Origin: Candidatus Woesearchaeota archaeon
GTDB lineage: Archaea > Nanobdellota > Nanobdellia > Woesearchaeales > SKIA01
DNA: 64,000 bases
Assembly (NCBI GenBank): GCA_046704725.1
Contig: JBJKRI010000006.1
Location: 128,001 to 192,000 of the forward strand
Reading direction: 5' to 3'
The position numbers were made by a program, and so were the translations under genes. The notes under the pieces are model-generated. The model made no database searches. It was given only the letters and a program-made list of their open reading frames with translations, and had not been told where the DNA came from. Positions 1 through 64,000 of the stretch are shown in pieces (the stretch's first letter is position 1; each line of letters begins with the position of its first letter).

Positions 1-43
1 GGCCGGCGAAGCCGGCCCCGATAATGACGATATGGGGTCTCAC
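1..43 (-). CDS. N-terminus of FAD/NAD(P)-dependent oxidoreductase (runs off window edge)
   Basis: Minus strand from GTG at 43 reads (M)RPHIVIIGAGFAG, a Rossmann GxGxxG motif. Confidence 0.7.
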   Translation of the reverse strand, partial: MRPHIVIIGAGFAG

Positions 44-69
44 CTCAGGTGGCACACCGCATAGGACGA

Positions 70-77
70 TTTATAAA
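70..77. promoter_or_regulatory. Palindromic TATA box (TTTATAAA), likely serving both divergent genes
   Basis: About 23-27 nt from GTG 43 (-) and ATG 100 (+). Confidence 0.5.
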
Positions 78-99
78 TGTACTGGCGCATTCCGGACGC

Positions 100-768
100 A
101 TGCCGACACGAAAGCCTGAAAAGAAGGTGCATCAAAGGACTCCCGTGCGAAAACGCTACGTCACGGCCATCGGCATCGCCGTGCTCTCGGCGCTCGCCAC
201 GCTTCTCGCGTACGAGGCGTTGCCGGCGACGATCACCATGCACTGGAGCGCTTCTGGCGTCGCGAACGGTTTTGCTCCCAAGTGGCAGATATTCTTTGCG
301 CCCGCGCTGTCCGCGGTGCTCACCGCGATACTCTGGGCGCTGCCCTACATCGACCCGCAAGGGCGCACCAAGCGCTCCGAGGCGTACGCGAACCTTGTGG
401 TCGCCATCGCGTTTTTCATGCTGGTGGTGCAAGCGGCCATCCTCGCCAAGAACCTCGGCAGCGCGCTGCCCATGCAAGCGCTCATCAGCGTTCCGCTCGG
501 CATCCTCTTCATCGTGATGGGCATCTACTTGCCGCGCGTGCCGCGCAACTGGTTCATGGGCATCCGCACGCCCTGGACGCTGTCGAGCGACACCGTCTGG
601 AAGAAGACCCACCACCTAGGCGGGCGACTGTTCATCGCGTCCGGCGTAATCATGCTCTTGGGAATCATCTTCCCGTCGGCGGCCCTCGCATTCATCCTCG
701 TGGCCGCAATAGGGACGCTCTTGACGTGCGTCGCGTACAGCTATTTCGCGTGGCGCGCCGAACACTGA
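100..768 (+). CDS. SdpI/YfhL family membrane protein (DUF1648 + SdpI)
   Basis: LP..I.MHW...G.ANGF and PRNWFMGIRTPWTLSSDTVWKKTH motifs; multiple TM helices; start taken at ATG 100. Confidence 0.85.
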   Translation: MPTRKPEKKVHQRTPVRKRYVTAIGIAVLSALATLLAYEALPATITMHWSASGVANGFAPKWQIFFAPALSAVLTAILWALPYIDPQGRTKRSEAYANLVVAIAFFMLVVQAAILAKNLGSALPMQALISVPLGILFIVMGIYLPRVPRNWFMGIRTPWTLSSDTVWKKTHHLGGRLFIASGVIMLLGIIFPSAALAFILVAAIGTLLTCVAYSYFAWRAEH

Positions 769-771
769 GAA

Positions 772-854
772 CGCCACAGCCCGGATTTGAACCGGGGATT
801 CCTTACGGAACAGGATTAGCAATCCTGCGCAATACCAGGCTATGCGACTGTGGC
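772..854 (-). tRNA. tRNA-Ser(GCT)
   Basis: Reverse complement GCCACAG...CAGGATT-GCT-AATCCTG, long variable arm, GGTTCAAATCC T-loop, CTGTGGC-G acceptor; no encoded CCA. Confidence 0.95.
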
Positions 855-888
855 AGCGGATTGGCGAGTCCAAGACGCCTTTTAAACG

Positions 889-1950
889 TTATTCTTTGCC
901 TTCCTCACGGGCATAGATGACATTGACCAGCGCGTTCCCTTTCGTCACAGCGATGTAGAACCCCTCGAGATGCTCGGGATTGAGGCTGGAGACGTTCGCC
1001 AGGAATTCGTCGGGGCGATCGTTGTGGGGGAGGAGGTAGAACGCCACCGCGCGTTCCATATCAAGGAGCGGGATGGGGAGCTTCGTTTTGCCCACGTGCA
1101 GGGGGATCAGGAGGTACCATGGGGCGTCGACCGCTTCGGTATACTTCCGGTTGAAATCCGCCTGCACCTGATGGACCGCCTCGTGCGCCTGTATGCCGAC
1201 CGCCTCGCGGCGCAAGGCGACCAACGTGCGGTCGTAGCTCGCTATCGCCTCTTTTCGCAGCCGTTCCTGATCGCTCTGGAGAGGGTTGAGAGTGAAATAC
1301 CGTCGAACGGTGTCGACCCTTGTGACCAACGGGCGCTTGTAGGCGACCGCCCCGCCGAAGGAGAGCCCCCCCGACAGCTCGGGATCGAGGAAGAAGCGTT
1401 GAGAATGTTCGAACGAGAATGTCGGTATCCCTTCCTCCAGGGTTCGTTCGGGCTCGAAGCGCCCGCCTGACAGGAGGAAGTACGCGCTCCCGAGCACAGC
1501 GTCCTGAGGGGCGTAGGAGACGTGCAGTGCGCCGCAGTCGTCGGTGAGACGAACGCCGAGATAGCTCGTGGACACGTCATGGCACCAGCGCTCGCCCGTC
1601 ATCGCGTTCACCTGGACGCTGTTCCCTGCCTGGCCCACGAGGTACGCGAGCGGTGTACGGGCTCCATGGACGCGCAACCCATCGTCCGCGAGGCGCACCC
1701 CCTGCACAGCCGTCTCTGTGGCGAGGATCGTGCCGATCGTCCTCGCGTCGAGATGGCCCGAAGCGGCAGCATAGACGCTCTTGATGGCTGTATTGACCAG
1801 CGCATTGAGCCCGAAGCGCTCCGCCCGCTGCCAGCCGACGGTGGCCGGCGCGAAGGCGGTCAGCGCGTGTGTCTCCTGCTTTTGTGCCGCGAGCGGGGAC
1901 GCCAGGGAGAGTCCGGCGACGAGGGAGAGCAACGTACGGCGTACATTCAT
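889..1950 (-). CDS. Secreted hypothetical protein, putative HExxH zinc metallopeptidase
   Basis: Signal peptide ending PLAAQ; HEAVH and PDEF motifs; paralog at 13777-14829. Confidence 0.6.
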   Translation of the reverse strand: MNVRRTLLSLVAGLSLASPLAAQKQETHALTAFAPATVGWQRAERFGLNALVNTAIKSVYAAASGHLDARTIGTILATETAVQGVRLADDGLRVHGARTPLAYLVGQAGNSVQVNAMTGERWCHDVSTSYLGVRLTDDCGALHVSYAPQDAVLGSAYFLLSGGRFEPERTLEEGIPTFSFEHSQRFFLDPELSGGLSFGGAVAYKRPLVTRVDTVRRYFTLNPLQSDQERLRKEAIASYDRTLVALRREAVGIQAHEAVHQVQADFNRKYTEAVDAPWYLLIPLHVGKTKLPIPLLDMERAVAFYLLPHNDRPDEFLANVSSLNPEHLEGFYIAVTKGNALVNVIYAREEGKE

Positions 1951-2040
1951 TACCCGTTAGTGGTATATTTTAGTATTTAAATCCTCTGCTCTGGGGGATT
2001 CCTGCATAACCCTTAAAACGCGCCGGACGGCCCAGAAGGC

Positions 2041-2589
2041 ATGCGCGCACTACTGCTCACATTGCTGCTCGTGGCCGGCTGCACGGCGGCCGCGCAGACC
2101 CAGAGCACGCACGTCGTGCTCGACACGAACAAGGGCGTCATCGAGATCGCCCTGTACAACGCGACGGCGCCGCAGACGGTGAGCAACTTCCTGCGCTACG
2201 TCGACGAAGGCTTCTACGACGGGACGATTTTCCACCGCGTCATACCGGGCTTCGTCATACAGGGAGGCGGCTACACCGCTGAGGGCGTCAAGAAGGGCAC
2301 GCACGCTCCCATCGCATTGGAGGCGGGCGACAAGAACCTGCGAGGAACCATCGCCATGGCCCGCACGACAGACCCGAACAGCGCGACGAGCCAATTCTTC
2401 ATCAACCTCAAGGACAACTCCCAGCTCGACCCCGCACCGGGGAATCCGGGCTATGCCGTATTCGGGAAAGTGGTGAAGGGCATGGACGTAGTGGACGCCA
2501 TCGCGCAGGTTCCGACGGGAAGCCACGGCGACCACCAGGACTGGCCGACGACGCCGGTGGTCATCGAGCACGCCTACGTGAAGAAATAG
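2041..2589 (+). CDS. ppiA: Cyclophilin-type peptidyl-prolyl cis-trans isomerase, lipoprotein-like N-terminus
   Basis: FYDGTIFHRVIPGFVIQGGG, GTIAMART, SATSQFFIN motifs; LVAGC lipobox-like. Confidence 0.9.
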   Translation: MRALLLTLLLVAGCTAAAQTQSTHVVLDTNKGVIEIALYNATAPQTVSNFLRYVDEGFYDGTIFHRVIPGFVIQGGGYTAEGVKKGTHAPIALEAGDKNLRGTIAMARTTDPNSATSQFFINLKDNSQLDPAPGNPGYAVFGKVVKGMDVVDAIAQVPTGSHGDHQDWPTTPVVIEHAYVKK

Positions 2590-2625
2590 CATAAGGCTTA
2601 AAGGGACGGCAGGGCAAAGGAGCCC

Positions 2626-2985
2626 ATGGCAAGGGTCAGTCTCATCCATCGTTTCGGGCACCAGCTCACCGCAGAAGGCATCGCGGACGTCCTCGAGGAC
2701 GTCGCCAGGACATACCGGTCGAAGAGCCCGGGATCGGCGACGGTCCATCTCGAAAGGCGCGACGGCCCCGACGGGCCAGTCGCTCTGGAACGGCTGCGCA
2801 CAAGCGCGGAAAATAGAGACTTTGTCCGGTACGAGCTCCCCGGGTTGGAGGCAATAGCTGTCGTCGGCGACCGCGACGTGGGCTTCATCGCGGATATGAA
2901 GTACGCGGGAGCCCGAGCCGTCATCGCACGCTACGGCGAGAGATACCTGCTCTCCCGCGGCGTCAGCAAGGTGAGAGCCGCCTGA
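2626..2985 (+). CDS. Hypothetical protein
   Basis: ORF fills the gap between genes; TTAAA box upstream. Confidence 0.5.
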   Translation: MARVSLIHRFGHQLTAEGIADVLEDVARTYRSKSPGSATVHLERRDGPDGPVALERLRTSAENRDFVRYELPGLEAIAVVGDRDVGFIADMKYAGARAVIARYGERYLLSRGVSKVRAA

Positions 2986-3018
2986 AACCCTTATAAGGAT
3001 AGAAGACACAGGCCCCTG

Positions 3019-4914
3019 ATGCGCTGGTTGCTCCTCCTATTCGTGCTGGCACTGTTCGCGGTGCCGATGGCGCACGCCGAGCAATACATCTTCGACTCGA
3101 CGCTGTACGCGGCGCAGAACCTCGACGTGAACATCGCCGTGCAGAACAATATCACCTTGCAGGGGGACGTGCAATCGCTCACGGCGGAGCTCTTCTACTA
3201 TCCCAAGCCGTTCGGCGGGCAGACCGTGACGTCATTGACGACGACGCCGAACGCGCAGAGCACGAGCGACTCGCTCTTGTACCGCTGGGTCGCGCCGAGG
3301 AACCAAGTATCGCTGCTCATGAACAGCACGGTGCACAGCACCTTCTGGCGGCCGGCCCTCACTCACCCCATCCCCTTCCCCTACAAGACGGTGCCCGCCG
3401 CGGAGCAGCCATACCTGCAGAGCGAGCCCATCATCCAGATCACCCCGCAGATCCGGCAGCAGGCCGCGGCGATCGTCGGCAGCGAGACGGACGCGGTCAA
3501 GGTGACCTACCTGCTCGGCAAATGGGTGAAGGACCACGTGCGCTACGACCTCAACAGCGTCACGGCCAAAGCGACGGAGACGAGCCAATGGGTGCTCGAC
3601 AACAGGGAGGGCGTGTGCGACGAACTCACCAGCCTGTTCATCGCCATGGCACGCGCAGAAGGCATCCCCGCGCGCTTCATGTCAGGCGTCGCCTACACCA
3701 ACCTGCCATCATTGAACAGCAACTGGGGCCCGCACGGCTGGGCTGAGGTGTGGTATCCGGGCGTGGGCTGGGTGCCCTACGACGTGACCTACGGCGAGTA
3801 CGGCTACGTCGACGCGACGCACATCAGCTTCCAGGCCACGGCGGACGCCAAGACCGACGCTGCGGAGTACCGCATGCTCTCCCGCGGAGGCGATTTCAAC
3901 GCAGGACCGATCGCGCGCGACGTCACCCTGCTCGACAGGGGACAGGCGCGCCCGTCGGACATCAGCGTCCAGATCGCGCCCGCGCTCAAGGACGTGGGCT
4001 TCGGTGGCTGGAACCGCATCGACGTGACCGTGCATAATCTGCAGAACGAATACATATCCACAGAGCTCTACTTGGCTCGGACGGCGCATTTGAGCACGTC
4101 GGACTACAGCCAGAGCATATTGCTCGCTCCGGGAGAGCAGAGGACATTGCATTGGCTCGTCCAGGTGGACCCGTCATTGCGTGCCGGCTACGTCTACACG
4201 TTCCCCGTGGCCGTGAGCTCGAACACCGACCAGACATACGAGACGAACTTCACGGCACGCAGCGGCGGCGTCCTCGCGACAGAGCAGCAAGTGAGCGTGC
4301 CGACAGAAGCGACGGGCTCGCAACCGTTGCTCGGAAACCTGTCGTGCAAGTATCCTGAATCCGTCCTGCACGGACAGACCTTCACCGTCAACTGCACGTT
4401 CCCGCGGGCAGTGAAACTCTGCCTGACCAGCTGCGTGACGGGGACGAGCGTGAGCCAGAACTACACCTTCACCAGCGTCGGCGTGCACACCATCGTCGTG
4501 TCCGCCGAGGAAGGCGTGCGCAAGCAACAGCAGATACTCTCCGTGTCGGTCATGGACCAGCCGCACATCAACATCAGCGTGGAAGGGCCCAGCGAGGTGA
4601 ACGTATCGGGCAACGCGACGCTCGTCGTGCACGTCGCGCGGGACAGCTTCTCCACCCTAGGAGACGTGAAGCTCACCCTCGAGCATCCATTGCTGGGACA
4701 GAGCTGGGACCTCGGGACGCTCGACAGACCAGTCACGCTCGACATCGCGTTCTCGGGAGACCAGCTCACGGCGGGAACGAACACCCTGCGATTGGTCGCA
4801 AGCTACGACGGCAAGACAACCACGGACGCCGTCGAGGTGACGCCCGTGCCGCACACATTGTGGGAGCGCATCACGCTCTGGCTGAACAGCATCGTGGCGG
4901 CCCTCGGCCTCTGA
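3019..4914 (+). CDS. Secreted transglutaminase-like domain protein
   Basis: Signal peptide; GVCDE...HGWAEV...WVPYDVT Cys-His-Asp triad; Ig-like C-terminal region. Confidence 0.85.
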   Translation: MRWLLLLFVLALFAVPMAHAEQYIFDSTLYAAQNLDVNIAVQNNITLQGDVQSLTAELFYYPKPFGGQTVTSLTTTPNAQSTSDSLLYRWVAPRNQVSLLMNSTVHSTFWRPALTHPIPFPYKTVPAAEQPYLQSEPIIQITPQIRQQAAAIVGSETDAVKVTYLLGKWVKDHVRYDLNSVTAKATETSQWVLDNREGVCDELTSLFIAMARAEGIPARFMSGVAYTNLPSLNSNWGPHGWAEVWYPGVGWVPYDVTYGEYGYVDATHISFQATADAKTDAAEYRMLSRGGDFNAGPIARDVTLLDRGQARPSDISVQIAPALKDVGFGGWNRIDVTVHNLQNEYISTELYLARTAHLSTSDYSQSILLAPGEQRTLHWLVQVDPSLRAGYVYTFPVAVSSNTDQTYETNFTARSGGVLATEQQVSVPTEATGSQPLLGNLSCKYPESVLHGQTFTVNCTFPRAVKLCLTSCVTGTSVSQNYTFTSVGVHTIVVSAEEGVRKQQQILSVSVMDQPHINISVEGPSEVNVSGNATLVVHVARDSFSTLGDVKLTLEHPLLGQSWDLGTLDRPVTLDIAFSGDQLTAGTNTLRLVASYDGKTTTDAVEVTPVPHTLWERITLWLNSIVAALGL

Positions 4915-4956
4915 GCACAGACGTTTTATAAGGAAAGGCGCGCTCTTCTACCGTAC

Positions 4957-6804
4957 ATGAAAAAGACAGAGATACTCGTGCCCGACACGAGCGTGATCGC
5001 CGAAGGGCTTGTCACGACATACATCAAGGAGGGGAAGCTCTCCCCGAAACGCATCATCATCGCCGAAGCCGTGCTCAACGAGCTCGAGCACCAGGCCAAC
5101 CAAGGACGCGAGACCGGGAAGATCGGCCTCGAAGAGATAAAAAAGCTCCAGAAAGGAACGGGAAAGAAATACACTCTCGAGTACAAGGGCAAGCGCCCCG
5201 GAGAGTTCGAGATCAAGTTCAGCAGCTCCGGAGCGGTGGACAACCTCATCCGGCAGATAGCGCGCGAGGAGAAAGGCACGCTGATGACAGCGGACAAGGT
5301 GCAGGCCTCCGTGGCAGAAGCGATGGGCATACCCGTCGAGTTCGTGCGCTTCCACTTCGACGAGAAAGCCATCAAGGACCCGTTGAAAAAGCACTTCGAC
5401 AGCAAGACGATGAGCGTGCACTACAAGGAAGGCTCGCCCACCATCGCCAAGCGCGGAAAGCCGGGGGAGTGGCGCTTCGTCGAGCTCAAGGAGACGCCCG
5501 AACGAAAGCAGATGGAGACATTGGCGAAAGACATCGTCGAGGCCGCGCAGAAACGGCGGGACAGCTTCGTCGAGATAGAACGGCAGGGGAGCACGATACT
5601 CCAGCTCGGGCAGTACAGGGTGGTGATCGCGAAACCGCCATTCGCCTCGGCATGGGAAGTGACCGCCGTACGGCCCGTCGCACACCTGTCCCTCAAGGAC
5701 TACGACTTCCCCGAGAAGTTCCGGAAACGCCTCGAGGAGAAGGCCGAGGGCATCCTCGTGGCGGGCGCTCCCGGAGAGGGCAAGAGCACGTTCGCCCAGG
5801 CGCTCGGGGAGTTCTACGCGGGAAAGCAACGCATCGTCAAGACCATCGAGGCGCCGCGAGACCTGGTACTGCCAAAAAGCATCACGCAGTACAGCGCGTC
5901 GCACGGCTCGCCGGAGGAACTGCGCGACGTCCTCTTGCTGAACAGGCCCGACTACACCATCTACGACGAGATACGCAACACCCAGGACTTCCTGCTCTTC
6001 GCGGACATGCGCATGAGTGGTGTCGGCATGATTGGCGTGGTCCACGCGACAAGCCCTGTGGATTCCGTCTCACGCTTCATCAACCGCGTGGAGCTCGGCA
6101 TGATACCGAACATCATCGACACGGTCGTCTTCATCAAGGCGGGCGGCGTCGCCAAGGTCTACTCGCTCGAGATCAAAGTGAAAGTGCCCGCGGGCATGAC
6201 AGAAGAGGACCTCGCACGACCGGTGGTCGTGGTGACGGACTTCTACACGGGAACGCCGGAGTACGAGATATACAGCTACGGCGACCAGACGACAGTGGTG
6301 CCCGTGCAATCGCAGAAAAAGGGCCAGAGCGCCGTCCTGCGCTTCGCAGAGCAAGGACTGCGCGACTACTTCTCGCAATACACGGACAGGGCCGAGGTCG
6401 AGGTACTCTCGGAGCACAAGGTACGCGTGTACGTGCCCGAATCACGGATAGCCGCGCTCATCGGCAAGGGAGGCGGCAACATCCAGGAAGTGGAGAAGGA
6501 ATTAGGACTGTCCGTGGACGTCGCGTCATTGTCGGACTACAGCGGCAAGAGCTCCGCGAAGACGCAGTCCAAGAGCCCGGGCTCGCGGCAGATCGAATGG
6601 GAGGCCTTCGTGGACCGCAAGAACATCATCGTCGAGCTCCCCAACGATTTCGCCGACAAGGAAATCGACCTCTATGACCGCGGTGACTACGTCGCGACGA
6701 TGACCGCGTCGAAGAAGGCGCAGATCAAGATATCGCTCTCGTCGCCGATCGGAAGACGGCTGTCGAAAGTGATCGAGCGAGACAGACTGGAGATACAGGC
6801 GTGA
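4957..6804 (+). CDS. PIN-domain/VirB11-like ATPase with KH domain (PINA-like)
   Basis: N-terminal PIN (VPDTSVI), Walker A GAPGEGKST, KH motif IGKGGGNI. Confidence 0.9.
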   Translation: MKKTEILVPDTSVIAEGLVTTYIKEGKLSPKRIIIAEAVLNELEHQANQGRETGKIGLEEIKKLQKGTGKKYTLEYKGKRPGEFEIKFSSSGAVDNLIRQIAREEKGTLMTADKVQASVAEAMGIPVEFVRFHFDEKAIKDPLKKHFDSKTMSVHYKEGSPTIAKRGKPGEWRFVELKETPERKQMETLAKDIVEAAQKRRDSFVEIERQGSTILQLGQYRVVIAKPPFASAWEVTAVRPVAHLSLKDYDFPEKFRKRLEEKAEGILVAGAPGEGKSTFAQALGEFYAGKQRIVKTIEAPRDLVLPKSITQYSASHGSPEELRDVLLLNRPDYTIYDEIRNTQDFLLFADMRMSGVGMIGVVHATSPVDSVSRFINRVELGMIPNIIDTVVFIKAGGVAKVYSLEIKVKVPAGMTEEDLARPVVVVTDFYTGTPEYEIYSYGDQTTVVPVQSQKKGQSAVLRFAEQGLRDYFSQYTDRAEVEVLSEHKVRVYVPESRIAALIGKGGGNIQEVEKELGLSVDVASLSDYSGKSSAKTQSKSPGSRQIEWEAFVDRKNIIVELPNDFADKEIDLYDRGDYVATMTASKKAQIKISLSSPIGRRLSKVIERDRLEIQA

Positions 6805-6854
6805 TTTCTGACGCAGGCCGAATAGCATAAAAAGAAAGCCGCACGCTTTTCTGC

Positions 6855-7847
6855 ATGGAATACATCCTGCCACCGCGCCTCAAGAAAGGCGCCCACATCC
6901 GCGTCATCGCTCCTGCTCGCAGCATCGCCGTCATCGGCGAGGAACAGGCGCAGAAGACGAAAGCGCGTCTCGAAGCGCTGGGCTATCAAGTGAGCTTCTC
7001 CAAGCACTCCCATGAGAACTTCGCCTTCAACAGCGGACAGGTGGACGGGCGCGTAGAAGACCTGCACGAGGCGTTCGAGGATGACGATGTCGACGCGATC
7101 CTCACCGTCACCGGAGGGTTCAACAGCAACCAGCTGCTCGACAGGATAGACTACACACTCATCAAGGCGCATCCGAAGATCCTGTGCGGCTATTCGGACA
7201 TCACCGCGTTGACCAACGCCATCACGGCGAAGACGGGGATCGTCACGTACAGCGGACCGCACTTCTCCTCGTTCGGCATGGAGAAGGGGAACGAGTACAC
7301 GATCGAGCACTTCAGGCGTGCGTTGGAAACAAGCGAACCCTATGTCGTGGAGCCGTCGGAGGAGTGGAGCGACGACCTCTGGTTCTTGGACCAGGAGGAC
7401 CGCATGTTCATCCCGAATCCAGGTCCTGTCGCCATCAATCCGGGGAAAGCGAAGGGACGCCTTGTCGGCGGCAATCTCTGCACGTTCATCCTCCTGCACG
7501 GCACGAAATACATGCCGTCCTTGCAAGACACCATTCTTTTCATCGAGGAGGACGCGTCATTCGGAGAAGACACAGCGATGTTCGTGGACCGTCACCTGCA
7601 ATCCATCATCCAGCAGCCCGGATTCACGGGCGTGAAGGGCATCATCTTCGGACGGCCGCAGAAAGGCACGAACATGGACGAGAAGGCGTTCCGCACCATC
7701 GTGGGCATGAAGCCCGAACTCAAGGAAATGCCAATCGCCTATGGCTTTGACTTCGGGCACACGTGCCCGATGACCACCTTGCCGGTCGGCGGGGACGCCG
7801 AACTGACCGTTGCGGATACCGTCGAGCTGCGCATCACGAGGCATTAG
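6855..7847 (+). CDS. S66 peptidase (LD-carboxypeptidase/MccF family)
   Basis: GYSDITAL, GGNL, LFIEE, DFGHT motifs. Confidence 0.9.
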   Translation: MEYILPPRLKKGAHIRVIAPARSIAVIGEEQAQKTKARLEALGYQVSFSKHSHENFAFNSGQVDGRVEDLHEAFEDDDVDAILTVTGGFNSNQLLDRIDYTLIKAHPKILCGYSDITALTNAITAKTGIVTYSGPHFSSFGMEKGNEYTIEHFRRALETSEPYVVEPSEEWSDDLWFLDQEDRMFIPNPGPVAINPGKAKGRLVGGNLCTFILLHGTKYMPSLQDTILFIEEDASFGEDTAMFVDRHLQSIIQQPGFTGVKGIIFGRPQKGTNMDEKAFRTIVGMKPELKEMPIAYGFDFGHTCPMTTLPVGGDAELTVADTVELRITRH

Positions 7848-7890
7848 GCCGCACAGCTTTATATATTCGGTTCCCCCGAAAAGGTCAGCG

Positions 7891-8166
7891 ATGCGCGCAG
7901 CGACACTCCTCATCATCATACTTGCCCTCCCGTTCGCCACGGCCATGACAGGCTACTGCACAGGGCACTACGTCGAGAAGGGACCGAACTGGGTGGACGG
8001 CCTCGTGCAGAAGGGCGACGTGTACGAGTACTACTGCGAACTACCCAGCACAGTGTCAGGCGACGATACATTCAACCTCCACCTGCAGTACAGCAACGCC
8101 GAGCTCACACAGCAATTCCTCGCGCCGCGCGTGGTCTATGGAACGACACTGGTGATATTCCCATGA
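7891..8166 (+). CDS. Small secreted protein resembling an archaellin C-terminal half
   Basis: Sec signal, then YVEKGPNWVDGLVQKGDV...P...IFP aligning to the C-termini of the archaellins at 42416-44325. Confidence 0.6.
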   Translation: MRAATLLIIILALPFATAMTGYCTGHYVEKGPNWVDGLVQKGDVYEYYCELPSTVSGDDTFNLHLQYSNAELTQQFLAPRVVYGTTLVIFP

Positions 8167-8489
8167 ACGGCATAGAGCTCCTCGTTCTCCTGATAGCCGC
8201 GATCGGCATCACGGCGGTCGTCGTGCTCGTCTACGTGCAGGACGTGCACAGCTACCAGCTCAGCAGCAACCCGATACCCAAAGAATCGGATGTGCGCGTG
8301 GTCAACGTTATCGCGCAGAACATCAGCAACGGCAGCTTCAAACAGGTACGCATCAGCGTGACGACGACCGGAAAACTCGCACTGAACACGACACTCATCA
8401 CGCTGCAGACGGCGAACGGCTCTGCCGACCTGCAATGGCGCAACGGCACGCTCAAGCGGAACGTGACGACGGGGTTCTACACGCAATGA
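8163..8489 (+). CDS. Pilin/archaellin N-terminal-half-like protein
   Basis: Hydrophobic N-terminal helix, then VRVVNVIA...LALNTTLITLQT resembling archaellin AKVIEVSA...IKLSEVTLTFNT. Confidence 0.55.
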   Translation: MNGIELLVLLIAAIGITAVVVLVYVQDVHSYQLSSNPIPKESDVRVVNVIAQNISNGSFKQVRISVTTTGKLALNTTLITLQTANGSADLQWRNGTLKRNVTTGFYTQ

Positions 8490-10402
8490 AGCCATTGCTC
8501 ATTCTCCTCGCGCTGCTCGCCGCCATCCCCGTAGCGACAGCATTACAGACGACGCTCACAGTGACCGGATGCACCGCGACCATCTGCAACACGACAGAGC
8601 TCAACGCGTGGAACAACGTCTCGGGCATGAACATCAGCAAGAACGGCGCGGGGAACGTGAGCATGAGCCAGTTCGCGGGGAACAACCTGAGCACCATCAC
8701 GAACGTCTCGTTCCTCCTCTCGCACGACGGCGACTCGTCCATATCCGGCTCGTGGACCATCACGTTCTGGAACGAGACCAGCCAAGCGGCGTACTGCAGC
8801 ATGACCACGCCACTGGTGACAGCGTGGACGGTCGTGAACCTCACACCGACCGGCTGCGCATGGACGCCGGCGAAGCTCGCCGACCTGGGCGTGAACTTCG
8901 CGAACGGGGACACGGGAAAGCCCGCCACCGCGTATGTGGACTACTTCGACAGCACCGTGGTCTACTCTCCACCGCCCGTGCAGGACACGTTCGTGCGATA
9001 CACCTACGTGAGCCGGAGCGCGGCGACGATCGCCTGGGACACGAACAACGCCGCGAACAGCACCGTAGAGTACGGGACGACCACAGCGCTAGGGACCACG
9101 CTCACCAACACGAGCCTCACGACAAACCACAGCGCCACCATCAGCGGCCTAGCGGCGAACACCCTCTATTACTACAACGTGACCAGCTGCGACGGCAACA
9201 CCTGCAACACCTCCGGGCCGTACAACCTCACCACCTACCAAACTCTCCAAGTGGCGACGTGCAGCGGCGTGACCTGCTCGGTGTCCGGCGTGAACAGCTA
9301 CGACAATATCACGAGCGCGACGGGAACGAGCACGAACAACTACACGGCGAACTACACCGCCCTGGGACAATCCACGGCGACAATACAGAACATGACGTAC
9401 CGCATCGACTATAGCACGCAGAGCGCGACGGTCACATTGCTCTTCGAGAACGCCTCGAGCGGCACGCAATGGTGCAGCGCGACGCTGCCCGCGCAGGCGA
9501 GCATGACCTACGCCGAGGTCACACCGACAGGCTGCGCATGGACGCCGGCACGGCTCGACCAGCTATCGGTCGTCCAGGGCTACGGCGCGACGGACACGAG
9601 CAGCTTCGACTTCACGGCGGCGCTCGTGGATTACGTCTTCTTGCCGCAGATCAGCGGCGTGCGGAACGGGACGCTCAGCCTCAGTCAAAAACAAGTGAAC
9701 TGGACGACGCTCAACGCCGCGAACGGGACCATACAGTGGGGGAACACGACAGCGCTGGGCAACACCCTGACGAACACCACCTTTACGACCACACACCAAG
9801 CGACCATCACCGGGCTCTTGACGAGCACGACATACTACTACAACATCACGAGCTGCACGACGGACGGCTGCGAGACAGTCGGGCCCTACAGCTTCACCAC
9901 GCCAGCAGACCTCACACCCATCATCAGCAACGTGCAAGCGACGAACATCACCGACACCGGAGCGACCATCACTTGGACGACGAGCGCGGCGGCGAACAGC
10001 AGCGTGGACTACGGGAACACGAGCGCGTTAGGGACGAACGTCACGAACGCGACGCAGACGACGACGCATAGCATCGCCATTACCGGACTGAACACCACGA
10101 CGACCTACTATTACAACGTGACCAGCTGCAACAGCTTCGGCTGCAAAAGCGCGGGCACCTACAGCTTCATCACCGCGCCGCCCAAGAAGACATGCACCTA
10201 TATCTACACGCAGAAAGGCAGCGACTGGAAGCAAGGCATGCTCTCCAAAGGGGACGTGGTGCGCATTACCTGCCGGCTGCCGACGGCCATCCGGCCAAGA
10301 CAGGACCTCACTATCAAGCTGCTCTTCGAGAAGATCGAGTCCAGCCTGATGGTCCAGACGCCACGATTGTTCGTGCACGATCCGGAGGCGGTGTACCCAT
10401 GA
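8486..10402 (+). CDS. Secreted FN3-like repeat protein with an archaellin-C-half-like C-terminal domain
   Basis: Signal peptide; three FN3-like repeats (ATI.W.T...ANS.V.YG...H...I.GL...T.YYYNVTSC); C-terminal QKGSDWKQGMLSKGDVVRI...VYP. Confidence 0.7.
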   Translation: MKPLLILLALLAAIPVATALQTTLTVTGCTATICNTTELNAWNNVSGMNISKNGAGNVSMSQFAGNNLSTITNVSFLLSHDGDSSISGSWTITFWNETSQAAYCSMTTPLVTAWTVVNLTPTGCAWTPAKLADLGVNFANGDTGKPATAYVDYFDSTVVYSPPPVQDTFVRYTYVSRSAATIAWDTNNAANSTVEYGTTTALGTTLTNTSLTTNHSATISGLAANTLYYYNVTSCDGNTCNTSGPYNLTTYQTLQVATCSGVTCSVSGVNSYDNITSATGTSTNNYTANYTALGQSTATIQNMTYRIDYSTQSATVTLLFENASSGTQWCSATLPAQASMTYAEVTPTGCAWTPARLDQLSVVQGYGATDTSSFDFTAALVDYVFLPQISGVRNGTLSLSQKQVNWTTLNAANGTIQWGNTTALGNTLTNTTFTTTHQATITGLLTSTTYYYNITSCTTDGCETVGPYSFTTPADLTPIISNVQATNITDTGATITWTTSAAANSSVDYGNTSALGTNVTNATQTTTHSIAITGLNTTTTYYYNVTSCNSFGCKSAGTYSFITAPPKKTCTYIYTQKGSDWKQGMLSKGDVVRITCRLPTAIRPRQDLTIKLLFEKIESSLMVQTPRLFVHDPEAVYP

Positions 10403-10683
10403 GGAGCCAGGCAGCGCTCATATTGTTCATCGCGGGGATGCTCGTCGCGGCGCTCGCTGTCGGAGCGATCGTCCAGGTCGTGCGCAACCAACCGACCACG
10501 GCCGACGTCACGGCGCCGGCGAGCAGCCCGACCATACAGCAAGTCGGGGTCTGGAGCGTCTCGAACCAGAGCGCGCAATACGTGACGATCGACGTGGCCG
10601 GCTCGAACACGCCCGTCGCGCTCAACAGCACGCTCGTGACGTTGAGCATGCAGTCCGGCACGGCGAGCTACACCCTCTCCTAG
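10399..10683 (+). CDS. Pilin/archaellin N-terminal-half-like protein
   Basis: MRSQAALILFIAGMLVAALAVGAIVQ resembles archaellin LIIFIAMLLVAAVAAGVLLQ; PVALNSTLVTL. Confidence 0.6.
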   Translation: MRSQAALILFIAGMLVAALAVGAIVQVVRNQPTTADVTAPASSPTIQQVGVWSVSNQSAQYVTIDVAGSNTPVALNSTLVTLSMQSGTASYTLS

Positions 10684-10721
10684 GCACAACCCTTTTTAAC
10701 CACTGAGCATCACGGAGCGGT

Positions 10722-11999
10722 ATGCAGGACATCAACGCCATCAGGGAGCGCACGGACGAGGTCCGCGCGAGCATCCAGGCGCGGCACAAGGACGTATTGC
10801 CGCTCGTGGACAAGGCATTGAGCCTGGACGCGGAATGGCGACGGGTCAAGGGAGACTTGGACGAGCTGCGGCACGACCGCAACACCGTCTCGGCCGCCAT
10901 CAACACGGCGAAGAAAGAGGGCAAGGACGCGAAAGACCTGCTCAAGAAAGCCAAGGAGATACCCGCCCTGCTCAAGGCGCTCGAGGAGAAAGAGAGCGGC
11001 CTGCGAGAGGAGCTCGACAAGACGCTCAAGGCGATACCCAACTTCCTCGACCCGCAGACACCCATCGGGGAATCGGAGAAGGACAACGTCGTGAAAGAGA
11101 CGCACGGCGGGACGCCCATGCCGGACTTCGAGCCCAAGAGCCACGTGGAGATCTGCGAGGAACTCGGGATAGCGGATTTCGACGCCGCACGGCGCACTAG
11201 CGGCAACGGCTTTTTCTTCCTCAAAGGGGATCTGGCGCTGCTCGACCAGGCGTTGCAACGCTACGCCCTGGACATCATGGTGGGAGAAGGCTTCACGCCT
11301 GTGGTCCCGCCCTACATGATCCGGCGCGACATCGTGGACGGCGTGGTGGACATCGCGTTCTTCGAGGAGAGCATCTACAAGATAGAGGACGAGGACGCGT
11401 ACCTCATCGGGACCAGCGAGCATCCATTGGTGGGCATGCTGACCGGACAGGACGTGGACAGCAGGGAACTGCCCATCACGTTGTGCGGCATCAGCCCGTG
11501 CTTCAGGCGGGAGCTGGGCGCGCACGGCATCGACGAGAAAGGACTGTTCCGCACGCACCAGTTCCAGAAGATCGAGCAGATCGTCGTGTGCCATCCAGAG
11601 CAGAGCGACGAATGGTTCGACAAGCTCCTCGACATCACCAAGAAGATCTTCACCGGACTGGAGCTGCCGTGGCACGAACTGGTCATGTGCTCGGGAGACC
11701 TCGGAGACCTCAAGACGAGGCAGAGCGACCTCGAGGTGTGGAGCCCGCGGCGGCAAGGATATTTCGAGGTGGGAAGCTGCAGCAACCTGACGGACGCGCA
11801 GGCGCGACGGCTCAACATCAGGATCGTGCATCCGGACGGCCAGCGCGAGTATGCGCACACCCTCAATAACACCGCGCTCGCGACGAGCAGGGCCATGGTC
11901 GCCATCCTCGAGAACCACCAGCGAGCGGACGGCACGGTCACCATACCCAAGGTCCTGCGCCCGTATATGGGCAACAAGAGCGTGCTCGGGAAAGCCTAG
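10722..11999 (+). CDS. serS: Serine--tRNA ligase
   Basis: N-terminal coiled coil, YLIGTSE, FRRE..GLFRTHQFQKIEQ, EVGSCSN, HTLNNT. Confidence 0.97.
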   Translation: MQDINAIRERTDEVRASIQARHKDVLPLVDKALSLDAEWRRVKGDLDELRHDRNTVSAAINTAKKEGKDAKDLLKKAKEIPALLKALEEKESGLREELDKTLKAIPNFLDPQTPIGESEKDNVVKETHGGTPMPDFEPKSHVEICEELGIADFDAARRTSGNGFFFLKGDLALLDQALQRYALDIMVGEGFTPVVPPYMIRRDIVDGVVDIAFFEESIYKIEDEDAYLIGTSEHPLVGMLTGQDVDSRELPITLCGISPCFRRELGAHGIDEKGLFRTHQFQKIEQIVVCHPEQSDEWFDKLLDITKKIFTGLELPWHELVMCSGDLGDLKTRQSDLEVWSPRRQGYFEVGSCSNLTDAQARRLNIRIVHPDGQREYAHTLNNTALATSRAMVAILENHQRADGTVTIPKVLRPYMGNKSVLGKA

Positions 12000-12038
12000 C
12001 CTGATAGGCATTAAATACTCGGCTGTCTCACGGCGCAC

Positions 12039-12662
12039 GTGGCGCGCGTACGATACTACACGTTCTGGCTGGCAGGAATCCTCGTCGTGGTCTTCGGGCT
12101 GCAGCAGATCGTGCCGTACCGCTTCGCCTGGCACGTCGGAGCGATCGAGCCGCAGTTCTTCATCTCGTTGTTCTCGCACGCATCGGTCGCGCACCTCTTG
12201 GGGAACCTGTTCGCCCTGCTCATCTTCGGCGGCATCCTCGAAGGGGTGATCGGGAGCACACGCCTCGCGTGGGTGCTCATCGCCGCCGGCGTCGCGGGAA
12301 ACCTCGCGGGGATCGGGACGTACTATAGCGTGCTCGGAGCCTCAGGAGCGATCTTCGGCGCCATCGGCACGCTCATCGTGCTAAGACCGCTCATGGTGAT
12401 CTGGCTGGACTTCCTGCCGTTGCCGATGATCGTGCTGGGCATCGGCTACGCCGTCGTGGAGACCATCGGAGCCATCGCGAACGCGGACCACACGGGGCAC
12501 CTCGCGCACCTCGCAGGATTCGCTGTGGGCGTCGTCTTCGGGCTCGCCTGGAGAAAGCAGTTCCCCGCGCCGCGACGGCTCAAGAGGTATCGCGACAGGA
12601 CGCGCGACAAGCAGATCGACGCGCAGCTCGACGAGTACGAGAAGCGCTATATGGGGGGTTGA
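12039..12662 (+). CDS. Rhomboid intramembrane serine protease
   Basis: H...HLLGN, GASGA and AHLAG motifs. Confidence 0.9.
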   Translation: MARVRYYTFWLAGILVVVFGLQQIVPYRFAWHVGAIEPQFFISLFSHASVAHLLGNLFALLIFGGILEGVIGSTRLAWVLIAAGVAGNLAGIGTYYSVLGASGAIFGAIGTLIVLRPLMVIWLDFLPLPMIVLGIGYAVVETIGAIANADHTGHLAHLAGFAVGVVFGLAWRKQFPAPRRLKRYRDRTRDKQIDAQLDEYEKRYMGG

Positions 12663-13420
12663 TCCTTCTTCTCCTTCCGGCGGCTACGGATCCACAGCAC
12701 CATCACGACAAGGCCGATGAGGACGACCATGCCGGCGCCGACATAATTCGGTCCGGGAACCTTCGCGGCCACTGGAGCGGGCTTCGGAGCGCTCTTCGAA
12801 GAGGCACTCTGATCGGGAGCCGTGGTGTTCTGCGAGGCGGTCGGTGACGGCGCGGGCGCCGTCGCGTTCGATGAGCCGGTCTTGCTCGCCGCGGAGGTCG
12901 ACGCAGGAACATTCGAAGAAGCGTTCGATACGTTCACCACGGCCGGCGGGACGGTCACATTCGTGGTGTTCGTCGTGTTCTGCACGGTCTGGTTCGGGCA
13001 GTCGGCCGGGCATTGCTCGCCCGGGTCGCAATAGCCGTCGCCGCACCACGGCGCGGAGGGCTGGCAGACATTGTGGACGCACGCACCGCCGCACTTCGTC
13101 GTCGCTGTGCACTTCTGGCCGAAGCCGACGCAATCGTTGCCGCACTTGTTCGTGATGGTCGCGTTGATCTGGTAGATGTGCGGATAGTACTGGACGCGGT
13201 CTTCGCTGATCGACTGCAAACAGACCACATAGATATCCTTGTTGTCGCACTGTCCCGGACGCAGGAGGAGCGAGTAGTACGGACCGGTGAGATAAAGCGC
13301 GCTGTTGTCGCCGGCGACGGTCACGTTGAAATGCTCTCCACCGATGGTGACGCCGTTGTCCGCGTAGAAGGTGGTGGCCGCGACGAGCAGCAACGGCAGG
13401 AGGAGGAGCACGGTGCGCAT
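12647..13420 (-). CDS. Cys-rich secreted membrane-anchored protein
   Basis: Signal peptide, CGDGYCDPGEQCPADC motif, S/T/P linker, C-terminal TM plus basic tail. Confidence 0.75.
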   Translation of the reverse strand: MRTVLLLLPLLLVAATTFYADNGVTIGGEHFNVTVAGDNSALYLTGPYYSLLLRPGQCDNKDIYVVCLQSISEDRVQYYPHIYQINATITNKCGNDCVGFGQKCTATTKCGGACVHNVCQPSAPWCGDGYCDPGEQCPADCPNQTVQNTTNTTNVTVPPAVVNVSNASSNVPASTSAASKTGSSNATAPAPSPTASQNTTAPDQSASSKSAPKPAPVAAKVPGPNYVGAGMVVLIGLVVMVLWIRSRRKEKKDQPPI

Positions 13421-13453
13421 ACCGCATAACCAGGGTGATGCGCTTATAAGCGT

Positions 13454-13744
13454 TTAGTTGAGCCGATGACCGCAGTGCCCGCAGAAGTTCGCCTTCGGGC
13501 TGTTGAGCGAGCCGCATACGAAACAGCGCTGCTTGCCCTCGACGTGCGGCGCCTTGGTGTGATAGGTATGGCCCTGCGCGACCGCGGGGGTGTCCTTGCG
13601 CCCGCGATAGAGACTGCCGATCCCCCAGAGGATGAAGACGACCCCGACGATGACGAACAATCGCAATGAGGACATGAGAAGGGAGACGACCACGACGACC
13701 GCTCCCACACCGAGCCAGACGAAAGGCGGGATGGAATCTGCCAC
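13454..13744 (-). CDS. Membrane protein with C-terminal zinc ribbon
   Basis: Two TM helices plus CFVCG...NFCGHCG. Confidence 0.75.
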   Translation of the reverse strand: MADSIPPFVWLGVGAVVVVVSLLMSSLRLFVIVGVVFILWGIGSLYRGRKDTPAVAQGHTYHTKAPHVEGKQRCFVCGSLNSPKANFCGHCGHRLN

Positions 13745-13776
13745 ACGATGAGACCGCGCGACAAGGGATTTAAGCC

Positions 13777-14829
13777 TTACGGGTTCCCGATATAGGGTCC
13801 CATCGTGCTGCGCGCGATGAACTCATCCGGATCCTCCCAGTACAGCCCGATGGAGAGGACCGCGGAGGCTGTGTACTGCAGGTCGGGCATCCAATCGCTC
13901 TCCTGACCGAGGAACGCTCGCAATGCATCGCGTGGCGGCCACAAGGGCGGAGGCGACGCGTGGGAGAACCGCCGCTCCTGCGCATGGAACCCGAGGAGCC
14001 ATTCCTTGTTCACGGCGAAATGCGAGAGCTCGTGCATGAGCGTGTACCCCCGCAATCGTTGGACGTTCTGCGCGGAGTACTGGGTCACCAGCAGATCGCG
14101 CTGCACCTCGGGGCTGTTGAGATTCATCCGCCAGATCACAGCGAACTGATGTTGATAGGCGGCGCACAACCCAGAGAGATCGCGCAGGCCGATGGTCCCG
14201 AGCGTGTAATCCCCCTGGACCGGCGCCGTGCTCCGCATCGGCTCCATGAAATGGGATGTCTTGGTGAACCAGAAGGTCGGCACGCCCGTGCTCAGCGATT
14301 CCTTGTAGGCGGGGCGCTCGCCGGCGACCAACCGCCAAGCGGTCCCCTCGATGGCCTCGCGGGAGAGATGCACAGAGATGTCGCCGCAGTCGTCGACGAA
14401 ACGGGCGTACAGGTAATGCACAGTCACGCCGGCGCAGGCCCGCCGGCCGTGGATGCTATTGTCGATGGCAGCGCCGAGGACCTCCTGGCTCCCCGTGTAC
14501 AGGGGGCCGAAGGTCGAGCCGTCCATGACGGCCTGCTGCTGCAAGAAGATGCCGGCGCTCCGCAGCGCCTCAGGAACGAGCAAGCGCTTCGCGGCATGCA
14601 GGAAGGACTGTCCCTCGAGGCTCGCGCGATACGCGTCGACGATCGTCCGGAGCGCCGTGAGCGCGACGAGATTGTTGAAGCGGAAACCCTCGGGGTGCGC
14701 CGGTCGGTAGACGGACAATGCAGGAGGGGCTTCAGACGGCAATTGCTGCGCGGCGAGCGGCGCCGCCGAGAAGACCGTCGCTGCGAGGCCGGCCGCGAGC
14801 GCGCGCCAGCGCAAGCCCCCTTTACCCAT
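13777..14829 (-). CDS. Secreted hypothetical protein, putative HExxH metallopeptidase (paralog of 889-1950)
   Basis: PLAAQ signal end, DDCG, GVPTF, HELSH, PDEF. Confidence 0.6.
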   Translation of the reverse strand: MGKGGLRWRALAAGLAATVFSAAPLAAQQLPSEAPPALSVYRPAHPEGFRFNNLVALTALRTIVDAYRASLEGQSFLHAAKRLLVPEALRSAGIFLQQQAVMDGSTFGPLYTGSQEVLGAAIDNSIHGRRACAGVTVHYLYARFVDDCGDISVHLSREAIEGTAWRLVAGERPAYKESLSTGVPTFWFTKTSHFMEPMRSTAPVQGDYTLGTIGLRDLSGLCAAYQHQFAVIWRMNLNSPEVQRDLLVTQYSAQNVQRLRGYTLMHELSHFAVNKEWLLGFHAQERRFSHASPPPLWPPRDALRAFLGQESDWMPDLQYTASAVLSIGLYWEDPDEFIARSTMGPYIGNP

Positions 14830-14933
14830 GCCGCAGACCGAGAAGCGGAGGTATATATTCCTTATCGAAGAGTAGGGTCTCACTGGACGCGCAGGCAGAC
14901 GCTTTATAAACAATCGTCCGCGAAAAGCCAAGA

Positions 14934-16913
14934 ATGGACGACGTCGACCATCTCGCCATCCTCTCGACGGTGCGGGAACTGCCCTTCCATGTGGGCAAGA
15001 GCACGCTCGTGGACATCCTCTCCGGAGCGGTGACCAAGAAGATGGTGGTGAACGACACCTACATGGAGCTCCAGGGCTACGGCAGCCTCGAAGGAGCGTC
15101 CAAGGACGCGATCGCCACGATGGTGGACAAGCTCGTGCGCAACGGCCTGCTCCGCATCGAGAGCCCCGAGGACAAGCCCTACTGGAAGCTCCTCGCGCTG
15201 ACCGCGCGTGGAGCGAAAGAGCTCAAGGAACCGAGCTTCCAGGACGCGGCCTACACAGGCCATTTCGAGACGGACGCGATGGATGCGGATAGCAAAGCGC
15301 TCATGGAGCAGTTCTCGTTCTTCCTCGAACGATATAACGACGAGCAGCGCCACGCCATCGTGTGCCCCGCGAGACGGGTGCGGTGCGTGGCCGGGGCGGG
15401 GAGCGGCAAGACCGCCGTCTTGACTGCGCGCGCGCAGTTCCTCACGCGCTTCCGCGGCGTCGCGCCGGAAGACGTGCTGGCCATCACCTTCACCAGGAAA
15501 GCGCGCAAGGAGTTGCAGGAGCGGCTCGGCACGCCCGTGCATGCCACGACGTTCAACGCGTTCTGCGAACGATTGCTCCGGAAAAATGGTCAGGGAAAAC
15601 CATTGGTCATGTACAAGCAGAGGATCCAGCTCTTCCGGGAAGCGATTGCTGGGATGGGCATCGAACCGGCAGCGCTCGTGCACGAATACTTCACGCCAGC
15701 ACAACGAAAAGAGCACCAGAAGGACGAGCTCCTCCGAAGGCTCATGAGCGACGTGTACGGCATCCTCGACCACTACGCGAACGAGGACGCCGACATCCCC
15801 ACGACCGGGGCGTCCCCGCTCGCCACCACACTGCTGCGCGTCGCACGACGCATCGCGCAAGCGATGGACGAGAAAGGCGTGCGCGACTACAGCGGGCAAC
15901 TGCGCGACGCGCTCTCATTCTTACGGAAGAGGCCGGAAGCGATTCCACGCTACGAGCACGTCCTCGTGGACGAGTACCAGGACGTGAACACCGCACAACA
16001 AGCGCTCCTCGAACTGCTCTCTCCGAAGCACCTGTTCGTCGTGGGGGACCCGCGACAGAGCATCTTCGGCTGGCGAGGAAGCCAGGTCGGATTCATCACC
16101 GAATTTGACGCGGACGTGACCGTGCAGCTGCGAAAGAACTACCGATCCGCGCGACGCGTCATCGAGCTCATGAACGCGACCATCGCGCCCATGGGACTGC
16201 CTGACCTCGCGACGACCACGGAAGAGGAAGGAGCATTGCAAGTCCTCTTCTACAAGAACGAGGACGAAGAACGCGCAGGTGTGGCGTCGCTCTTGGCGGC
16301 GGCGAACCACGACGACGTCTTCGTGCTCGCGCGGACGAACAGGCAGCTCGAGGAGCTCTCGGCGCTGCTCTCAAGGAACGGCGTTGCGCACACGCTGCGC
16401 CATGAGGAGGACGAGACGGACGCGACGGGCATCACACTGTCCACGGTGCACGCCATCAAGGGGCTCGAGGCGCGCGCGGTCATCGTCATGGGGTGCGCGG
16501 AACGGCACTTCCCCTGCAAGGTATCGGACCATCCGGTCATGGACCTCATCAAGGACCCATCCTTCGACAAGGAAGAGGAGGAACTGCGATTGCTGTACGT
16601 CGCCTTGTCGCGCGCGAAAGAGACCCTCGTTCTGACGCACGCGGGCGCCCAGAGCCGGTTCCTCGAAAAACCGCTCGCCCCCAAGCGGCACGGCCGCGAC
16701 GACGGTGCGTACGAGAGGCTGCGGCGCTGGCGAGCGCAGCAAGCGGCGAGCAAGGGATTGCCAGCGTACTGCATCTGCACGGACAAGACCTTGCGCGAGC
16801 TCACAGAGCTCCGCCCGCGCACCGCAGGAGAGCTCGAACAGGTGCACGGTATGGGACCTGCGCGCGTGGCGGAGTACGGCGACGCCCTGCTCGCGGAACT
16901 CCAAAAGCTTTAG
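14934..16913 (+). CDS. UvrD/Rep-like SF1 helicase with N-terminal RQC and C-terminal HRDC domains
   Basis: AGAGSGKT, VDEYQD, VGDPRQSIF, STVHAIKGLE, YVALSRA; RQC-like N-terminus; HRDC (LRRWR...PAY.I..DKTL). Confidence 0.88.
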   Translation: MDDVDHLAILSTVRELPFHVGKSTLVDILSGAVTKKMVVNDTYMELQGYGSLEGASKDAIATMVDKLVRNGLLRIESPEDKPYWKLLALTARGAKELKEPSFQDAAYTGHFETDAMDADSKALMEQFSFFLERYNDEQRHAIVCPARRVRCVAGAGSGKTAVLTARAQFLTRFRGVAPEDVLAITFTRKARKELQERLGTPVHATTFNAFCERLLRKNGQGKPLVMYKQRIQLFREAIAGMGIEPAALVHEYFTPAQRKEHQKDELLRRLMSDVYGILDHYANEDADIPTTGASPLATTLLRVARRIAQAMDEKGVRDYSGQLRDALSFLRKRPEAIPRYEHVLVDEYQDVNTAQQALLELLSPKHLFVVGDPRQSIFGWRGSQVGFITEFDADVTVQLRKNYRSARRVIELMNATIAPMGLPDLATTTEEEGALQVLFYKNEDEERAGVASLLAAANHDDVFVLARTNRQLEELSALLSRNGVAHTLRHEEDETDATGITLSTVHAIKGLEARAVIVMGCAERHFPCKVSDHPVMDLIKDPSFDKEEEELRLLYVALSRAKETLVLTHAGAQSRFLEKPLAPKRHGRDDGAYERLRRWRAQQAASKGLPAYCICTDKTLRELTELRPRTAGELEQVHGMGPARVAEYGDALLAELQKL

Positions 16914-16937
16914 TACCCTCCTGCACGGGAAAGGTCC

Positions 16938-17150
16938 ATGCCCAAGCGCGCGACAGCAGCACTCATCCTCGGCATCCTCGCTCTCGTGACCGGACCGGTC
17001 ACGGGAGTCCCCGCCATCATCCTCGGTGTTCGGGCGAAGCGAGCCGACGAGGGAGCGCTCGCGTACGCGGGGCTCGTGCTCGGCTGGATCGGCACGCTGT
17101 GGATACTCCTGCTCGCAGCCACATTCCTTTTCGCCTGGAGCAAGGCGTAA
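16938..17150 (+). CDS. DUF4190-like small membrane protein
   Basis: AALILGIL...PAIILG...LAYAGLVLGWI pattern. Confidence 0.65.
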   Translation: MPKRATAALILGILALVTGPVTGVPAIILGVRAKRADEGALAYAGLVLGWIGTLWILLLAATFLFAWSKA

Positions 17151-17183
17151 GCGATTTAAAGAGCGCCCTGTCGCTCACCGAAC

Positions 17184-17585
17184 ATGCAGTGGAAACGGCT
17201 ACGCGAGCCCGTAGTAATAATCCCCCTGGGATACGTCATCACCCTCGGGGCGTTCCTCGCGCCGTCGTACCAGCGGCAAGTGAAAGCATCGCTGAAGGAT
17301 ACCTTGACCAACGACGTGCAGCATGCCCAGCAAGTGACCGGGGCGCTCGAGCGACGCCTTAATGATTCGCGCATCCCCATCGAGCACCGGGCACGGGCCG
17401 CGCCCTACGTGCAGAGCGCCGACTCATCGTTCAGATCGCTCGCCGAACGATTGCAGAGACCGTCGACGGACAGCATCAGCACCTACCAGGCCGAGGCGCT
17501 GCAGGCGTGCGACAACGCGCGGCGCGCCGAAAGACTGCTGCAGGACACGATATACTCCGGCTGCGCAACGCGCTCAGGGCTCTAG
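17184..17585 (+). CDS. Hypothetical membrane-anchored protein
   Basis: N-terminal TM, helical remainder; TTTAAA upstream. Confidence 0.5.
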   Translation: MQWKRLREPVVIIPLGYVITLGAFLAPSYQRQVKASLKDTLTNDVQHAQQVTGALERRLNDSRIPIEHRARAAPYVQSADSSFRSLAERLQRPSTDSISTYQAEALQACDNARRAERLLQDTIYSGCATRSGL

Positions 17586-20500
17586 GACTGCTGCTCGAAG
17601 GACGGCGCCTGATCCATCGCATGCTCCCAACCCTCATTCGGAGGGCTCTTGGGCGGGCGGTGCGCGCGGTATTCGTGCCAAGCGTACGCGCCGATCGCGA
17701 TGACGGCGATGGCGAGGAGGACCCAACCGATCCAGCCGTTGCCGCCGCTCGGCGGGGGCGGCGTCGCCGTCGTGTTCGTGACGTTCTTCGGCGGCGTCGA
17801 GTTGGACGCGTTCGGATTCTGCTCGGGCGGTGGGGTGCCGGGCTTGGTCGGGGGCTGTTGTGTGATCGTGGAGTTCGTCGAGGGCTGCGTGGTCGGCGTG
17901 TTCGAGGCGGCGAACGATACCGCGAACGGGCTGAAGCCCGGCGTGCGCGCCTCGTAGGTGACCGACGTACTGTTCTGCGAGACGACTCCCGTGGGCAATT
18001 GCTGCCAGCCGTTCACGTAGTGCAAGAGGACGACGCCATAGACAGAGTAGCCGTGCGACGTGATCCAGCTCTTCGGGACGGAGAAGCGGATGGTCGCGTC
18101 ACCGACGAGCGAGCTGTCGGGCAGTCCTGTCGTATTGATGTCGAAGTACTGGTAGACCGGCCGTCCCACAGGATGCGGAGCGGACGTCTGGCCGATGGTC
18201 ATGCTCGCGTAGGCGAGGGTCTCGTTCACCTGGAAAGCGATGCGCATCACCGAAACGTTGGACGCGGGGACGGTCCACGTGTTCGAGCCGCCCGCCGAGA
18301 GCAATCCCCAGGTCTGGGTGGCGACCTTGGACACGGCCGAGGGAAGCGTGACGTAGCCACCACCGCCACCGCCACCGCCGCCACCAGTGGATGAGGTGCA
18401 GGATTGCGTCTGCGTGTCGGTCGTGTTCCCGCCGCCATAGCAGGTGCGGGTGCCCGTGCGCGACTGCGAGCTCGACGAGCACGCGCTCCAACTGCCGTAG
18501 GTGTACGTCGTGGTGCACGCCGCGGGCGTGATGGAGACATTGTTCGTCGGTCCGAGCGTGCTGTTGAGGTTGCCGCCATCGTCCTTGACGACGACCACGT
18601 AGATGTAGTTCGTGCCCGTCGTCGCGTTCGTATCCGTGTAGGAGGCGCTGGTGGACGTGTTGAGGGCTGCGCTCGTGTTGCTCGTGTTGAGCGCGCTCAC
18701 GTTCGTCGTGCGATAGATGTAATAGACGTTGCCGTGCGTCTCGGCGTTGCCTGCCGTGTCATTCGTCACGGCGGTCCAGGTGAGGGCGACGCTGCCGTCG
18801 GTATTCGTCGTCGCGTTCAGCGACGTGGGCGAGGACGGCGCGATCGTGTCGTTCGCCGTCACGTTCTGCGCCGTGAAGGTCGTGTTCTCATGGCCCAGAG
18901 AATTGACCGTCGTGACCGCGTACCAGTACGTCGTGTTGCTCACGGTCGTGTTGTCCGTGTAATCCAGTCCGCTGACGGTGGCGAGCGCCGACAGGCCCGA
19001 GAGGTTGGAGAACGAGGAGGCCTTGCGGTAGACCTTGTAGGAGACAGCGTCGGTCACGTTCGTCCAGTTGAGCTCGACGTTGCCGTCATGGTCCGTGTCG
19101 GCGACGGTGAAGACGGTCTGGTTAGGCACCGACAGGTTCACCGCGGTGAAGGTCTGCGTCGCCGAGGAGACCGCGTTTCCCGCCTCGTCGACGGCCGATA
19201 CGCTCCAATCGTAGAGGCCGGCCGCGAGGGTCCTGTTGAGGACCATGGTGCCGTTGGCCATCTGCCCCGTGCCGTTGGCCGTGCCGTTGACGTAGAGCGT
19301 ATAGTTGATGGTCGAGGCGAGGTTGTCGGTGAGCGTGAAGTTGAAGCCGACCGACGTGGATGTGTTGGAGCCGTTCGCCGGAGCGTTGATCGTGATGCTC
19401 GGCGCGGTCGTGTCCACCGTCACGGCCGTGGCGGACGTGTTGATCGCGTTGCCCGCATCGTCGGTCGCCTGGAGGACGAGAGAGTGGTTGCCCTGCGCGA
19501 GCGTCGGTGTGAGGTTTTCTGCCACGCCCGAGGACGCGTTCCCGCTGAGCGAGGCGGAACCGTCCACGAATAGCGTGTAGTTGATCGGGTCCGCGATATT
19601 GTCTGAGACGTTTATCCTCACGGTCGGCGTGGTGGTGTTCACGGACACGCCGCTCGACGGTGAGAGGATGGCCGCTGTCGGTGCGGTGCTGTCGACATGA
19701 AGCGTGAGGGATGTGCTGTTCACGCTGTTGCCGGCGTCGTCAGTGGCCTGCACGACGACGTTGTGCGTACCGTCCGCCAAGGAGGAGAGGTTCACGCTCT
19801 TCGCCGTGTTGTTGGTCGCGTTGCCGGTGGCGCTCGACGAGCCGTCCACGAATACCGTGTAATTGATGCTCGACGAATAGTCGTCAGTGAGCGTGAAGGT
19901 GATCTGCGGGGTGCTATCATTGGTCCATGAATCGTTCGCCGGCGCGGATATCGTGGATGTCGGTGGTGCTGTCGCGTTGAGCGTGATGTTGATGTCCTGA
20001 CTGCTGTTGAGCACGACCGAGCTGTTGTTCGCGAGCGTCGCGAGGACCGATATGGGATAGACACCGGAGGCGTTCGCCGAGACGGTGAGGTTGAACGACT
20101 CGGTCGCGTTCGACGCGATGGCGACGCTATTCCGCGTCGTGCTTCCGTTGAGCCAGGCAGAGACCCCGGGGGGAGCGTCCACGCTGAAGTTGTATGTCTC
20201 GCTCGTGTTCATGGTGTTGTTCGCGGAGAAGAGCATGCTCGTGTTCGCGTCGACGAGCGCGGAGAGGTTGTCAGTCGTCTGGTTCGCATACACCAGGGTG
20301 TAGGTCGTGCTGCCCGCGGTATAGCTGCTGAAGCCGAAAGAAGCGGGTACCTGCCATGTGCTTGACATGGCCGTGGTGGACAGCAATTGGACGCCCGGGG
20401 AGTTGCTGATGTCCGTGCAGTTGGTGCCATTATCGGCGCAGTGATAGAGCTTGTCGCCCGGATAGGGTATCTGCAGCTCGATGCTCTGCGCGCCGAGCTT

Positions 20501-23500
20501 CTGCGCGAGCGTCGACCAGGCGCTGTGGCCGATGCCGATGAGCGTGGAGTTGCCCTGCGCCTGCGCGATGAGGTCTCCGCTGAGGTCGAGGAGCGACGTG
20601 TCAGTGAGGTCGACGTCCTCGAAGGTGATGGACCAGTTGGTGCTCGCATTCGCGTTCGGGTTGCGCAGCGTCAGGTTCACGTCAACGTAGTTCTGCCCGA
20701 AGGTTAGGGTGCTGTTCGTATTGTACGACGTCCCGTTCACGATGATGGAGAGGTTGCCGAGATAGCTCGATGGGGTGCCGTTCGGCGTGAAGTTGAACAT
20801 GACCGCGGTGCTCGCGGCCGACGACGCCGTCGTGAAGTTGATGCACGCGGACAGACCAGTGTTATTCGCGTAGTCGATGTTCTGGATCCGGTAGAAGTAC
20901 GTGCTGTTCGGCGTGAGGGAGTAGTTGAGGGTCTTCTGGCCGAGGAAGAGCTGGTGCCAGGGCCGGAAGACGTCGTTCGCCACGTTCTGCGGGCCGAGGT
21001 CCACGATCGTACTATTGAGCGTCGAGCACGTGGAATCGTTCTTGTAGAAGAGGATGGAGCCGTTCGTCGGCTCGCTCGACACCCAGCGCACGACCGCGCC
21101 GTTGGTGAACTGGTTGCCGTTGCTCGTCTGGATCGTCGGGCGCGTCACGTCCGCGGAGACGTTGTACGAGCCCTTGCACTGCGGCGCGAGCTCGCAGTCA
21201 GGGTCGGCGCAGTTCACCAGGCCATTGCCGTTCTCGTCACCGGGAGCGATGCAGTCCTCGACGGGCATGAAGTTCCCCTGGCCGAGGAGCGCGAACGTGG
21301 CGCCGCACGAACTCGGGTTCTGGAAGCAATCGACGGGCTTGACGTCCATGGTTCCAGGAGTATAGTAGACATTGCTGATAGCGTCGTACGCGGAGAGGTT
21401 GCTCACGTTGCTCCAACTGCCGTTGATGACCGCTCCCATGAAACGCATGTTGCCGGTGGGATTCCCGAGGGAGGATTGCGCGATCATCACCGCGGCAGCG
21501 GACTGCTGCGGTGAGCACTCGACGGGAGTGGATTGGGACTGATTCGGGCCGGTCGACATGGTGGCTGGAGAGAGCGCCGCGTCACGCACGACCCAGGTGC
21601 CGTTATAGCAGGCGTAGAAGAGCTTCTCCTGACCGGATTCGTTGACCTGGGTGTAGTTCCCGTACTTGAGCATGTACTCGAAACCGGTGTAATTGACGCT
21701 GTTGACCGTGACGTTGCATCCCGTCGAAGCATTCGCGTCGGTATCGATGAGGTACATGAACTTCATGTCCGTGATATTGCCGCCGCACGCCTTGAGGTCG
21801 GTGAGATTGTGCATCATCATCCCGACTCCCATGCCGTACGTGCTAATCGCGATGCCGAAGCCACCGATGCTCACGTTCGAGGACGCATTATCGGGCGGAT
21901 CCGCCTTGAGGCGCAGAATCTTCCCCATCCCCTCGCCGAGCTTCATCTTGAGCGCCTGTGTGCCGGTGAGCCCTTGGTATGGACCAGTAAGGGTGTTGAG
22001 GTTCCCACCACAGCTCAATGCGTTCGCGCACTGCGGGTCGGCGCAGTCGACAAGGCCGTTGCCGTTGTCGTCGACACCGTTGAAGCAGATCTCCGTGTTC
22101 GGCGCGCTCTGACAGACCGACCAGGTGCTGTTCCAGTTCCAGCCCGCCGCGGCGCACGTCGTGTTGGTGTAACAGTCGGCAGGGTTCGCGGCGCACGTGG
22201 TCTTGAGCCCCTTGATGTCGCACCAGCCGCCCGGGTTGAACGTGTCGTTGTACCACTGGCAACCGCCCCAGTCCTTCCCGCCGTTCGCGTTGCTGTTGGC
22301 GCACTGGTCCTGCGTGAAGCAGCTGCCGCACGCCGCGTCACAACTGCCGCCAGTGATCTGCGAGGGATTGAACTGTTCGGTGCACATGCCCGTGCTGCCG
22401 TTGGGCAGGCTCACGCTCGACTGCCACTGACAGTCGCCGATGCCGTTGTTCGCGTTATCGTTGCACGACGTGCTGTTCTTGATGACGAAGCATCCGGCGG
22501 TGGAGTTGAAGGCCTTGAAGTCCGGGTTGCACAGCCCGTCGGTCGAGTTGAAGGCCTGCCAGACGCACTTGTAGTTCTTCGTGTTGTTCACGCACGACGA
22601 CGCGTTCGTGTGGTCGAATAGGTAACACGCGCCCTGGTCGGGCGGCGGGCCGTTGACGAGGAAAGACGAGTAGTTCTGCGAACCGACGCCGCCGAAGTTC
22701 GTGAGGAAGTCGATCGGGTTCGCCGTGTGCTGGCTGACGTTGAAGGTGTTGGTCTCGAAGTTGAGCTTCGGCGTGATGTTGCCGAAGGCCGCGGTCTTGT
22801 TCACGACGAGCGTGATGCCCTGCTCCTTCGGGTCCGTGGCCGAACAGTTGTAATAGATGAAGGTGTCGTTCGCGCTGATGCTCGTGTTCGCATAGAAGCT
22901 GATGCCGTTCGAGTCGGAGCCGTTTGGATTGTGCTGGGTGAAGAGCGTCTTGTTGCTGTCGGGGAAGTACCAGATCTGGTAGTCAGAGCCGGGATAGCAG
23001 CTCTCGTTGTTCGGGTTGCAGCCGGTGCTCTGGTTGTTGTCGATGTCGAACTCCACGACGAAGGCGACGCTCTTGTTCGTGCCGTCGCAGACGCTCATGT
23101 TGCTGCTGACGGCGAACGGCCCGCTGATGTGCCAGGCCATGTAGTCACCCTGCTGCTCGGTCCAGACGGCAGCAGTATCATAGTTGACGTCGCCCTTGCC
23201 GTTGCACGCGTCCGTCCCGTTGCTCGAGTGCGTGTTGCAGCAGTTCTCACCGGGCGTGGTGAAGCTGCCCGCGTACTGCGGGTTACGATAGCAGCCGGGA
23301 CCGCGCGCGACGTACGGCGCGCCGGGGAAGGTGAAGTTCGCGGCGGCAGCGAGGAACTTCGCCGACTGCGCGTGGCTCCACAAGGGACTATAGTTGCTCT
23401 GCGGACCTTGTCCGCCGGGCGCGGTATTGATCGTGATGCTGCGCGAGTCGTTGGTCAGGTTCGTCCCGTTCTCATCCTTGAGTGTAGCGTTGACGCTCGT

Positions 23501-24256
23501 CGTGCCGTTGAGGGCCGCGGTGGCGTTCATACTATAGAACAGCGAATTGTTGCCCGTGATATTGAAGGTCCACCGCAACTCCCCGTTCGTGTGGTTGTCG
23601 ACCGTAGGGGTCGGCGAGGATGACGTGTAATTGAGGTATGTCGGCGCATAATCGAGGTACAAGGTGAGGTTGCTGGCGTTCTGCGTCTGCAGGTTGGTGA
23701 CGTTGACGCTGATGTCGACGGTGTCGTTCACGTTCACGCTCGTCGGCATGGAGATCAGGACCTGGTATGACGGGCCGGTCGTTGTGATATTGAGGGGGAT
23801 CGTGACGTTCTTCAGCGAGACGTTGGATGAGTTACGAACATCAGCGTACGCTTGCGTGTTCCCGTTCTGCAGGGCGGTGTAGTTGGCCGCGACGATGAAG
23901 GATTGATTCGGTTGGAGGTTGAGGATGTTCCAGAGAATGTACTGACTGGAGTTCTGCGTGCTGTTGCCGTATGTGCCGTTGCTCGCGGTGAAGTTGAGGT
24001 AGCTCGTGTCCGTCATCTCCATGACGGTGAAGTTCGTGTAGTTGACGCTGTCGTTGTTGGTGAGGTTCAGGATGTAGCTGACTGTAGTACTGGGATGCGC
24101 AGGACCAGATATCTGGTACATGTGGAATTGGACGGCGCTCACAGCACCAATGCTCGCCAGAAGAAGGAGTACAGCGATAAATGCAGTCTGCGCGTTGCTT
24201 CGCTTGCTCTTCACTTTTCCCTCCGCTCCCGGAACGTGTAGCGCCCTCGCCTTCAT
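17582..24256 (-). CDS. Giant cell-surface glycoprotein with Ig-like/FN3 domains and a PGF-pre-PGF domain
   Basis: 2224 aa; signal peptide; many N-x-S/T sequons; Cys-rich blocks; poly-G linker; YEARTPGFSPFAV; C-terminal TM. Confidence 0.85.
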   Translation of the reverse strand: MKARALHVPGAEGKVKSKRSNAQTAFIAVLLLLASIGAVSAVQFHMYQISGPAHPSTTVSYILNLTNNDSVNYTNFTVMEMTDTSYLNFTASNGTYGNSTQNSSQYILWNILNLQPNQSFIVAANYTALQNGNTQAYADVRNSSNVSLKNVTIPLNITTTGPSYQVLISMPTSVNVNDTVDISVNVTNLQTQNASNLTLYLDYAPTYLNYTSSSPTPTVDNHTNGELRWTFNITGNNSLFYSMNATAALNGTTSVNATLKDENGTNLTNDSRSITINTAPGGQGPQSNYSPLWSHAQSAKFLAAAANFTFPGAPYVARGPGCYRNPQYAGSFTTPGENCCNTHSSNGTDACNGKGDVNYDTAAVWTEQQGDYMAWHISGPFAVSSNMSVCDGTNKSVAFVVEFDIDNNQSTGCNPNNESCYPGSDYQIWYFPDSNKTLFTQHNPNGSDSNGISFYANTSISANDTFIYYNCSATDPKEQGITLVVNKTAAFGNITPKLNFETNTFNVSQHTANPIDFLTNFGGVGSQNYSSFLVNGPPPDQGACYLFDHTNASSCVNNTKNYKCVWQAFNSTDGLCNPDFKAFNSTAGCFVIKNSTSCNDNANNGIGDCQWQSSVSLPNGSTGMCTEQFNPSQITGGSCDAACGSCFTQDQCANSNANGGKDWGGCQWYNDTFNPGGWCDIKGLKTTCAANPADCYTNTTCAAAGWNWNSTWSVCQSAPNTEICFNGVDDNGNGLVDCADPQCANALSCGGNLNTLTGPYQGLTGTQALKMKLGEGMGKILRLKADPPDNASSNVSIGGFGIAISTYGMGVGMMMHNLTDLKACGGNITDMKFMYLIDTDANASTGCNVTVNSVNYTGFEYMLKYGNYTQVNESGQEKLFYACYNGTWVVRDAALSPATMSTGPNQSQSTPVECSPQQSAAAVMIAQSSLGNPTGNMRFMGAVINGSWSNVSNLSAYDAISNVYYTPGTMDVKPVDCFQNPSSCGATFALLGQGNFMPVEDCIAPGDENGNGLVNCADPDCELAPQCKGSYNVSADVTRPTIQTSNGNQFTNGAVVRWVSSEPTNGSILFYKNDSTCSTLNSTIVDLGPQNVANDVFRPWHQLFLGQKTLNYSLTPNSTYFYRIQNIDYANNTGLSACINFTTASSAASTAVMFNFTPNGTPSSYLGNLSIIVNGTSYNTNSTLTFGQNYVDVNLTLRNPNANASTNWSITFEDVDLTDTSLLDLSGDLIAQAQGNSTLIGIGHSAWSTLAQKLGAQSIELQIPYPGDKLYHCADNGTNCTDISNSPGVQLLSTTAMSSTWQVPASFGFSSYTAGSTTYTLVYANQTTDNLSALVDANTSMLFSANNTMNTSETYNFSVDAPPGVSAWLNGSTTRNSVAIASNATESFNLTVSANASGVYPISVLATLANNSSVVLNSSQDINITLNATAPPTSTISAPANDSWTNDSTPQITFTLTDDYSSSINYTVFVDGSSSATGNATNNTAKSVNLSSLADGTHNVVVQATDDAGNSVNSTSLTLHVDSTAPTAAILSPSSGVSVNTTTPTVRINVSDNIADPINYTLFVDGSASLSGNASSGVAENLTPTLAQGNHSLVLQATDDAGNAINTSATAVTVDTTAPSITINAPANGSNTSTSVGFNFTLTDNLASTINYTLYVNGTANGTGQMANGTMVLNRTLAAGLYDWSVSAVDEAGNAVSSATQTFTAVNLSVPNQTVFTVADTDHDGNVELNWTNVTDAVSYKVYRKASSFSNLSGLSALATVSGLDYTDNTTVSNTTYWYAVTTVNSLGHENTTFTAQNVTANDTIAPSSPTSLNATTNTDGSVALTWTAVTNDTAGNAETHGNVYYIYRTTNVSALNTSNTSAALNTSTSASYTDTNATTGTNYIYVVVVKDDGGNLNSTLGPTNNVSITPAACTTTYTYGSWSACSSSSQSRTGTRTCYGGGNTTDTQTQSCTSSTGGGGGGGGGGYVTLPSAVSKVATQTWGLLSAGGSNTWTVPASNVSVMRIAFQVNETLAYASMTIGQTSAPHPVGRPVYQYFDINTTGLPDSSLVGDATIRFSVPKSWITSHGYSVYGVVLLHYVNGWQQLPTGVVSQNSTSVTYEARTPGFSPFAVSFAASNTPTTQPSTNSTITQQPPTKPGTPPPEQNPNASNSTPPKNVTNTTATPPPPSGGNGWIGWVLLAIAVIAIGAYAWHEYRAHRPPKSPPNEGWEHAMDQAPSFEQQS

Positions 24257-24342
24257 TTAAATCACTGTGTGACGACTGGATGTAAGTAAATCGGCAACCC
24301 CGAAAAAATCCAAATTTATATTCTAGTTGTGTTATTAGTATA

Positions 24343-24726
24343 TTGATGCTTTCTCGCACGACACAACGGACACTAATCGTCTTCGCAGCGCTCATCGCAA
24401 CCACATTCGTCATCGCAGCCGCCGGAGCGCAGCTTTCCGCGCAGCACGCGAAGAGCGGCTGCGAATTGACAGGGCCGATCAGTTGCTCAGGCGTGACTGC
24501 CACGAGCGACGGCGTCACCCTGCACCTTGATGCGAAGCAGCAGGTGAGCGCGGTGCGCGTCCAGCTCAGCGGCGGCTGCACCACGCCTGCGAACAGCGTC
24601 TTCCTCAAGAGCGCGAGCGGCGCTTTTGATGCGCACTTCGCGTGCACGAGCGACGCAAGCCACGCCGACATCACCGTCCTGTACGGCACGACGCGGCAGG
24701 TTGAAAGCGGAAGCTACATACAGTAA
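24343..24726 (+). CDS. Secreted or membrane-anchored hypothetical protein
   Basis: N-terminal hydrophobic helix, paired Cys. Confidence 0.55.
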   Translation: MMLSRTTQRTLIVFAALIATTFVIAAAGAQLSAQHAKSGCELTGPISCSGVTATSDGVTLHLDAKQQVSAVRVQLSGGCTTPANSVFLKSASGAFDAHFACTSDASHADITVLYGTTRQVESGSYIQ

Positions 24727-24775
24727 CCCTCCTGCAGAAGTAACATTTTTTAAGCATCTTGGAGTCCGGCCATAG

Positions 24776-25582
24776 ATGAGTGAGATCCTGTCCACAGAGC
24801 AAGCGCTCAAGCAAATAGTCGAGCGGTACCCTCGCCATATGACAGCACATTCGCTGAGCATGGGGATTGGCGGAGGCGTCGTAGTCAGCTACGTGATCCA
24901 GACCATGCCAGAAACCATACAGCGGCTCTCCCAAATCCCTCACATTCCGTCAGAAGATTTTATCCTGTTGCCAGTCTTAGCGCTCGGCACATACTGGAGC
25001 GTGCGCATGTTCAGATACCTGCCCGCGGGGATATCCTATCTCGTCGACGCAGTAGCTGGCCTATATTCACCGACAGAAGAAGGGGACGTCTATATGATAG
25101 GAGGATCGAAAGATATCGTGGATGTCATGAAGGGAACGTTCAATCCATCGGGCATCACATTCACGAACCGCCCTGTGCTTGGCGACCGAATACTCGGCAA
25201 GAGGCTCCGCCCATTCGAGCGGTTCTCCGATATCGACGAGAAAGGATACTGGTTTTCTAACGAACTCACAGTGACTGACCGCGTAGAATCCGTTCCAGAC
25301 CCCGATCAGCTCAGATGGAGACGAAAGAGGAAATACGTCGCATTGCGCCTCGGTCAGGAAGAGCGACAAGTTCATGTAACATACAGGGCTAGAAACTGTT
25401 GGAACGCGGTGCGCAAAGGGCAGCACGTGCTGGCATTCTTAAGGAACGATCGCAAGGGCTTGCATCTTTATGAGATGGGCCTCCCGGAGGTCTACTTTCC
25501 AAATAGGAGACACCCCGTCATCGTGCTCGATGCGGAGACCCCTACAGAGGTTCCACGTCTCGCCGCACAGAAAGCGACCTGA
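24776..25582 (+). CDS. Hypothetical membrane protein
   Basis: 268-aa ORF, two TM segments, lower GC than flanks. Confidence 0.55.
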   Translation: MSEILSTEQALKQIVERYPRHMTAHSLSMGIGGGVVVSYVIQTMPETIQRLSQIPHIPSEDFILLPVLALGTYWSVRMFRYLPAGISYLVDAVAGLYSPTEEGDVYMIGGSKDIVDVMKGTFNPSGITFTNRPVLGDRILGKRLRPFERFSDIDEKGYWFSNELTVTDRVESVPDPDQLRWRRKRKYVALRLGQEERQVHVTYRARNCWNAVRKGQHVLAFLRNDRKGLHLYEMGLPEVYFPNRRHPVIVLDAETPTEVPRLAAQKAT

Positions 25583-25637
25583 GCCACTGGACAAACCCAG
25601 AAAGCTCTTATAAGCGATGTCTGTCCAGTGGACCCCT

Positions 25638-26705
25638 ATGGGATTGTTCAAGGACGTGCTGGACCAATCGAAATCCGTGTTCAAGGACGAGCACGCCCTC
25701 GACTACGAGTTCCTGCCGGGCGTGCTGCCCTACCGCGAGGACGAGCAACAGCACCTGGCGACCTGCATCAAGCCACTGTTCAACGACCGCTCCGGGAGGA
25801 ACCTGCTCATCCACGGGCCGCCCGGCACGGGGAAGACCGCGGCCGCGCGCTACGTGCTGCGCGAGCTCGAGCAAGAGACCGACCGCATCACACCCATCTT
25901 CGTGAACTGCTGGAAGTATAATACGACGTTCAAGGTCCTCGCCGAGATCTGCGACCAGATCGGCTACGCCTTCACGCACAACAAGAAGACGGACGAGCTC
26001 ATGCGCATCGTCGCGCACAACCTGAACAAGACGCGGAGCGTCCTGGTGTTCGACGAGATCGACAAGGCAGAGGACACGGACTTCCTCTACTTTCTCATCG
26101 AAGGGATCGAGCGAAAAGCCATCTTCTTGGTCACGAACTACAAGGAATGGCTCGTCGAGCTCGACGAGCGCGTCAAGAGCCGCTTGACGGCGGAGCTCCT
26201 GGAGTTCCCCTCCTACAACGAGAAAGAAGTGGCGGGCATCCTCGGACGCCGCCTGGAGTACGCCTTCCGCGAAGGCGTCTTCGAGGACGATGCGCTCGCG
26301 CTCGTGGCGAGGCGCACGGCCGCCGCCGGCGACATCCGTGTCGGATTGTACCTGCTCAAGGAGGCAGGCATGCTCGCAGAGGAGAAGTTCGCCGAGCACA
26401 TCACGGCGAAGCACGTGGAGGGCGCGATCGCCAAGCTCGACGAATTCACGATAAAATCGCCGAAGGAGCTGGACCCTGAAGCGAAGCTCGTGCTCGAGCT
26501 GTGCAGGAAAAGCCCGGGATCGCGTATCGGCGACGTGTTCACCAAGTACGAAGCGGCCGGCGGAAAAGGCGTGTACAAGACCTTCCAGCGCAAGGTCCGC
26601 TACCTCGCCGAGAACAAGTTCATCACGCAAGAACGCATCACGGGCGGGCCCGAGGGCACGACGACGATCATCCGCCCCGCGAACCAGTCATTGACGGAGT
26701 TCTGA
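25638..26705 (+). CDS. cdc6: Cdc6/Orc1 replication initiator
   Basis: LDYEFLP..LPYRE, GPPGTGKT, VNCW, VFDEID, GDIR; C-terminal winged helix. Confidence 0.9.
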   Translation: MGLFKDVLDQSKSVFKDEHALDYEFLPGVLPYREDEQQHLATCIKPLFNDRSGRNLLIHGPPGTGKTAAARYVLRELEQETDRITPIFVNCWKYNTTFKVLAEICDQIGYAFTHNKKTDELMRIVAHNLNKTRSVLVFDEIDKAEDTDFLYFLIEGIERKAIFLVTNYKEWLVELDERVKSRLTAELLEFPSYNEKEVAGILGRRLEYAFREGVFEDDALALVARRTAAAGDIRVGLYLLKEAGMLAEEKFAEHITAKHVEGAIAKLDEFTIKSPKELDPEAKLVLELCRKSPGSRIGDVFTKYEAAGGKGVYKTFQRKVRYLAENKFITQERITGGPEGTTTIIRPANQSLTEF

Positions 26706-26760
26706 AGATTCTGGTTCGCATAGGGAAACACAGATAAAGAATACTGTAGTATACCTTGGT

Positions 26761-27018
26761 ATGCCGACCACCATCAAGCTTCGCCAGGAGACGAAACGGC
26801 GGCTCGACACCTTCAGGGAGCACCCGCAGGAAAGCTACGACGTCATCCTCAACAAGCTCGCGGCCATCGCGGAAAACGCTGTGGAGGAACCAGAACTCTC
26901 CACCGAGACGATGCAGGCCATCCGGGAAGCGAGACGGAGGATGCAAGAAGGACGCTACGTGAGCGAAACCGAACTCCGCAAGAGGTTCGGCATTGATCCA
27001 CGAACTACACGTCGATGA
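26761..27018 (+). CDS. Antitoxin (RHH-like)
   Basis: TTIKL..ETK.RL......ESYD.IL pattern; directly upstream of RelE. Confidence 0.75.
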   Translation: MPTTIKLRQETKRRLDTFREHPQESYDVILNKLAAIAENAVEEPELSTETMQAIREARRRMQEGRYVSETELRKRFGIDPRTTRR

Positions 27019-27250
27019 GAAAGCCGTACGCACACTAGAAGAACTTCCGAAGAAGATACAAGAACGCATCCTGCGGAAGATCATCGACAGCCTGCGGAAT
27101 CCCGGACGAGCGTACCAACGCCTCGCAGGCTCGGAACTCCATAGGATGCGGGTCGGGGACTATCGCGTGCTCGCGGACATCGACGAGACGACGGTGAGAG
27201 TGCTGGTCATCGGCCACAGACGCAACATCTACGAACGAGAGGATTTATGA
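26993..27250 (+). CDS. RelE/ParE family toxin
   Basis: RMRVGDYRVL...IGHRRNIY. Confidence 0.85.
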   Translation: MIHELHVDEKAVRTLEELPKKIQERILRKIIDSLRNPGRAYQRLAGSELHRMRVGDYRVLADIDETTVRVLVIGHRRNIYEREDL

Positions 27251-27417
27251 ACAGGAACATCCCGGCAGGCGACATGCAACCCACTCCGGAAGAAGAGCCC
27301 GAAGAGAAACAACCCGAAGAGACGCAGGATTACGACGAGACGCCCGAGGAGGAACTGGCCGACGACGAGATCGACGAGGCCGAAGAAGGATTCGTGCGCG
27401 GCTACGGAGACGACTGA
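27247..27417 (+). CDS. Small acidic protein (EEGFxxGY family)
   Basis: 56-aa ORF with ATGA overlap on the toxin; ends DEIDEAEEGFVRGYGDD. Confidence 0.65.
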   Translation: MNRNIPAGDMQPTPEEEPEEKQPEETQDYDETPEEELADDEIDEAEEGFVRGYGDD

Positions 27418-27502
27418 ATCGTAGCGGCCACCATGTAGTGAAGAAAACGCATAACCATTCCTTCAAGATTGCCCTTATTAGTAATAACTCCCTACCAAGC
27501 AC

Positions 27503-28132
27503 ATGCCTCTTCGGGACGAACGTCTGCAGGCGCAATATTCACGCATCCTCTTCACGGTCAAAGATGGGACCCCTGCCCAGAAGGCCGTCGAGCGAGCGGT
27601 CGGCCTGCCAAAGAGCGAGTTCCAGGAACTCTTGGGCACGCTCAAGCAAGCACGCCTGATCGTCCGCCCGCAGCCGGGACATATCGCCATCGGCTGGGAG
27701 CGGATGGCGGAATCATACGCCCAATGGATGGACAAGCTCGTCGAGGAGAGGCTGCAGTTCTGCGAAAGGCACGCGAAAGACATGTATTGCACGTACTACA
27801 AACCGCTGCAGAAATGGATCACGCTGCGCAAATTCGTCCTTGAGGACGAGGGTATGCGCGTCATTCTCCGACGGGCCTTCTCCAACGCCGGAGCGCTCGC
27901 CCAGAGCGAATATTTCACCGTGAACGACCTGTTCCGGCAGCTCGCGACAGAGATCGGGCAATACGAGCGCGTCGCGGAGATCGTCGGGGAGGACACCGTT
28001 CTGCGACGGCTCTCCCGACTGTGCACCATCGCGACCACAGAACCGCTCGCGCTCAGTCTCCTCAGCGATACGGAGGGGGAGAACATCCGGCTCCCGGCCC
28101 CAACGATCGAAACGCGAGCGACACGGGCGTGA
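27503..28132 (+). CDS. Hypothetical protein (possible winged-helix N-terminus)
   Basis: 209-aa ORF with host-like codon usage. Confidence 0.5.
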   Translation: MPLRDERLQAQYSRILFTVKDGTPAQKAVERAVGLPKSEFQELLGTLKQARLIVRPQPGHIAIGWERMAESYAQWMDKLVEERLQFCERHAKDMYCTYYKPLQKWITLRKFVLEDEGMRVILRRAFSNAGALAQSEYFTVNDLFRQLATEIGQYERVAEIVGEDTVLRRLSRLCTIATTEPLALSLLSDTEGENIRLPAPTIETRATRA

Positions 28133-28279
28133 GCAATCAACGCGGACGCCTACGAGTGTCCGCAACCGATCCAGCAGGTGAAGAACAATCAATGCGAGGC
28201 ATCGAGAAAAAAGGGTGCGCGGAAAATGCCCCCGAAAGGACATCTCCGCGCGGGTCGCCGGGGGAAAAAGACAGTAGCG

Positions 28280-28492
28280 TTACGCTTCCAGGTATCCCTT
28301 GATGAAGCCCTCCTCCGTCGGGTCGATCCCTTCCGCCTCCAAAAGGGAATCCGTGTCGCTCATCGTGTCGAGATCGTCGAGCTCGACATGCTCCGGGAGT
28401 CCGGGAACCTTATGGACATCCCCTTCCAGGTCGTACGTGACCCAGAAGCCTTGCACAGACCAATCGTCCGACTCCAGTTGCAGCATTTGCAT
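28280..28492 (-). CDS. Small acidic protein (EEGFxxGY family)
   Basis: GGAGGTG RBS upstream; ends GIDPTEEGFIKGYLEA. Confidence 0.6.
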   Translation of the reverse strand: MQMLQLESDDWSVQGFWVTYDLEGDVHKVPGLPEHVELDDLDTMSDTDSLLEAEGIDPTEEGFIKGYLEA

Positions 28493-28603
28493 CGTTTGCA
28501 CCTCCGACAAGAGCGTGGGGACGCATCCTTATTAACGGCGTGAAGGCCTCCTCTACAACCTTGTTCCACAAGCCTTAAAACCGCATTTCGGGTTCGTCAC
28601 TCG

Positions 28604-29305
28604 ATGGAGTGGACGATAGCCCTGTTATTCGGGCCTCCTTGGTTCTACAAAGAGGCGCTCATCATCCAGGGCATCAGCGTCCTCGCCATCCTGCTCGTCG
28701 CGCTCGCGTCGCACAAATACCGCGCGCACAGCTCGCACCAAGGCAAGTTCGGCGTGCTCGAGCGGGCGCTGCTCATCGTCGCGGCCGCATTGTTCCTGCG
28801 CATCATCCTGGACGCGAGCATCTACTTCGAGCTCGCCGAGACCGTGCATCCAGGCTTCGCGACATTCCCCTCCATATTCTCGGACGAGGCGTTCCTCTTC
28901 ATCGGGGTCCTGCTGTACCGCCTGCTCATATTGCTCGGCTTCGGGACGCTCTACACGCTGTATGAGCCCCAGAAGAAGCGCAACCTGCTCCTCGGAGCTG
29001 CGTTCCTGGTGGTCGTGACGTTCGCGAGCATCGCGCACGTCTACTGGTTCCACATCGTCGCGCTGCTCCTGCTCGCCGCGACCGTGACCGCGCACTTCAA
29101 CAGAGTACGTAAAAGGAACACCGCACCAGCACGCTTCGTGCTCACCAGCTATCTCCTGCTCGCGCTTAGCCAAGTGCTCTTTATCTTCAAGACCCATGAG
29201 CTCTTCTATCTCTTGGGAATCGCGGTGCAGTTCGCCGGATTCGGCGGACTCGTGCTGACACTCTACGCCATACAACGCCATGGGAAAATACAGGTCACGC
29301 GCTGA
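28604..29305 (+). CDS. Multi-TM membrane protein
   Basis: About 7 hydrophobic segments; overlaps the downstream wHTH gene. Confidence 0.75.
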   Translation: MEWTIALLFGPPWFYKEALIIQGISVLAILLVALASHKYRAHSSHQGKFGVLERALLIVAAALFLRIILDASIYFELAETVHPGFATFPSIFSDEAFLFIGVLLYRLLILLGFGTLYTLYEPQKKRNLLLGAAFLVVVTFASIAHVYWFHIVALLLLAATVTAHFNRVRKRNTAPARFVLTSYLLLALSQVLFIFKTHELFYLLGIAVQFAGFGGLVLTLYAIQRHGKIQVTR

Positions 29306-29552
29306 GATCGTCGCAGACATGCTGGCGACGATCCTGAACAAAGGGGGTTCGATAAAACCCACCCGTCTCATGTACGGGTCGAACCTCTCGCACGGACAGA
29401 TGAAAGGCTATCTCGCCGACCTCGAGGAGCGCGGCTTCGTCGAGGAGAAGAAGGAAGGACGGCAAAAACTCATCGCCATCACCGACGCGGGAGCGAAATA
29501 CCTGCAGATGATCCGCGAGGTGCAGGCCTTCGAAGAGAGCTTCGGCATCTGA
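29280..29552 (+). CDS. Winged-helix transcriptional regulator (archaeal HTH_45-like)
   Basis: RSRAEIVADML...KPTRLMYGSNLS...ITDAG. Confidence 0.85.
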   Translation: MGKYRSRAEIVADMLATILNKGGSIKPTRLMYGSNLSHGQMKGYLADLEERGFVEEKKEGRQKLIAITDAGAKYLQMIREVQAFEESFGI

Positions 29553-29582
29553 ATTTATTAAGGACGCTTCCCCGAACAAAGC

Positions 29583-30485
29583 GTGGAAACAGGACGCACC
29601 ATCACCGAATGCCTGCGCACGCTCAACACGCACCGCACGCTCGTGATACCCTCGCTCGTCTATCTCATCGCGGCGTTCATCATCATCGGAGGATTCCTGC
29701 AGCTCTCCGGCGGACTCTCCATACTCCACAGCATACAGCAAGCGACGGACGCGTACACGAACACGCCCGCATTGCAGGCGAACTACAGCACGGTGAGCGA
29801 CTACGTGGGAAACACGATGAGCACGCAAACGATGGAGAAAATCTTCAGCCTGCGCACGCTCTGGTTGGCGCTCACGGCGTTCGCGCTGCTCGTGCTCGTG
29901 GGCGTCACGCAGGGCGCGGTGAGCTACTCCTCAGCGCACGACGCATTGCACGGGAAGCTCCGATGGAAGGATGCGCTGCGGCAGGCGGCAAAGCGTTTCG
30001 GCAGCTACTTCTCGTTCCGTCTCTCCCTGCTCGGGCTCGGGCTCGCCCCGCTCATCCTGGTCGCCGCGGTCCTGTTGGCATTCACCTTGTTGACGCAGAA
30101 CGTGTTGGGGATGGCGCTCATGGCCTTCCTCTTGCTTATCGGTTATCTGGCGTACCTGTTCTTCCTGCAACTGCGCTTCATCTTCGGCGGTCCCGGCGTG
30201 TTCTGGGGCGGGCACCGCGGCATTCCATCATTGAAGGCGAGCTATCGGTTAACGCGCAAGGACCTGCTCGGAGCGTTCATAGTGCTCGTCATCGTCGCCG
30301 TGGCCGCGTTCGTGCAAGGGCAGGTGCAAGGCTCGGCGCGCGGACTGTTCCTGTCGCTGCTGATGACCGCGCAACCGAGCGTCCTGCTCGGAGCTATCCT
30401 TGTCGTGATCCTCGTGCTCGTCGCAGCCGTGGACGCCTTCCAGTACCTCTTCTTGCTGGTCTCGTACAGGGACTTCCCCCGGTAG
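29583..30485 (+). CDS. Membrane protein
   Basis: Multiple TM helices; SLKASYRL motif. Confidence 0.7.
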   Translation: METGRTITECLRTLNTHRTLVIPSLVYLIAAFIIIGGFLQLSGGLSILHSIQQATDAYTNTPALQANYSTVSDYVGNTMSTQTMEKIFSLRTLWLALTAFALLVLVGVTQGAVSYSSAHDALHGKLRWKDALRQAAKRFGSYFSFRLSLLGLGLAPLILVAAVLLAFTLLTQNVLGMALMAFLLLIGYLAYLFFLQLRFIFGGPGVFWGGHRGIPSLKASYRLTRKDLLGAFIVLVIVAVAAFVQGQVQGSARGLFLSLLMTAQPSVLLGAILVVILVLVAAVDAFQYLFLLVSYRDFPR

Positions 30486-30522
30486 AAGAACCTTTTTATA
30501 CCCCTCTTCCCAGGGCAAGAGC

Positions 30523-30909
30523 ATGCAAACGCCAGGAGGAGTGCGAGCGGTCTCCATCTTCTATTGGGCGCTGTGCGCTGCGTGCGCGCTCGGCGCAATC
30601 GCGCTCTTCCTCACACGGCAGAGCGACTCGCTGGTCGGAGCGGCGCTCGGACCGGCCCTGATGCAAGCCGGAGCGTTCGTCGCGGTGCTCCTGCTCGTCT
30701 TCGCTGTCCTTTACGGCGCGCTCGCTTGGGGCTTGTGGCGCGCGCGGACGTGGGCGCACAGCATCACACTGATACTCACCGCGGTGCTCGGGCTGTTCTC
30801 CCTGGTGGGAGTCTTGCTCAGCCTGTGGCTAGACGTCGTCGGAGTCATCGTGAACGGCGTCATCTTCTGGTACATGGCGCAGCCGCGCACGCGGAGGACG
30901 TTCGCATGA
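30523..30909 (+). CDS. Small 4-TM membrane protein
   Basis: P.GV...GLWR.R.WA pattern; tandem paralog follows. Confidence 0.7.
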   Translation: MQTPGGVRAVSIFYWALCAACALGAIALFLTRQSDSLVGAALGPALMQAGAFVAVLLLVFAVLYGALAWGLWRARTWAHSITLILTAVLGLFSLVGVLLSLWLDVVGVIVNGVIFWYMAQPRTRRTFA

Positions 30910-31280
30910 AACGACCACCCATGGGCGTGCGACTGGTCACGTTCCTCCTCTTCCTGGACGCGCTGATCGCGGCGATCATCGGCCTGGCCGGCATGTGGGT
31001 CGGCCACCCATTGTTCTTCGTGACGTATGGCACGATGCAGCAGGCCAACCTGCTCGGATTCCTCTTCCTCGGCGCAGCGGCACTAGAGATCGCCGTCGGC
31101 GTGGGCGTGTACCGCCTGCGTGAATGGGCGTGGACGAGCGCCATCGGGCTGTCCCTGTTGGGCATCCTCGTGTCATTGCTCTGGCTGCTCGCGAGCAGCG
31201 CGCTCGGCGGCATCGTGCTGATCGGGTCGCTGCTTGTGCTGTATTACCTGTCGAACGAGCGCAAGCGCTTCACAACATAG
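30906..31280 (+). CDS. Small 4-TM membrane protein, paralog of the previous gene
   Basis: RPPMGV...GVYRLREWAW; ATGA overlap. Confidence 0.7.
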   Translation: MKRPPMGVRLVTFLLFLDALIAAIIGLAGMWVGHPLFFVTYGTMQQANLLGFLFLGAAALEIAVGVGVYRLREWAWTSAIGLSLLGILVSLLWLLASSALGGIVLIGSLLVLYYLSNERKRFTT

Positions 31281-31311
31281 GCTTTTTGTAGACAGGGCGC
31301 ATGGTCAAGTC

Positions 31312-32175
31312 ATGCAGCTCACACATCCCGATAAGATTCTTTTCCCGGAATCGGGCATCACGAAACGGGATGTCGCGGAATACTATGCGGGCGTCTCGCA
31401 CTCCATGCTCCCGTTTCTCGTGAAACGTCCCATCGCATTGCGGCGCTATCCGAAGGGCATCAGCGAGGAGGGGTTCTTCCAGAAGGAGGCGAGCGGCATC
31501 CCCGGCATCGGCACGGCAGCGGTACAGCACAGCGAAGGGGTGAAGAACTACGCCGTCCTCACGGGCGCGGAGGACCTCCAACGGTTGGTGGAGGAGGACG
31601 TCATCGAGCTGCACGCTTTCTTGAGCACCACCGCGCACCTGCACGTGCCTGACAGGATGGTCTTCGACCTGGACCCCTCGAAGATGGATGACTTCGGTTC
31701 AGTGCAGGACGGAGCGCGACGATTGAAGGAACTGCTCGAACGGCTCGGCGCGCACCCTCTCGTGAAGACGACGGGCGGCAAGGGACTGCACGTCATCGTC
31801 CCGCTGGTTCCCGAAGAGGACTTCGACGCGGTGCGTGAGTTTTCCAAAGCGCTCGCGAGGCGCATCCTCGAGCACGCACCCGAGCGCTTCACGCTCAAGT
31901 ACCGCAAGAACGCGCGCCATGGAAAAGTGCTGATCGACTGCTGGCGGAACGCGTTCGGACAGACCGCTGTCGCGCCGTACAGCGTTCGGGCTCGCCCGAG
32001 CGCTCCGGTGGCAGCACCGCTCACCTGGGAGGAAGCGCTCGACCCATCGTTCTCGCCGCAACGCTATACCGTCAGGAACATGCATGACCGGCTGCAGCGC
32101 GTGGGCGACGTGTGGAAAGGACAGGAGCGACCGGCTCGTCTGAAGACGATGCGGGACGCCTCTTGGGATCAATAG
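31312..32175 (+). CDS. ligD: Stand-alone LigD primase-polymerase domain (NHEJ)
   Basis: LTHPDKILFP, RYPKGI..FFQK, PDRMVFDLDP, KTTGGKGLH, APYSVRAR. Confidence 0.9.
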   Translation: MQLTHPDKILFPESGITKRDVAEYYAGVSHSMLPFLVKRPIALRRYPKGISEEGFFQKEASGIPGIGTAAVQHSEGVKNYAVLTGAEDLQRLVEEDVIELHAFLSTTAHLHVPDRMVFDLDPSKMDDFGSVQDGARRLKELLERLGAHPLVKTTGGKGLHVIVPLVPEEDFDAVREFSKALARRILEHAPERFTLKYRKNARHGKVLIDCWRNAFGQTAVAPYSVRARPSAPVAAPLTWEEALDPSFSPQRYTVRNMHDRLQRVGDVWKGQERPARLKTMRDASWDQ

Positions 32176-32669
32176 AATCTATCCTTCACGGGACTGTAGG
32201 TGTGGAAGACGCGCATGGCAGCGGCGATCACCGTGGTGTAAGCGCCCACGACCCCGTCGCGTTCGATGATATCCAGTTTCGTGCGCGCGACGAGATTGTC
32301 GAGCGCTTCCTCCGACCGCAGCCCGAGAAAGCGCATGATGGCCGACTCGTCATGGAACTCGGATGAGAACAGGTCATCCAGACGATCCGCGGGATAGTTG
32401 GGGAACCGCTCTCGGAGCAGCGCACGATACGTCGGGTCCTGCTTGGGGACCGCGAACGGGCCGAGCAGCGAGGTGCGGACGAGCGTGCGCACCGTTCCGG
32501 GATCGGCGCCAGTCACTTGCAACGCACCATGCTCTGGGTCAGAACGGACACGAGCGGACGGGTAGAGCCGGTGCAGGCGCCATGACAGGTCGCGCCCCAA
32601 GGCAGTGACATAACGCCCCGCCAGCGGATCATCTTCCGCTCCCATCCAGTACACCGCCACCGAACCCAT
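32169..32669 (-). CDS. Hypothetical protein
   Basis: ORF fills the gap between genes. Confidence 0.45.
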   Translation of the reverse strand: MGSVAVYWMGAEDDPLAGRYVTALGRDLSWRLHRLYPSARVRSDPEHGALQVTGADPGTVRTLVRTSLLGPFAVPKQDPTYRALLRERFPNYPADRLDDLFSSEFHDESAIMRFLGLRSEEALDNLVARTKLDIIERDGVVGAYTTVIAAAMRVFHTYSPVKDRFY

Positions 32670-32747
32670 GGAGAGGGCATGTCTTCCCCCGATAAAAATG
32701 AGCGTGCATAACATTTATATGGGGATTTCCGGTGATTATCCTGCTAG

Positions 32748-33044
32748 GTGACGCAAGCCACGATCCACGAGCTTTTCGTGTGGAAGCTCAGCAAGGAGTT
32801 GGCCAGGGATTATGACCGTGTGCGCACCAACGTCTTTCTCCACGATGACCGACGCGTCCTGGCGGAGATAGACGTGCTCGCCGAAAAAGACGGCGAGGTG
32901 CACGTGTACGAGGTCAAGAAGTCCTTGCGACCCACAAAGGCGCGCCTGCAGTTCCGCAAGATACGCAAGCACTTCGCGGGGGACATCGCGAAGTACTTCT
33001 TGTACGCGGCGGATGCGGACCGACTCCTCGAGCTCAGACCGTAG
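32748..33044 (+). CDS. Small PD-(D/E)XK nuclease-like protein
   Basis: EIDVLA...YEVK motif. Confidence 0.65.
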   Translation: MTQATIHELFVWKLSKELARDYDRVRTNVFLHDDRRVLAEIDVLAEKDGEVHVYEVKKSLRPTKARLQFRKIRKHFAGDIAKYFLYAADADRLLELRP

Positions 33045-33155
33045 CGCGTGACAGCGACAAGACCGCGCACCCCCAGAGGGAGCGCTCCCACTGGACATGC
33101 ACGCGCGCCGCGGTTATAAGCGCGCGCAGCCTTGAAGGCAGTGAGGTGATTCGAT

Positions 33156-33263
33156 ATGGATCTTTCGACCGAGACGATAGCGGACATCACGTTCAGACAG
33201 GTGCGCGGCGAGACGAGACGCGCAATGCAAGGCGTCTGGGAGGCGCGGGGGTGGACAGTATGA
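33156..33263 (+). CDS. Putative 35-aa microprotein
   Basis: GAGGTG RBS upstream; ATGA overlap with the next ORF. Confidence 0.35.
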   Translation: MDLSTETIADITFRQVRGETRRAMQGVWEARGWTV

Positions 33264-33358
33264 GTTTCTACGACTCCGAAGAGGTCGAGGAGGAGCTGTT
33301 CTGCGATGCGCTCGATGCGCATGAAGAAGGTTTCATGCGCGGGTACCTCGCCGCATAG
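33260..33358 (+). CDS. 32-aa acidic microprotein (EEGFxxGY family)
   Basis: MSFYDSEEVEEELFCDALDAHEEGFMRGYLAA. Confidence 0.55.
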   Translation: MSFYDSEEVEEELFCDALDAHEEGFMRGYLAA

Positions 33359-33404
33359 CGGCTCGTTTCATTCCCTTTTTATACATCCTCGTTCTCACTG
33401 CGAT

Positions 33405-33959
33405 ATGCAGGTGCGACGGGAGGACGTGGAGATGCAGGAACGCCACTTCCTGCCGCTCCTCAAACGATCATTGTTCATCCATCCCACAGATACGTTCTAC
33501 GGCATCGGCTGCGACGCGACGGATGCCCGGCTCGTGATGCGCTTGCGCGTGCTCAAACGCTGGCAGACACAACCGTTCACCGTCATCGCCCCGAGCGTGG
33601 ACTGGGTGATCGAGAACATGGACGTCCCGTCCGACGTGGCCAAGCACTTCCCCGGACCGGTGACGGTCATCGCGCGCGCCAAGAACCCTGATTGCGTCTG
33701 CGAGGACGTGCATCTCGGCTCGAAGACGTTCGGTGTTCGCATCCCGAACCACTGGATCGCCGACATCGTCGCGAAGCTGGGGATACCCGTCGTGTCGAGT
33801 TGCGCGAACAAGCGCGCCGAAGATCTCATGACGAGCCTGGAGAACGCGGACAAGGAACTCGTGGAAGCGGCGGAGGTCGTATTGCACGAAGGGCCCAAGC
33901 GAGGGCGCGCGGCGCTTTTCATCGACTACACGGAAGGCGCGCAAATCATCACGGAGTAG
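33405..33959 (+). CDS. Sua5/YrdC/TsaC threonylcarbamoyl-AMP synthase family
   Basis: PTDTFYGIGCDA, PGPVT, GVRIP, S.AN. Confidence 0.85.
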   Translation: MQVRREDVEMQERHFLPLLKRSLFIHPTDTFYGIGCDATDARLVMRLRVLKRWQTQPFTVIAPSVDWVIENMDVPSDVAKHFPGPVTVIARAKNPDCVCEDVHLGSKTFGVRIPNHWIADIVAKLGIPVVSSCANKRAEDLMTSLENADKELVEAAEVVLHEGPKRGRAALFIDYTEGAQIITE

Positions 33960-35874
33960 ACCAGTGTTGCACGAGCAGCACGAGGTCGAAGATGTTCACC
34001 GTGCCGTCTCCATTCAAGTCCGCTCCTGCAGTGTAGCCGCTCGTCTTATGCAGGTTCTCGACCTCCAAGACGAGGTCCTGCAAGTCGACCTTCCCGTCGC
34101 CGGTCAGGTCGCCCGGCGAGGCGGCGGTGTTGTAACCGACCTCGGTCAGCCACATCACGGACGGATACCCGGAACTGCCCTGGTCCGCCGGCTGATAGAG
34201 CCTGAATATCGTGGCGTTCGCCGGCGGGAACGTGACATTCGAGCGCGCGACATCGCCAGAGTAGAGCACCGTTGTCACATTCGAGAAAGCGGTGCCGTTC
34301 CAATATTGCACGACGATGTGCTGGGAGGTCATGTAGGATGACAGCCTCGAATTATACGCCCAATCGATCGTGAAAGCGTGCAACACGGTCGGGGCAGGAA
34401 AAGTGAATTCGATCCAGTGCGGAGAGGTCGTGCTCTCGGCCGACGCCCAAGTAGTGGCCGTGCCTCCTGTCGCATTGATGACGCTGTCATGGATGACCGC
34501 GGACGAGTAGCCCGCGTAGGTACTGTCCACCGACACGACGAGCGACGACGACGGGGCCGACACAGAGAAGGATACGGGATAATCAGTGGGGTCCACGTTG
34601 CCGGACGAGTCGTTGCAGCGCACGTTATAGGAGTATGACGCGCCGTCCTGCAGACCTGTCAACGCGGCAGTGTGATGGATGCCGTCGGTCGTGGAGAAAG
34701 CGTCGGTCATGGATGCGTACGGGGTCCCCGATGAGACGCTGTACCTGCATGTCGCGTTCTCGTTCGTCTGCACCGAGAGCGTCGCGTTGGTCGTGCCTGA
34801 CGGAAGCGGTCCGGAGGGAGAGCCCGCAGAGACGACGGGCGGGGTCGTGCCGGTCGTATTCGGAGCGGGTCCACAGCTGATGTACTGGGTGCTGACCGCG
34901 ACGTCGTCGAACCAGATCCGGTTGCTGTACGTCACTTCACCAGCTGGGATGTAGTGCTGGAGCCACGCCTTGTTGAGTCCGACGTCGGAGGTGTCTCTGA
35001 ACGCGATGCCTGTGTGGGTATCCATGAGCTGGCCGTTGAGCCAGAACTGCATGACCGAATCGTTCTTGCCCGGCGTGTTGAGCTTGAGGTGCAGTTCCAG
35101 GCATTCCCACGGTCCCTCCGGCAAGGTCACGGCCGGCGAAGGATGGAAGACGTTGCCCCAGCAGCACTCGGGACCGTTCGTGCACGCCAAGCCGCGAGAA
35201 GCACATTGGGTGCAGATGTTCTGGACGTACGAGCCGCTGCAATACCAGTTCGGATCGTACTGGACCTCACCTGGATCGCAGTGCATCGCTGGGAAATAAG
35301 TGTACCAGAACAGGCTCCCGGCGCTGTCCATGTCGAGGGTCGTTCCGACGGACAAATTGCCTGTCGGTCGGCAGCCGGCCGTGCCTTCGCTGTTCCAGTA
35401 GCCGTCAGGGGTCGTCCCGCCGATGGAAAGGAAGTGATGGACATGCTGGTGGTCCGGCGCGAGCTTCACCCACGTCCGGAAGTACAGCTCGTCGTGATTG
35501 AGGAGATTGCAACCCTGCTGCTTGGTGCCATTGCAGTCGCGCCAGGTGAGCGACGCCCCTTGATAACCGGCGGAAGCAGCCGCCGGCATATACAAGGACC
35601 ACTGCCCGTCGTGCGACTCGTTGTCCACGAGCTGAATCTGACCAGGGATATTGCCGCTCGCGTTGCAGCCGAGGCATTCCACCCAGGGCGACTGGGCGAA
35701 CCAGGCGTTCCAGCCGAGGCTGCCGTTCTCGAAATCCTCGCACATCAGATATCCTGGCTGCGGGTGCGCGCAATCCAGCATGGCTTGGTCACTGACACTT
35801 GTGGGAGCGCTGGAGGCTGCGGTGGCCAGCGCGCAGAAAAGCACAGCCACCAACCCATACACGATGAGGCGCAT
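33949..35874 (-). CDS. Secreted polysaccharide-lyase-like/ConA-fold protein with C-terminal dockerin-like domain
   Basis: Signal peptide; CEDFE; W.CLE.HLKLNTPG..D....W.NG; IWFDDVAVS; GDLTGDGKVD...DLNGDGTVNIFD. Confidence 0.7.
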   Translation of the reverse strand: MRLIVYGLVAVLFCALATAASSAPTSVSDQAMLDCAHPQPGYLMCEDFENGSLGWNAWFAQSPWVECLGCNASGNIPGQIQLVDNESHDGQWSLYMPAAASAGYQGASLTWRDCNGTKQQGCNLLNHDELYFRTWVKLAPDHQHVHHFLSIGGTTPDGYWNSEGTAGCRPTGNLSVGTTLDMDSAGSLFWYTYFPAMHCDPGEVQYDPNWYCSGSYVQNICTQCASRGLACTNGPECCWGNVFHPSPAVTLPEGPWECLELHLKLNTPGKNDSVMQFWLNGQLMDTHTGIAFRDTSDVGLNKAWLQHYIPAGEVTYSNRIWFDDVAVSTQYISCGPAPNTTGTTPPVVSAGSPSGPLPSGTTNATLSVQTNENATCRYSVSSGTPYASMTDAFSTTDGIHHTAALTGLQDGASYSYNVRCNDSSGNVDPTDYPVSFSVSAPSSSLVVSVDSTYAGYSSAVIHDSVINATGGTATTWASAESTTSPHWIEFTFPAPTVLHAFTIDWAYNSRLSSYMTSQHIVVQYWNGTAFSNVTTVLYSGDVARSNVTFPPANATIFRLYQPADQGSSGYPSVMWLTEVGYNTAASPGDLTGDGKVDLQDLVLEVENLHKTSGYTAGADLNGDGTVNIFDLVLLVQHWSTP

Positions 35875-35938
35875 ATGAGTGCTTGCGCGAGGGGCTAATT
35901 AAGGTTTATGCGCCTGTAATTTCGATTATGATGAAGGA

Positions 35939-37369
35939 TCAGCCCTTCAGCACGCCCAAAGGCACCAAGCGCACGACAGGACGTGCGATGCCTGCCTGCT
36001 CCGTCACGCGGATGACCTCGTCCACATCCTTGTAGACCATCGGGGCCTCCTCGGCCACGCCTTTCATGGAGGCCGCCTTGACATGGATGTGGCGTTGGAG
36101 GAGATCCTTAGTCACCTGCTGTCCATGGAAACGCTTCTTGGCCTGTGTGCGCGACATCAAGCGACCGGCGCCGTGCGCCGAGGAGCCGAACGTCTCGCTC
36201 ATGGCCTTTTCCGTGCCGATGAGGATGTAGGAGGCCGTTCCCATGGAACCAGGGATGAGGACGGGCTGGCCGAACGAGCGGTACACCCCGGGCACCTCCT
36301 CTCGCCCTGCAGGAAAAGCGCGCGTCGCGCCCTTGCGATGGACGAAGACATCCACCTTTTTGCCGTCGACCACGTGGGTCTCGCGCTTGGCGATGTTGTG
36401 CGCGATATCATAGACCTGCTTGACAGAGCAGCCCGGGAACAATCGGGAGAAGGCCTTCCGCACCTGGTGCGCGATGACCTGCCGGTTGCAGAAGGCGAAG
36501 TTCGCCGCGGCCCGCATCGCGCCGAGATAGTCATTGGCGACCGTCGAGGACAGGGGCGCGTAGGCGAGATTCTTCTCCGGCAACGCAGCCATGATATCGG
36601 GGAAGGTACGCTCGATCTCACGCAGATAGTCCGTGCAGACCTGATGGCCCATACCGCGGCTGCCGCAATGGATCATGACGCAGACCTGGCCCTCGTGCGT
36701 GATGCCGAAGGCCCTCGCTGCTTCCTTGTCCTGGATGCTCTCGACGACCTGCACCTCTAGGAAATGATTGCCCGCGCCCAGAGTGCCGAGCTGGTTCATG
36801 CCACGTCCCTTCGCACGGTCGGAGACCTTGGCAGGGTCGGACGCGTCGAAACGGCCGTTCTCCTCCGTGCGCTCGATATCCTGCTCGGTCGCGAAACCAT
36901 GGGAGAGCGCCCAACCGCTTCCTTCTCGAAGCACCTCATCGAGCTCCTGCCTGGAGAGACGGATACTGCTCTTGACGCCCACGCCGACCGGAACGGACTG
37001 GGCGAGGAGCTCGAGCAGGGCTTCGATGCGCTCCTCCACGACATCCGCATCAAGGTCGGTCGCGAGGACGCGCACGCCACAATTGATGTCGAAGCCGATC
37101 GCTCCAGGTGAGACGATGCCGTCCTTCGCGTCGAAGGCGGCGACGCCTCCGACCGTGAAGCCGTAGCCCACGTGCATATCGGGCATGCCGAGAGCGGCGC
37201 CCACGACACCAGGCAGGCCAGCGGCGTTCTCCACCTGCTGGACGGCAGAATCCTCGACCATATCATGGAGCTTCTCAGACAAAAAGAGCTTTCCCGGAAC
37301 ACGCATCTTCCCGCTCTTCGGGAGGACATACGTGACATCGGATGTCTTTTTGAGCCGCTCTTTCGCCAT
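35939..37369 (-). CDS. rtcB: RNA-splicing ligase RtcB
   Basis: MPDMHVGYG, DINCGVR, GNHFLE, HRKGAT, PGSMG, HGAGR. Confidence 0.97.
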   Translation of the reverse strand: MAKERLKKTSDVTYVLPKSGKMRVPGKLFLSEKLHDMVEDSAVQQVENAAGLPGVVGAALGMPDMHVGYGFTVGGVAAFDAKDGIVSPGAIGFDINCGVRVLATDLDADVVEERIEALLELLAQSVPVGVGVKSSIRLSRQELDEVLREGSGWALSHGFATEQDIERTEENGRFDASDPAKVSDRAKGRGMNQLGTLGAGNHFLEVQVVESIQDKEAARAFGITHEGQVCVMIHCGSRGMGHQVCTDYLREIERTFPDIMAALPEKNLAYAPLSSTVANDYLGAMRAAANFAFCNRQVIAHQVRKAFSRLFPGCSVKQVYDIAHNIAKRETHVVDGKKVDVFVHRKGATRAFPAGREEVPGVYRSFGQPVLIPGSMGTASYILIGTEKAMSETFGSSAHGAGRLMSRTQAKKRFHGQQVTKDLLQRHIHVKAASMKGVAEEAPMVYKDVDEVIRVTEQAGIARPVVRLVPLGVLKG

Positions 37370-37403
37370 TAACCGCCCGCAATGGCCGGTCGTTTAAAAA
37401 ATG

Positions 37404-37811
37404 TCAGATATCGAGCGTCACTCGTACGAGGCAGGGCGTTCCCTCCTCGACGCGCATGTCGTGGTACGTCGGCGCTTTGACATCACCATGGCGGGCGTAG
37501 CGCGCAGCGTCATCACCAGAGAGCTTCCCGGAGAGGTTCCAATCCTTGTTGTGCGTGATCCGCAGGTCCGCCGAGGAGACGAAAAGACCCTCGGTGTCCA
37601 AGAGCACGATGAGCTCGGAGAGATAGTCGAAGAACAACGCCTCCTTGCTCTCGGCGCGTATCAGGATAGGGACGCTGCGCTCCGCCCGGACATCCTCATC
37701 CGTCATTACATGCGTGAGCGCCTTGGCCGCTTCGGAGAACGCCTCTGCGAGGGTTTCCCCGGTGGCCTCGAACTTCACCTCCGCGGTGTGCGGGAGATAG
37801 CGATAGGGCAT
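37404..37811 (-). CDS. Archease
   Basis: HTAEV...VKAPTYH...LDI; adjacent to rtcB. Confidence 0.92.
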   Translation of the reverse strand: MPYRYLPHTAEVKFEATGETLAEAFSEAAKALTHVMTDEDVRAERSVPILIRAESKEALFFDYLSELIVLLDTEGLFVSSADLRITHNKDWNLSGKLSGDDAARYARHGDVKAPTYHDMRVEEGTPCLVRVTLDI

Positions 37812-38023
37812 CAGTAGGGCTCGATGCGCACATCAGTGCGCTCGGGAGCGGGGGCCGGCTCGCTTTCCGTGTCGAACATGTTGAGCATGCCGGGGCTCGG
37901 CTCGACAGGCTCTGAGCGGACGGGCTCAGGATAGGCAGAGTCGCCGGCGAGGCGTCGGAGGAAATCGGCCGCCTGACGCAGGCGCTGCGCCGAGTCCTTC
38001 TCGGTGTCGATGGTGAGTATCAT
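37811..38023 (-). CDS. Small hypothetical protein
   Basis: Translationally coupled to archease; TTTTATATA about 25 nt upstream. Confidence 0.65.
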   Translation of the reverse strand: MILTIDTEKDSAQRLRQAADFLRRLAGDSAYPEPVRSEPVEPSPGMLNMFDTESEPAPAPERTDVRIEPY

Positions 38024-38146
38024 GTCCGGAAAGCGGCGAGACTGCTATATAAAACCGCCGCGGGGCCGGACAAACGCCCGGAAGTCAGGCGGTATTCCCG
38101 CCCCGAAGGAACAAGGCATCTAAACCGCGCGTGCACCAACGCATGC

Positions 38147-39289
38147 ATGAAACACCTCATCATCCTCGCGCTGCTCGTGCTGCCACTGGTGGCCGCGGTG
38201 CGCATCGACATGATCTATCCGGACGCGTTCAACGAGAGCGGCAGCGAATTCGTACTGCTCAACAACACCGGCGACGCCGTGAACGTGGACGGCTGGCACC
38301 TCGCGACAGCGACGTCAGACACGGACGCGACGCTCAGCGGAACGATACCTGCGAACAGCACGTACCTGATGGCGGATGCCGGCTGGAGCACGGGAAAAGA
38401 CGACAGCGCATGGCCGGACGCCGACCATGAGGAGACCTTGACGATGCCGAACAGCGCGGGCTTCGTGCAGCTTTTCGACGCGGACGGGAACGTCGTGGAC
38501 ACGGTGGGCTACGGGGACGCGCAGCGCTTCGACGGGACACCAGCAGCGGCTCCGGACGAGGGATTCGCCCTGGTGCGCGTCAACGACACGGGGAACAACA
38601 GCGCCGACTTCGTGGCGGAAAAGCCGCGGTTCAGCATGACAGGAGGAGAGAGCGGCGCGACGATACTCGTTGTGAACGTGACCGACAGCGCCCCCCACAT
38701 CACGGACGTGTCGCTGGCCGACGCCGCCCCGGAACCGGGCATACAGGCCCTCGATATCTCGAACAGCACGATCACCGTGAACGTGACAGTGGTGGACGAC
38801 AACGGTCTTGGGAACCTGACCGTCACGGCGGGCGGAATCGCCCTCACTCTGCAGGAAGGCGTCTGGACCGGCTATTGCCATATCGAGAACGGCAGCTGCC
38901 ATATCGTGGCGGACGACGGGACGCTCCAGGATGCGACGGACATATCCGTTGAGCTCCTGCCGGCAGTGAGCATCGACGTGCAGCAGACGCTCGCGCTCAA
39001 GACGGAAGCGGGCGTCCCCGCGAACGGGACGATCATCGTGCGCAACACGGGCGGTCTACCGGTGGACATCCAGGTCGGCGGCACGGTGCCCGCGCTCGGA
39101 CAGACGGTCGTCGGCCAGGTGCAGTATGGACTGTTCGGAGAGGAATTCCCGTTGACGGACAGCTTCCGCGGCCACGCCGTCAACCTCACGCCAGGAAGCG
39201 ACCTTGCCATCGACGTGCAGGTGACGCCCGGAGCGGTCGGTGCGGGCACGTACCTCGGACGGCTCGTGGTGGTGGCCGTCGCGCGATGA
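38147..39289 (+). CDS. Secreted lamin-tail-domain protein
   Basis: EFVLLNNTG.AVNVDGW.L...VVDTVGYG...DTGNNSADF. Confidence 0.8.
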   Translation: MKHLIILALLVLPLVAAVRIDMIYPDAFNESGSEFVLLNNTGDAVNVDGWHLATATSDTDATLSGTIPANSTYLMADAGWSTGKDDSAWPDADHEETLTMPNSAGFVQLFDADGNVVDTVGYGDAQRFDGTPAAAPDEGFALVRVNDTGNNSADFVAEKPRFSMTGGESGATILVVNVTDSAPHITDVSLADAAPEPGIQALDISNSTITVNVTVVDDNGLGNLTVTAGGIALTLQEGVWTGYCHIENGSCHIVADDGTLQDATDISVELLPAVSIDVQQTLALKTEAGVPANGTIIVRNTGGLPVDIQVGGTVPALGQTVVGQVQYGLFGEEFPLTDSFRGHAVNLTPGSDLAIDVQVTPGAVGAGTYLGRLVVVAVAR

Positions 39290-39780
39290 TCGCGCTCTTG
39301 CTGCTCGCGGTGCATCCTGCGATGCTCAACCTCACCGCGGCGCCAGGAGCGCTCGTGGACGTACCGCTCACGATCCAGGGAGAAGGGAAGTACTCCATCG
39401 TCGGGGGCGGCTCGCTGAGCGGCAGCGAGGACCGGACGATCACCGGAGTCTCCCGTCAGGAAGCGCAGCTGCGCGTCAGGCCAGACACCCCTCCAGGTCT
39501 AGGGACAGGATACGTCTATATCATCCCCAAAGGCGGAGACATGGCCGCAGGGGTCGGTGTTAGGGTGAATCTCAATATCACGCCCGCGACAGGGACGTCG
39601 AGCATCGTTCCGGGGACAGCGCACCTGTTGCTGTCGACACCCCCGGCAGCGCTCGCAGGGGGTGGGGCATTGCTCGTCGCGGGAGCGTTGTTCGGGACGG
39701 GAGCGATCAGGATCTCGAAAGGAAACGGGAAGCGTTCTCCCAGAGCAGGCGGGCGCACTCCTCCTCCGACAATCCCTTGA
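39286..39780 (+). CDS. Secreted or membrane-anchored hypothetical protein
   Basis: ATGA overlap with upstream gene; C-terminal hydrophobic segment. Confidence 0.55.
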   Translation: MIALLLLAVHPAMLNLTAAPGALVDVPLTIQGEGKYSIVGGGSLSGSEDRTITGVSRQEAQLRVRPDTPPGLGTGYVYIIPKGGDMAAGVGVRVNLNITPATGTSSIVPGTAHLLLSTPPAALAGGGALLVAGALFGTGAIRISKGNGKRSPRAGGRTPPPTIP

Positions 39781-40444
39781 TGCGAGCGATCTCCTTCACC
39801 ACGAGGACGATGTTAGCGGGCTCGTTCTTCTTCTCGCGGTCGGGGGATAGCCACGGACTGTCCGTCTCGGTCAATAACTGCTCCATAGGGACCTCCTCGA
39901 CGAGGCGCTGGAAGTGCGTCGCTCGAACGATGGTCGCGGGGATGCTGAAGTAACAACCCATCGCCGCCGCGCGCTTCGCGAGCTTCAGGGAGCCGCCGAA
40001 GCAGTGCATGTCCGCGACGACGCTCCGCCCCTCCAGGAGTTCGATGACATCCGCTTCCGCTTTCCTGCTGTGGATGAGGAGCGGTTTCTTGATCTCCTCG
40101 GCGAGGTCGAGGACCTTGGTGAAGACGTCACGCATCCTCTTTTTGTGCGTGTCGTCATAATGATAGTCGATGCCCACCTCGCCGATGGCGATCGGATCGC
40201 GCTGCTTGATGCCATCGAGGACCGCGTCGACCTCCTCATCGGAGAGCTCGACGGCATCGGTGGGGTACAACCCGAGAGCGGCCTCGACCTCGGGGAAGCG
40301 CTCGGCGAGAGCGAGCGCCTTCCTGTTGGAATCAGGCCCGGTGCCGTTGGTGAGGATGAGACCGACGCCAGACTCCTTGGCGCGCGAGACGATCGACGCG
40401 GGATCGTCGTAGGAGTCGAGATGGCAATGGATGTCGTACCGCAT
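39707..40444 (-). CDS. tatD: TatD family deoxyribonuclease
   Basis: DIHCH, IGEVGIDY, IHSRKA, HCF, LTETDSP. Confidence 0.93.
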   Translation of the reverse strand: MRYDIHCHLDSYDDPASIVSRAKESGVGLILTNGTGPDSNRKALALAERFPEVEAALGLYPTDAVELSDEEVDAVLDGIKQRDPIAIGEVGIDYHYDDTHKKRMRDVFTKVLDLAEEIKKPLLIHSRKAEADVIELLEGRSVVADMHCFGGSLKLAKRAAAMGCYFSIPATIVRATHFQRLVEEVPMEQLLTETDSPWLSPDREKKNEPANIVLVVKEIARIKGLSEEECARLLWENASRFLSRS

Positions 40445-40480
40445 GAGAGCACGAACGAGAGGAACTATTAGAAGGAATCG

Positions 40481-40873
40481 CTAAAGCTTCTTGGCGGCGG
40501 CGTGGCGTCGGAAGGACTCGACGATGTCGATGACGTACTTGCCGTCCTCGAGCTTGTAGACCAGGGGCTGGCGGTCGGTGAAAAGGTTGACCAGGTCGAG
40601 CTCGTAGCGGCCGGGTCCGAGGATGTTGATCGACTCGATGTCCAAGACGACGGGCTTGTCCCGGTCGATCTCGTCGCCGATGAGGCTGAGCACGTCGCTC
40701 TCTATCTGGTTGCGCTGCTCCTCGGAGAGGGCCGCGCCACGCTTCTTGGCCTCCTCGACCTTGTTCTTCTTGACGTAGAAGAAGAACTTCCCGCCGCATT
40801 TGCTGCAGCCGTCGAGGATCTCCTTGCTACCGTCGTCGTAGAAGGTGTTGCACTGCACGCACTGGTGGGGCAT
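40481..40873 (-). CDS. Zn-ribbon protein (OapC/DUF2072)
   Basis: MPHQCVQC...GCSKCGGKFF, ESINILGPGRYELD. Confidence 0.88.
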   Translation of the reverse strand: MPHQCVQCNTFYDDGSKEILDGCSKCGGKFFFYVKKNKVEEAKKRGAALSEEQRNQIESDVLSLIGDEIDRDKPVVLDIESINILGPGRYELDLVNLFTDRQPLVYKLEDGKYVIDIVESFRRHAAAKKL

Positions 40874-40912
40874 GTGCCTAGCAGTCTCAGACGCGCTATA
40901 TAAAGGATTCGC

Positions 40913-41365
40913 TTAGCCGAGGAGGTCCAGGGCCGCGACGCAGAGCCGCCTGGTGCTCTCCGGGATATCCATGCTCTCTATCTCCTCGCGGGTGCACCAC
41001 TTGCAGACCGTGCGCTCGTGATTGTCGGGCTGCACGACACGGTCGCTGTCGGCGCTGGCCGCGAACTCGATGCAGAAGTGGTCGTGGGTCTCGGACACCT
41101 TGTGCCGGTCGATCGCGAGGGGCTGCGGGAAGAGCGTGAACTCGTCTCCTGGAGCGTAATCAGGCTCTCCGGGGATGTGCACGTCCAGGCCGACCTCCTC
41201 CTTGGCTTCCCGATGGGCAGCCTGGAGCGGATCCTCTCCCGGGTCGACGTGGCCACCGACTCCCAGCCAGAGGTCCCATTTGTCGTGCAGCCGCAGCAGG
41301 ACCTTCCCGTCGTGCACGATCCAGAGCTGGACCACGAAACAGCAGCTGTCGTCGGTGTGCGGCAT
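40913..41365 (-). CDS. NUDIX hydrolase
   Basis: GGHVDPGE...AAHREAKEEVG. Confidence 0.9.
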   Translation of the reverse strand: MPHTDDSCCFVVQLWIVHDGKVLLRLHDKWDLWLGVGGHVDPGEDPLQAAHREAKEEVGLDVHIPGEPDYAPGDEFTLFPQPLAIDRHKVSETHDHFCIEFAASADSDRVVQPDNHERTVCKWCTREEIESMDIPESTRRLCVAALDLLG

Positions 41366-41427
41366 ATGACAGATGAGCAGACAACTCGCTCAAAAGCTTT
41401 CGTGTGCGCGACGTGCGGAAAACAAAC

Positions 41428-41793
41428 TCACTGCGTGAGCAACTGGATCTTGTCTGGGTCCTGCTTGATCTCCTTGACCACAGACGCGGGGCCGATGATG
41501 GTCAGGCCGGCGCGGTTGCCTTGGAGCAGGTTCACGAGCCTGCTCTTGAGCTTGCCGAGGAACTCCTGGTTGCCCGCGTCAGGGTACAAGACAGCGAGCT
41601 CGATGCCCTTGAACTTCTTGTCGATGGACTCCATCGTCTTCTGGATGAGCGATCCCTCCTCCTCGGGGGTCAGGCGTCCTTCCATGAGCACGATCTTGTT
41701 CTGCTTGGCCACAGCCAATAGTTTCTTGATGCGCTCCTTGCTCGACAGGCCGTCGATCTCCTGATAGGGGATGAACTGGAGGGTGAGGCTCAT
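41428..41793 (-). CDS. DUF2073 protein (OapB)
   Basis: EGRLTPEEE..LIQKTM...FKGIE, GLTIIGPA; start MSLTLQF at 41793. Confidence 0.85.
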   Translation of the reverse strand: MSLTLQFIPYQEIDGLSSKERIKKLLAVAKQNKIVLMEGRLTPEEEGSLIQKTMESIDKKFKGIELAVLYPDAGNQEFLGKLKSRLVNLLQGNRAGLTIIGPASVVKEIKQDPDKIQLLTQ

Positions 41794-42419
41794 TTCGTCA
41801 CCTCGAACAACGACTCGTAGAAGTCCTCGATGTGCTTTCCGAACTTCGCGCTGATACCGACGATCTTGTACTGCGGGAACGCCGCCTGGATGCGTTTCAG
41901 ATCGGATTTCTTGAGGTCCGTCTTGTTCGCGACGAGCAGTACCGGGATGTCCCGTGCCTGCAGGTTGCCCACGATCGTGATGTTGACCTGACTGTAGGGG
42001 TCCTTGGTGGAGTCCAGGACGACGATGACCGCGTCCATGTCGTCGAGCCACTTGATGGCGTCGATGACGCCCTTGGTCGCTTCCTTGGCGCGGGACTTGG
42101 CGTCCTTCTCCTTCATGCCCGACTTGATGAACTCCTCGTAGTCGATCTTCGTGGCGATACCAGGAGTGTCGACGAGGTTGAAGGTGAGCTCACGGCCGTC
42201 CTTGCTCTTGATGGTCACACTCTCCTTGATCTGGACCTCGCGCGTCTCGTGCGCCATGCTCGAGACGGATCCCATCTCCTCGCCGAGCCAGTCCTCGCAG
42301 ATACGGTTCGCGAGCGTGGTCTTGCCGCCGTTCGGAGGACCGTACAGGCCGAGCTTGACCTGCTTCTTACCGCCGAACAGGTCGCGGAAAAGTGACTTCA
42401 GGAAGCTGGTCAGGCTCAT
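41790..42419 (-). CDS. Era-like GTP-binding protein (OapA)
   Basis: GLYGPPNGGKTTLANRI, HETR, DTPG, ANKTD, ISA. Confidence 0.9.
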   Translation of the reverse strand: MSLTSFLKSLFRDLFGGKKQVKLGLYGPPNGGKTTLANRICEDWLGEEMGSVSSMAHETREVQIKESVTIKSKDGRELTFNLVDTPGIATKIDYEEFIKSGMKEKDAKSRAKEATKGVIDAIKWLDDMDAVIVVLDSTKDPYSQVNITIVGNLQARDIPVLLVANKTDLKKSDLKRIQAAFPQYKIVGISAKFGKHIEDFYESLFEVTK

Positions 42420-43033
42420 GGATAGAGATAAACCCGCTCCGTGCTCATCACGTCAGGCGTGTCGAACTCCGTCGTGGTCGGGGTGCCGATCTTCGGGATG
42501 AAGCTGATGCGCACATGCTGTCCTTCGCCGATCTTGTTGGTCACGTTGAAGTACAGCTTAATCACGTCGCCACGGACGAGGACGCCATTCTGGTGCGAGG
42601 GCCCCTCCTGCATATATTCCACCGTGAAGTTCCCAGTCTTGCCGGACACCTGTACACAATCCACCGCAGTGGTGTTCGTGCCACAGTATGCAGAGGCGTT
42701 AGTGAAGTTCCGGTAGTTGTACGTGATCGAGTCGGTGGATGTCGAGTAGGTCAATGTCACGTCAGCAAGCTTAATGGGGTCGCTGCCCGGAGCCAGCTTC
42801 ATGACTTCGGAGAAGGCATTGATTCCCGCAGTGTCTGAACCGTTGGTGGCGGAGACCTCAAGCACCAAGGCGTTGGTGCTGATTTGGCTCGTGGCCTGCG
42901 TGCCCGTGGAGAGGGCACGTTGCTGCAGGCTTCCCGCGGTCTGTATGAGCACTCCGGCCGCAACAGCCGCGACCAGCAATAGCGATATGAAGATTATCAG
43001 CGTCCCTACACCCATCTCTGCTTTTCGGTTCAT
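42416..43033 (-). CDS. Archaellin (archaeal flagellin)
   Basis: Class III signal KA/EMGVGTLIIFISLLLVAAVAAGVLIQT. Confidence 0.88.
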   Translation of the reverse strand: MNRKAEMGVGTLIIFISLLLVAAVAAGVLIQTAGSLQQRALSTGTQATSQISTNALVLEVSATNGSDTAGINAFSEVMKLAPGSDPIKLADVTLTYSTSTDSITYNYRNFTNASAYCGTNTTAVDCVQVSGKTGNFTVEYMQEGPSHQNGVLVRGDVIKLYFNVTNKIGEGQHVRISFIPKIGTPTTTEFDTPDVMSTERVYLYP

Positions 43034-43111
43034 GATGTCTCTGGGTCTCCACCGTCGCAGTAGTATATAAAGCTTTTCGTGTTTTCGGAAAGAGGAAAAG
43101 GAAAAGAGAGT

Positions 43112-43750
43112 TCAGGGATACAAGTAGACCCGCTCGGTACTGATGACATCCGGCGTGTTGAACTCCACGAGGGTCGGGGTACCGATCTTCGGGATGAAGT
43201 TTATCCGGACGGCCTCGTCCTGGGCGATGGAGAACGGCGCGTCGAAGTATACCCGGATGACATCGCCACGCTGGAGGTTCCCATCGAGGTGATTGGTCCC
43301 ATTGATCAGATAGTCCACCGTGAAGTTGCCAGTGTACGAACCGGAGCCCGCGGAGGCGGTCCCCGCACACTGGCTCGCAGTGAGGTTCGCGGTGGCGTTC
43401 GAGCAATAGACCGAAGTATTGGTCGGGGCCCGATAAATCAGTGTCGTGGTCGAGTTCACCGTGTTGAACGTCAAGGTGACCTCGCTGAGCTTGATCGGAT
43501 CGGAGCCGGGACTCAACTTCATCTGCATCGAGAAGTTCTCCACCGTCTGGTCCGTGCCATCCACTGCCGAGACCTCGATGACCTTCGCGTTGGTGGATAT
43601 CTCACCCTTCGATTGCTGGCCCGTCGATAGGGCCTTCTGCTGGAGGCTGCCAGTGGTCTGCAGGAGAACACCTGCAGCGACCGCGGCGACCAACAGCATA
43701 GCAATAAAGATAATGAGGGTGCCGACACCCATCTCCGCACGTCTACTCAT
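43112..43750 (-). CDS. Archaellin
   Basis: RA/EMGVGTLIIFIAMLLVAAVAAGVLLQT. Confidence 0.88.
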   Translation of the reverse strand: MSRRAEMGVGTLIIFIAMLLVAAVAAGVLLQTTGSLQQKALSTGQQSKGEISTNAKVIEVSAVDGTDQTVENFSMQMKLSPGSDPIKLSEVTLTFNTVNSTTTLIYRAPTNTSVYCSNATANLTASQCAGTASAGSGSYTGNFTVDYLINGTNHLDGNLQRGDVIRVYFDAPFSIAQDEAVRINFIPKIGTPTLVEFNTPDVISTERVYLYP

Positions 43751-44325
43751 GGATACAGGTAGACCCGCTCCGTGCTGATGACATCCGGCGTGTCGAATAT
43801 CACCCGCGTGGACGTGCCGATCTTCGGGATGAAGTTCAGACGCACATAGGCCCCTTCACCGATGGAACTCGGCGCGAGGAACTGCATCTCGACCACATCG
43901 CCGCGCACCATGACACCGTTCTGGTGGTTCGCGCCCTGCTGCAGGTACGTGACCACGAACGTCCCGTTCTGGTCCGTCGCGTTCACCGAAGGCGTGCTCG
44001 ACGCATTGTCATAGATGTACGTCGTCGTCGTGTTGACCGTGTTCAGCGTCAGCGTGGAATCGCCCAGCTTGATTGAATCGCTTCCCGGTGCGAGCTTCAT
44101 GATCATCGAGAAGTTCTCGATGTTCTGGTTCGTCCCGTCGACCGCACTGACCTCAAGCACGACAGCGTTCGTGCTGATCTGGCTCGTGGCCTGAGAACCG
44201 GTGGACAACGCTCGTTGCTGGAGGCTCCCAGCAGTCTGTATAAGCACTCCTGCAGCCACCGCGGCGACGAGCAGGAGAGATATGAAGATTATCAGGGTTC
44301 CGACGCCCATTTCTCCTTTTCTCAT
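43747..44325 (-). CDS. Archaellin
   Basis: MRKG/EMGVGTLIIFISLLLVAAVAAGVLIQT; GGAGTGA RBS upstream. Confidence 0.88.
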   Translation of the reverse strand: MRKGEMGVGTLIIFISLLLVAAVAAGVLIQTAGSLQQRALSTGSQATSQISTNAVVLEVSAVDGTNQNIENFSMIMKLAPGSDSIKLGDSTLTLNTVNTTTTYIYDNASSTPSVNATDQNGTFVVTYLQQGANHQNGVMVRGDVVEMQFLAPSSIGEGAYVRLNFIPKIGTSTRVIFDTPDVISTERVYLYP

Positions 44326-44490
44326 TACTATCACTCCATGCAGGGTCTCTCCCCTGCTCTCTCCACGTCGAACCTGAAAGTGGTCGTATTTAAACTTTCC
44401 TACACTCCGAAAAACACAACCAGACCCCGGAAAGCCCTGTTCCCAAACACCACGACAAGCAATAAGAACCGTCGCGCGTTCCACAAAGCG

Positions 44491-46191
44491 ATGCGCAAGC
44501 CGACCGACATCCCAAACGCTCCAGGAGTATACCTGTTCTCGGACGCGGACGGCGCGATCCTCTATGTGGGCAAGGCGGCGAGCCTGAAGAAACGACTGGC
44601 GAGCTACTTCCGAAAGGACGTGGACGACAAGACGCGACGCATGCTTGAGAAAGCAGCGCAGGTCGACACGATCACCGTGCGCAACGAGGTCGAGGCGCTC
44701 CTGCTCGAGAACCGGCTCATCAACCAACACATCCCGCCGTACAACATCATGCTCCGCGAGAGCAGGCGATACGCATGGATACTCGTCACGGACGAGCGGT
44801 TCCCAAGGATCCTGACCGCGCGCAACAAGCGACGGCGTGGACACTATTACGGGCCGTACACGGACGGGACGGCGCGACGGGCGATCGTGCTCGGTCTCAA
44901 CAAGGCCTTCCGATTGCGGACCTGCCGGACACTGCCCAAACGCGTCTGCCTGCAATACCACATCGGCAACTGCACCGGACCGTGCGAGGGACACGACACG
45001 AAAGAGGAATACTCGCGAAGGGTGAGGGATGCCGAAGCGGTGCTTCAGGGAAAGACACGTGCGCTCGTCGCGCGCTTGGAGAAAGAGATGCGCGACGCAT
45101 CGGCGAAGCAACGCTTCGAGCAGGCGAAGACCGTGCGGGACACGATCGCCGCGCTCGAGCGCCTGGAGACGACGCAGGTCGTCGAGCGCGAGGAGACCCA
45201 CGACCAGGACGTCATCGGGAACGCGTCGAACGAGGAGGAGGTCTTCGTCGTCTTGTCCGTGCGGCGCGGCGTCATCGCTCGAAAGCGCGAGTACCGGCTG
45301 CCCCAGGCGCCCGACGCCCAAGAGACGTTCCTCACGGCATTGTACCGCGAGGCGATACCGCCAAAAGAGATCATCGTGGGCGGGCTGAGCGAGGAACGGG
45401 CAAGAACGCTCGCAACATACTTCTCGAAGCTCGTGGAGGGCACGGTGAACGTGACCGTACCGCAGCGAGGCGACAAGCGACGATTGCTGGAGCTGGCACA
45501 GCAGAACGCGACGCTCGCGCTGACACGGGAGGATCCGGGCCTTGCGAGCCTGCAGAAGCGACTGAACCTCGCCGCGGCGCCGGAGACGATCGACTGTTTC
45601 GACATCTCAACGCACCAAGGGGCGGAGACGGTGGCGGCGAGCGTGCGCTACCGCAACGGCAAACCCGACCCGTCGGAGTACAGGCACTTCATCATCCGCG
45701 ACGCTGTGCACGACGACTTCGCCTCCATGCGCGAAGCGGTGTCCAGAAGGTATGCTAGTTCACCGTTACCGGACCTGATCGTCATCGACGGCGGCAACGG
45801 ACAGCTGTCGGCGGCGGGAGTGGCATTGGCCTCGCAAGACCATGTGACGGTCATAGCGCTCGCGAAGAAAGAGGAGGAGATCTACGTGCCCGGACTGTCG
45901 TTTGCGCTACGCATGGACGACAAGGATCCAGGGCTCTTATTGTTGCGGCGCATCCGGGACGCGACGCACCGCTTCGTCATCGGGCACCACCGCGGGCGGC
46001 GGCGAAAAGCCATGAGCGCGAGCATGCTCGACCACGTGTCCGGCATCGGAGCGGCGAGAAAAGACAAGCTCTACAAGCGCTTCGGGACGTTCGAGCATAT
46101 CGCGGAAGCGAGCAAGAAAGAACTGCAGGATGTATTGGGGGAGAGGACCGGAACCCACTTATACAAGCGATTGCACGACGCAGCGCGATGA
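44491..46191 (+). CDS. uvrC: Excinuclease ABC subunit C
   Basis: GIY-YIG (PGVYLF..LYVGKA), Cys cluster, DCFDIS, DLIVIDGG.GQ, HhH. Confidence 0.95.
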   Translation: MRKPTDIPNAPGVYLFSDADGAILYVGKAASLKKRLASYFRKDVDDKTRRMLEKAAQVDTITVRNEVEALLLENRLINQHIPPYNIMLRESRRYAWILVTDERFPRILTARNKRRRGHYYGPYTDGTARRAIVLGLNKAFRLRTCRTLPKRVCLQYHIGNCTGPCEGHDTKEEYSRRVRDAEAVLQGKTRALVARLEKEMRDASAKQRFEQAKTVRDTIAALERLETTQVVEREETHDQDVIGNASNEEEVFVVLSVRRGVIARKREYRLPQAPDAQETFLTALYREAIPPKEIIVGGLSEERARTLATYFSKLVEGTVNVTVPQRGDKRRLLELAQQNATLALTREDPGLASLQKRLNLAAAPETIDCFDISTHQGAETVAASVRYRNGKPDPSEYRHFIIRDAVHDDFASMREAVSRRYASSPLPDLIVIDGGNGQLSAAGVALASQDHVTVIALAKKEEEIYVPGLSFALRMDDKDPGLLLLRRIRDATHRFVIGHHRGRRRKAMSASMLDHVSGIGAARKDKLYKRFGTFEHIAEASKKELQDVLGERTGTHLYKRLHDAAR

Positions 46192-46961
46192 GAGACTGCA
46201 TAGAACGGCTCGTCATAGAAGCCGGCGAAATCGTCATGCCCTACTTCGGGAACACCAGCCACGTCGAGAAGACGTCTCGCGCGGACGTCCTCACGGAGGC
46301 CGACCTAGCGAGCGAGCGCCACATCATCGAGAGCATCCGGCACGATTTCCCCGACGACAACATCTTCAGCGAGGAGGCGGGCGGGATCAAGGACTTCTCG
46401 GGGCGCACATGGATCGTCGACCCGATCGACGGGACGCACAACTTCTCACGGCATTTGCCTGTCTTCGCCATCATGGTCGCGCTCGTGGAGAACGAAAAAG
46501 TGATGCATTCGGCGATCAGGGTCCCAGTCACCAAGGAGACGTTCTCCGCCAGCCGCGGCGAAGGGGCGTACCGCGACGGCGAGCGCATCACGTGCTCGAC
46601 GCACGCGGCGGTGGACGATAGCGTGGGCCATCTCGACTTCCCATGGGACGATCCGACGTGGGAAGAAGCGATGATCGCCGTCCATGACAGGATCCTCCGG
46701 GAGAACGGCTCGCTCAAGGACTTGTTCTCCATCGGCGTCTCTGGAGCGCAGATAGCGTGCGGAAGGTCCGACCATTTCTTCGGCGCTGGAGCACGCATCT
46801 GGGATTACGCCCCGATCTCGCTCATCCTCGAGGAGGCAGGGTGCATCGTGACAGGGCTCGATGGCAAGCCATGGACCATCACCGAGCCGAGCCTGCTCGC
46901 CGCGAACCCCATGCTGCATGCGCAGCTCCTCCGACATTTCACGGACGCGAAGGAGCGATAG
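46188..46961 (+). CDS. Inositol monophosphatase family protein
   Basis: SEE, WIVDPIDGT.NF, WDYA...LILEEAG. Confidence 0.92.
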   Translation: MRDCIERLVIEAGEIVMPYFGNTSHVEKTSRADVLTEADLASERHIIESIRHDFPDDNIFSEEAGGIKDFSGRTWIVDPIDGTHNFSRHLPVFAIMVALVENEKVMHSAIRVPVTKETFSASRGEGAYRDGERITCSTHAAVDDSVGHLDFPWDDPTWEEAMIAVHDRILRENGSLKDLFSIGVSGAQIACGRSDHFFGAGARIWDYAPISLILEEAGCIVTGLDGKPWTITEPSLLAANPMLHAQLLRHFTDAKER

Positions 46962-46985
46962 CCGCACGACCTTTCTGACGCAGAA

Positions 46986-47285
46986 TCAGTGCACGGCAGG
47001 ACGATGCACGTCGTAGGAGCTGTCGTGGAACACGTAGATCGTCGGACCACTGCCTCGAGGATAATAGACCTGCAACGACAGTGGGCGCCCCGGCAGCAAG
47101 GACGGCTCGAGTCGTTTCCACGTCGGGTCAGCGACAAAGACACCGAGCGCCGCTGTTTTCTCATCGATCGTCGGCAACGCAGCGATGCGATTCATCTCGC
47201 CTCGAACGGTCCTTCCGATCACGCGAGGGCCATCGCGGCTTCCCAGAGCGCCAGGCATCGGCCCGGGCATCAATCGTCCTCCCAT
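46986..47285 (-). CDS. Hypothetical protein
   Basis: ORF fills the gap; no recognisable motif. Confidence 0.35.
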   Translation of the reverse strand: MGGRLMPGPMPGALGSRDGPRVIGRTVRGEMNRIAALPTIDEKTAALGVFVADPTWKRLEPSLLPGRPLSLQVYYPRGSGPTIYVFHDSSYDVHRPAVH

Positions 47286-47339
47286 ACGCAGCGGAATCGC
47301 ATCTTGTTCAAAAAGGTTCTGCGCGATGCGTGGGGCGGA

Positions 47340-48740
47340 CTACGACGAGGAAAAATCCTCCGCAGTCCAACGCGCGTAGAACGCGTCCACGGCCCGTTCC
47401 ATATAGCGCAGTCTCGCCGGACTGCCGCGTTCCGGACTCATGAAACGTTGCAGGGAGTCTTTCGGAACAGCATATATCTCCGGGCGTGAGGATCCCACCA
47501 CCTTCACGCCGACCTCTCTCAAGTACTCCAGCACGTGATGCGTATTCCGACGGACGCCCTCGAATCCATGCATGTCCTTGCTCGTGAACAGCATGAACGG
47601 TTTTCCGGAGATACTGTTGAACAGGCTTCCACGGATCTCCTCACGCATCCGCCCGTATATCGATGATTCATTGTCTAGCGCGAGCGGCAGCTCTTCCTCT
47701 GTCAGGTACAGCACGCCTTGCGGTAGAGCACCCCCAGTAACGAACCCTCCGCGCAAGCGACCTTCTCGTATTCTTGTCTCAAGCGTCGGTTTGCGGAGGG
47801 CTCCCGGAAGGGACCCGAAGTGCTTCGTGGTGACAAGAAGGACTCCTGGCGAGTACCAGCCCGGCAGGCCGTCGAGCGTTGACAGGCCTCCTTCGTACGC
47901 TCCCACAGAAGTCTCTACAGGATGGAGCTTGGGCTGGTGGCCGTTCATGGAGATGTCATCGACATCGATATGCCCTTCCCATCGGTTCACTATGCTGCGC
48001 ATCACGACGGCGTGGAGCTCCCGCACGTTGCCCGGCCACGCCTCATTTTTGAGTCGCTCCACCGCCGCTTCGGTGAAGCCGAGGGTCTTCGCCTCGAAAT
48101 GGCTGCGCGTGCGTGCATGGAGATATGCCACGATCTCCGGAATATCATCCGGTCGCTCGCGCAATGGCGGGACGATGATCTCGTACTGCGCGATGCGATG
48201 GAAGAGGTCCCGACGGAATCCGTCCTCGAACGCGTCGCGCAGCGATGCGTTGGTCGCGGAGAGCACGCGGGTGACGACCTTCTGCGGCAAGGTATCTCCG
48301 ACCGGAATGATAAGGTCCTCCTCAAGGAAGCGCAGGAGCTTTGGTTGGAGCTGGGGCGGCATGTCGCCTATCTCATCGAGGAACAACGTCCCTCCTTCAG
48401 CTGCCTTCACGAAGCCCTTGCTGTCCGAGCTCGCCCCGGTGAACGCGCCCTTGCGGTGCCCGAACAGCGTCGACTCCGCAAGATCCAGAGGGAGGGCCGA
48501 GCAATTCACGGCGACGTACGGATTCATGGCGTTGGGACCGAGATGATGGAGGGCACGGGCGACGAGCTCCTTGCCGACGCCAGTCTCTCCCTGGATGAGC
48601 ACACGGATGTCGAGCTGTGCCAGGCGGCGTATCTGTTCATAGAGCGTCTGCATCGGTGCGGAAGAGCCGATAATCCGAAAATCGGTTCCGGGAATCTGCA
48701 AGGACCGCATGATTCCACGAGTCAATAGTGACGTATTCAA
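47340..48740 (-). CDS. Sigma54-interaction (bEBP-type) AAA+ ATPase with unrecognised C-terminal domain
   Basis: GETGVGKE, ESTLFGHRKGAFTGA, GTLFLDEIG, FRRDLFHR, WPGNVREL. Confidence 0.88.
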   Translation of the reverse strand: MNTSLLTRGIMRSLQIPGTDFRIIGSSAPMQTLYEQIRRLAQLDIRVLIQGETGVGKELVARALHHLGPNAMNPYVAVNCSALPLDLAESTLFGHRKGAFTGASSDSKGFVKAAEGGTLFLDEIGDMPPQLQPKLLRFLEEDLIIPVGDTLPQKVVTRVLSATNASLRDAFEDGFRRDLFHRIAQYEIIVPPLRERPDDIPEIVAYLHARTRSHFEAKTLGFTEAAVERLKNEAWPGNVRELHAVVMRSIVNRWEGHIDVDDISMNGHQPKLHPVETSVGAYEGGLSTLDGLPGWYSPGVLLVTTKHFGSLPGALRKPTLETRIREGRLRGGFVTGGALPQGVLYLTEEELPLALDNESSIYGRMREEIRGSLFNSISGKPFMLFTSKDMHGFEGVRRNTHHVLEYLREVGVKVVGSSRPEIYAVPKDSLQRFMSPERGSPARLRYMERAVDAFYARWTAEDFSSS

Positions 48741-48809
48741 AAAGCTTTTCTTCGAAAAAGCAATGGCGTCCGGCAGCGAAGACGCATAACGCCGGCTTCT
48801 CGCAGTGTC

Positions 48810-49151
48810 CTATCCTTCACGGACGACGCTCTGGCACCAACCATGCTTGCGGAAGAAATCGTAGTGGGTGATCTGCGAATAACCGTTGAAACGGTCCCTG
48901 ACCGCCGTTACTCGCACGACACAGCTTGACGAAGCGTATCCTTCCCGCAGGTCGGGGCGCAGGAACACGGAGAGCAAGACATTCCTCCCGAACGGATCGT
49001 GCATGATGTAATCGCGGAGGATGTCGAAGACCTGCCGGTCCGAGGCGTCCGACGGCAACGAATCCACGAGGGACTCGAGATGTTTCGAGAGGCTTCCCCC
49101 GCCCAGGCAGAAGCGGAAGTCGAGCGACGGTGTCGCGGGTTCCATGGCCAC
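48810..49151 (-). CDS. Hypothetical protein
   Basis: 113-aa ORF; TTTAAG upstream. Confidence 0.45.
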   Translation of the reverse strand: MAMEPATPSLDFRFCLGGGSLSKHLESLVDSLPSDASDRQVFDILRDYIMHDPFGRNVLLSVFLRPDLREGYASSSCVVRVTAVRDRFNGYSQITHYDFFRKHGWCQSVVREG

Positions 49152-49243
49152 GTCCAGGCGAGCGGATACTTAAACGTTGGGCGGACCGGAACACGACAGG
49201 CTGCTCGCACAAACATCTTAAGCACGGGGTCGCTCCCAGCCTC

Positions 49244-49388
49244 ATGCCCAGAAACACGGTCTTCTCGCTCAAAGCGCCACAAGCCGGCGGGCGGGCAGCC
49301 CGAAGCCATCAAGGAGCTGCTGGACGGCTACAAGAAGCAGCAGAAGCAGACCCTGCTCGGCGTGACCGGATCAGGCAAGACATTCTTC
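49244..49388 (+). pseudogene. Frameshifted, truncated copy of the uvrB 5' end
   Basis: Nucleotide match to 53226-53352 with a 2-nt deletion (GCGCC--ACAAG vs GCGCCGTACAAA); similarity ends just after GSGKTF. Confidence 0.85.
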
Positions 49389-49467
49389 TTGACGAAGTCA
49401 AGACTATCTGTCCGAAGGACGCGGGCACTTCCGTTTTTATGCTAAAATAGCTCGGATTCCAAAATTG

Positions 49468-49526
49468 AACTAACAGACGGGTTGAGCGCGTTGTGAAACA
49501 ATACGTGCTAGTCATTTGTTAATGGC
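49468..49526. repeat. attC-like site 1
   Basis: AACTAACAGACGGGTTGAGCGCGTTGTGAAACAATACGTGCTAGTCATTTGTTAATGGC. Confidence 0.8.
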
Positions 49527-49617
49527 TTGTAAGTGATTTTTAGTGCAAGATACTCAATGAAAGCGCAAGAATTATATAATAGAAAAGGATACATTTCTGT
49601 ATCAATAGGTGATGTAA

Positions 49618-49893
49618 ATGTCTGCTATTCTAGATGCGGATCCGAAGCACTGGCCCACGCTAAACACAGTGATCATGGTAGAGCAAACAATAAACAAGCT
49701 CGACGATAGTATCGTCACTGTTCCTCAAATCAAACGCGCGTTGCCACGAAAAGTCAACCATAATACCCTCAAACTCATCCTCAAGTACTTAGAGGAAAGT
49801 AACAAGATCGCCGTAAGCATAGATGGAATTACCTGGATCCACAATCAGAATCAAAAGCTACAACGAGCGATTCAATCAGGTTTAGAGCTGTGA
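49618..49893 (+). CDS. Cassette 1 putative antitoxin (winged-helix-like)
   Basis: 91 aa; GTGA overlap with a RelE-like gene. Confidence 0.6.
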   Translation: MSAILDADPKHWPTLNTVIMVEQTINKLDDSIVTVPQIKRALPRKVNHNTLKLILKYLEESNKIAVSIDGITWIHNQNQKLQRAIQSGLEL

Positions 49894-50243
49894 AACGAGC
49901 ACGCATTATTTTATCTCCAGAAGCAGAAGAGGTCTACAACTATCTGAACAAAGAGGCAAGCAAGTCAAAAACAGAGCGCGCAATACTGAATGCCTTCAAC
50001 AAGAAAAAAGATCTGATCAAGAACAACATCCACTATGGTGAACCGATCGCAAAAAGCAAAATTCCTGAGGCGTACAAGAAATCGTATGGAGTGACGAATT
50101 TATTCTGGGTAGACTTGCCGGATGCGTGGAGGATGCTGTATACGCTGACAAACGATGAATCTCAGATTGAGATTATCGCATTTGTGCTGGATATCTTCGA
50201 TCACAAAGCATACGAGAAAAAAATGGGATACAAGAAGAGCTAA
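49890..50243 (+). CDS. Cassette 1 putative RelE-like toxin
   Basis: Basic protein; NLFWVDLPDAWRMLYTL...DHKAYEKKMGY. Confidence 0.6.
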   Translation: MKRARIILSPEAEEVYNYLNKEASKSKTERAILNAFNKKKDLIKNNIHYGEPIAKSKIPEAYKKSYGVTNLFWVDLPDAWRMLYTLTNDESQIEIIAFVLDIFDHKAYEKKMGYKKS

Positions 50244-50280
50244 TCATTGCCAACCTTGCAACTTCTGAAAATCACGTATT

Positions 50281-50339
50281 GCCACTAACATACGGGTTGA
50301 GCGCGTCCTGATAGGATGCGTGCTAGTCGTTGTTATGGG
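50281..50339. repeat. attC-like site 2
   Basis: GCCACTAACATACGGGTTGAGCGCGTCCTGATAGGATGCGTGCTAGTCGTTGTTATGGG. Confidence 0.85.
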
Positions 50340-50417
50340 TTGCTGCCGATATGCCAGGCGCAGTCTTTGAATTTCGCGAATTGATACTATTATAAAGGAG
50401 GAACATACTGTGTTAAC

Positions 50418-50864
50418 ATGGATTTTGCGTACGAAGGAGATTACACCTACGGTCACACTCGGGGCACCACGAAAGGTTATGTTCGGCTCGGAGAAGCGGG
50501 AAAGCTTGTTGGCATTGTACGAGATGACGGAGGGCAACGAAAGTTCCTCGTCGGCCATCACACAGACAACAGAGTAGAATTCTTCAAAATTCCCGAACTG
50601 CCACTCAGCGTTCGCTCTTTAGGATACAGCGCAAAAGGAACTCCAGACTCCAGCTACGATGCGCAGTGGGGAGTCATCCCCGTATTTTCAGACGTAGCAG
50701 TTTCATGGAGCAATGTACTCTTTGATCTTCGAGATGTGGAATCAGACCGAGACCTTGATTTCTTGGATGCAGTGGACTTGGATGACATTGTTCGCGCGTC
50801 CGAACAAATAGCTGAAGTCAATCCATCCACAGATACTGCATCTTTCCGACTTAATCCACTATAA
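50418..50864 (+). CDS. Cassette 2 hypothetical protein
   Basis: Single ORF between sites 2 and 3; TTATAAA upstream. Confidence 0.65.
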   Translation: MDFAYEGDYTYGHTRGTTKGYVRLGEAGKLVGIVRDDGGQRKFLVGHHTDNRVEFFKIPELPLSVRSLGYSAKGTPDSSYDAQWGVIPVFSDVAVSWSNVLFDLRDVESDRDLDFLDAVDLDDIVRASEQIAEVNPSTDTASFRLNPL

Positions 50865-50936
50865 ACCCCATTTTCAATCGTGTTCGTCATGGAGTCAAAT
50901 GAAGTGCCTGAACTCCTGAAAGCATATCTGCATTTT

Positions 50937-50994
50937 CCCATAACATACGGGTTGAGCGAGTCGCTTGCGATGCGTGCTAGTCATTGTTAATGGC
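50937..50994. repeat. attC-like site 3
   Basis: CCCATAACATACGGGTTGAGCGAGTCGCTTGCGATGCGTGCTAGTCATTGTTAATGGC. Confidence 0.85.
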
Positions 50995-51104
50995 TGTCGT
51001 ATTGAACGTGCGCGGAGGTGCGGAGAGGCCCAAGAACACAATGTTCCCATTAAATAGTAGTTAGTTACCGGTATGTTTATAAGTACTGTTTTCTTTCCTC
51101 CTGT

Positions 51105-51596
51105 ATGTCGCTATTAGAGGAGTTAGTAGCTGAATACGCCCTTGATATCGATGGTGTTATTCTAGAGGATGTGGTACAGAAGCGATACTCCACACTCATC
51201 CAGAACGGATCGATAGACGCCATGACCTCGCTACGCGAAGCAACAGGAATCAACCCTGCAGAGGAGGTGGTACAGAACGGATACTCCACACTCATCCAGA
51301 ACGGATGGATAGACGACATGACCTCGCTACGCGAAGCAACAGGAATCAACCCTGCAGAGGAGGTGGTACAGAACAGATACTCCACACTCATCCAGAACGG
51401 ATGGATAGACGACATGACCTCGCTACGCGAAGCAACAGGAATCAACCCCAAGGTCCCAGAGGATGTGATACAGAACAGATACTCCACACTCATCCAGAAC
51501 GGATGGATAGACGACATGACCTCGCTACGCGAAGCAACAGGAATCATGCCGAATGAAGAGAATGCAAGAGCGTACGTCGCGCATCTCATGGAATAA
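51105..51596 (+). CDS. Cassette 3 tandem-repeat protein
   Basis: Four ~32-aa repeats of EEVVQNRYSTLIQNGWIDDMTSLREATGINP. Confidence 0.7.
   Translation: MSLLEELVAEYALDIDGVILEDVVQKRYSTLIQNGSIDAMTSLREATGINPAEEVVQNGYSTLIQNGWIDDMTSLREATGINPAEEVVQNRYSTLIQNGWIDDMTSLREATGINPKVPEDVIQNRYSTLIQNGWIDDMTSLREATGIMPNEENARAYVAHLME
51165..51546 (+). repeat. Intragenic tandem repeat, four copies of ~96 nt
   Basis: Units start at 51165, 51261, 51357 and 51459. Confidence 0.9.
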
Positions 51597-51630
51597 CTGT
51601 TACCCGCAAAAACGCACGAACACACGTATT

Positions 51631-51689
51631 GCCACTAACATACGGGTTGAGCGCGTCCTGATAGGATGCGTGCTAGTCGTTGTTAGTTG
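51631..51689. repeat. attC-like site 4
   Basis: Core identical to site 2; ends GTTAGTTG. Confidence 0.85.
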
Positions 51690-51765
51690 GTGTTGCTCTC
51701 GATAATTCTTCAATTTTTTCGTGTGAATCAATTTGATTTATATACTGTCTTTGCGTTGAGCCACT

Positions 51766-52203
51766 ATGATTATCCGTACTGCCACAATTGATGATTGTGT
51801 TGCTTGCGAATCCCTTAGTAAGATTCCTGAATTGTTAACTCCAGAAGGTCAGCACGTTGTCAAGGAGTACTTCGAAGTGCTAGTGGATGATGATGAATTG
51901 TTTATTGTAGCGGAAGAGCAACAGCAGATTGTCGGATATGTTGTTGGCGAGCCCATGAAAGCTAATCAAGCATTCATCAGTCTGTTGGTAGTTGATCCAC
52001 ACTTTCGGCGAAGAGGTATTGCGAAACAACTACTTGATGAATTTAGAACCCGCTGCGATACTAAAGGACTGAGATACATTTCATTATTCGCTCCTTCGTT
52101 CAATGAAGCAACGCTTGAATTCTACACAAAAGCAGGTTTCACTCGCGGAGAATCCTACATCTTGTTCAGCGAAAGCAGAATGCCCGATACCGAACAAAGG
52201 TGA
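51766..52203 (+). CDS. Cassette 4 GNAT acetyltransferase
   Basis: IRTAT.DD, VDPHFRRRGIAKQL, N.A..FY.K.GF. Confidence 0.88.
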   Translation: MIIRTATIDDCVACESLSKIPELLTPEGQHVVKEYFEVLVDDDELFIVAEEQQQIVGYVVGEPMKANQAFISLLVVDPHFRRRGIAKQLLDEFRTRCDTKGLRYISLFAPSFNEATLEFYTKAGFTRGESYILFSESRMPDTEQR

Positions 52204-52236
52204 AGGTCTTTGAGAGGTTTTCTGAAAGCACAATGA

Positions 52237-52312
52237 CAACTAACATACGTTATGGCGGACGCTTTGCGCCCGCGAACCATGGATGTTAGGCCTAACCGGA
52301 GACATTCCGGTT
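52237..52312. repeat. Divergent attC-like site 5 plus candidate attI
   Basis: CAACTAACAT...ATGTTAGG hairpin with similar spacing, then GTTAGG|CCTAAC and AACCGGA-GACAT-TCCGGTT. Confidence 0.6.
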
Positions 52313-52355
52313 TTATCCACAATGAACTATTGAAGTTTGTTTCGAGCGGTGGAGC

Positions 52356-53195
52356 ATGGTTACAGAGGACGTCGAGCGCCGTCTGCTTAAGCAACTGGAG
52401 GATATCTGCGCTCTCAAGGGCCTAAGCGGCCAGACTGTCCGTGCGTACTCCTCAGTCCTGGCTCAGTATTTTGCGTATCTTCGACACAAGGAGACAAAAC
52501 TCGGCCATGAAAGTGTGAAAGACTACTTGCTAACGCGTAAGGTCAACCCGAATTCGTTGCGCCTGCACCGCGCGGCGCTGCAGTTCCTCTTCACCCACAT
52601 CCTGGACAGCCCGTTCTCCTTCAATCAGATACCGATCAAGAAAAGGCCAAAACAGCTCCCCAAGGCGCTCAGCAGGCAAGCGGTCAAGACGATGATCGAC
52701 TCGACAGAGAACCCCAAGCACAAGCTCATCGTGCAACTGCTCTATTCCTGCGGCCTCCGACTGTCGGAACTGGTCAATCTCCGACGGGACGACATCGATT
52801 TCGACCGCGGACTGGTCCATGTCAGGAAGGGCAAAGGCAGCAAGGATCGCTACACCACGATCTCGCAGTCCCTGCAGTCAGCTCTCCTCCGATACTACGC
52901 CACGAACACCTTCGCCACCCCCTATATCCTCGAAGGAAGGAATGGCAAGTACTCGAAGAAATCGGTGCAGAAGGTCGTCGAGCAGGCAGGCAAGCGCGCG
53001 GCCGTTAAAGCCACGCCCCACACGCTGCGCCACTCGTTCGCCACACACCTCTTGGAGGCGGGCGTCTCTTTACGCCATATCCAGCAGCTCCTCGGCCACG
53101 CGAGCCTTGACACGACCCAGGTCTACACCCACATCGCGAACAGCGACATCGCCGCGATCCCAAATCCATTGGACCGTCTCGAACGCAACGCCTAA
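52356..53195 (+). CDS. Tyrosine recombinase/integrase (XerD/IntI-like)
   Basis: SAM-like N-terminus; YSCGLRLSE, KGKGSKDR, HTLRHSFATH, LLGH..L.TTQVY. Confidence 0.93.
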   Translation: MVTEDVERRLLKQLEDICALKGLSGQTVRAYSSVLAQYFAYLRHKETKLGHESVKDYLLTRKVNPNSLRLHRAALQFLFTHILDSPFSFNQIPIKKRPKQLPKALSRQAVKTMIDSTENPKHKLIVQLLYSCGLRLSELVNLRRDDIDFDRGLVHVRKGKGSKDRYTTISQSLQSALLRYYATNTFATPYILEGRNGKYSKKSVQKVVEQAGKRAAVKATPHTLRHSFATHLLEAGVSLRHIQQLLGHASLDTTQVYTHIANSDIAAIPNPLDRLERNA

Positions 53196-53219
53196 AACCC
53201 GCGCCCCATTCTCACCCAC

Positions 53220-55148
53220 ATGCCATTCTCGCTCAAAGCGCCGTACAAACCGGCGGGCGGACAGCCCGAAGCCATCAAGGAGCTGCTGGAGGGCTACAAG
53301 AAGCAGGAGAAGCAGACCCTGCTCGGGGTGACCGGCAGCGGCAAGACCTTCCTGATGGCGAACGTCATCCAGGCGCTGGGCAAGAAGACATTGGTGCTCG
53401 CGCACAACAAGACGCTCGCCGCGCAACTGTGGAGCGAACTGCGCGAACTGTTCCCCGAAAACGCCGTGGAGTACTTCGTGAGCTACTACGACTATTACCA
53501 GCCGGAATCCTACCTGCCGCAGACGGACACCTATATCGAGAAGGACAGCAGCAAGAACGACGTGATCGACGCGTTGCGCTTGCGCGCGACGGCCAACCTC
53601 TTGTCGCGCGACGACGTCATCGTCGTGGCGTCCGTGTCGTGCATCTACGGCTTGGGGGACCCGGAGGACTGGGAGGAACTGAGCCTGCATATCGAGAGAG
53701 GAGAGAGCATGAATAGGCAAGGGCTCATCAAGGGCCTTGTGGACATGCAGTACGAGCGAAACGACACGCAGCCCCAGCGCGGACAGTTCCGCGTGACAGG
53801 CGACACGGTCGAGGTCGTGCCGGGATACCAGGACGAGCACGTGCGCATCGAATTGTTCGGCGACGAGGTCGAACGCATCAGCATCAGGCACCACGTCACG
53901 GGAGAGGAGATCGAGCGCGCCGAGCGCATCGTCTTGTTCCCGGCAAAGCATTTCGTGACGACAGAGGAGAAGCAAGAGCGCGCCATCGCGGGCATCAAGG
54001 AGGAGCTGGAGGGGTACTTGCCCACGCTCGGACCGCTCGAGCACGAGCGCCTGGAGCGGCGCACGAGGTTCGACCTGGAGATGATCGAGGAACTGGGGTA
54101 CTGCAACGGCATCGAGAACTACAGCAGGCACTTCTCCGGGCGCAAGGAAGGGCAGCCGCCGCACACCCTCTTGGACTTCTTCGGGAAGGACTGGCTGCTC
54201 ATCGTGGACGAGAGCCACCAGACATTGCCGCAGGTGCACGCCATGGCGCACGGCGACCGCAGCCGCAAGGAGCCGCTCGTGGAGTACGGCTTCCGGCTGC
54301 CCAGCGCTTTCGACAACCGGCCGTTGACCTTCGAGGAGTTCGAGGGCCGCATGCCGACAACAATGTTCGTCTCCGCGACGCCGGGCGAGTACGAGACCAA
54401 GACGAGCGGCAACCTCGTGGAATGCGTCATCCGGCCGACAGGGCTCTTGGACCCCCACATCACCGTCAAGCCCACGAAAGGGCAGATAGACGACCTCATC
54501 AGCGAGGTGCACAAGACCGTCGAGGACGGGAACAAGGTCTTGGTGACCACGCTCACCAAGAAGATGTCGGAGGATCTGACGAACTACCTCGCGCGGCGCG
54601 ACATCCGGGTGCGCTACCTGCACAGCGAGATCGAGACGCTCGAACGCACGGAGCTCATCCGGCAATTGCGGGCGGACGAGATCGACTGCATCGTCGGCAT
54701 CAACCTGTTACGGGAAGGGCTCGACATCCCCGAAGTGTCGTTGGTGGCAATCCTGGATGCGGACAAGGAAGGCTTCCTGCGCAACGAACGGTCTCTCTTG
54801 CAGACCATCGGCCGGGCCTCGCGCAACAAGGACGGGCGCGTCATCATGTACGCGGACAAGACGACGGACTCGATGCGGCGCGCCATCACCATAACGCACG
54901 AGCGCCGTGCATTGCAGGAGAAGTACAACACAGAGCACGGCATCACGCCCAAGACCATCGTCAAGGCGGTGCCCGAGCAGCGCGTGGCCATGAAGGACAC
55001 CAAGCACATCCCAGACGCTGATGTGGAGAAGACGATCGAATCCTTGCGCGAGGAGATGGCCGCGGCGGCCGAGCAGTTGAACTTCGAGCTCGCCATCGAG
55101 ATACGCGACCGCATCAAGGAACTGGAGAAACGGCTGGAGAAGCGATAG
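53220..55148 (+). CDS. uvrB: Excinuclease ABC subunit B
   Basis: GVTGSGKT, FVSYYDYYQPE, DESH, GINLLREGLD, C-terminal UVR domain. Confidence 0.97.
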   Translation: MPFSLKAPYKPAGGQPEAIKELLEGYKKQEKQTLLGVTGSGKTFLMANVIQALGKKTLVLAHNKTLAAQLWSELRELFPENAVEYFVSYYDYYQPESYLPQTDTYIEKDSSKNDVIDALRLRATANLLSRDDVIVVASVSCIYGLGDPEDWEELSLHIERGESMNRQGLIKGLVDMQYERNDTQPQRGQFRVTGDTVEVVPGYQDEHVRIELFGDEVERISIRHHVTGEEIERAERIVLFPAKHFVTTEEKQERAIAGIKEELEGYLPTLGPLEHERLERRTRFDLEMIEELGYCNGIENYSRHFSGRKEGQPPHTLLDFFGKDWLLIVDESHQTLPQVHAMAHGDRSRKEPLVEYGFRLPSAFDNRPLTFEEFEGRMPTTMFVSATPGEYETKTSGNLVECVIRPTGLLDPHITVKPTKGQIDDLISEVHKTVEDGNKVLVTTLTKKMSEDLTNYLARRDIRVRYLHSEIETLERTELIRQLRADEIDCIVGINLLREGLDIPEVSLVAILDADKEGFLRNERSLLQTIGRASRNKDGRVIMYADKTTDSMRRAITITHERRALQEKYNTEHGITPKTIVKAVPEQRVAMKDTKHIPDADVEKTIESLREEMAAAAEQLNFELAIEIRDRIKELEKRLEKR

Positions 55149-55199
55149 CACACGACACTCCTGCACAAGCTTCAAAAACGGCCCCGCATTCGCGCTCTG

Positions 55200-57941
<2,742 letters not shown>

Positions 57942-58340
57942 TCACGCCGCACGATCAAGGACCTGAGAAATAAGCATTCTATACGCCTCTTGTGATTGCG
58001 GGCCATCGAGATGAGGGAAAATAGGCTCACCTGAAATGGTTTGATACGCGATCACGGACGGAATCTGATAGATGTGGGAGCGCATTTTCACCAGCTGCAT
58101 CACCCTTGGATCATCCATACCTTCACTGTCGAGATCTACCGCGTATGCACCCAATGGTCCATGCTCCGAAGCGAGAGCATCAGTCAACCTCTCTATCGCA
58201 GCCTGACTCTGGCTCGCCCACGAGGCGTAATACAAGACGACCGCAGCATTGAGCTTGGTGTTCGTGATCGCCTTTTCAAGCTCAGAAGGACTCTTAAGCT
58301 CCTTGAGCTCAATACCTGCAGAAGATTCCTCTTCCCCCAT
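57942..58340 (-). CDS. Thioredoxin-fold protein lacking CxxC
   Basis: VVLYYASWASQS, AVDLD, IPSV pattern. Confidence 0.55.
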   Translation of the reverse strand: MGEEESSAGIELKELKSPSELEKAITNTKLNAAVVLYYASWASQSQAAIERLTDALASEHGPLGAYAVDLDSEGMDDPRVMQLVKMRSHIYQIPSVIAYQTISGEPIFPHLDGPQSQEAYRMLISQVLDRAA

Positions 58341-58402
58341 GCGGACGCCGACACGTACTAGTATATAGGTGTTCGGAAAGAATACGTAGGAGAGAGCTTT
58401 AA

Positions 58403-59023
58403 ATGAAGAGACCCTCGTGGCGTGGTGTGACAATCCGCCATCTCGTCTTCGACCTGTTCGGCACGCTGGCCGACAGCGATCCACGGCTGCTCTGCACGCC
58501 GCGCGGGCGGTTATTGGCGTGGGGAACCACGCGCTGGATGGGAAAGGACATCCCCGAGGAGCATTTCTTCGAGCAGTACTGCGAGGCGGTCGGCGGCATC
58601 AGCGAGGAAGAGCTCGAGGAATCCTTCCACGCGATGGAACAGACATTGCATTTCTTCGACGGGGTCAAAGGACTCCTGGAAGGGTGCAAGCGGCGCGGAT
58701 TGTCGCTGCATCTGCTCTCGAACACCGGAAAATCCGTCGAACGATTCATCCAGCGCGAGAAAGACACGTTCTCGTTGTTTGACACGCTCGCGCTCTCGTA
58801 TCTCACCGGACGCATCAAACCCGATCCCGACGCCTTCACCGGCCTGCTCAAGAGCATCGGCGCACGGCCGGAAGAATGCGTGATGGTCGGCAATTCAGAG
58901 ACAGAGGACATCGCGCCCGCACGGGAACTGGGCATGCGGACAATCCACTTCCAGGGACGCACACAAGGCATCACCGAGCTGAAAAACGCCCTCGACGATA
59001 TCCTGTCTATACATAATCCTTAA
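58403..59023 (+). CDS. HAD-superfamily hydrolase
   Basis: FDLFGTL, LSNT, KPDP, MVGN...DI; real start may be slightly downstream. Confidence 0.85.
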   Translation: MKRPSWRGVTIRHLVFDLFGTLADSDPRLLCTPRGRLLAWGTTRWMGKDIPEEHFFEQYCEAVGGISEEELEESFHAMEQTLHFFDGVKGLLEGCKRRGLSLHLLSNTGKSVERFIQREKDTFSLFDTLALSYLTGRIKPDPDAFTGLLKSIGARPEECVMVGNSETEDIAPARELGMRTIHFQGRTQGITELKNALDDILSIHNP

Positions 59024-59055
59024 ATATCTCGAAACCGTTATATCCGTTCCGATAT

Positions 59056-59553
59056 ATGAAACATCTCAAGACCCTCATCTACCACCTGCTCCTCGAAGGA
59101 CCGCACACCGGCTACGCCATGGCCAAGGAAGTGGAGCAGCGCACAGGCTGGAAACCGAGCTGGGGCAGCATCTACCCGTTGCTGGAGAGCATGGAAGCGG
59201 AGGGAAGCATCAGCGCGACGCAGGAAGGAAGAAGCAAAGTCTACACGCTCACGAAGACCGGAGAGAAAGAGGCGCACGACGCGGTCAGCCACAGCAAGGA
59301 GCTCATCGGCGCGGTCATCGAACGCATGAAGGTATTCCAGGAATTCAGCAACGAGGACCTGTCGATGCCCATCGCATTGCTGACAGAGATCCAGCGCACG
59401 GGGCGCAACCCGCTGCGGCCCATCAGCAAGAACTTCACGCCATTGCGCAACGAACTGCTACGATTGTGGCAAGCGGACCTCCTGCAGCCCAACGCCGAAC
59501 GCATCAACAAGGAACTGTCGGGGCTCACCGAACGGTTGAGGAGGATACGATGA
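59056..59553 (+). CDS. PadR family transcriptional regulator
   Basis: TGY.MAK...PSWGSIYPLL...KVYTLT..G. Confidence 0.9.
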   Translation: MKHLKTLIYHLLLEGPHTGYAMAKEVEQRTGWKPSWGSIYPLLESMEAEGSISATQEGRSKVYTLTKTGEKEAHDAVSHSKELIGAVIERMKVFQEFSNEDLSMPIALLTEIQRTGRNPLRPISKNFTPLRNELLRLWQADLLQPNAERINKELSGLTERLRRIR

Positions 59554-60245
59554 CCGCACGAAAGAAGCCGATCATCACGCTCAAAGGAGTGTGGAAGACC
59601 TACACCATGGGGGACAAGCCCGTGCATGCGCTGCGCGGAATCGACCTCGAGGTGGAGCGCGGAGAGTTCCTCGCCATCATGGGACCGAGCGGCTCCGGGA
59701 AGAGCACCGCCATGAACATGATCGGCGCGCTCGACGTACCCAGCAAAGGAAAAGTGGTATTGGACGGCCACGATATCGCCACACTCACCGAGAGCCAATT
59801 AGCCCTGGTGCGCGGACGCAAGATCGGCTTCATCTTCCAGCAGTTCAACCTGCTCGGCACGCTCACCGCCAAAGAGAACGTGACCCTACCGCTCGTCTTC
59901 CAGAACATCCCCGCGCCCGAACGAGAGAAACGCGCGAAAGAACTACTCACGCTCGTCGGGCTCGGAGACCGCATGGACCACCGCCCGACAGAGCTCTCGG
60001 GCGGACAGCAACAGCGCGTGGCCATCGCCCGCGCACTAGCGACGGAACCGGAAGTCATCCTCGCCGACGAACCGACAGGCAACCTCGACAGCACCACAGG
60101 AGACACGGTGATGGACTTCCTGAAGGACCTGCACAAGAAACAACACACAACAATCGTTATGGTCACCCACGACGAGGACGTCGCGCACAACGCAGAGCGC
60201 GTGCTCGTCCTGCGGGATGGCCAGATACAAGGAGGAAAGAAATGA
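59550..60245 (+). CDS. ABC transporter ATP-binding protein (LolD/MacB type)
   Basis: GPSGSGKST, LSGGQQQRVAIARAL, ADEPTGNLD. Confidence 0.95.
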   Translation: MTARKKPIITLKGVWKTYTMGDKPVHALRGIDLEVERGEFLAIMGPSGSGKSTAMNMIGALDVPSKGKVVLDGHDIATLTESQLALVRGRKIGFIFQQFNLLGTLTAKENVTLPLVFQNIPAPEREKRAKELLTLVGLGDRMDHRPTELSGGQQQRVAIARALATEPEVILADEPTGNLDSTTGDTVMDFLKDLHKKQHTTIVMVTHDEDVAHNAERVLVLRDGQIQGGKK

Positions 60246-61405
60246 ACAAGACTGCACTGCTGCTCGTGCTGCTGGCGCTCGCAACGCCGCTGGTGGCCGC
60301 GCAGCTCCAGACCAGCACGCCGGTCGACGTCAGCCTGCTGCGCTACCAACCGGTGCCCGCGCAGGCCGGCGACGTGCTCGACGTGTACATCCAGATCGCG
60401 AACAACGGGACCTCGCAGGCAGGCGACGTCCAGCTCCAGATACTGTCGAGCGACAACCTGCAGCCCGAAGGGCAGAGCACGGTGGACGTCGGGACGCTCG
60501 CCGCGCAGAGCACGTACGTCGCGCACGTGAAAGTGCGCGTGGACGCTGCCGCGCCGGCAGGACCGCACATCCTTCTCGTGCAGACCAAGCAGGGCACGCA
60601 GAGCTGGCAGGACCACCAGCTCACCATACAGGTGCAGCCGACGCAGGCCAGCGTCTTCGTGGGCGCGGTGACGAGCACGCCAGCAGTGGTCGCTCCGGGA
60701 CAGGACGCGACGGTCTCTCTCACCATACAGAACCAGGCGGACCAGCGATTGCGCGACCTGAGCGTCTCGCTCGACCTGAGCAACAGTCCGTTCATCCCCA
60801 TGGACGGGACCGCGAGACAGACCGTGCAACTGGTGATGCCGAAGACGTCCGCCGACGTGAGCTTCCACCTCAGCGCGAAGCCTGGCGCGACGGCCGACAG
60901 CTACCGGATCCCCGTGACCATCACGTACCTCGACGAGCTCGGCGAGACCAAGACGCAGACCGACACCATCGGTATGCGCGTGGATGCGACGCCAGACGTG
61001 AAGGCCTATATCGACTCGGTCACCTCGCAGCAGGGCGGCGCACAAGTGTCCGTGCGCATCGTCAACCAGGGACTCTCGCAGATCAAGTTCGCCGAAGCGC
61101 ACATCGCGAGCGGCACGGACTACACGGTGCCGGACCAGGAACGCGACCAGTACGTCGGCAACATCGACAGCGACGACTGGGACACGATCCGATTCTCGGT
61201 GAAGACCACGCAGCAGCAGGTGACGATACCCATCACCTACAGCTACAAGGACAGCTTCAACCAGGAGCACAACGCGACCCAGAGCTTCGTCGTCGACATC
61301 CCCGCGCAGCAGGGCGGCAGCGGCGCGACGCTCTGGATTATCCTGATCGTGATCGTAGTCGGGGGCGGCGGCATCTGGTGGTACCGGAGGCGGCGCAAGA
61401 AGTAG
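60242..61405 (+). CDS. COG1361-like S-layer/Ig-domain membrane-anchored protein
   Basis: Signal peptide, Ig-like domains, YVGNIDSDD, C-terminal TM plus RRRRKK. Confidence 0.8.
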   Translation: MNKTALLLVLLALATPLVAAQLQTSTPVDVSLLRYQPVPAQAGDVLDVYIQIANNGTSQAGDVQLQILSSDNLQPEGQSTVDVGTLAAQSTYVAHVKVRVDAAAPAGPHILLVQTKQGTQSWQDHQLTIQVQPTQASVFVGAVTSTPAVVAPGQDATVSLTIQNQADQRLRDLSVSLDLSNSPFIPMDGTARQTVQLVMPKTSADVSFHLSAKPGATADSYRIPVTITYLDELGETKTQTDTIGMRVDATPDVKAYIDSVTSQQGGAQVSVRIVNQGLSQIKFAEAHIASGTDYTVPDQERDQYVGNIDSDDWDTIRFSVKTTQQQVTIPITYSYKDSFNQEHNATQSFVVDIPAQQGGSGATLWIILIVIVVGGGGIWWYRRRRKK

Positions 61406-61412
61406 GTGAAGC

Positions 61413-62639
61413 GTGCTTCGCGACAGCTTCACCTATGCGGCTCGCTCCCTCATACACCGCAGGCTGCGCTCCTGGCTGACCGTCATCGGCATCTTCATCG
61501 GGATCGCCGCGGTCGTCGGGCTCATCAGCCTCGGGCAGGGATTGCGCGGCGCGGTGGCGGAACAGTTCTCCGCATTGGGCGCGCAGACGCTCGTCATCCA
61601 GCCACAGAGCGGCGGCTTCGGACCTCCGGGAGTCGGCTCCGCGGTGAAGCTGGACAAGAGCGATCTGAAAGTCGTGCAGCAGGCGCAGTACGTGCAATTA
61701 GCCACGGGGCGATTGCTCAAACCGGTCACGGTGCAGTTCAACCGGAAAGCGGTCACGGCCTTCCTAGCGAGCCTGCCCGACGACCGCGCGCAACGCGACA
61801 TGGTCTTGTCGTCTGCGAACGAGCATATCGAGAGCGGACGCCAACTGCTCGCGACGGACCGCGGACGCGTCGTGCTCGGTGCGGGCTTCGCCGCCGGAGG
61901 GCAGTACGCCAAGACGTTCGGCACGCCCGTGCAGGTCGGCGACAAGATCGATATCGCCGGAACGAAGTTCGAGGTCACCGGCATCCTCGGCAAGAAAGGC
62001 AACCCGCAGAGCGACCAGGCCATCCTCATGAACGAGCCGGACATGCGAGCGCTCCTGAACCTCTCGGACGAATACTCGTTCATCGTCGCGGAAGCCGACA
62101 GCATCCAGGACGTGAACGCCGCGCGCGACGCGATAGAGAAAGACCTCCGGAAGCACCGCAACGTGAAGCCACGGCAAGAGGACTTCACCGTGCAGACCTC
62201 GCAGGACATCCTCAACACCGTGGATAGCGTGCTCGGAATCGTGACGGGAGTGCTCGTGGGCATCGCGGCCATCAGCCTGCTCGTCGGGGGAATCGGCATC
62301 ATGAACACGATGTACACCGCAGTGTTGGAACGGCGAAAAGAGATCGGCATCATGAAGGCCGTGGGCGCGACGAACGCACAGGTACTGCAGCGCTTCCTCA
62401 TCGAGAGCGGGATGCTGGGCATGGTGGGCGGAGGCATCGGGGTGCTCATCGGCGTCGGCATGTCCAAGCTCGTCGAGCTCGGCGCATCGCAGGCGCTCGG
62501 CCCCAGCGTGCTCAAGGCGACCAGCCCCTGGTGGCTCATCGTGGGGGCGCTCGCCTTCAGTTTCGTCGTCGGCACATTGTCGGGCATCCTGCCGGCGCGT
62601 CAGGCGGCACGATTGCCACCCGTGGAGGCGTTGCGGTGA
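61413..62639 (+). CDS. ABC transporter permease (FtsX/MacB family)
   Basis: RSWLTVIGIFIGIAAV, GGIGIMNTMYTAVLER..EIGIMKA. Confidence 0.93.
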   Translation: MLRDSFTYAARSLIHRRLRSWLTVIGIFIGIAAVVGLISLGQGLRGAVAEQFSALGAQTLVIQPQSGGFGPPGVGSAVKLDKSDLKVVQQAQYVQLATGRLLKPVTVQFNRKAVTAFLASLPDDRAQRDMVLSSANEHIESGRQLLATDRGRVVLGAGFAAGGQYAKTFGTPVQVGDKIDIAGTKFEVTGILGKKGNPQSDQAILMNEPDMRALLNLSDEYSFIVAEADSIQDVNAARDAIEKDLRKHRNVKPRQEDFTVQTSQDILNTVDSVLGIVTGVLVGIAAISLLVGGIGIMNTMYTAVLERRKEIGIMKAVGATNAQVLQRFLIESGMLGMVGGGIGVLIGVGMSKLVELGASQALGPSVLKATSPWWLIVGALAFSFVVGTLSGILPARQAARLPPVEALR

Positions 62640-63850
62640 AGCCCGTCTTCATGCTCGCGGTCAACAACCTTCTTCACCGGAAGAAACGGGCGTGGCTGAC
62701 CATGATCGGCATCTTCATCGGCATCGCCGCGGTGGTGAGCCTCATCAGTCTCGGGCAAGGGCTCGAGGGAGCGATCAACCTCCAGTTCCAGCGCATCGGC
62801 TCGGACAAGCTCTTCATACAGAGCGACGCGAACCTGTTCGGCGCCTCGGGCGGGGACATCAGCAACCCCCTCACCACCAAGGACATGAACACCGTAGCGG
62901 GCGTGCAGGGGGTGGCGGAGGTATCGAGCTACGTGCTGCGCGTGGTGCGGGTGCAGGTCGGACAGGACGTCGGTTACTATTACGCGGCGGGCTTTCCCAC
63001 ATCGCAAGGATACCAGTTAGCGCGGGACAGCATACCCGTCGACCTGTACGACGGCCGCGAGCTGCGGCCGGGGGATACGAACAAGGTGCTCGTGGGATAC
63101 GACTACACGCGCACATCGAGCTTCCAGAATCCTGTGGGCGTGGGCGACCGTATCACCGTGAACGGCCAGAAGTTCACGGTCGTGGGCGTCATGGAGCCCG
63201 TCGGGGACGCGCCCGACGACCACGCGGTCTACATGCCGATCGACACGCTCAAACAGCTCACGAACGTGACCGACCAGCGCGACGCGATCATCGCGCGCGT
63301 CGCACCGGGAGAGGATCCGAACCAGGTGGCGGCCGACATCACGCGCGAGCTCGATAGGGAACGACACCTGCGCGCCGGCGAGGAGGACTTCAACGTGCAG
63401 ACGCCTGAGGACCTCCTCGCGAGCTTCGGCACCATCATCACGCTCGTGCAGGTCGTGCTCGTGGGCATCGCCGGGATCAGCCTGCTCGTCGGCGGCATCG
63501 GCATCATGAACACGATGTACACCGCCGTCTTGGAGCGAACGCGCGACATCGGCATCATGAAGGCCATCGGCGCGTCGCCCGGAGACATCCGGAGCATCTT
63601 CTTGCTCGAGAGCGGACTGCTCGGGTTGGTCGGCGGGATGATCGGCGTGGCCATCGGCGTGGCCATCGCCAAAGCCGTGCAGTACATCGGAACCGCCGTG
63701 CTGCACTCCGCGTTCCTCACCGCGGAGCTGCCGTGGTGGCTGATCGTCGGCGCGCTCGTGTTCAGCACGGTCATCGGCATGGTCTCCGGCTACCTGCCCG
63801 CGCGCAGCGCGTCGCGGCAGAATCCCGTGGAGAGCCTGCGCTACGAGTGA
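62636..63850 (+). CDS. ABC transporter permease (FtsX/MacB family)
   Basis: Paralog of the previous gene; ends NPVESLRYE. Confidence 0.93.
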   Translation: MKPVFMLAVNNLLHRKKRAWLTMIGIFIGIAAVVSLISLGQGLEGAINLQFQRIGSDKLFIQSDANLFGASGGDISNPLTTKDMNTVAGVQGVAEVSSYVLRVVRVQVGQDVGYYYAAGFPTSQGYQLARDSIPVDLYDGRELRPGDTNKVLVGYDYTRTSSFQNPVGVGDRITVNGQKFTVVGVMEPVGDAPDDHAVYMPIDTLKQLTNVTDQRDAIIARVAPGEDPNQVAADITRELDRERHLRAGEEDFNVQTPEDLLASFGTIITLVQVVLVGIAGISLLVGGIGIMNTMYTAVLERTRDIGIMKAIGASPGDIRSIFLLESGLLGLVGGMIGVAIGVAIAKAVQYIGTAVLHSAFLTAELPWWLIVGALVFSTVIGMVSGYLPARSASRQNPVESLRYE

Positions 63851-63907
63851 AGTATCAGTGAACCACACATACGTTTATAAAGAAACTTCGTGTCGGTACG
63901 CATTCCG

Positions 63908-64000
63908 ATGCAGCAGAAACTGGTGAGTGCGTGCCCGCAGTGCGGTTCGACGGAGGTGAGGCAGGACACGAGCGACCCCCTCCAAGGACCGTTCGGCCTT
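63908..64000 (+). CDS. Zn-ribbon protein, truncated at window end
   Basis: MQQKLVSACPQCGS; TTTATAA upstream. Confidence 0.5.
   Translation, partial: MQQKLVSACPQCGSTEVRQDTSDPLQGPFGL

Follow-up and report, generated by a model that had tools for sequence, protein, structure and literature searches.

Integrons are both defined and detected through a domain of their integrase that is specific to IntI, and this domain is held to be necessary for recombination at folded attC sites. Classical attC sites are 57–141 nt long. Another case of recombination with folded DNA involves the housekeeping recombinases XerCD, which integrate folded single-stranded phage DNA (the attP hairpin of CTX-phi).

Archaeal integrons and CALINs were described by Ghaly et al. 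2022 (PMC9668308), with 6 IntIs for 75 archaeal genomes. That paper includes MAGs from Woesearchaeales and Pacearchaeales that have 2–4 attC sites and 0 IntI. In bacteria, the ILEs in rulB of Pseudomonas plasmids are reported to be integron-like elements with Xer-type integrases that insert site-specifically into a DNA-repair gene (PMC4542609).

Here we describe a recombinase gene from a Woesearchaeota archaeon that lies at the end of an array of hairpin sites (Table 1). All coordinates are positions in the window, which is the 64,000-nt stretch of contig JBJKRI010000006.1 (GCA_046704725.1) that we analyzed; the host genome is 99.7% complete. We propose that this gene probably codes for the recombinase dedicated to an integron-like but non-canonical cassette system in DPANN archaea of the Woesearchaeota type.

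Table 1. Features of the uvrC–uvrB locus, by position in the window
Feature	Position	Strand	Remarks
uvrB', decayed duplicate of the uvrB 5' end at the distal edge of the unit	49244..49390	+	own ATG; 2-nt frameshift deletion
Two C-GAA-G mini-hairpins directly past the uvrB' junction	49391..49430	+	from sequence; of the kind that trails sites in related arrays
Site S1, furthest from the recombinase	49470..49521	+	fold z -1.07 versus shuffles, weak alone
Cassette 1, two overlapping ORFs (91 and 117 aa) in a toxin-antitoxin-like arrangement	49618..50243	+	no family match
Site S2	50285..50335	+	fold z -3.94 versus shuffles
Cassette 2, 148-aa ORF	50418..50864	+	no family match
Site S3	50940..50989	+	fold z -0.47 versus shuffles, weak alone
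Cassette 3, 163-aa ORF	51105..51596	+	built of four tandem repeats of 96–102 nt
Site S4, same sequence as S2 over the site itself	51635..51685	+	fold z -4.36 versus shuffles
Cassette 4, GNAT acetyltransferase, 145 aa	51766..52203	+	all NCBIfam matches below cut-offs
Site S5, recombinase-proximal, CTAACAT...ATGTTAG with divergent interior	52240..52288	+	DNA fold -10.9 kcal/mol
Xer-like tyrosine recombinase, array-associated, without the IntI insertion	52356..53195	+	ATG start, 279 aa
uvrB, intact; flank or target of the unit	53220..55148	+	starts 24 nt after the recombinase stop

The recombinase and its clade

An earlier note on this DNA, which was based on the sequence alone, had observed that the recombinase retains the catalytic R-K-H-R-H-Y set and appears to lack the insertion (the I2 helix region) of IntI. 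Both points held up. The protein matches Phage_integrase (Pfam PF00589) at residues 108–261 (E = 2.6e-38), with a SAM-like domain at its N-terminus, and the residues R135, K160, H222, R225, H248, and Y257 do not vary across an alignment of 19 relatives. The segment PYILEGRNGKYSKKSVQKVV (residues 189–208) continues to PHTLRH at 221–226. When aligned to the integron integrase VchIntIA (PDB 2a3v), the protein splits in two: residues 21–177 align to 16–177 of the chain, and residues 203–275 align to 246–320. At the insertion region, around patch III, the recombinase has 25 residues versus 68 in VchIntIA, and about 43 residues of VchIntIA are skipped. The alignment to XerA from P. abyssi (4a8e), which is the best solved relative, is unbroken across residues 11–264 (2.7e-49). 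In a six-frame search of the genome, the integron integrase profile TIGR02249 matches the recombinase at profile positions 1–177 and 239–315 only, skipping 178–238. The scores are below the cut-offs for both TIGR02249 (190 versus 265 bits) and NF011946 (126.8 versus 435 bits). Similarly, an AlphaFold2 model (pLDDT 85.8) has no helix between helices 171–183 and 201–214, and Foldseek matches the model to XerA about as well as to VchIntIA. The recombinase is thus an intact tyrosine recombinase with a plain two-domain Xer fold. Signatures specific to its clade are also present, such as N-x-K-H-[KR]-L and E-G-R-x-G-K-Y-[ST]-x-K-S.

In a tree of 71 recombinases, the window's recombinase lies in a clade of 17 rows (support 99/97) that is separate from a XerA-like clade (27 rows, 95/89) and from the IntI clade (9 rows, 100/100). 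This bears out the suggestion in the earlier note of a separate Xer-like clade. The tree does not resolve the node that joins the three clades, so the system may be either parallel or ancestral to that of IntI, the two options given in the earlier note.

Could the recombinase be the housekeeping XerA, which resolves chromosome dimers at dif, sitting by chance beside an orphan attC cluster (a CALIN) on which an IntI might act in trans? Its best family match is indeed NF040815 (XerA_Arch), at 219.2 bits, which is just 0.8 under the 220-bit equivalog cut-off; its nearest solved structure is a XerA; and most of the published archaeal attC arrays are CALINs (PMC9668308). However, the host genome has another XerA-type gene (G000:C4), which is GC-rich and lies on a different contig. 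This 267-aa protein scores 221.3 bits against NF040815, is 38% identical to the window's recombinase, and groups in the tree with the lone XerA-like gene of each of four sister species (G001–G004). Full-length members of the recombinase's clade were found in just 16 of the 41 genomes searched (a further 160-aa fragment was excluded from the tree), and adjacency to hairpin sites is specific to this clade. As for IntI, no protein reached the TIGR02249 cut-off in the host genome or in 40 relatives, while as a positive control, real IntI proteins scored 508.6 (IntI1) and 530.2 bits, in one stretch each. We dropped this explanation, which we consider highly improbable, given the C4 orthologue, the separate clade, and zero IntI in 41 genomes. 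Besides the presence of the IntI insertion, which is absent, the earlier note had set two possibilities against its idea, a housekeeping XerA and a canonical IntI elsewhere; the XerA orthologue turned out to be C4, in a different clade from the window's protein, and no IntI was found in the host genome or its 40 relatives. The recombinase is an accessory paralogue and neither an IntI nor the host's housekeeping XerA.

The clade is also linked to the sites. Using R1, a covariance model built on sites from the relatives, as well as the window's own array, we found a hairpin site within 1.2 kb upstream, on the same strand, for 11 of the 17 members. Eight of these are R1 matches of 47–80 bits (one is cut at its 5' end by the contig start); two are low partial matches that are cut by contig ends, at 29.1 and 20.5 bits (E = 0.18 for the latter); and one is the window's S-type array. 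Five other members have at most 205 nt upstream before the contig ends, and just one (L024) lacks a site in 971 nt. Of the 27 XerA-like rows, by comparison, 25 have no site, one is cut, and one (L133) has a site. So the co-occurrence of homologues with hairpin arrays, which the earlier note had put forward as a check, was borne out at the level of loci (11/17 versus 1/27). At the level of genomes the association is imperfect: 9 of the 17 relatives with R1-type sites (G004, G013, G017, G021, G026, G030, G036, G038, and G040) have no clade member among the matches listed.

The recombinase's clade is large. At least 884 of 8000 scored candidates have E ≤ 1e-40, and most of the 120 listed are about 275 aa long; these include over 100 clusters at 47–73% identity. 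In their source databases, these candidates are named XerD, tyrosine-type recombinase/integrase, or "integron integrase." A metagenome scan with the recombinase protein gave a best match of 42% identity and no close relatives with context. We also scanned contigs of genomes with a generic peptide pattern. The matches listed include one Woesearchaeota locus, which is cut 205 nt upstream, and bacterial proteins without the insertion, at 46% identity or less over the best segment. None of the bacterial loci among these matches has R1 sites, and a repeat scan of four of them (42–46% identical) found a notable pair only in L042 (57 nt, and 3' of the gene).

Structure and strand of the hairpin sites

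The array (49470–52288) has four imperfect palindromes of 50–52 nt and a divergent fifth, and all five have the ends TAACA...TGTTA. They are spaced 555–815 nt from start to start, well within the 4 kb allowed between the two or more attC-like sites of an integron array, and S5 ends 67 nt before the recombinase's start codon. S2 and S4 fold far better than shuffled sequences, but S1 and S3 do not. The left-arm motif of the window's sites has no further copies in the host genome at up to 2 mismatches. Among 400 other genomes of the order, at the same threshold, 10 have one match each, with 2 mismatches, versus about 18 for a reversed control, so there is no signal. R1 does not match the window's sites, which are shorter than those it was built on.

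Across the relatives, the sites share a layout. The ends are invariant TAACA/TGTTA and form an R-box-like duplex, and the 5' arm has a short bulge. Next come another paired box (G.TT.AG.G / C.T..TA.TC) and a terminal structure that varies: most relatives have a three-way junction there, and the window has just one short hairpin. Over 38 sites, 95.5% of cells are paired, versus 36–52% if the partners are slid, and 19 of 27 pairs show compensatory changes; none of 500 shuffles attains any of these measures, although the 38-site alignment was fitted to the model, which favors the structure. When just the 9 seed sites are considered, compensatory changes are present in 14 of the 27 pairs. The sites are in the same orientation within each array in all seven multi-site arrays. 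In the relatives, the site nearest the recombinase is frequently longer, or its 3' box is degenerate, and in the window this position is occupied by S5, a full hairpin site.

The sites also contain mini-hairpins with GNA triloops: 56 lie on the strand that runs in the direction of the recombinase gene, and 11 lie on the opposite strand. (In 500 shuffles, the mean was 8.6 and the maximum was 18.) Of the two strands, the one that folds better and bears these loops is also the coding strand of the recombinase gene. A GNA triloop with a closing C-G or T-A pair is a DNA type of mini-hairpin, and work by Yoshizawa, Hirao et al. in 1997 reportedly found GNA triloops to be especially stable in DNA.

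Covariation indicates pairing within a single strand and is blind to whether that strand is RNA or DNA. So we also considered that the sites might work as RNA, for instance as small RNAs or as signals for processing or for 3' ends, with transcription from the recombinase's strand and with their adjacency to the recombinase reflecting regulation or a shared mobile ancestry. That the coding strand of the recombinase gene folds better and has the GNA loops would fit. However, the sites are co-oriented while the genes between them face both ways, which is unexpected for RNA signals that are linked to genes. The loops are mostly the GNA triloops just described and not GNRA or UNCG tetraloops; the ends form an inverted TAACA/TGTTA core of the kind that tyrosine recombinases cut; and no Rfam family matches the sites in the window and at four related loci. 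RNA elements therefore seem quite unlikely. The sites have attC-like traits, namely the boxes, the bulge, and the covariation, yet the bulge is on the other arm and the inner motifs are conserved in sequence.

The uvrC–uvrB locus and its cassettes

In the window, the five sites delimit four low-GC cassettes. NCBIfam and PADLOC named nothing among the cassette proteins beyond a generic GNAT. Across the arrays, the genes between sites are accessory and varied, and they include an AbiEii-like ATPase, Fic, methyltransferases, hydrolases, GNAT, LemA, and others. Relative to the sites, 19 ORFs in seven arrays are oriented with and 26 against.

The unit as a whole (49391–53219) lies between uvrC and uvrB, and the GC content of the array is 0.39–0.54, which is lower than the host's. 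At the distal edge, uvrB' is a 143-nt duplicate with 88.8% identity to 53226–53367, which suggests that the unit may have entered, or been re-inserted, as a circle that carried the start of uvrB. In two sister species (G003 and G004), uvrB directly follows uvrC and the junction is empty. In another (G001), uvrC is followed by sites, and a separate contig carries the recombinase, a Bro-N gene, uvrB, and uvrA. We did not find an overlap between the contig ends in question (C7 and C10) or a remnant or duplicate of uvrB in G001.

These features raise another explanation: the recombinase could be the integrase of a small integrative element whose target is the 5' end of uvrB, through classical double-stranded recombination of attP with attB, and the hairpins could be cargo or regulatory elements instead of substrates. 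The duplicate of the 5' end of uvrB flanks a 3.8-kb low-GC unit, the recombinase gene is at the edge of that unit and beside uvrB, and the uvrC–uvrB junction is filled in G001 but empty in G003 and G004. However, none of six other loci of the recombinase's clade has a flanking duplication, and the genes downstream differ. The lack of a uvrB duplicate in G001 also speaks against it. Across the clade, the association is with the sites and not with uvrB. Furthermore, uvrB and uvrB' are closer to each other than either is to its orthologues, which is easier to reconcile with a recent duplication inside the lineage than with a foreign attP that mimics uvrB. We consider this explanation unlikely, and it is compatible with the enzyme also acting on the sites.

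We saw no recombination product across the sites in the sequencing runs, where the region is present only as low-depth contigs; one DNA run contains a tenth of the sampled words of the region, and no RNA run was found to contain it. Two kinds of candidates were rejected. Contigs that join 49319–49385 to 53387–53483 are from other organisms' uvrB genes, which match both copies, and are not junctions of the element. A contig of depth 2.8 joins the left arm of S1 (49492) to the right arm of S3 (50970), but it has 9 other letters between the arms, and with just 22 letters on its shorter side it is too weak a case for a recombinant.

A proposed integron-like system with a Xer-type integrase

The locus resembles an integron in several ways. 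A recombinase gene sits at the end of a co-oriented array of imperfect palindromes that separate cassettes of one or two genes. The sites have R-box-like ends (..TAAC / GTTA..), and a second paired box comes next. There is evidence that the sites fold as one strand, the GC content of the array is below the host's, and the window's cassettes include a GNAT and a toxin-antitoxin-like pair. The sites are 49–52 nt in the window and 84–173 nt in the relatives, as compared to the classical range given above.

There are also clear differences from integrons. The recombinase lacks the IntI-specific domain and is outside the IntI clade. Most of the sites are three-way junctions, in which the motifs GAAG and TTTGG are invariant and a G-T pair is conserved, and the bulged bases sit in the 5' arm of what is apparently the folding strand. 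The cassette genes face both ways, unlike those of classical integrons, which are fed by a promoter. If the TAAC-to-GTTA strand is the top strand, then the end of the array that has the recombinase is not the one expected for a classical integron, but the other. And where an integron has attI, the proximal position here is a full hairpin site, often longer or degenerate in the relatives.

Archaeal XerA proteins (P. abyssi 4a8e and T. acidophilum 5hxy; NF040815) share with the recombinase their length, the two-domain fold, the catalytic residues, and a C-terminal PLD motif. But XerA is a conserved single-copy gene tied to a single dif, while the window's enzyme is an accessory paralogue tied to arrays of sites. 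CTX-phi provides a precedent for Xer enzymes that lack the IntI insertion and nevertheless recombine a site that folds as one strand, although XerCD is a housekeeping pair that joins one phage site to dif, and here we have a dedicated paralogue beside arrays of many sites. The rulB ILEs differ in being bacterial and, from what is reported of them, seemingly not built of arrays of hairpin-site cassettes (PMC4542609). In open-access papers and bioRxiv preprints, we found no description of such a recombinase.

From the association of the clade with the sites, the covariation, and the chemistry of the loops, we infer that the sites are substrates of the enzyme, and that it acts on them as single strands. 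In our proposal, the recombinase gene stands at one end of a co-oriented array of sites that would delimit accessory cassettes. One strand of each site, the strand that is co-directional with the recombinase gene, would fold, and the fold would reconstitute a two-box core that could be bound by dimers of the recombinase. Recombination between two sites would then excise, insert, or reshuffle cassettes, as in integrons. Unlike IntI, the enzyme would do this without contacts from I2 to extrahelical bases.

A broader proposal seems to us quite possible, though somewhat short of an even bet: that DPANN archaea capture genes in the manner of integrons with an integrase of plain Xer fold; that folded single strands can be recombined without the IntI-specific domain; that integron-like platforms arose at least twice, or before the insertion did; and that many CALINs have a resident integrase that has been missed. 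If so, this would be a second kind of integron-like system for gene capture, and the tie between a clade of short Xer-like proteins and hairpin arrays would mean that the definition of integrons overlooks a whole class of gene-capture platforms. Current detectors would be missing an integrase that belongs to many of the orphan attC clusters of archaea, and perhaps also of CPR bacteria and Bacteroidota, which would explain why integrases are nearly absent beside the published archaeal attC arrays. The recombinase would also be a minimal enzyme for studying how sites in folded DNA are recognized. And for the DPANN archaea themselves, the system would provide a concrete route for gene flow into their reduced genomes.

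An Xer-type recombinase without the IntI insertion

The window's recombinase has a Phage_integrase catalytic domain (Pfam, E = 2.6e-38) and an N-terminal SAM-like domain, and its catalytic residues R135, K160, H222, R225, H248 and Y257 are invariant in 19 relatives. An earlier note had proposed that this 279-aa protein keeps its catalytic set and lacks the insertion of integron integrases (IntI). Among solved structures, P. abyssi XerA (4a8e) aligns to it in a single piece (residues 11-264). VchIntIA (2a3v) aligns in two pieces (query 21-177 to chain 16-177 and query 203-275 to chain 246-320), so the window's protein has 25 residues where the integron integrase has 68. The match to TIGR02249, the integron-integrase subfamily model, is also split in two: a six-frame search of the genome matched profile positions 1-177 and 239-315 and skipped 178-238. 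Two real IntI proteins, scored separately, each gave a single stretch (508.6 and 530.2 bits). An AlphaFold2 model built with 13 relatives (pLDDT 85.8) places nothing but a short strand between the helices at 171-183 and 201-214. By Foldseek, VchIntIA (320 alignment columns, gapped) and XerA (268 columns) rank equally. From the alignments, profile, model and catalytic residues together, we conclude that the earlier observation was correct in every particular. The segment it quoted falls inside E-G-R-x-G-K-Y-[ST]-x-K-S, which, with N-x-K-H-[KR]-L, is a signature particular to this protein's clade.

The best NCBIfam models for the protein are XerA_Arch (219.2 bits, cut-off 220) and TIGR02249 (190 bits, cut-off 265). 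The genome (1.18 Mb in 8 contigs, 99.7% complete, about 60% GC) encodes four tyrosine recombinases, none of which reaches the IntI cut-off. The one on contig C4 (267 aa, from a GC-rich gene; 38% identity to the window's protein) scores 221.3 bits with XerA_Arch and groups with the single XerA-like genes of four sister species, so the window's protein is not the housekeeping XerA. The remaining two, of 390 and 167 aa, are only distantly related to it. Nor does a canonical IntI appear to service the array: none of 41 genomes (this one and 40 relatives) had an IntI above the cut-off, in a search that lacked an internal positive control.

Hairpin sites in the window and in relatives

Upstream of the recombinase gene are four copies of a 50-52-nt imperfect palindrome (S1-S4) and a fifth, divergent copy (S5). 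The sites delimit four gene units. GC content is 0.39-0.54 in the array, 0.55-0.62 in the recombinase gene and 0.60-0.62 in each of the genome's contigs. The left-arm motif is absent from the rest of the genome at up to two mismatches. As single-stranded DNA, the + strands of S2 and S4 fold far better than shuffled sequences (z = -3.9 and -4.4), and their - strands give z = -2.0 and -2.9. Taken alone, S1 and S3 do not stand out from shuffles.

Features of the window (coordinates in nt)
Feature	Coordinates	Strand	Remarks
Big_13-domain protein	17582-24256	-	2224 aa
RtcB ligase gene	35939-37369		10 kb from the PF00158 protein
Archaellin paralogues	42416-45321	-	three in tandem, adjoining uvrC
PF00158 protein	47340-48740	-	466 aa
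Duplicate of uvrB start	49262-49400		own ATG at 49244
Two C-GAA-G mini-hairpins	49391-49430		directly past the end of uvrB homology
S1	49470-49521		imperfect palindrome
S2	50285-50335		imperfect palindrome
S3	50940-50989		imperfect palindrome
S4	51635-51685		imperfect palindrome
S5	52240-52288		interior divergent; ends CTAACAT...ATGTTAG unchanged
Cassette unit		+	two small overlapping ORFs
Cassette unit		+	148-aa ORF
Cassette unit	51105-51596	+	163-aa tandem-repeat protein
Cassette unit		+	GNAT acetyltransferase
Recombinase gene	52356-53195	+	ATG start
uvrB start	53226-53367		

The tandem-repeat ORF consists of four repeats of 96-102 nt (91-100% identical) and has no family match. In sequencing run X1, a low-depth contig joins the left arm of S1 (49492) to the right arm of S3 (50970), and the 9 letters of its loop differ. 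This weak trace might reflect a strain variant of S3 or a recombinant that lost two cassettes.

Homologues of the recombinase are present in 34 of 40 genomes of the same order, many with two paralogues. The closest are from a sister species, G001 (same genus, 60% identity), followed by G012 and G035 (49%) and G034 and G025 (46%). Upstream of the relatives' genes, on the same strand, are structured sites of 84-173 nt. In order, these sites comprise TAACA, a 1-3-nt bulge, a stem of about 10 bp (consensus GATTAAGAG/CTCTTAATC), GAAGT, a hairpin, ATTTGG, another hairpin, the closing stem and TGTTA. The window's sites are shorter. They have the same ends and bulged T and match part of the second box (G.TT.AG.G / C.T..TA.TC), with a single terminal hairpin where the relatives have a three-way junction.

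A consensus fold from nine of the relatives' sites has compensatory changes in 14 of 27 pairs. The covariance model built on these nine (R1) finds 38 sites in the loci examined at E <= 1e-5, and when 41 genomes of the order were scanned, 17 had matches at E <= 1e-4. Across the 38 sites, 95.5% of cells are paired, versus 36-52% if partners are slid by 1-3 columns; both sides change in 19 of 27 pairs, and none of 500 shuffles reaches any of these measures (the alignment was fitted to R1, which favours the pairing figures). One pair is G-T in 36 of the 38 sites, and the GAAG and TTTGG motifs are invariant, which suggests that the sites are contacted sequence-specifically as well as through their structure.

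Which molecule folds? Mini-hairpins in which a 3-bp stem carries a GNA triloop, in or just after the sites, occur 56 times in the direction of the recombinase gene and 11 times on the complement (500 shuffles: mean 8.6, maximum 18). The triloops are most often GAA (26), GCA (21) or GTA (9). Yoshizawa, Hirao and colleagues (1997) reportedly found that GNA loops closed by C-G form exceptionally stable DNA mini-hairpins. Such a strand bias speaks against both a cruciform and a site that is purely duplex. We also considered that the sites might act as RNA. This seems less likely because all 7 multi-site arrays have one site orientation while the intervening genes run both ways (19 with, 26 against), because the sites match no Rfam family, and because their ends are a recombinase-type inverted core. 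In the window and at three other loci (L026, L144 and L145), C-GAA-G, T-GCA-A and C-GTA-G mini-hairpins cluster right after sites, where the next cassette begins, and strongly favour one strand; they might serve, for instance, in strand marking, priming or protection.

A separate clade that accompanies the sites

For a maximum-likelihood tree we took 71 recombinases with a minimum length of 240 aa and left out shorter fragments; 44 came from the order and neighbouring groups, 9 were of IntI length, 9 were bacterial proteins without the insertion and 9 were other outgroups. As the earlier note had predicted, the window's protein belongs to a separate clade (17 rows, support 99/97), apart from a second Woesearchaeal, XerA-like clade (27 rows, 95/89, including the C4 gene and the sisters' XerA-like genes) and from the IntI-length proteins (100/100). 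The node joining the three does not distinguish a "parallel" from an "ancestral" system, the two options the note had offered.

Co-occurrence with arrays, which the note had proposed to test, was also found: for 11 of the 17 rows a same-strand site lies no more than 1.2 kb upstream, versus 1 of the 27 XerA-like rows. These 11 comprise eight R1 matches of 47-80 bits (one 5'-cut by the contig start), two low-scoring partial matches at contig ends (29.1 and 20.5 bits, the latter with E = 0.18) and the window's own array. Five other rows have at most 205 nt upstream before the contig ends, and one (L024) has no site in 971 nt. In the XerA-like clade, 25 rows lack a site over at least 1.2 kb and one is cut. 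The exception, L133 (G021:C25 11874-12671), sits on a long branch and is preceded by an R1-type site at a distance of 386 nt. The small subclade that it forms with L137, L139 and L140 may be a second accessory group.

Conversely, 9 of the 17 genomes with R1 sites had no member of the window protein's clade among the homologue matches of the 40-genome search, and some multi-site arrays (G026:C4 and G030:C37) have no recombinase on the stretch examined. Such cases may represent orphan arrays comparable to bacterial CALINs, or they may stem from assemblies that broke at arrays. Many clade members do sit at contig ends.

In a large protein collection, 884 of 8000 candidates scored reached E <= 1e-40. 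Among the 120 matches listed, most are about 275 aa and on short contigs, with names such as XerD, tyrosine-type recombinase and "site-specific tyrosine recombinase/integron integrase"; the nearest are named Candidatus Woesearchaeota. The bacterial proteins without the insertion (L039-L047, on Bacteroidota and Gemmatimonadota contigs) are 305-396 aa long, and most are extended at the N-terminus by about 100 aa. The two that we scanned, L040 and L039, score 234.9 and 224.9 bits, above the "archaeal XerA" cut-off, so this model (XerA_Arch, NF040815) names non-archaeal proteins.

The uvrC-uvrB junction and the relation to integrons

In two sister species (G003 and G004), uvrC is followed by about 480 nt and then uvrB, with neither a recombinase nor an R1 site at the junction. 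In G001, uvrC is followed by two R1 sites and cassettes, and another contig, which ends 114 nt upstream of the 60%-identical recombinase, has that recombinase, a Bro-N gene, uvrB and uvrA. Hence two species of the genus carry the platform at this junction, and in two others nothing is inserted there. The Bro-N-domain gene (282 aa; L025 10184-11032, on G001:C10) lies between the recombinase and uvrB, whose start its end overlaps by 4 nt.

In the window, the start of uvrB is duplicated as a 143-nt stretch (88.8% identical) whose frame is shifted by a 2-nt deletion. The homology stops at GGCAAGAC(A/C)TTC, followed by mini-hairpins of the kind that follows sites elsewhere. The two uvrB copies are closer to each other than either is to the orthologues. 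We looked for such a duplicate in G001 and found none, and none of six other loci of the clade shows one. The simplest account, in which we infer both steps, is that a circle carrying the first ~45 uvrB codons together with the recombinase gene and its array would have been cut out at a secondary site in uvrB and would have re-entered by recombination within the uvrB homology.

The genome also encodes archaellins and RtcB. Although encoded by an archaeon, the 466-aa protein combines a sigma-54 interaction domain (PF00158, E = 6.4e-59) with an AAA lid. A search of the four sister species found no homologue of it (E <= 1e-20), and it may have been gained by transfer as an RtcR-like regulator of bacterial type.

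Ghaly et al. (2022; PMC9668308) reported attC arrays in 75 archaeal genomes and just six IntIs, each with the IntI domain; among the genomes that they list are some of Woesearchaeales and Pacearchaeales in which 2-4 attCs occur but IntI is absent. A review of archaeal tyrosine recombinases (PMC8371274), in its available part, touches on integrons in passing. Outside subscription journals, we found no paper on an Xer-like array recombinase in the literature on archaeal or DPANN integron-like systems.

Several features depart from classical integrons. The I2 region is missing from the enzyme. In the sites, the bulge falls on the 5' arm of the apparently folding strand, and the inner motifs are conserved in sequence. 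The relatives' cassette genes are not co-oriented, and a full site, instead of a recognisable attI, lies beside the integrase gene. This proximal site is often longer, and in 4 of 9 cases its 3' box is degenerate (ATTAG, GATAA or GTTC for TGTTA). The cassettes encode a typical set of accessory functions (AbiEii-like ATPase, SbcCD-like pair, Fic, methyltransferases, hydrolases, LemA, TrmB and GNAT). The feature is real, and the earlier reading, an Xer-like enzyme that would handle hairpin cassette sites, survives every test that could be run. The system is best filed as an integron-like cassette platform whose putative integrase is a plain Xer-type enzyme.
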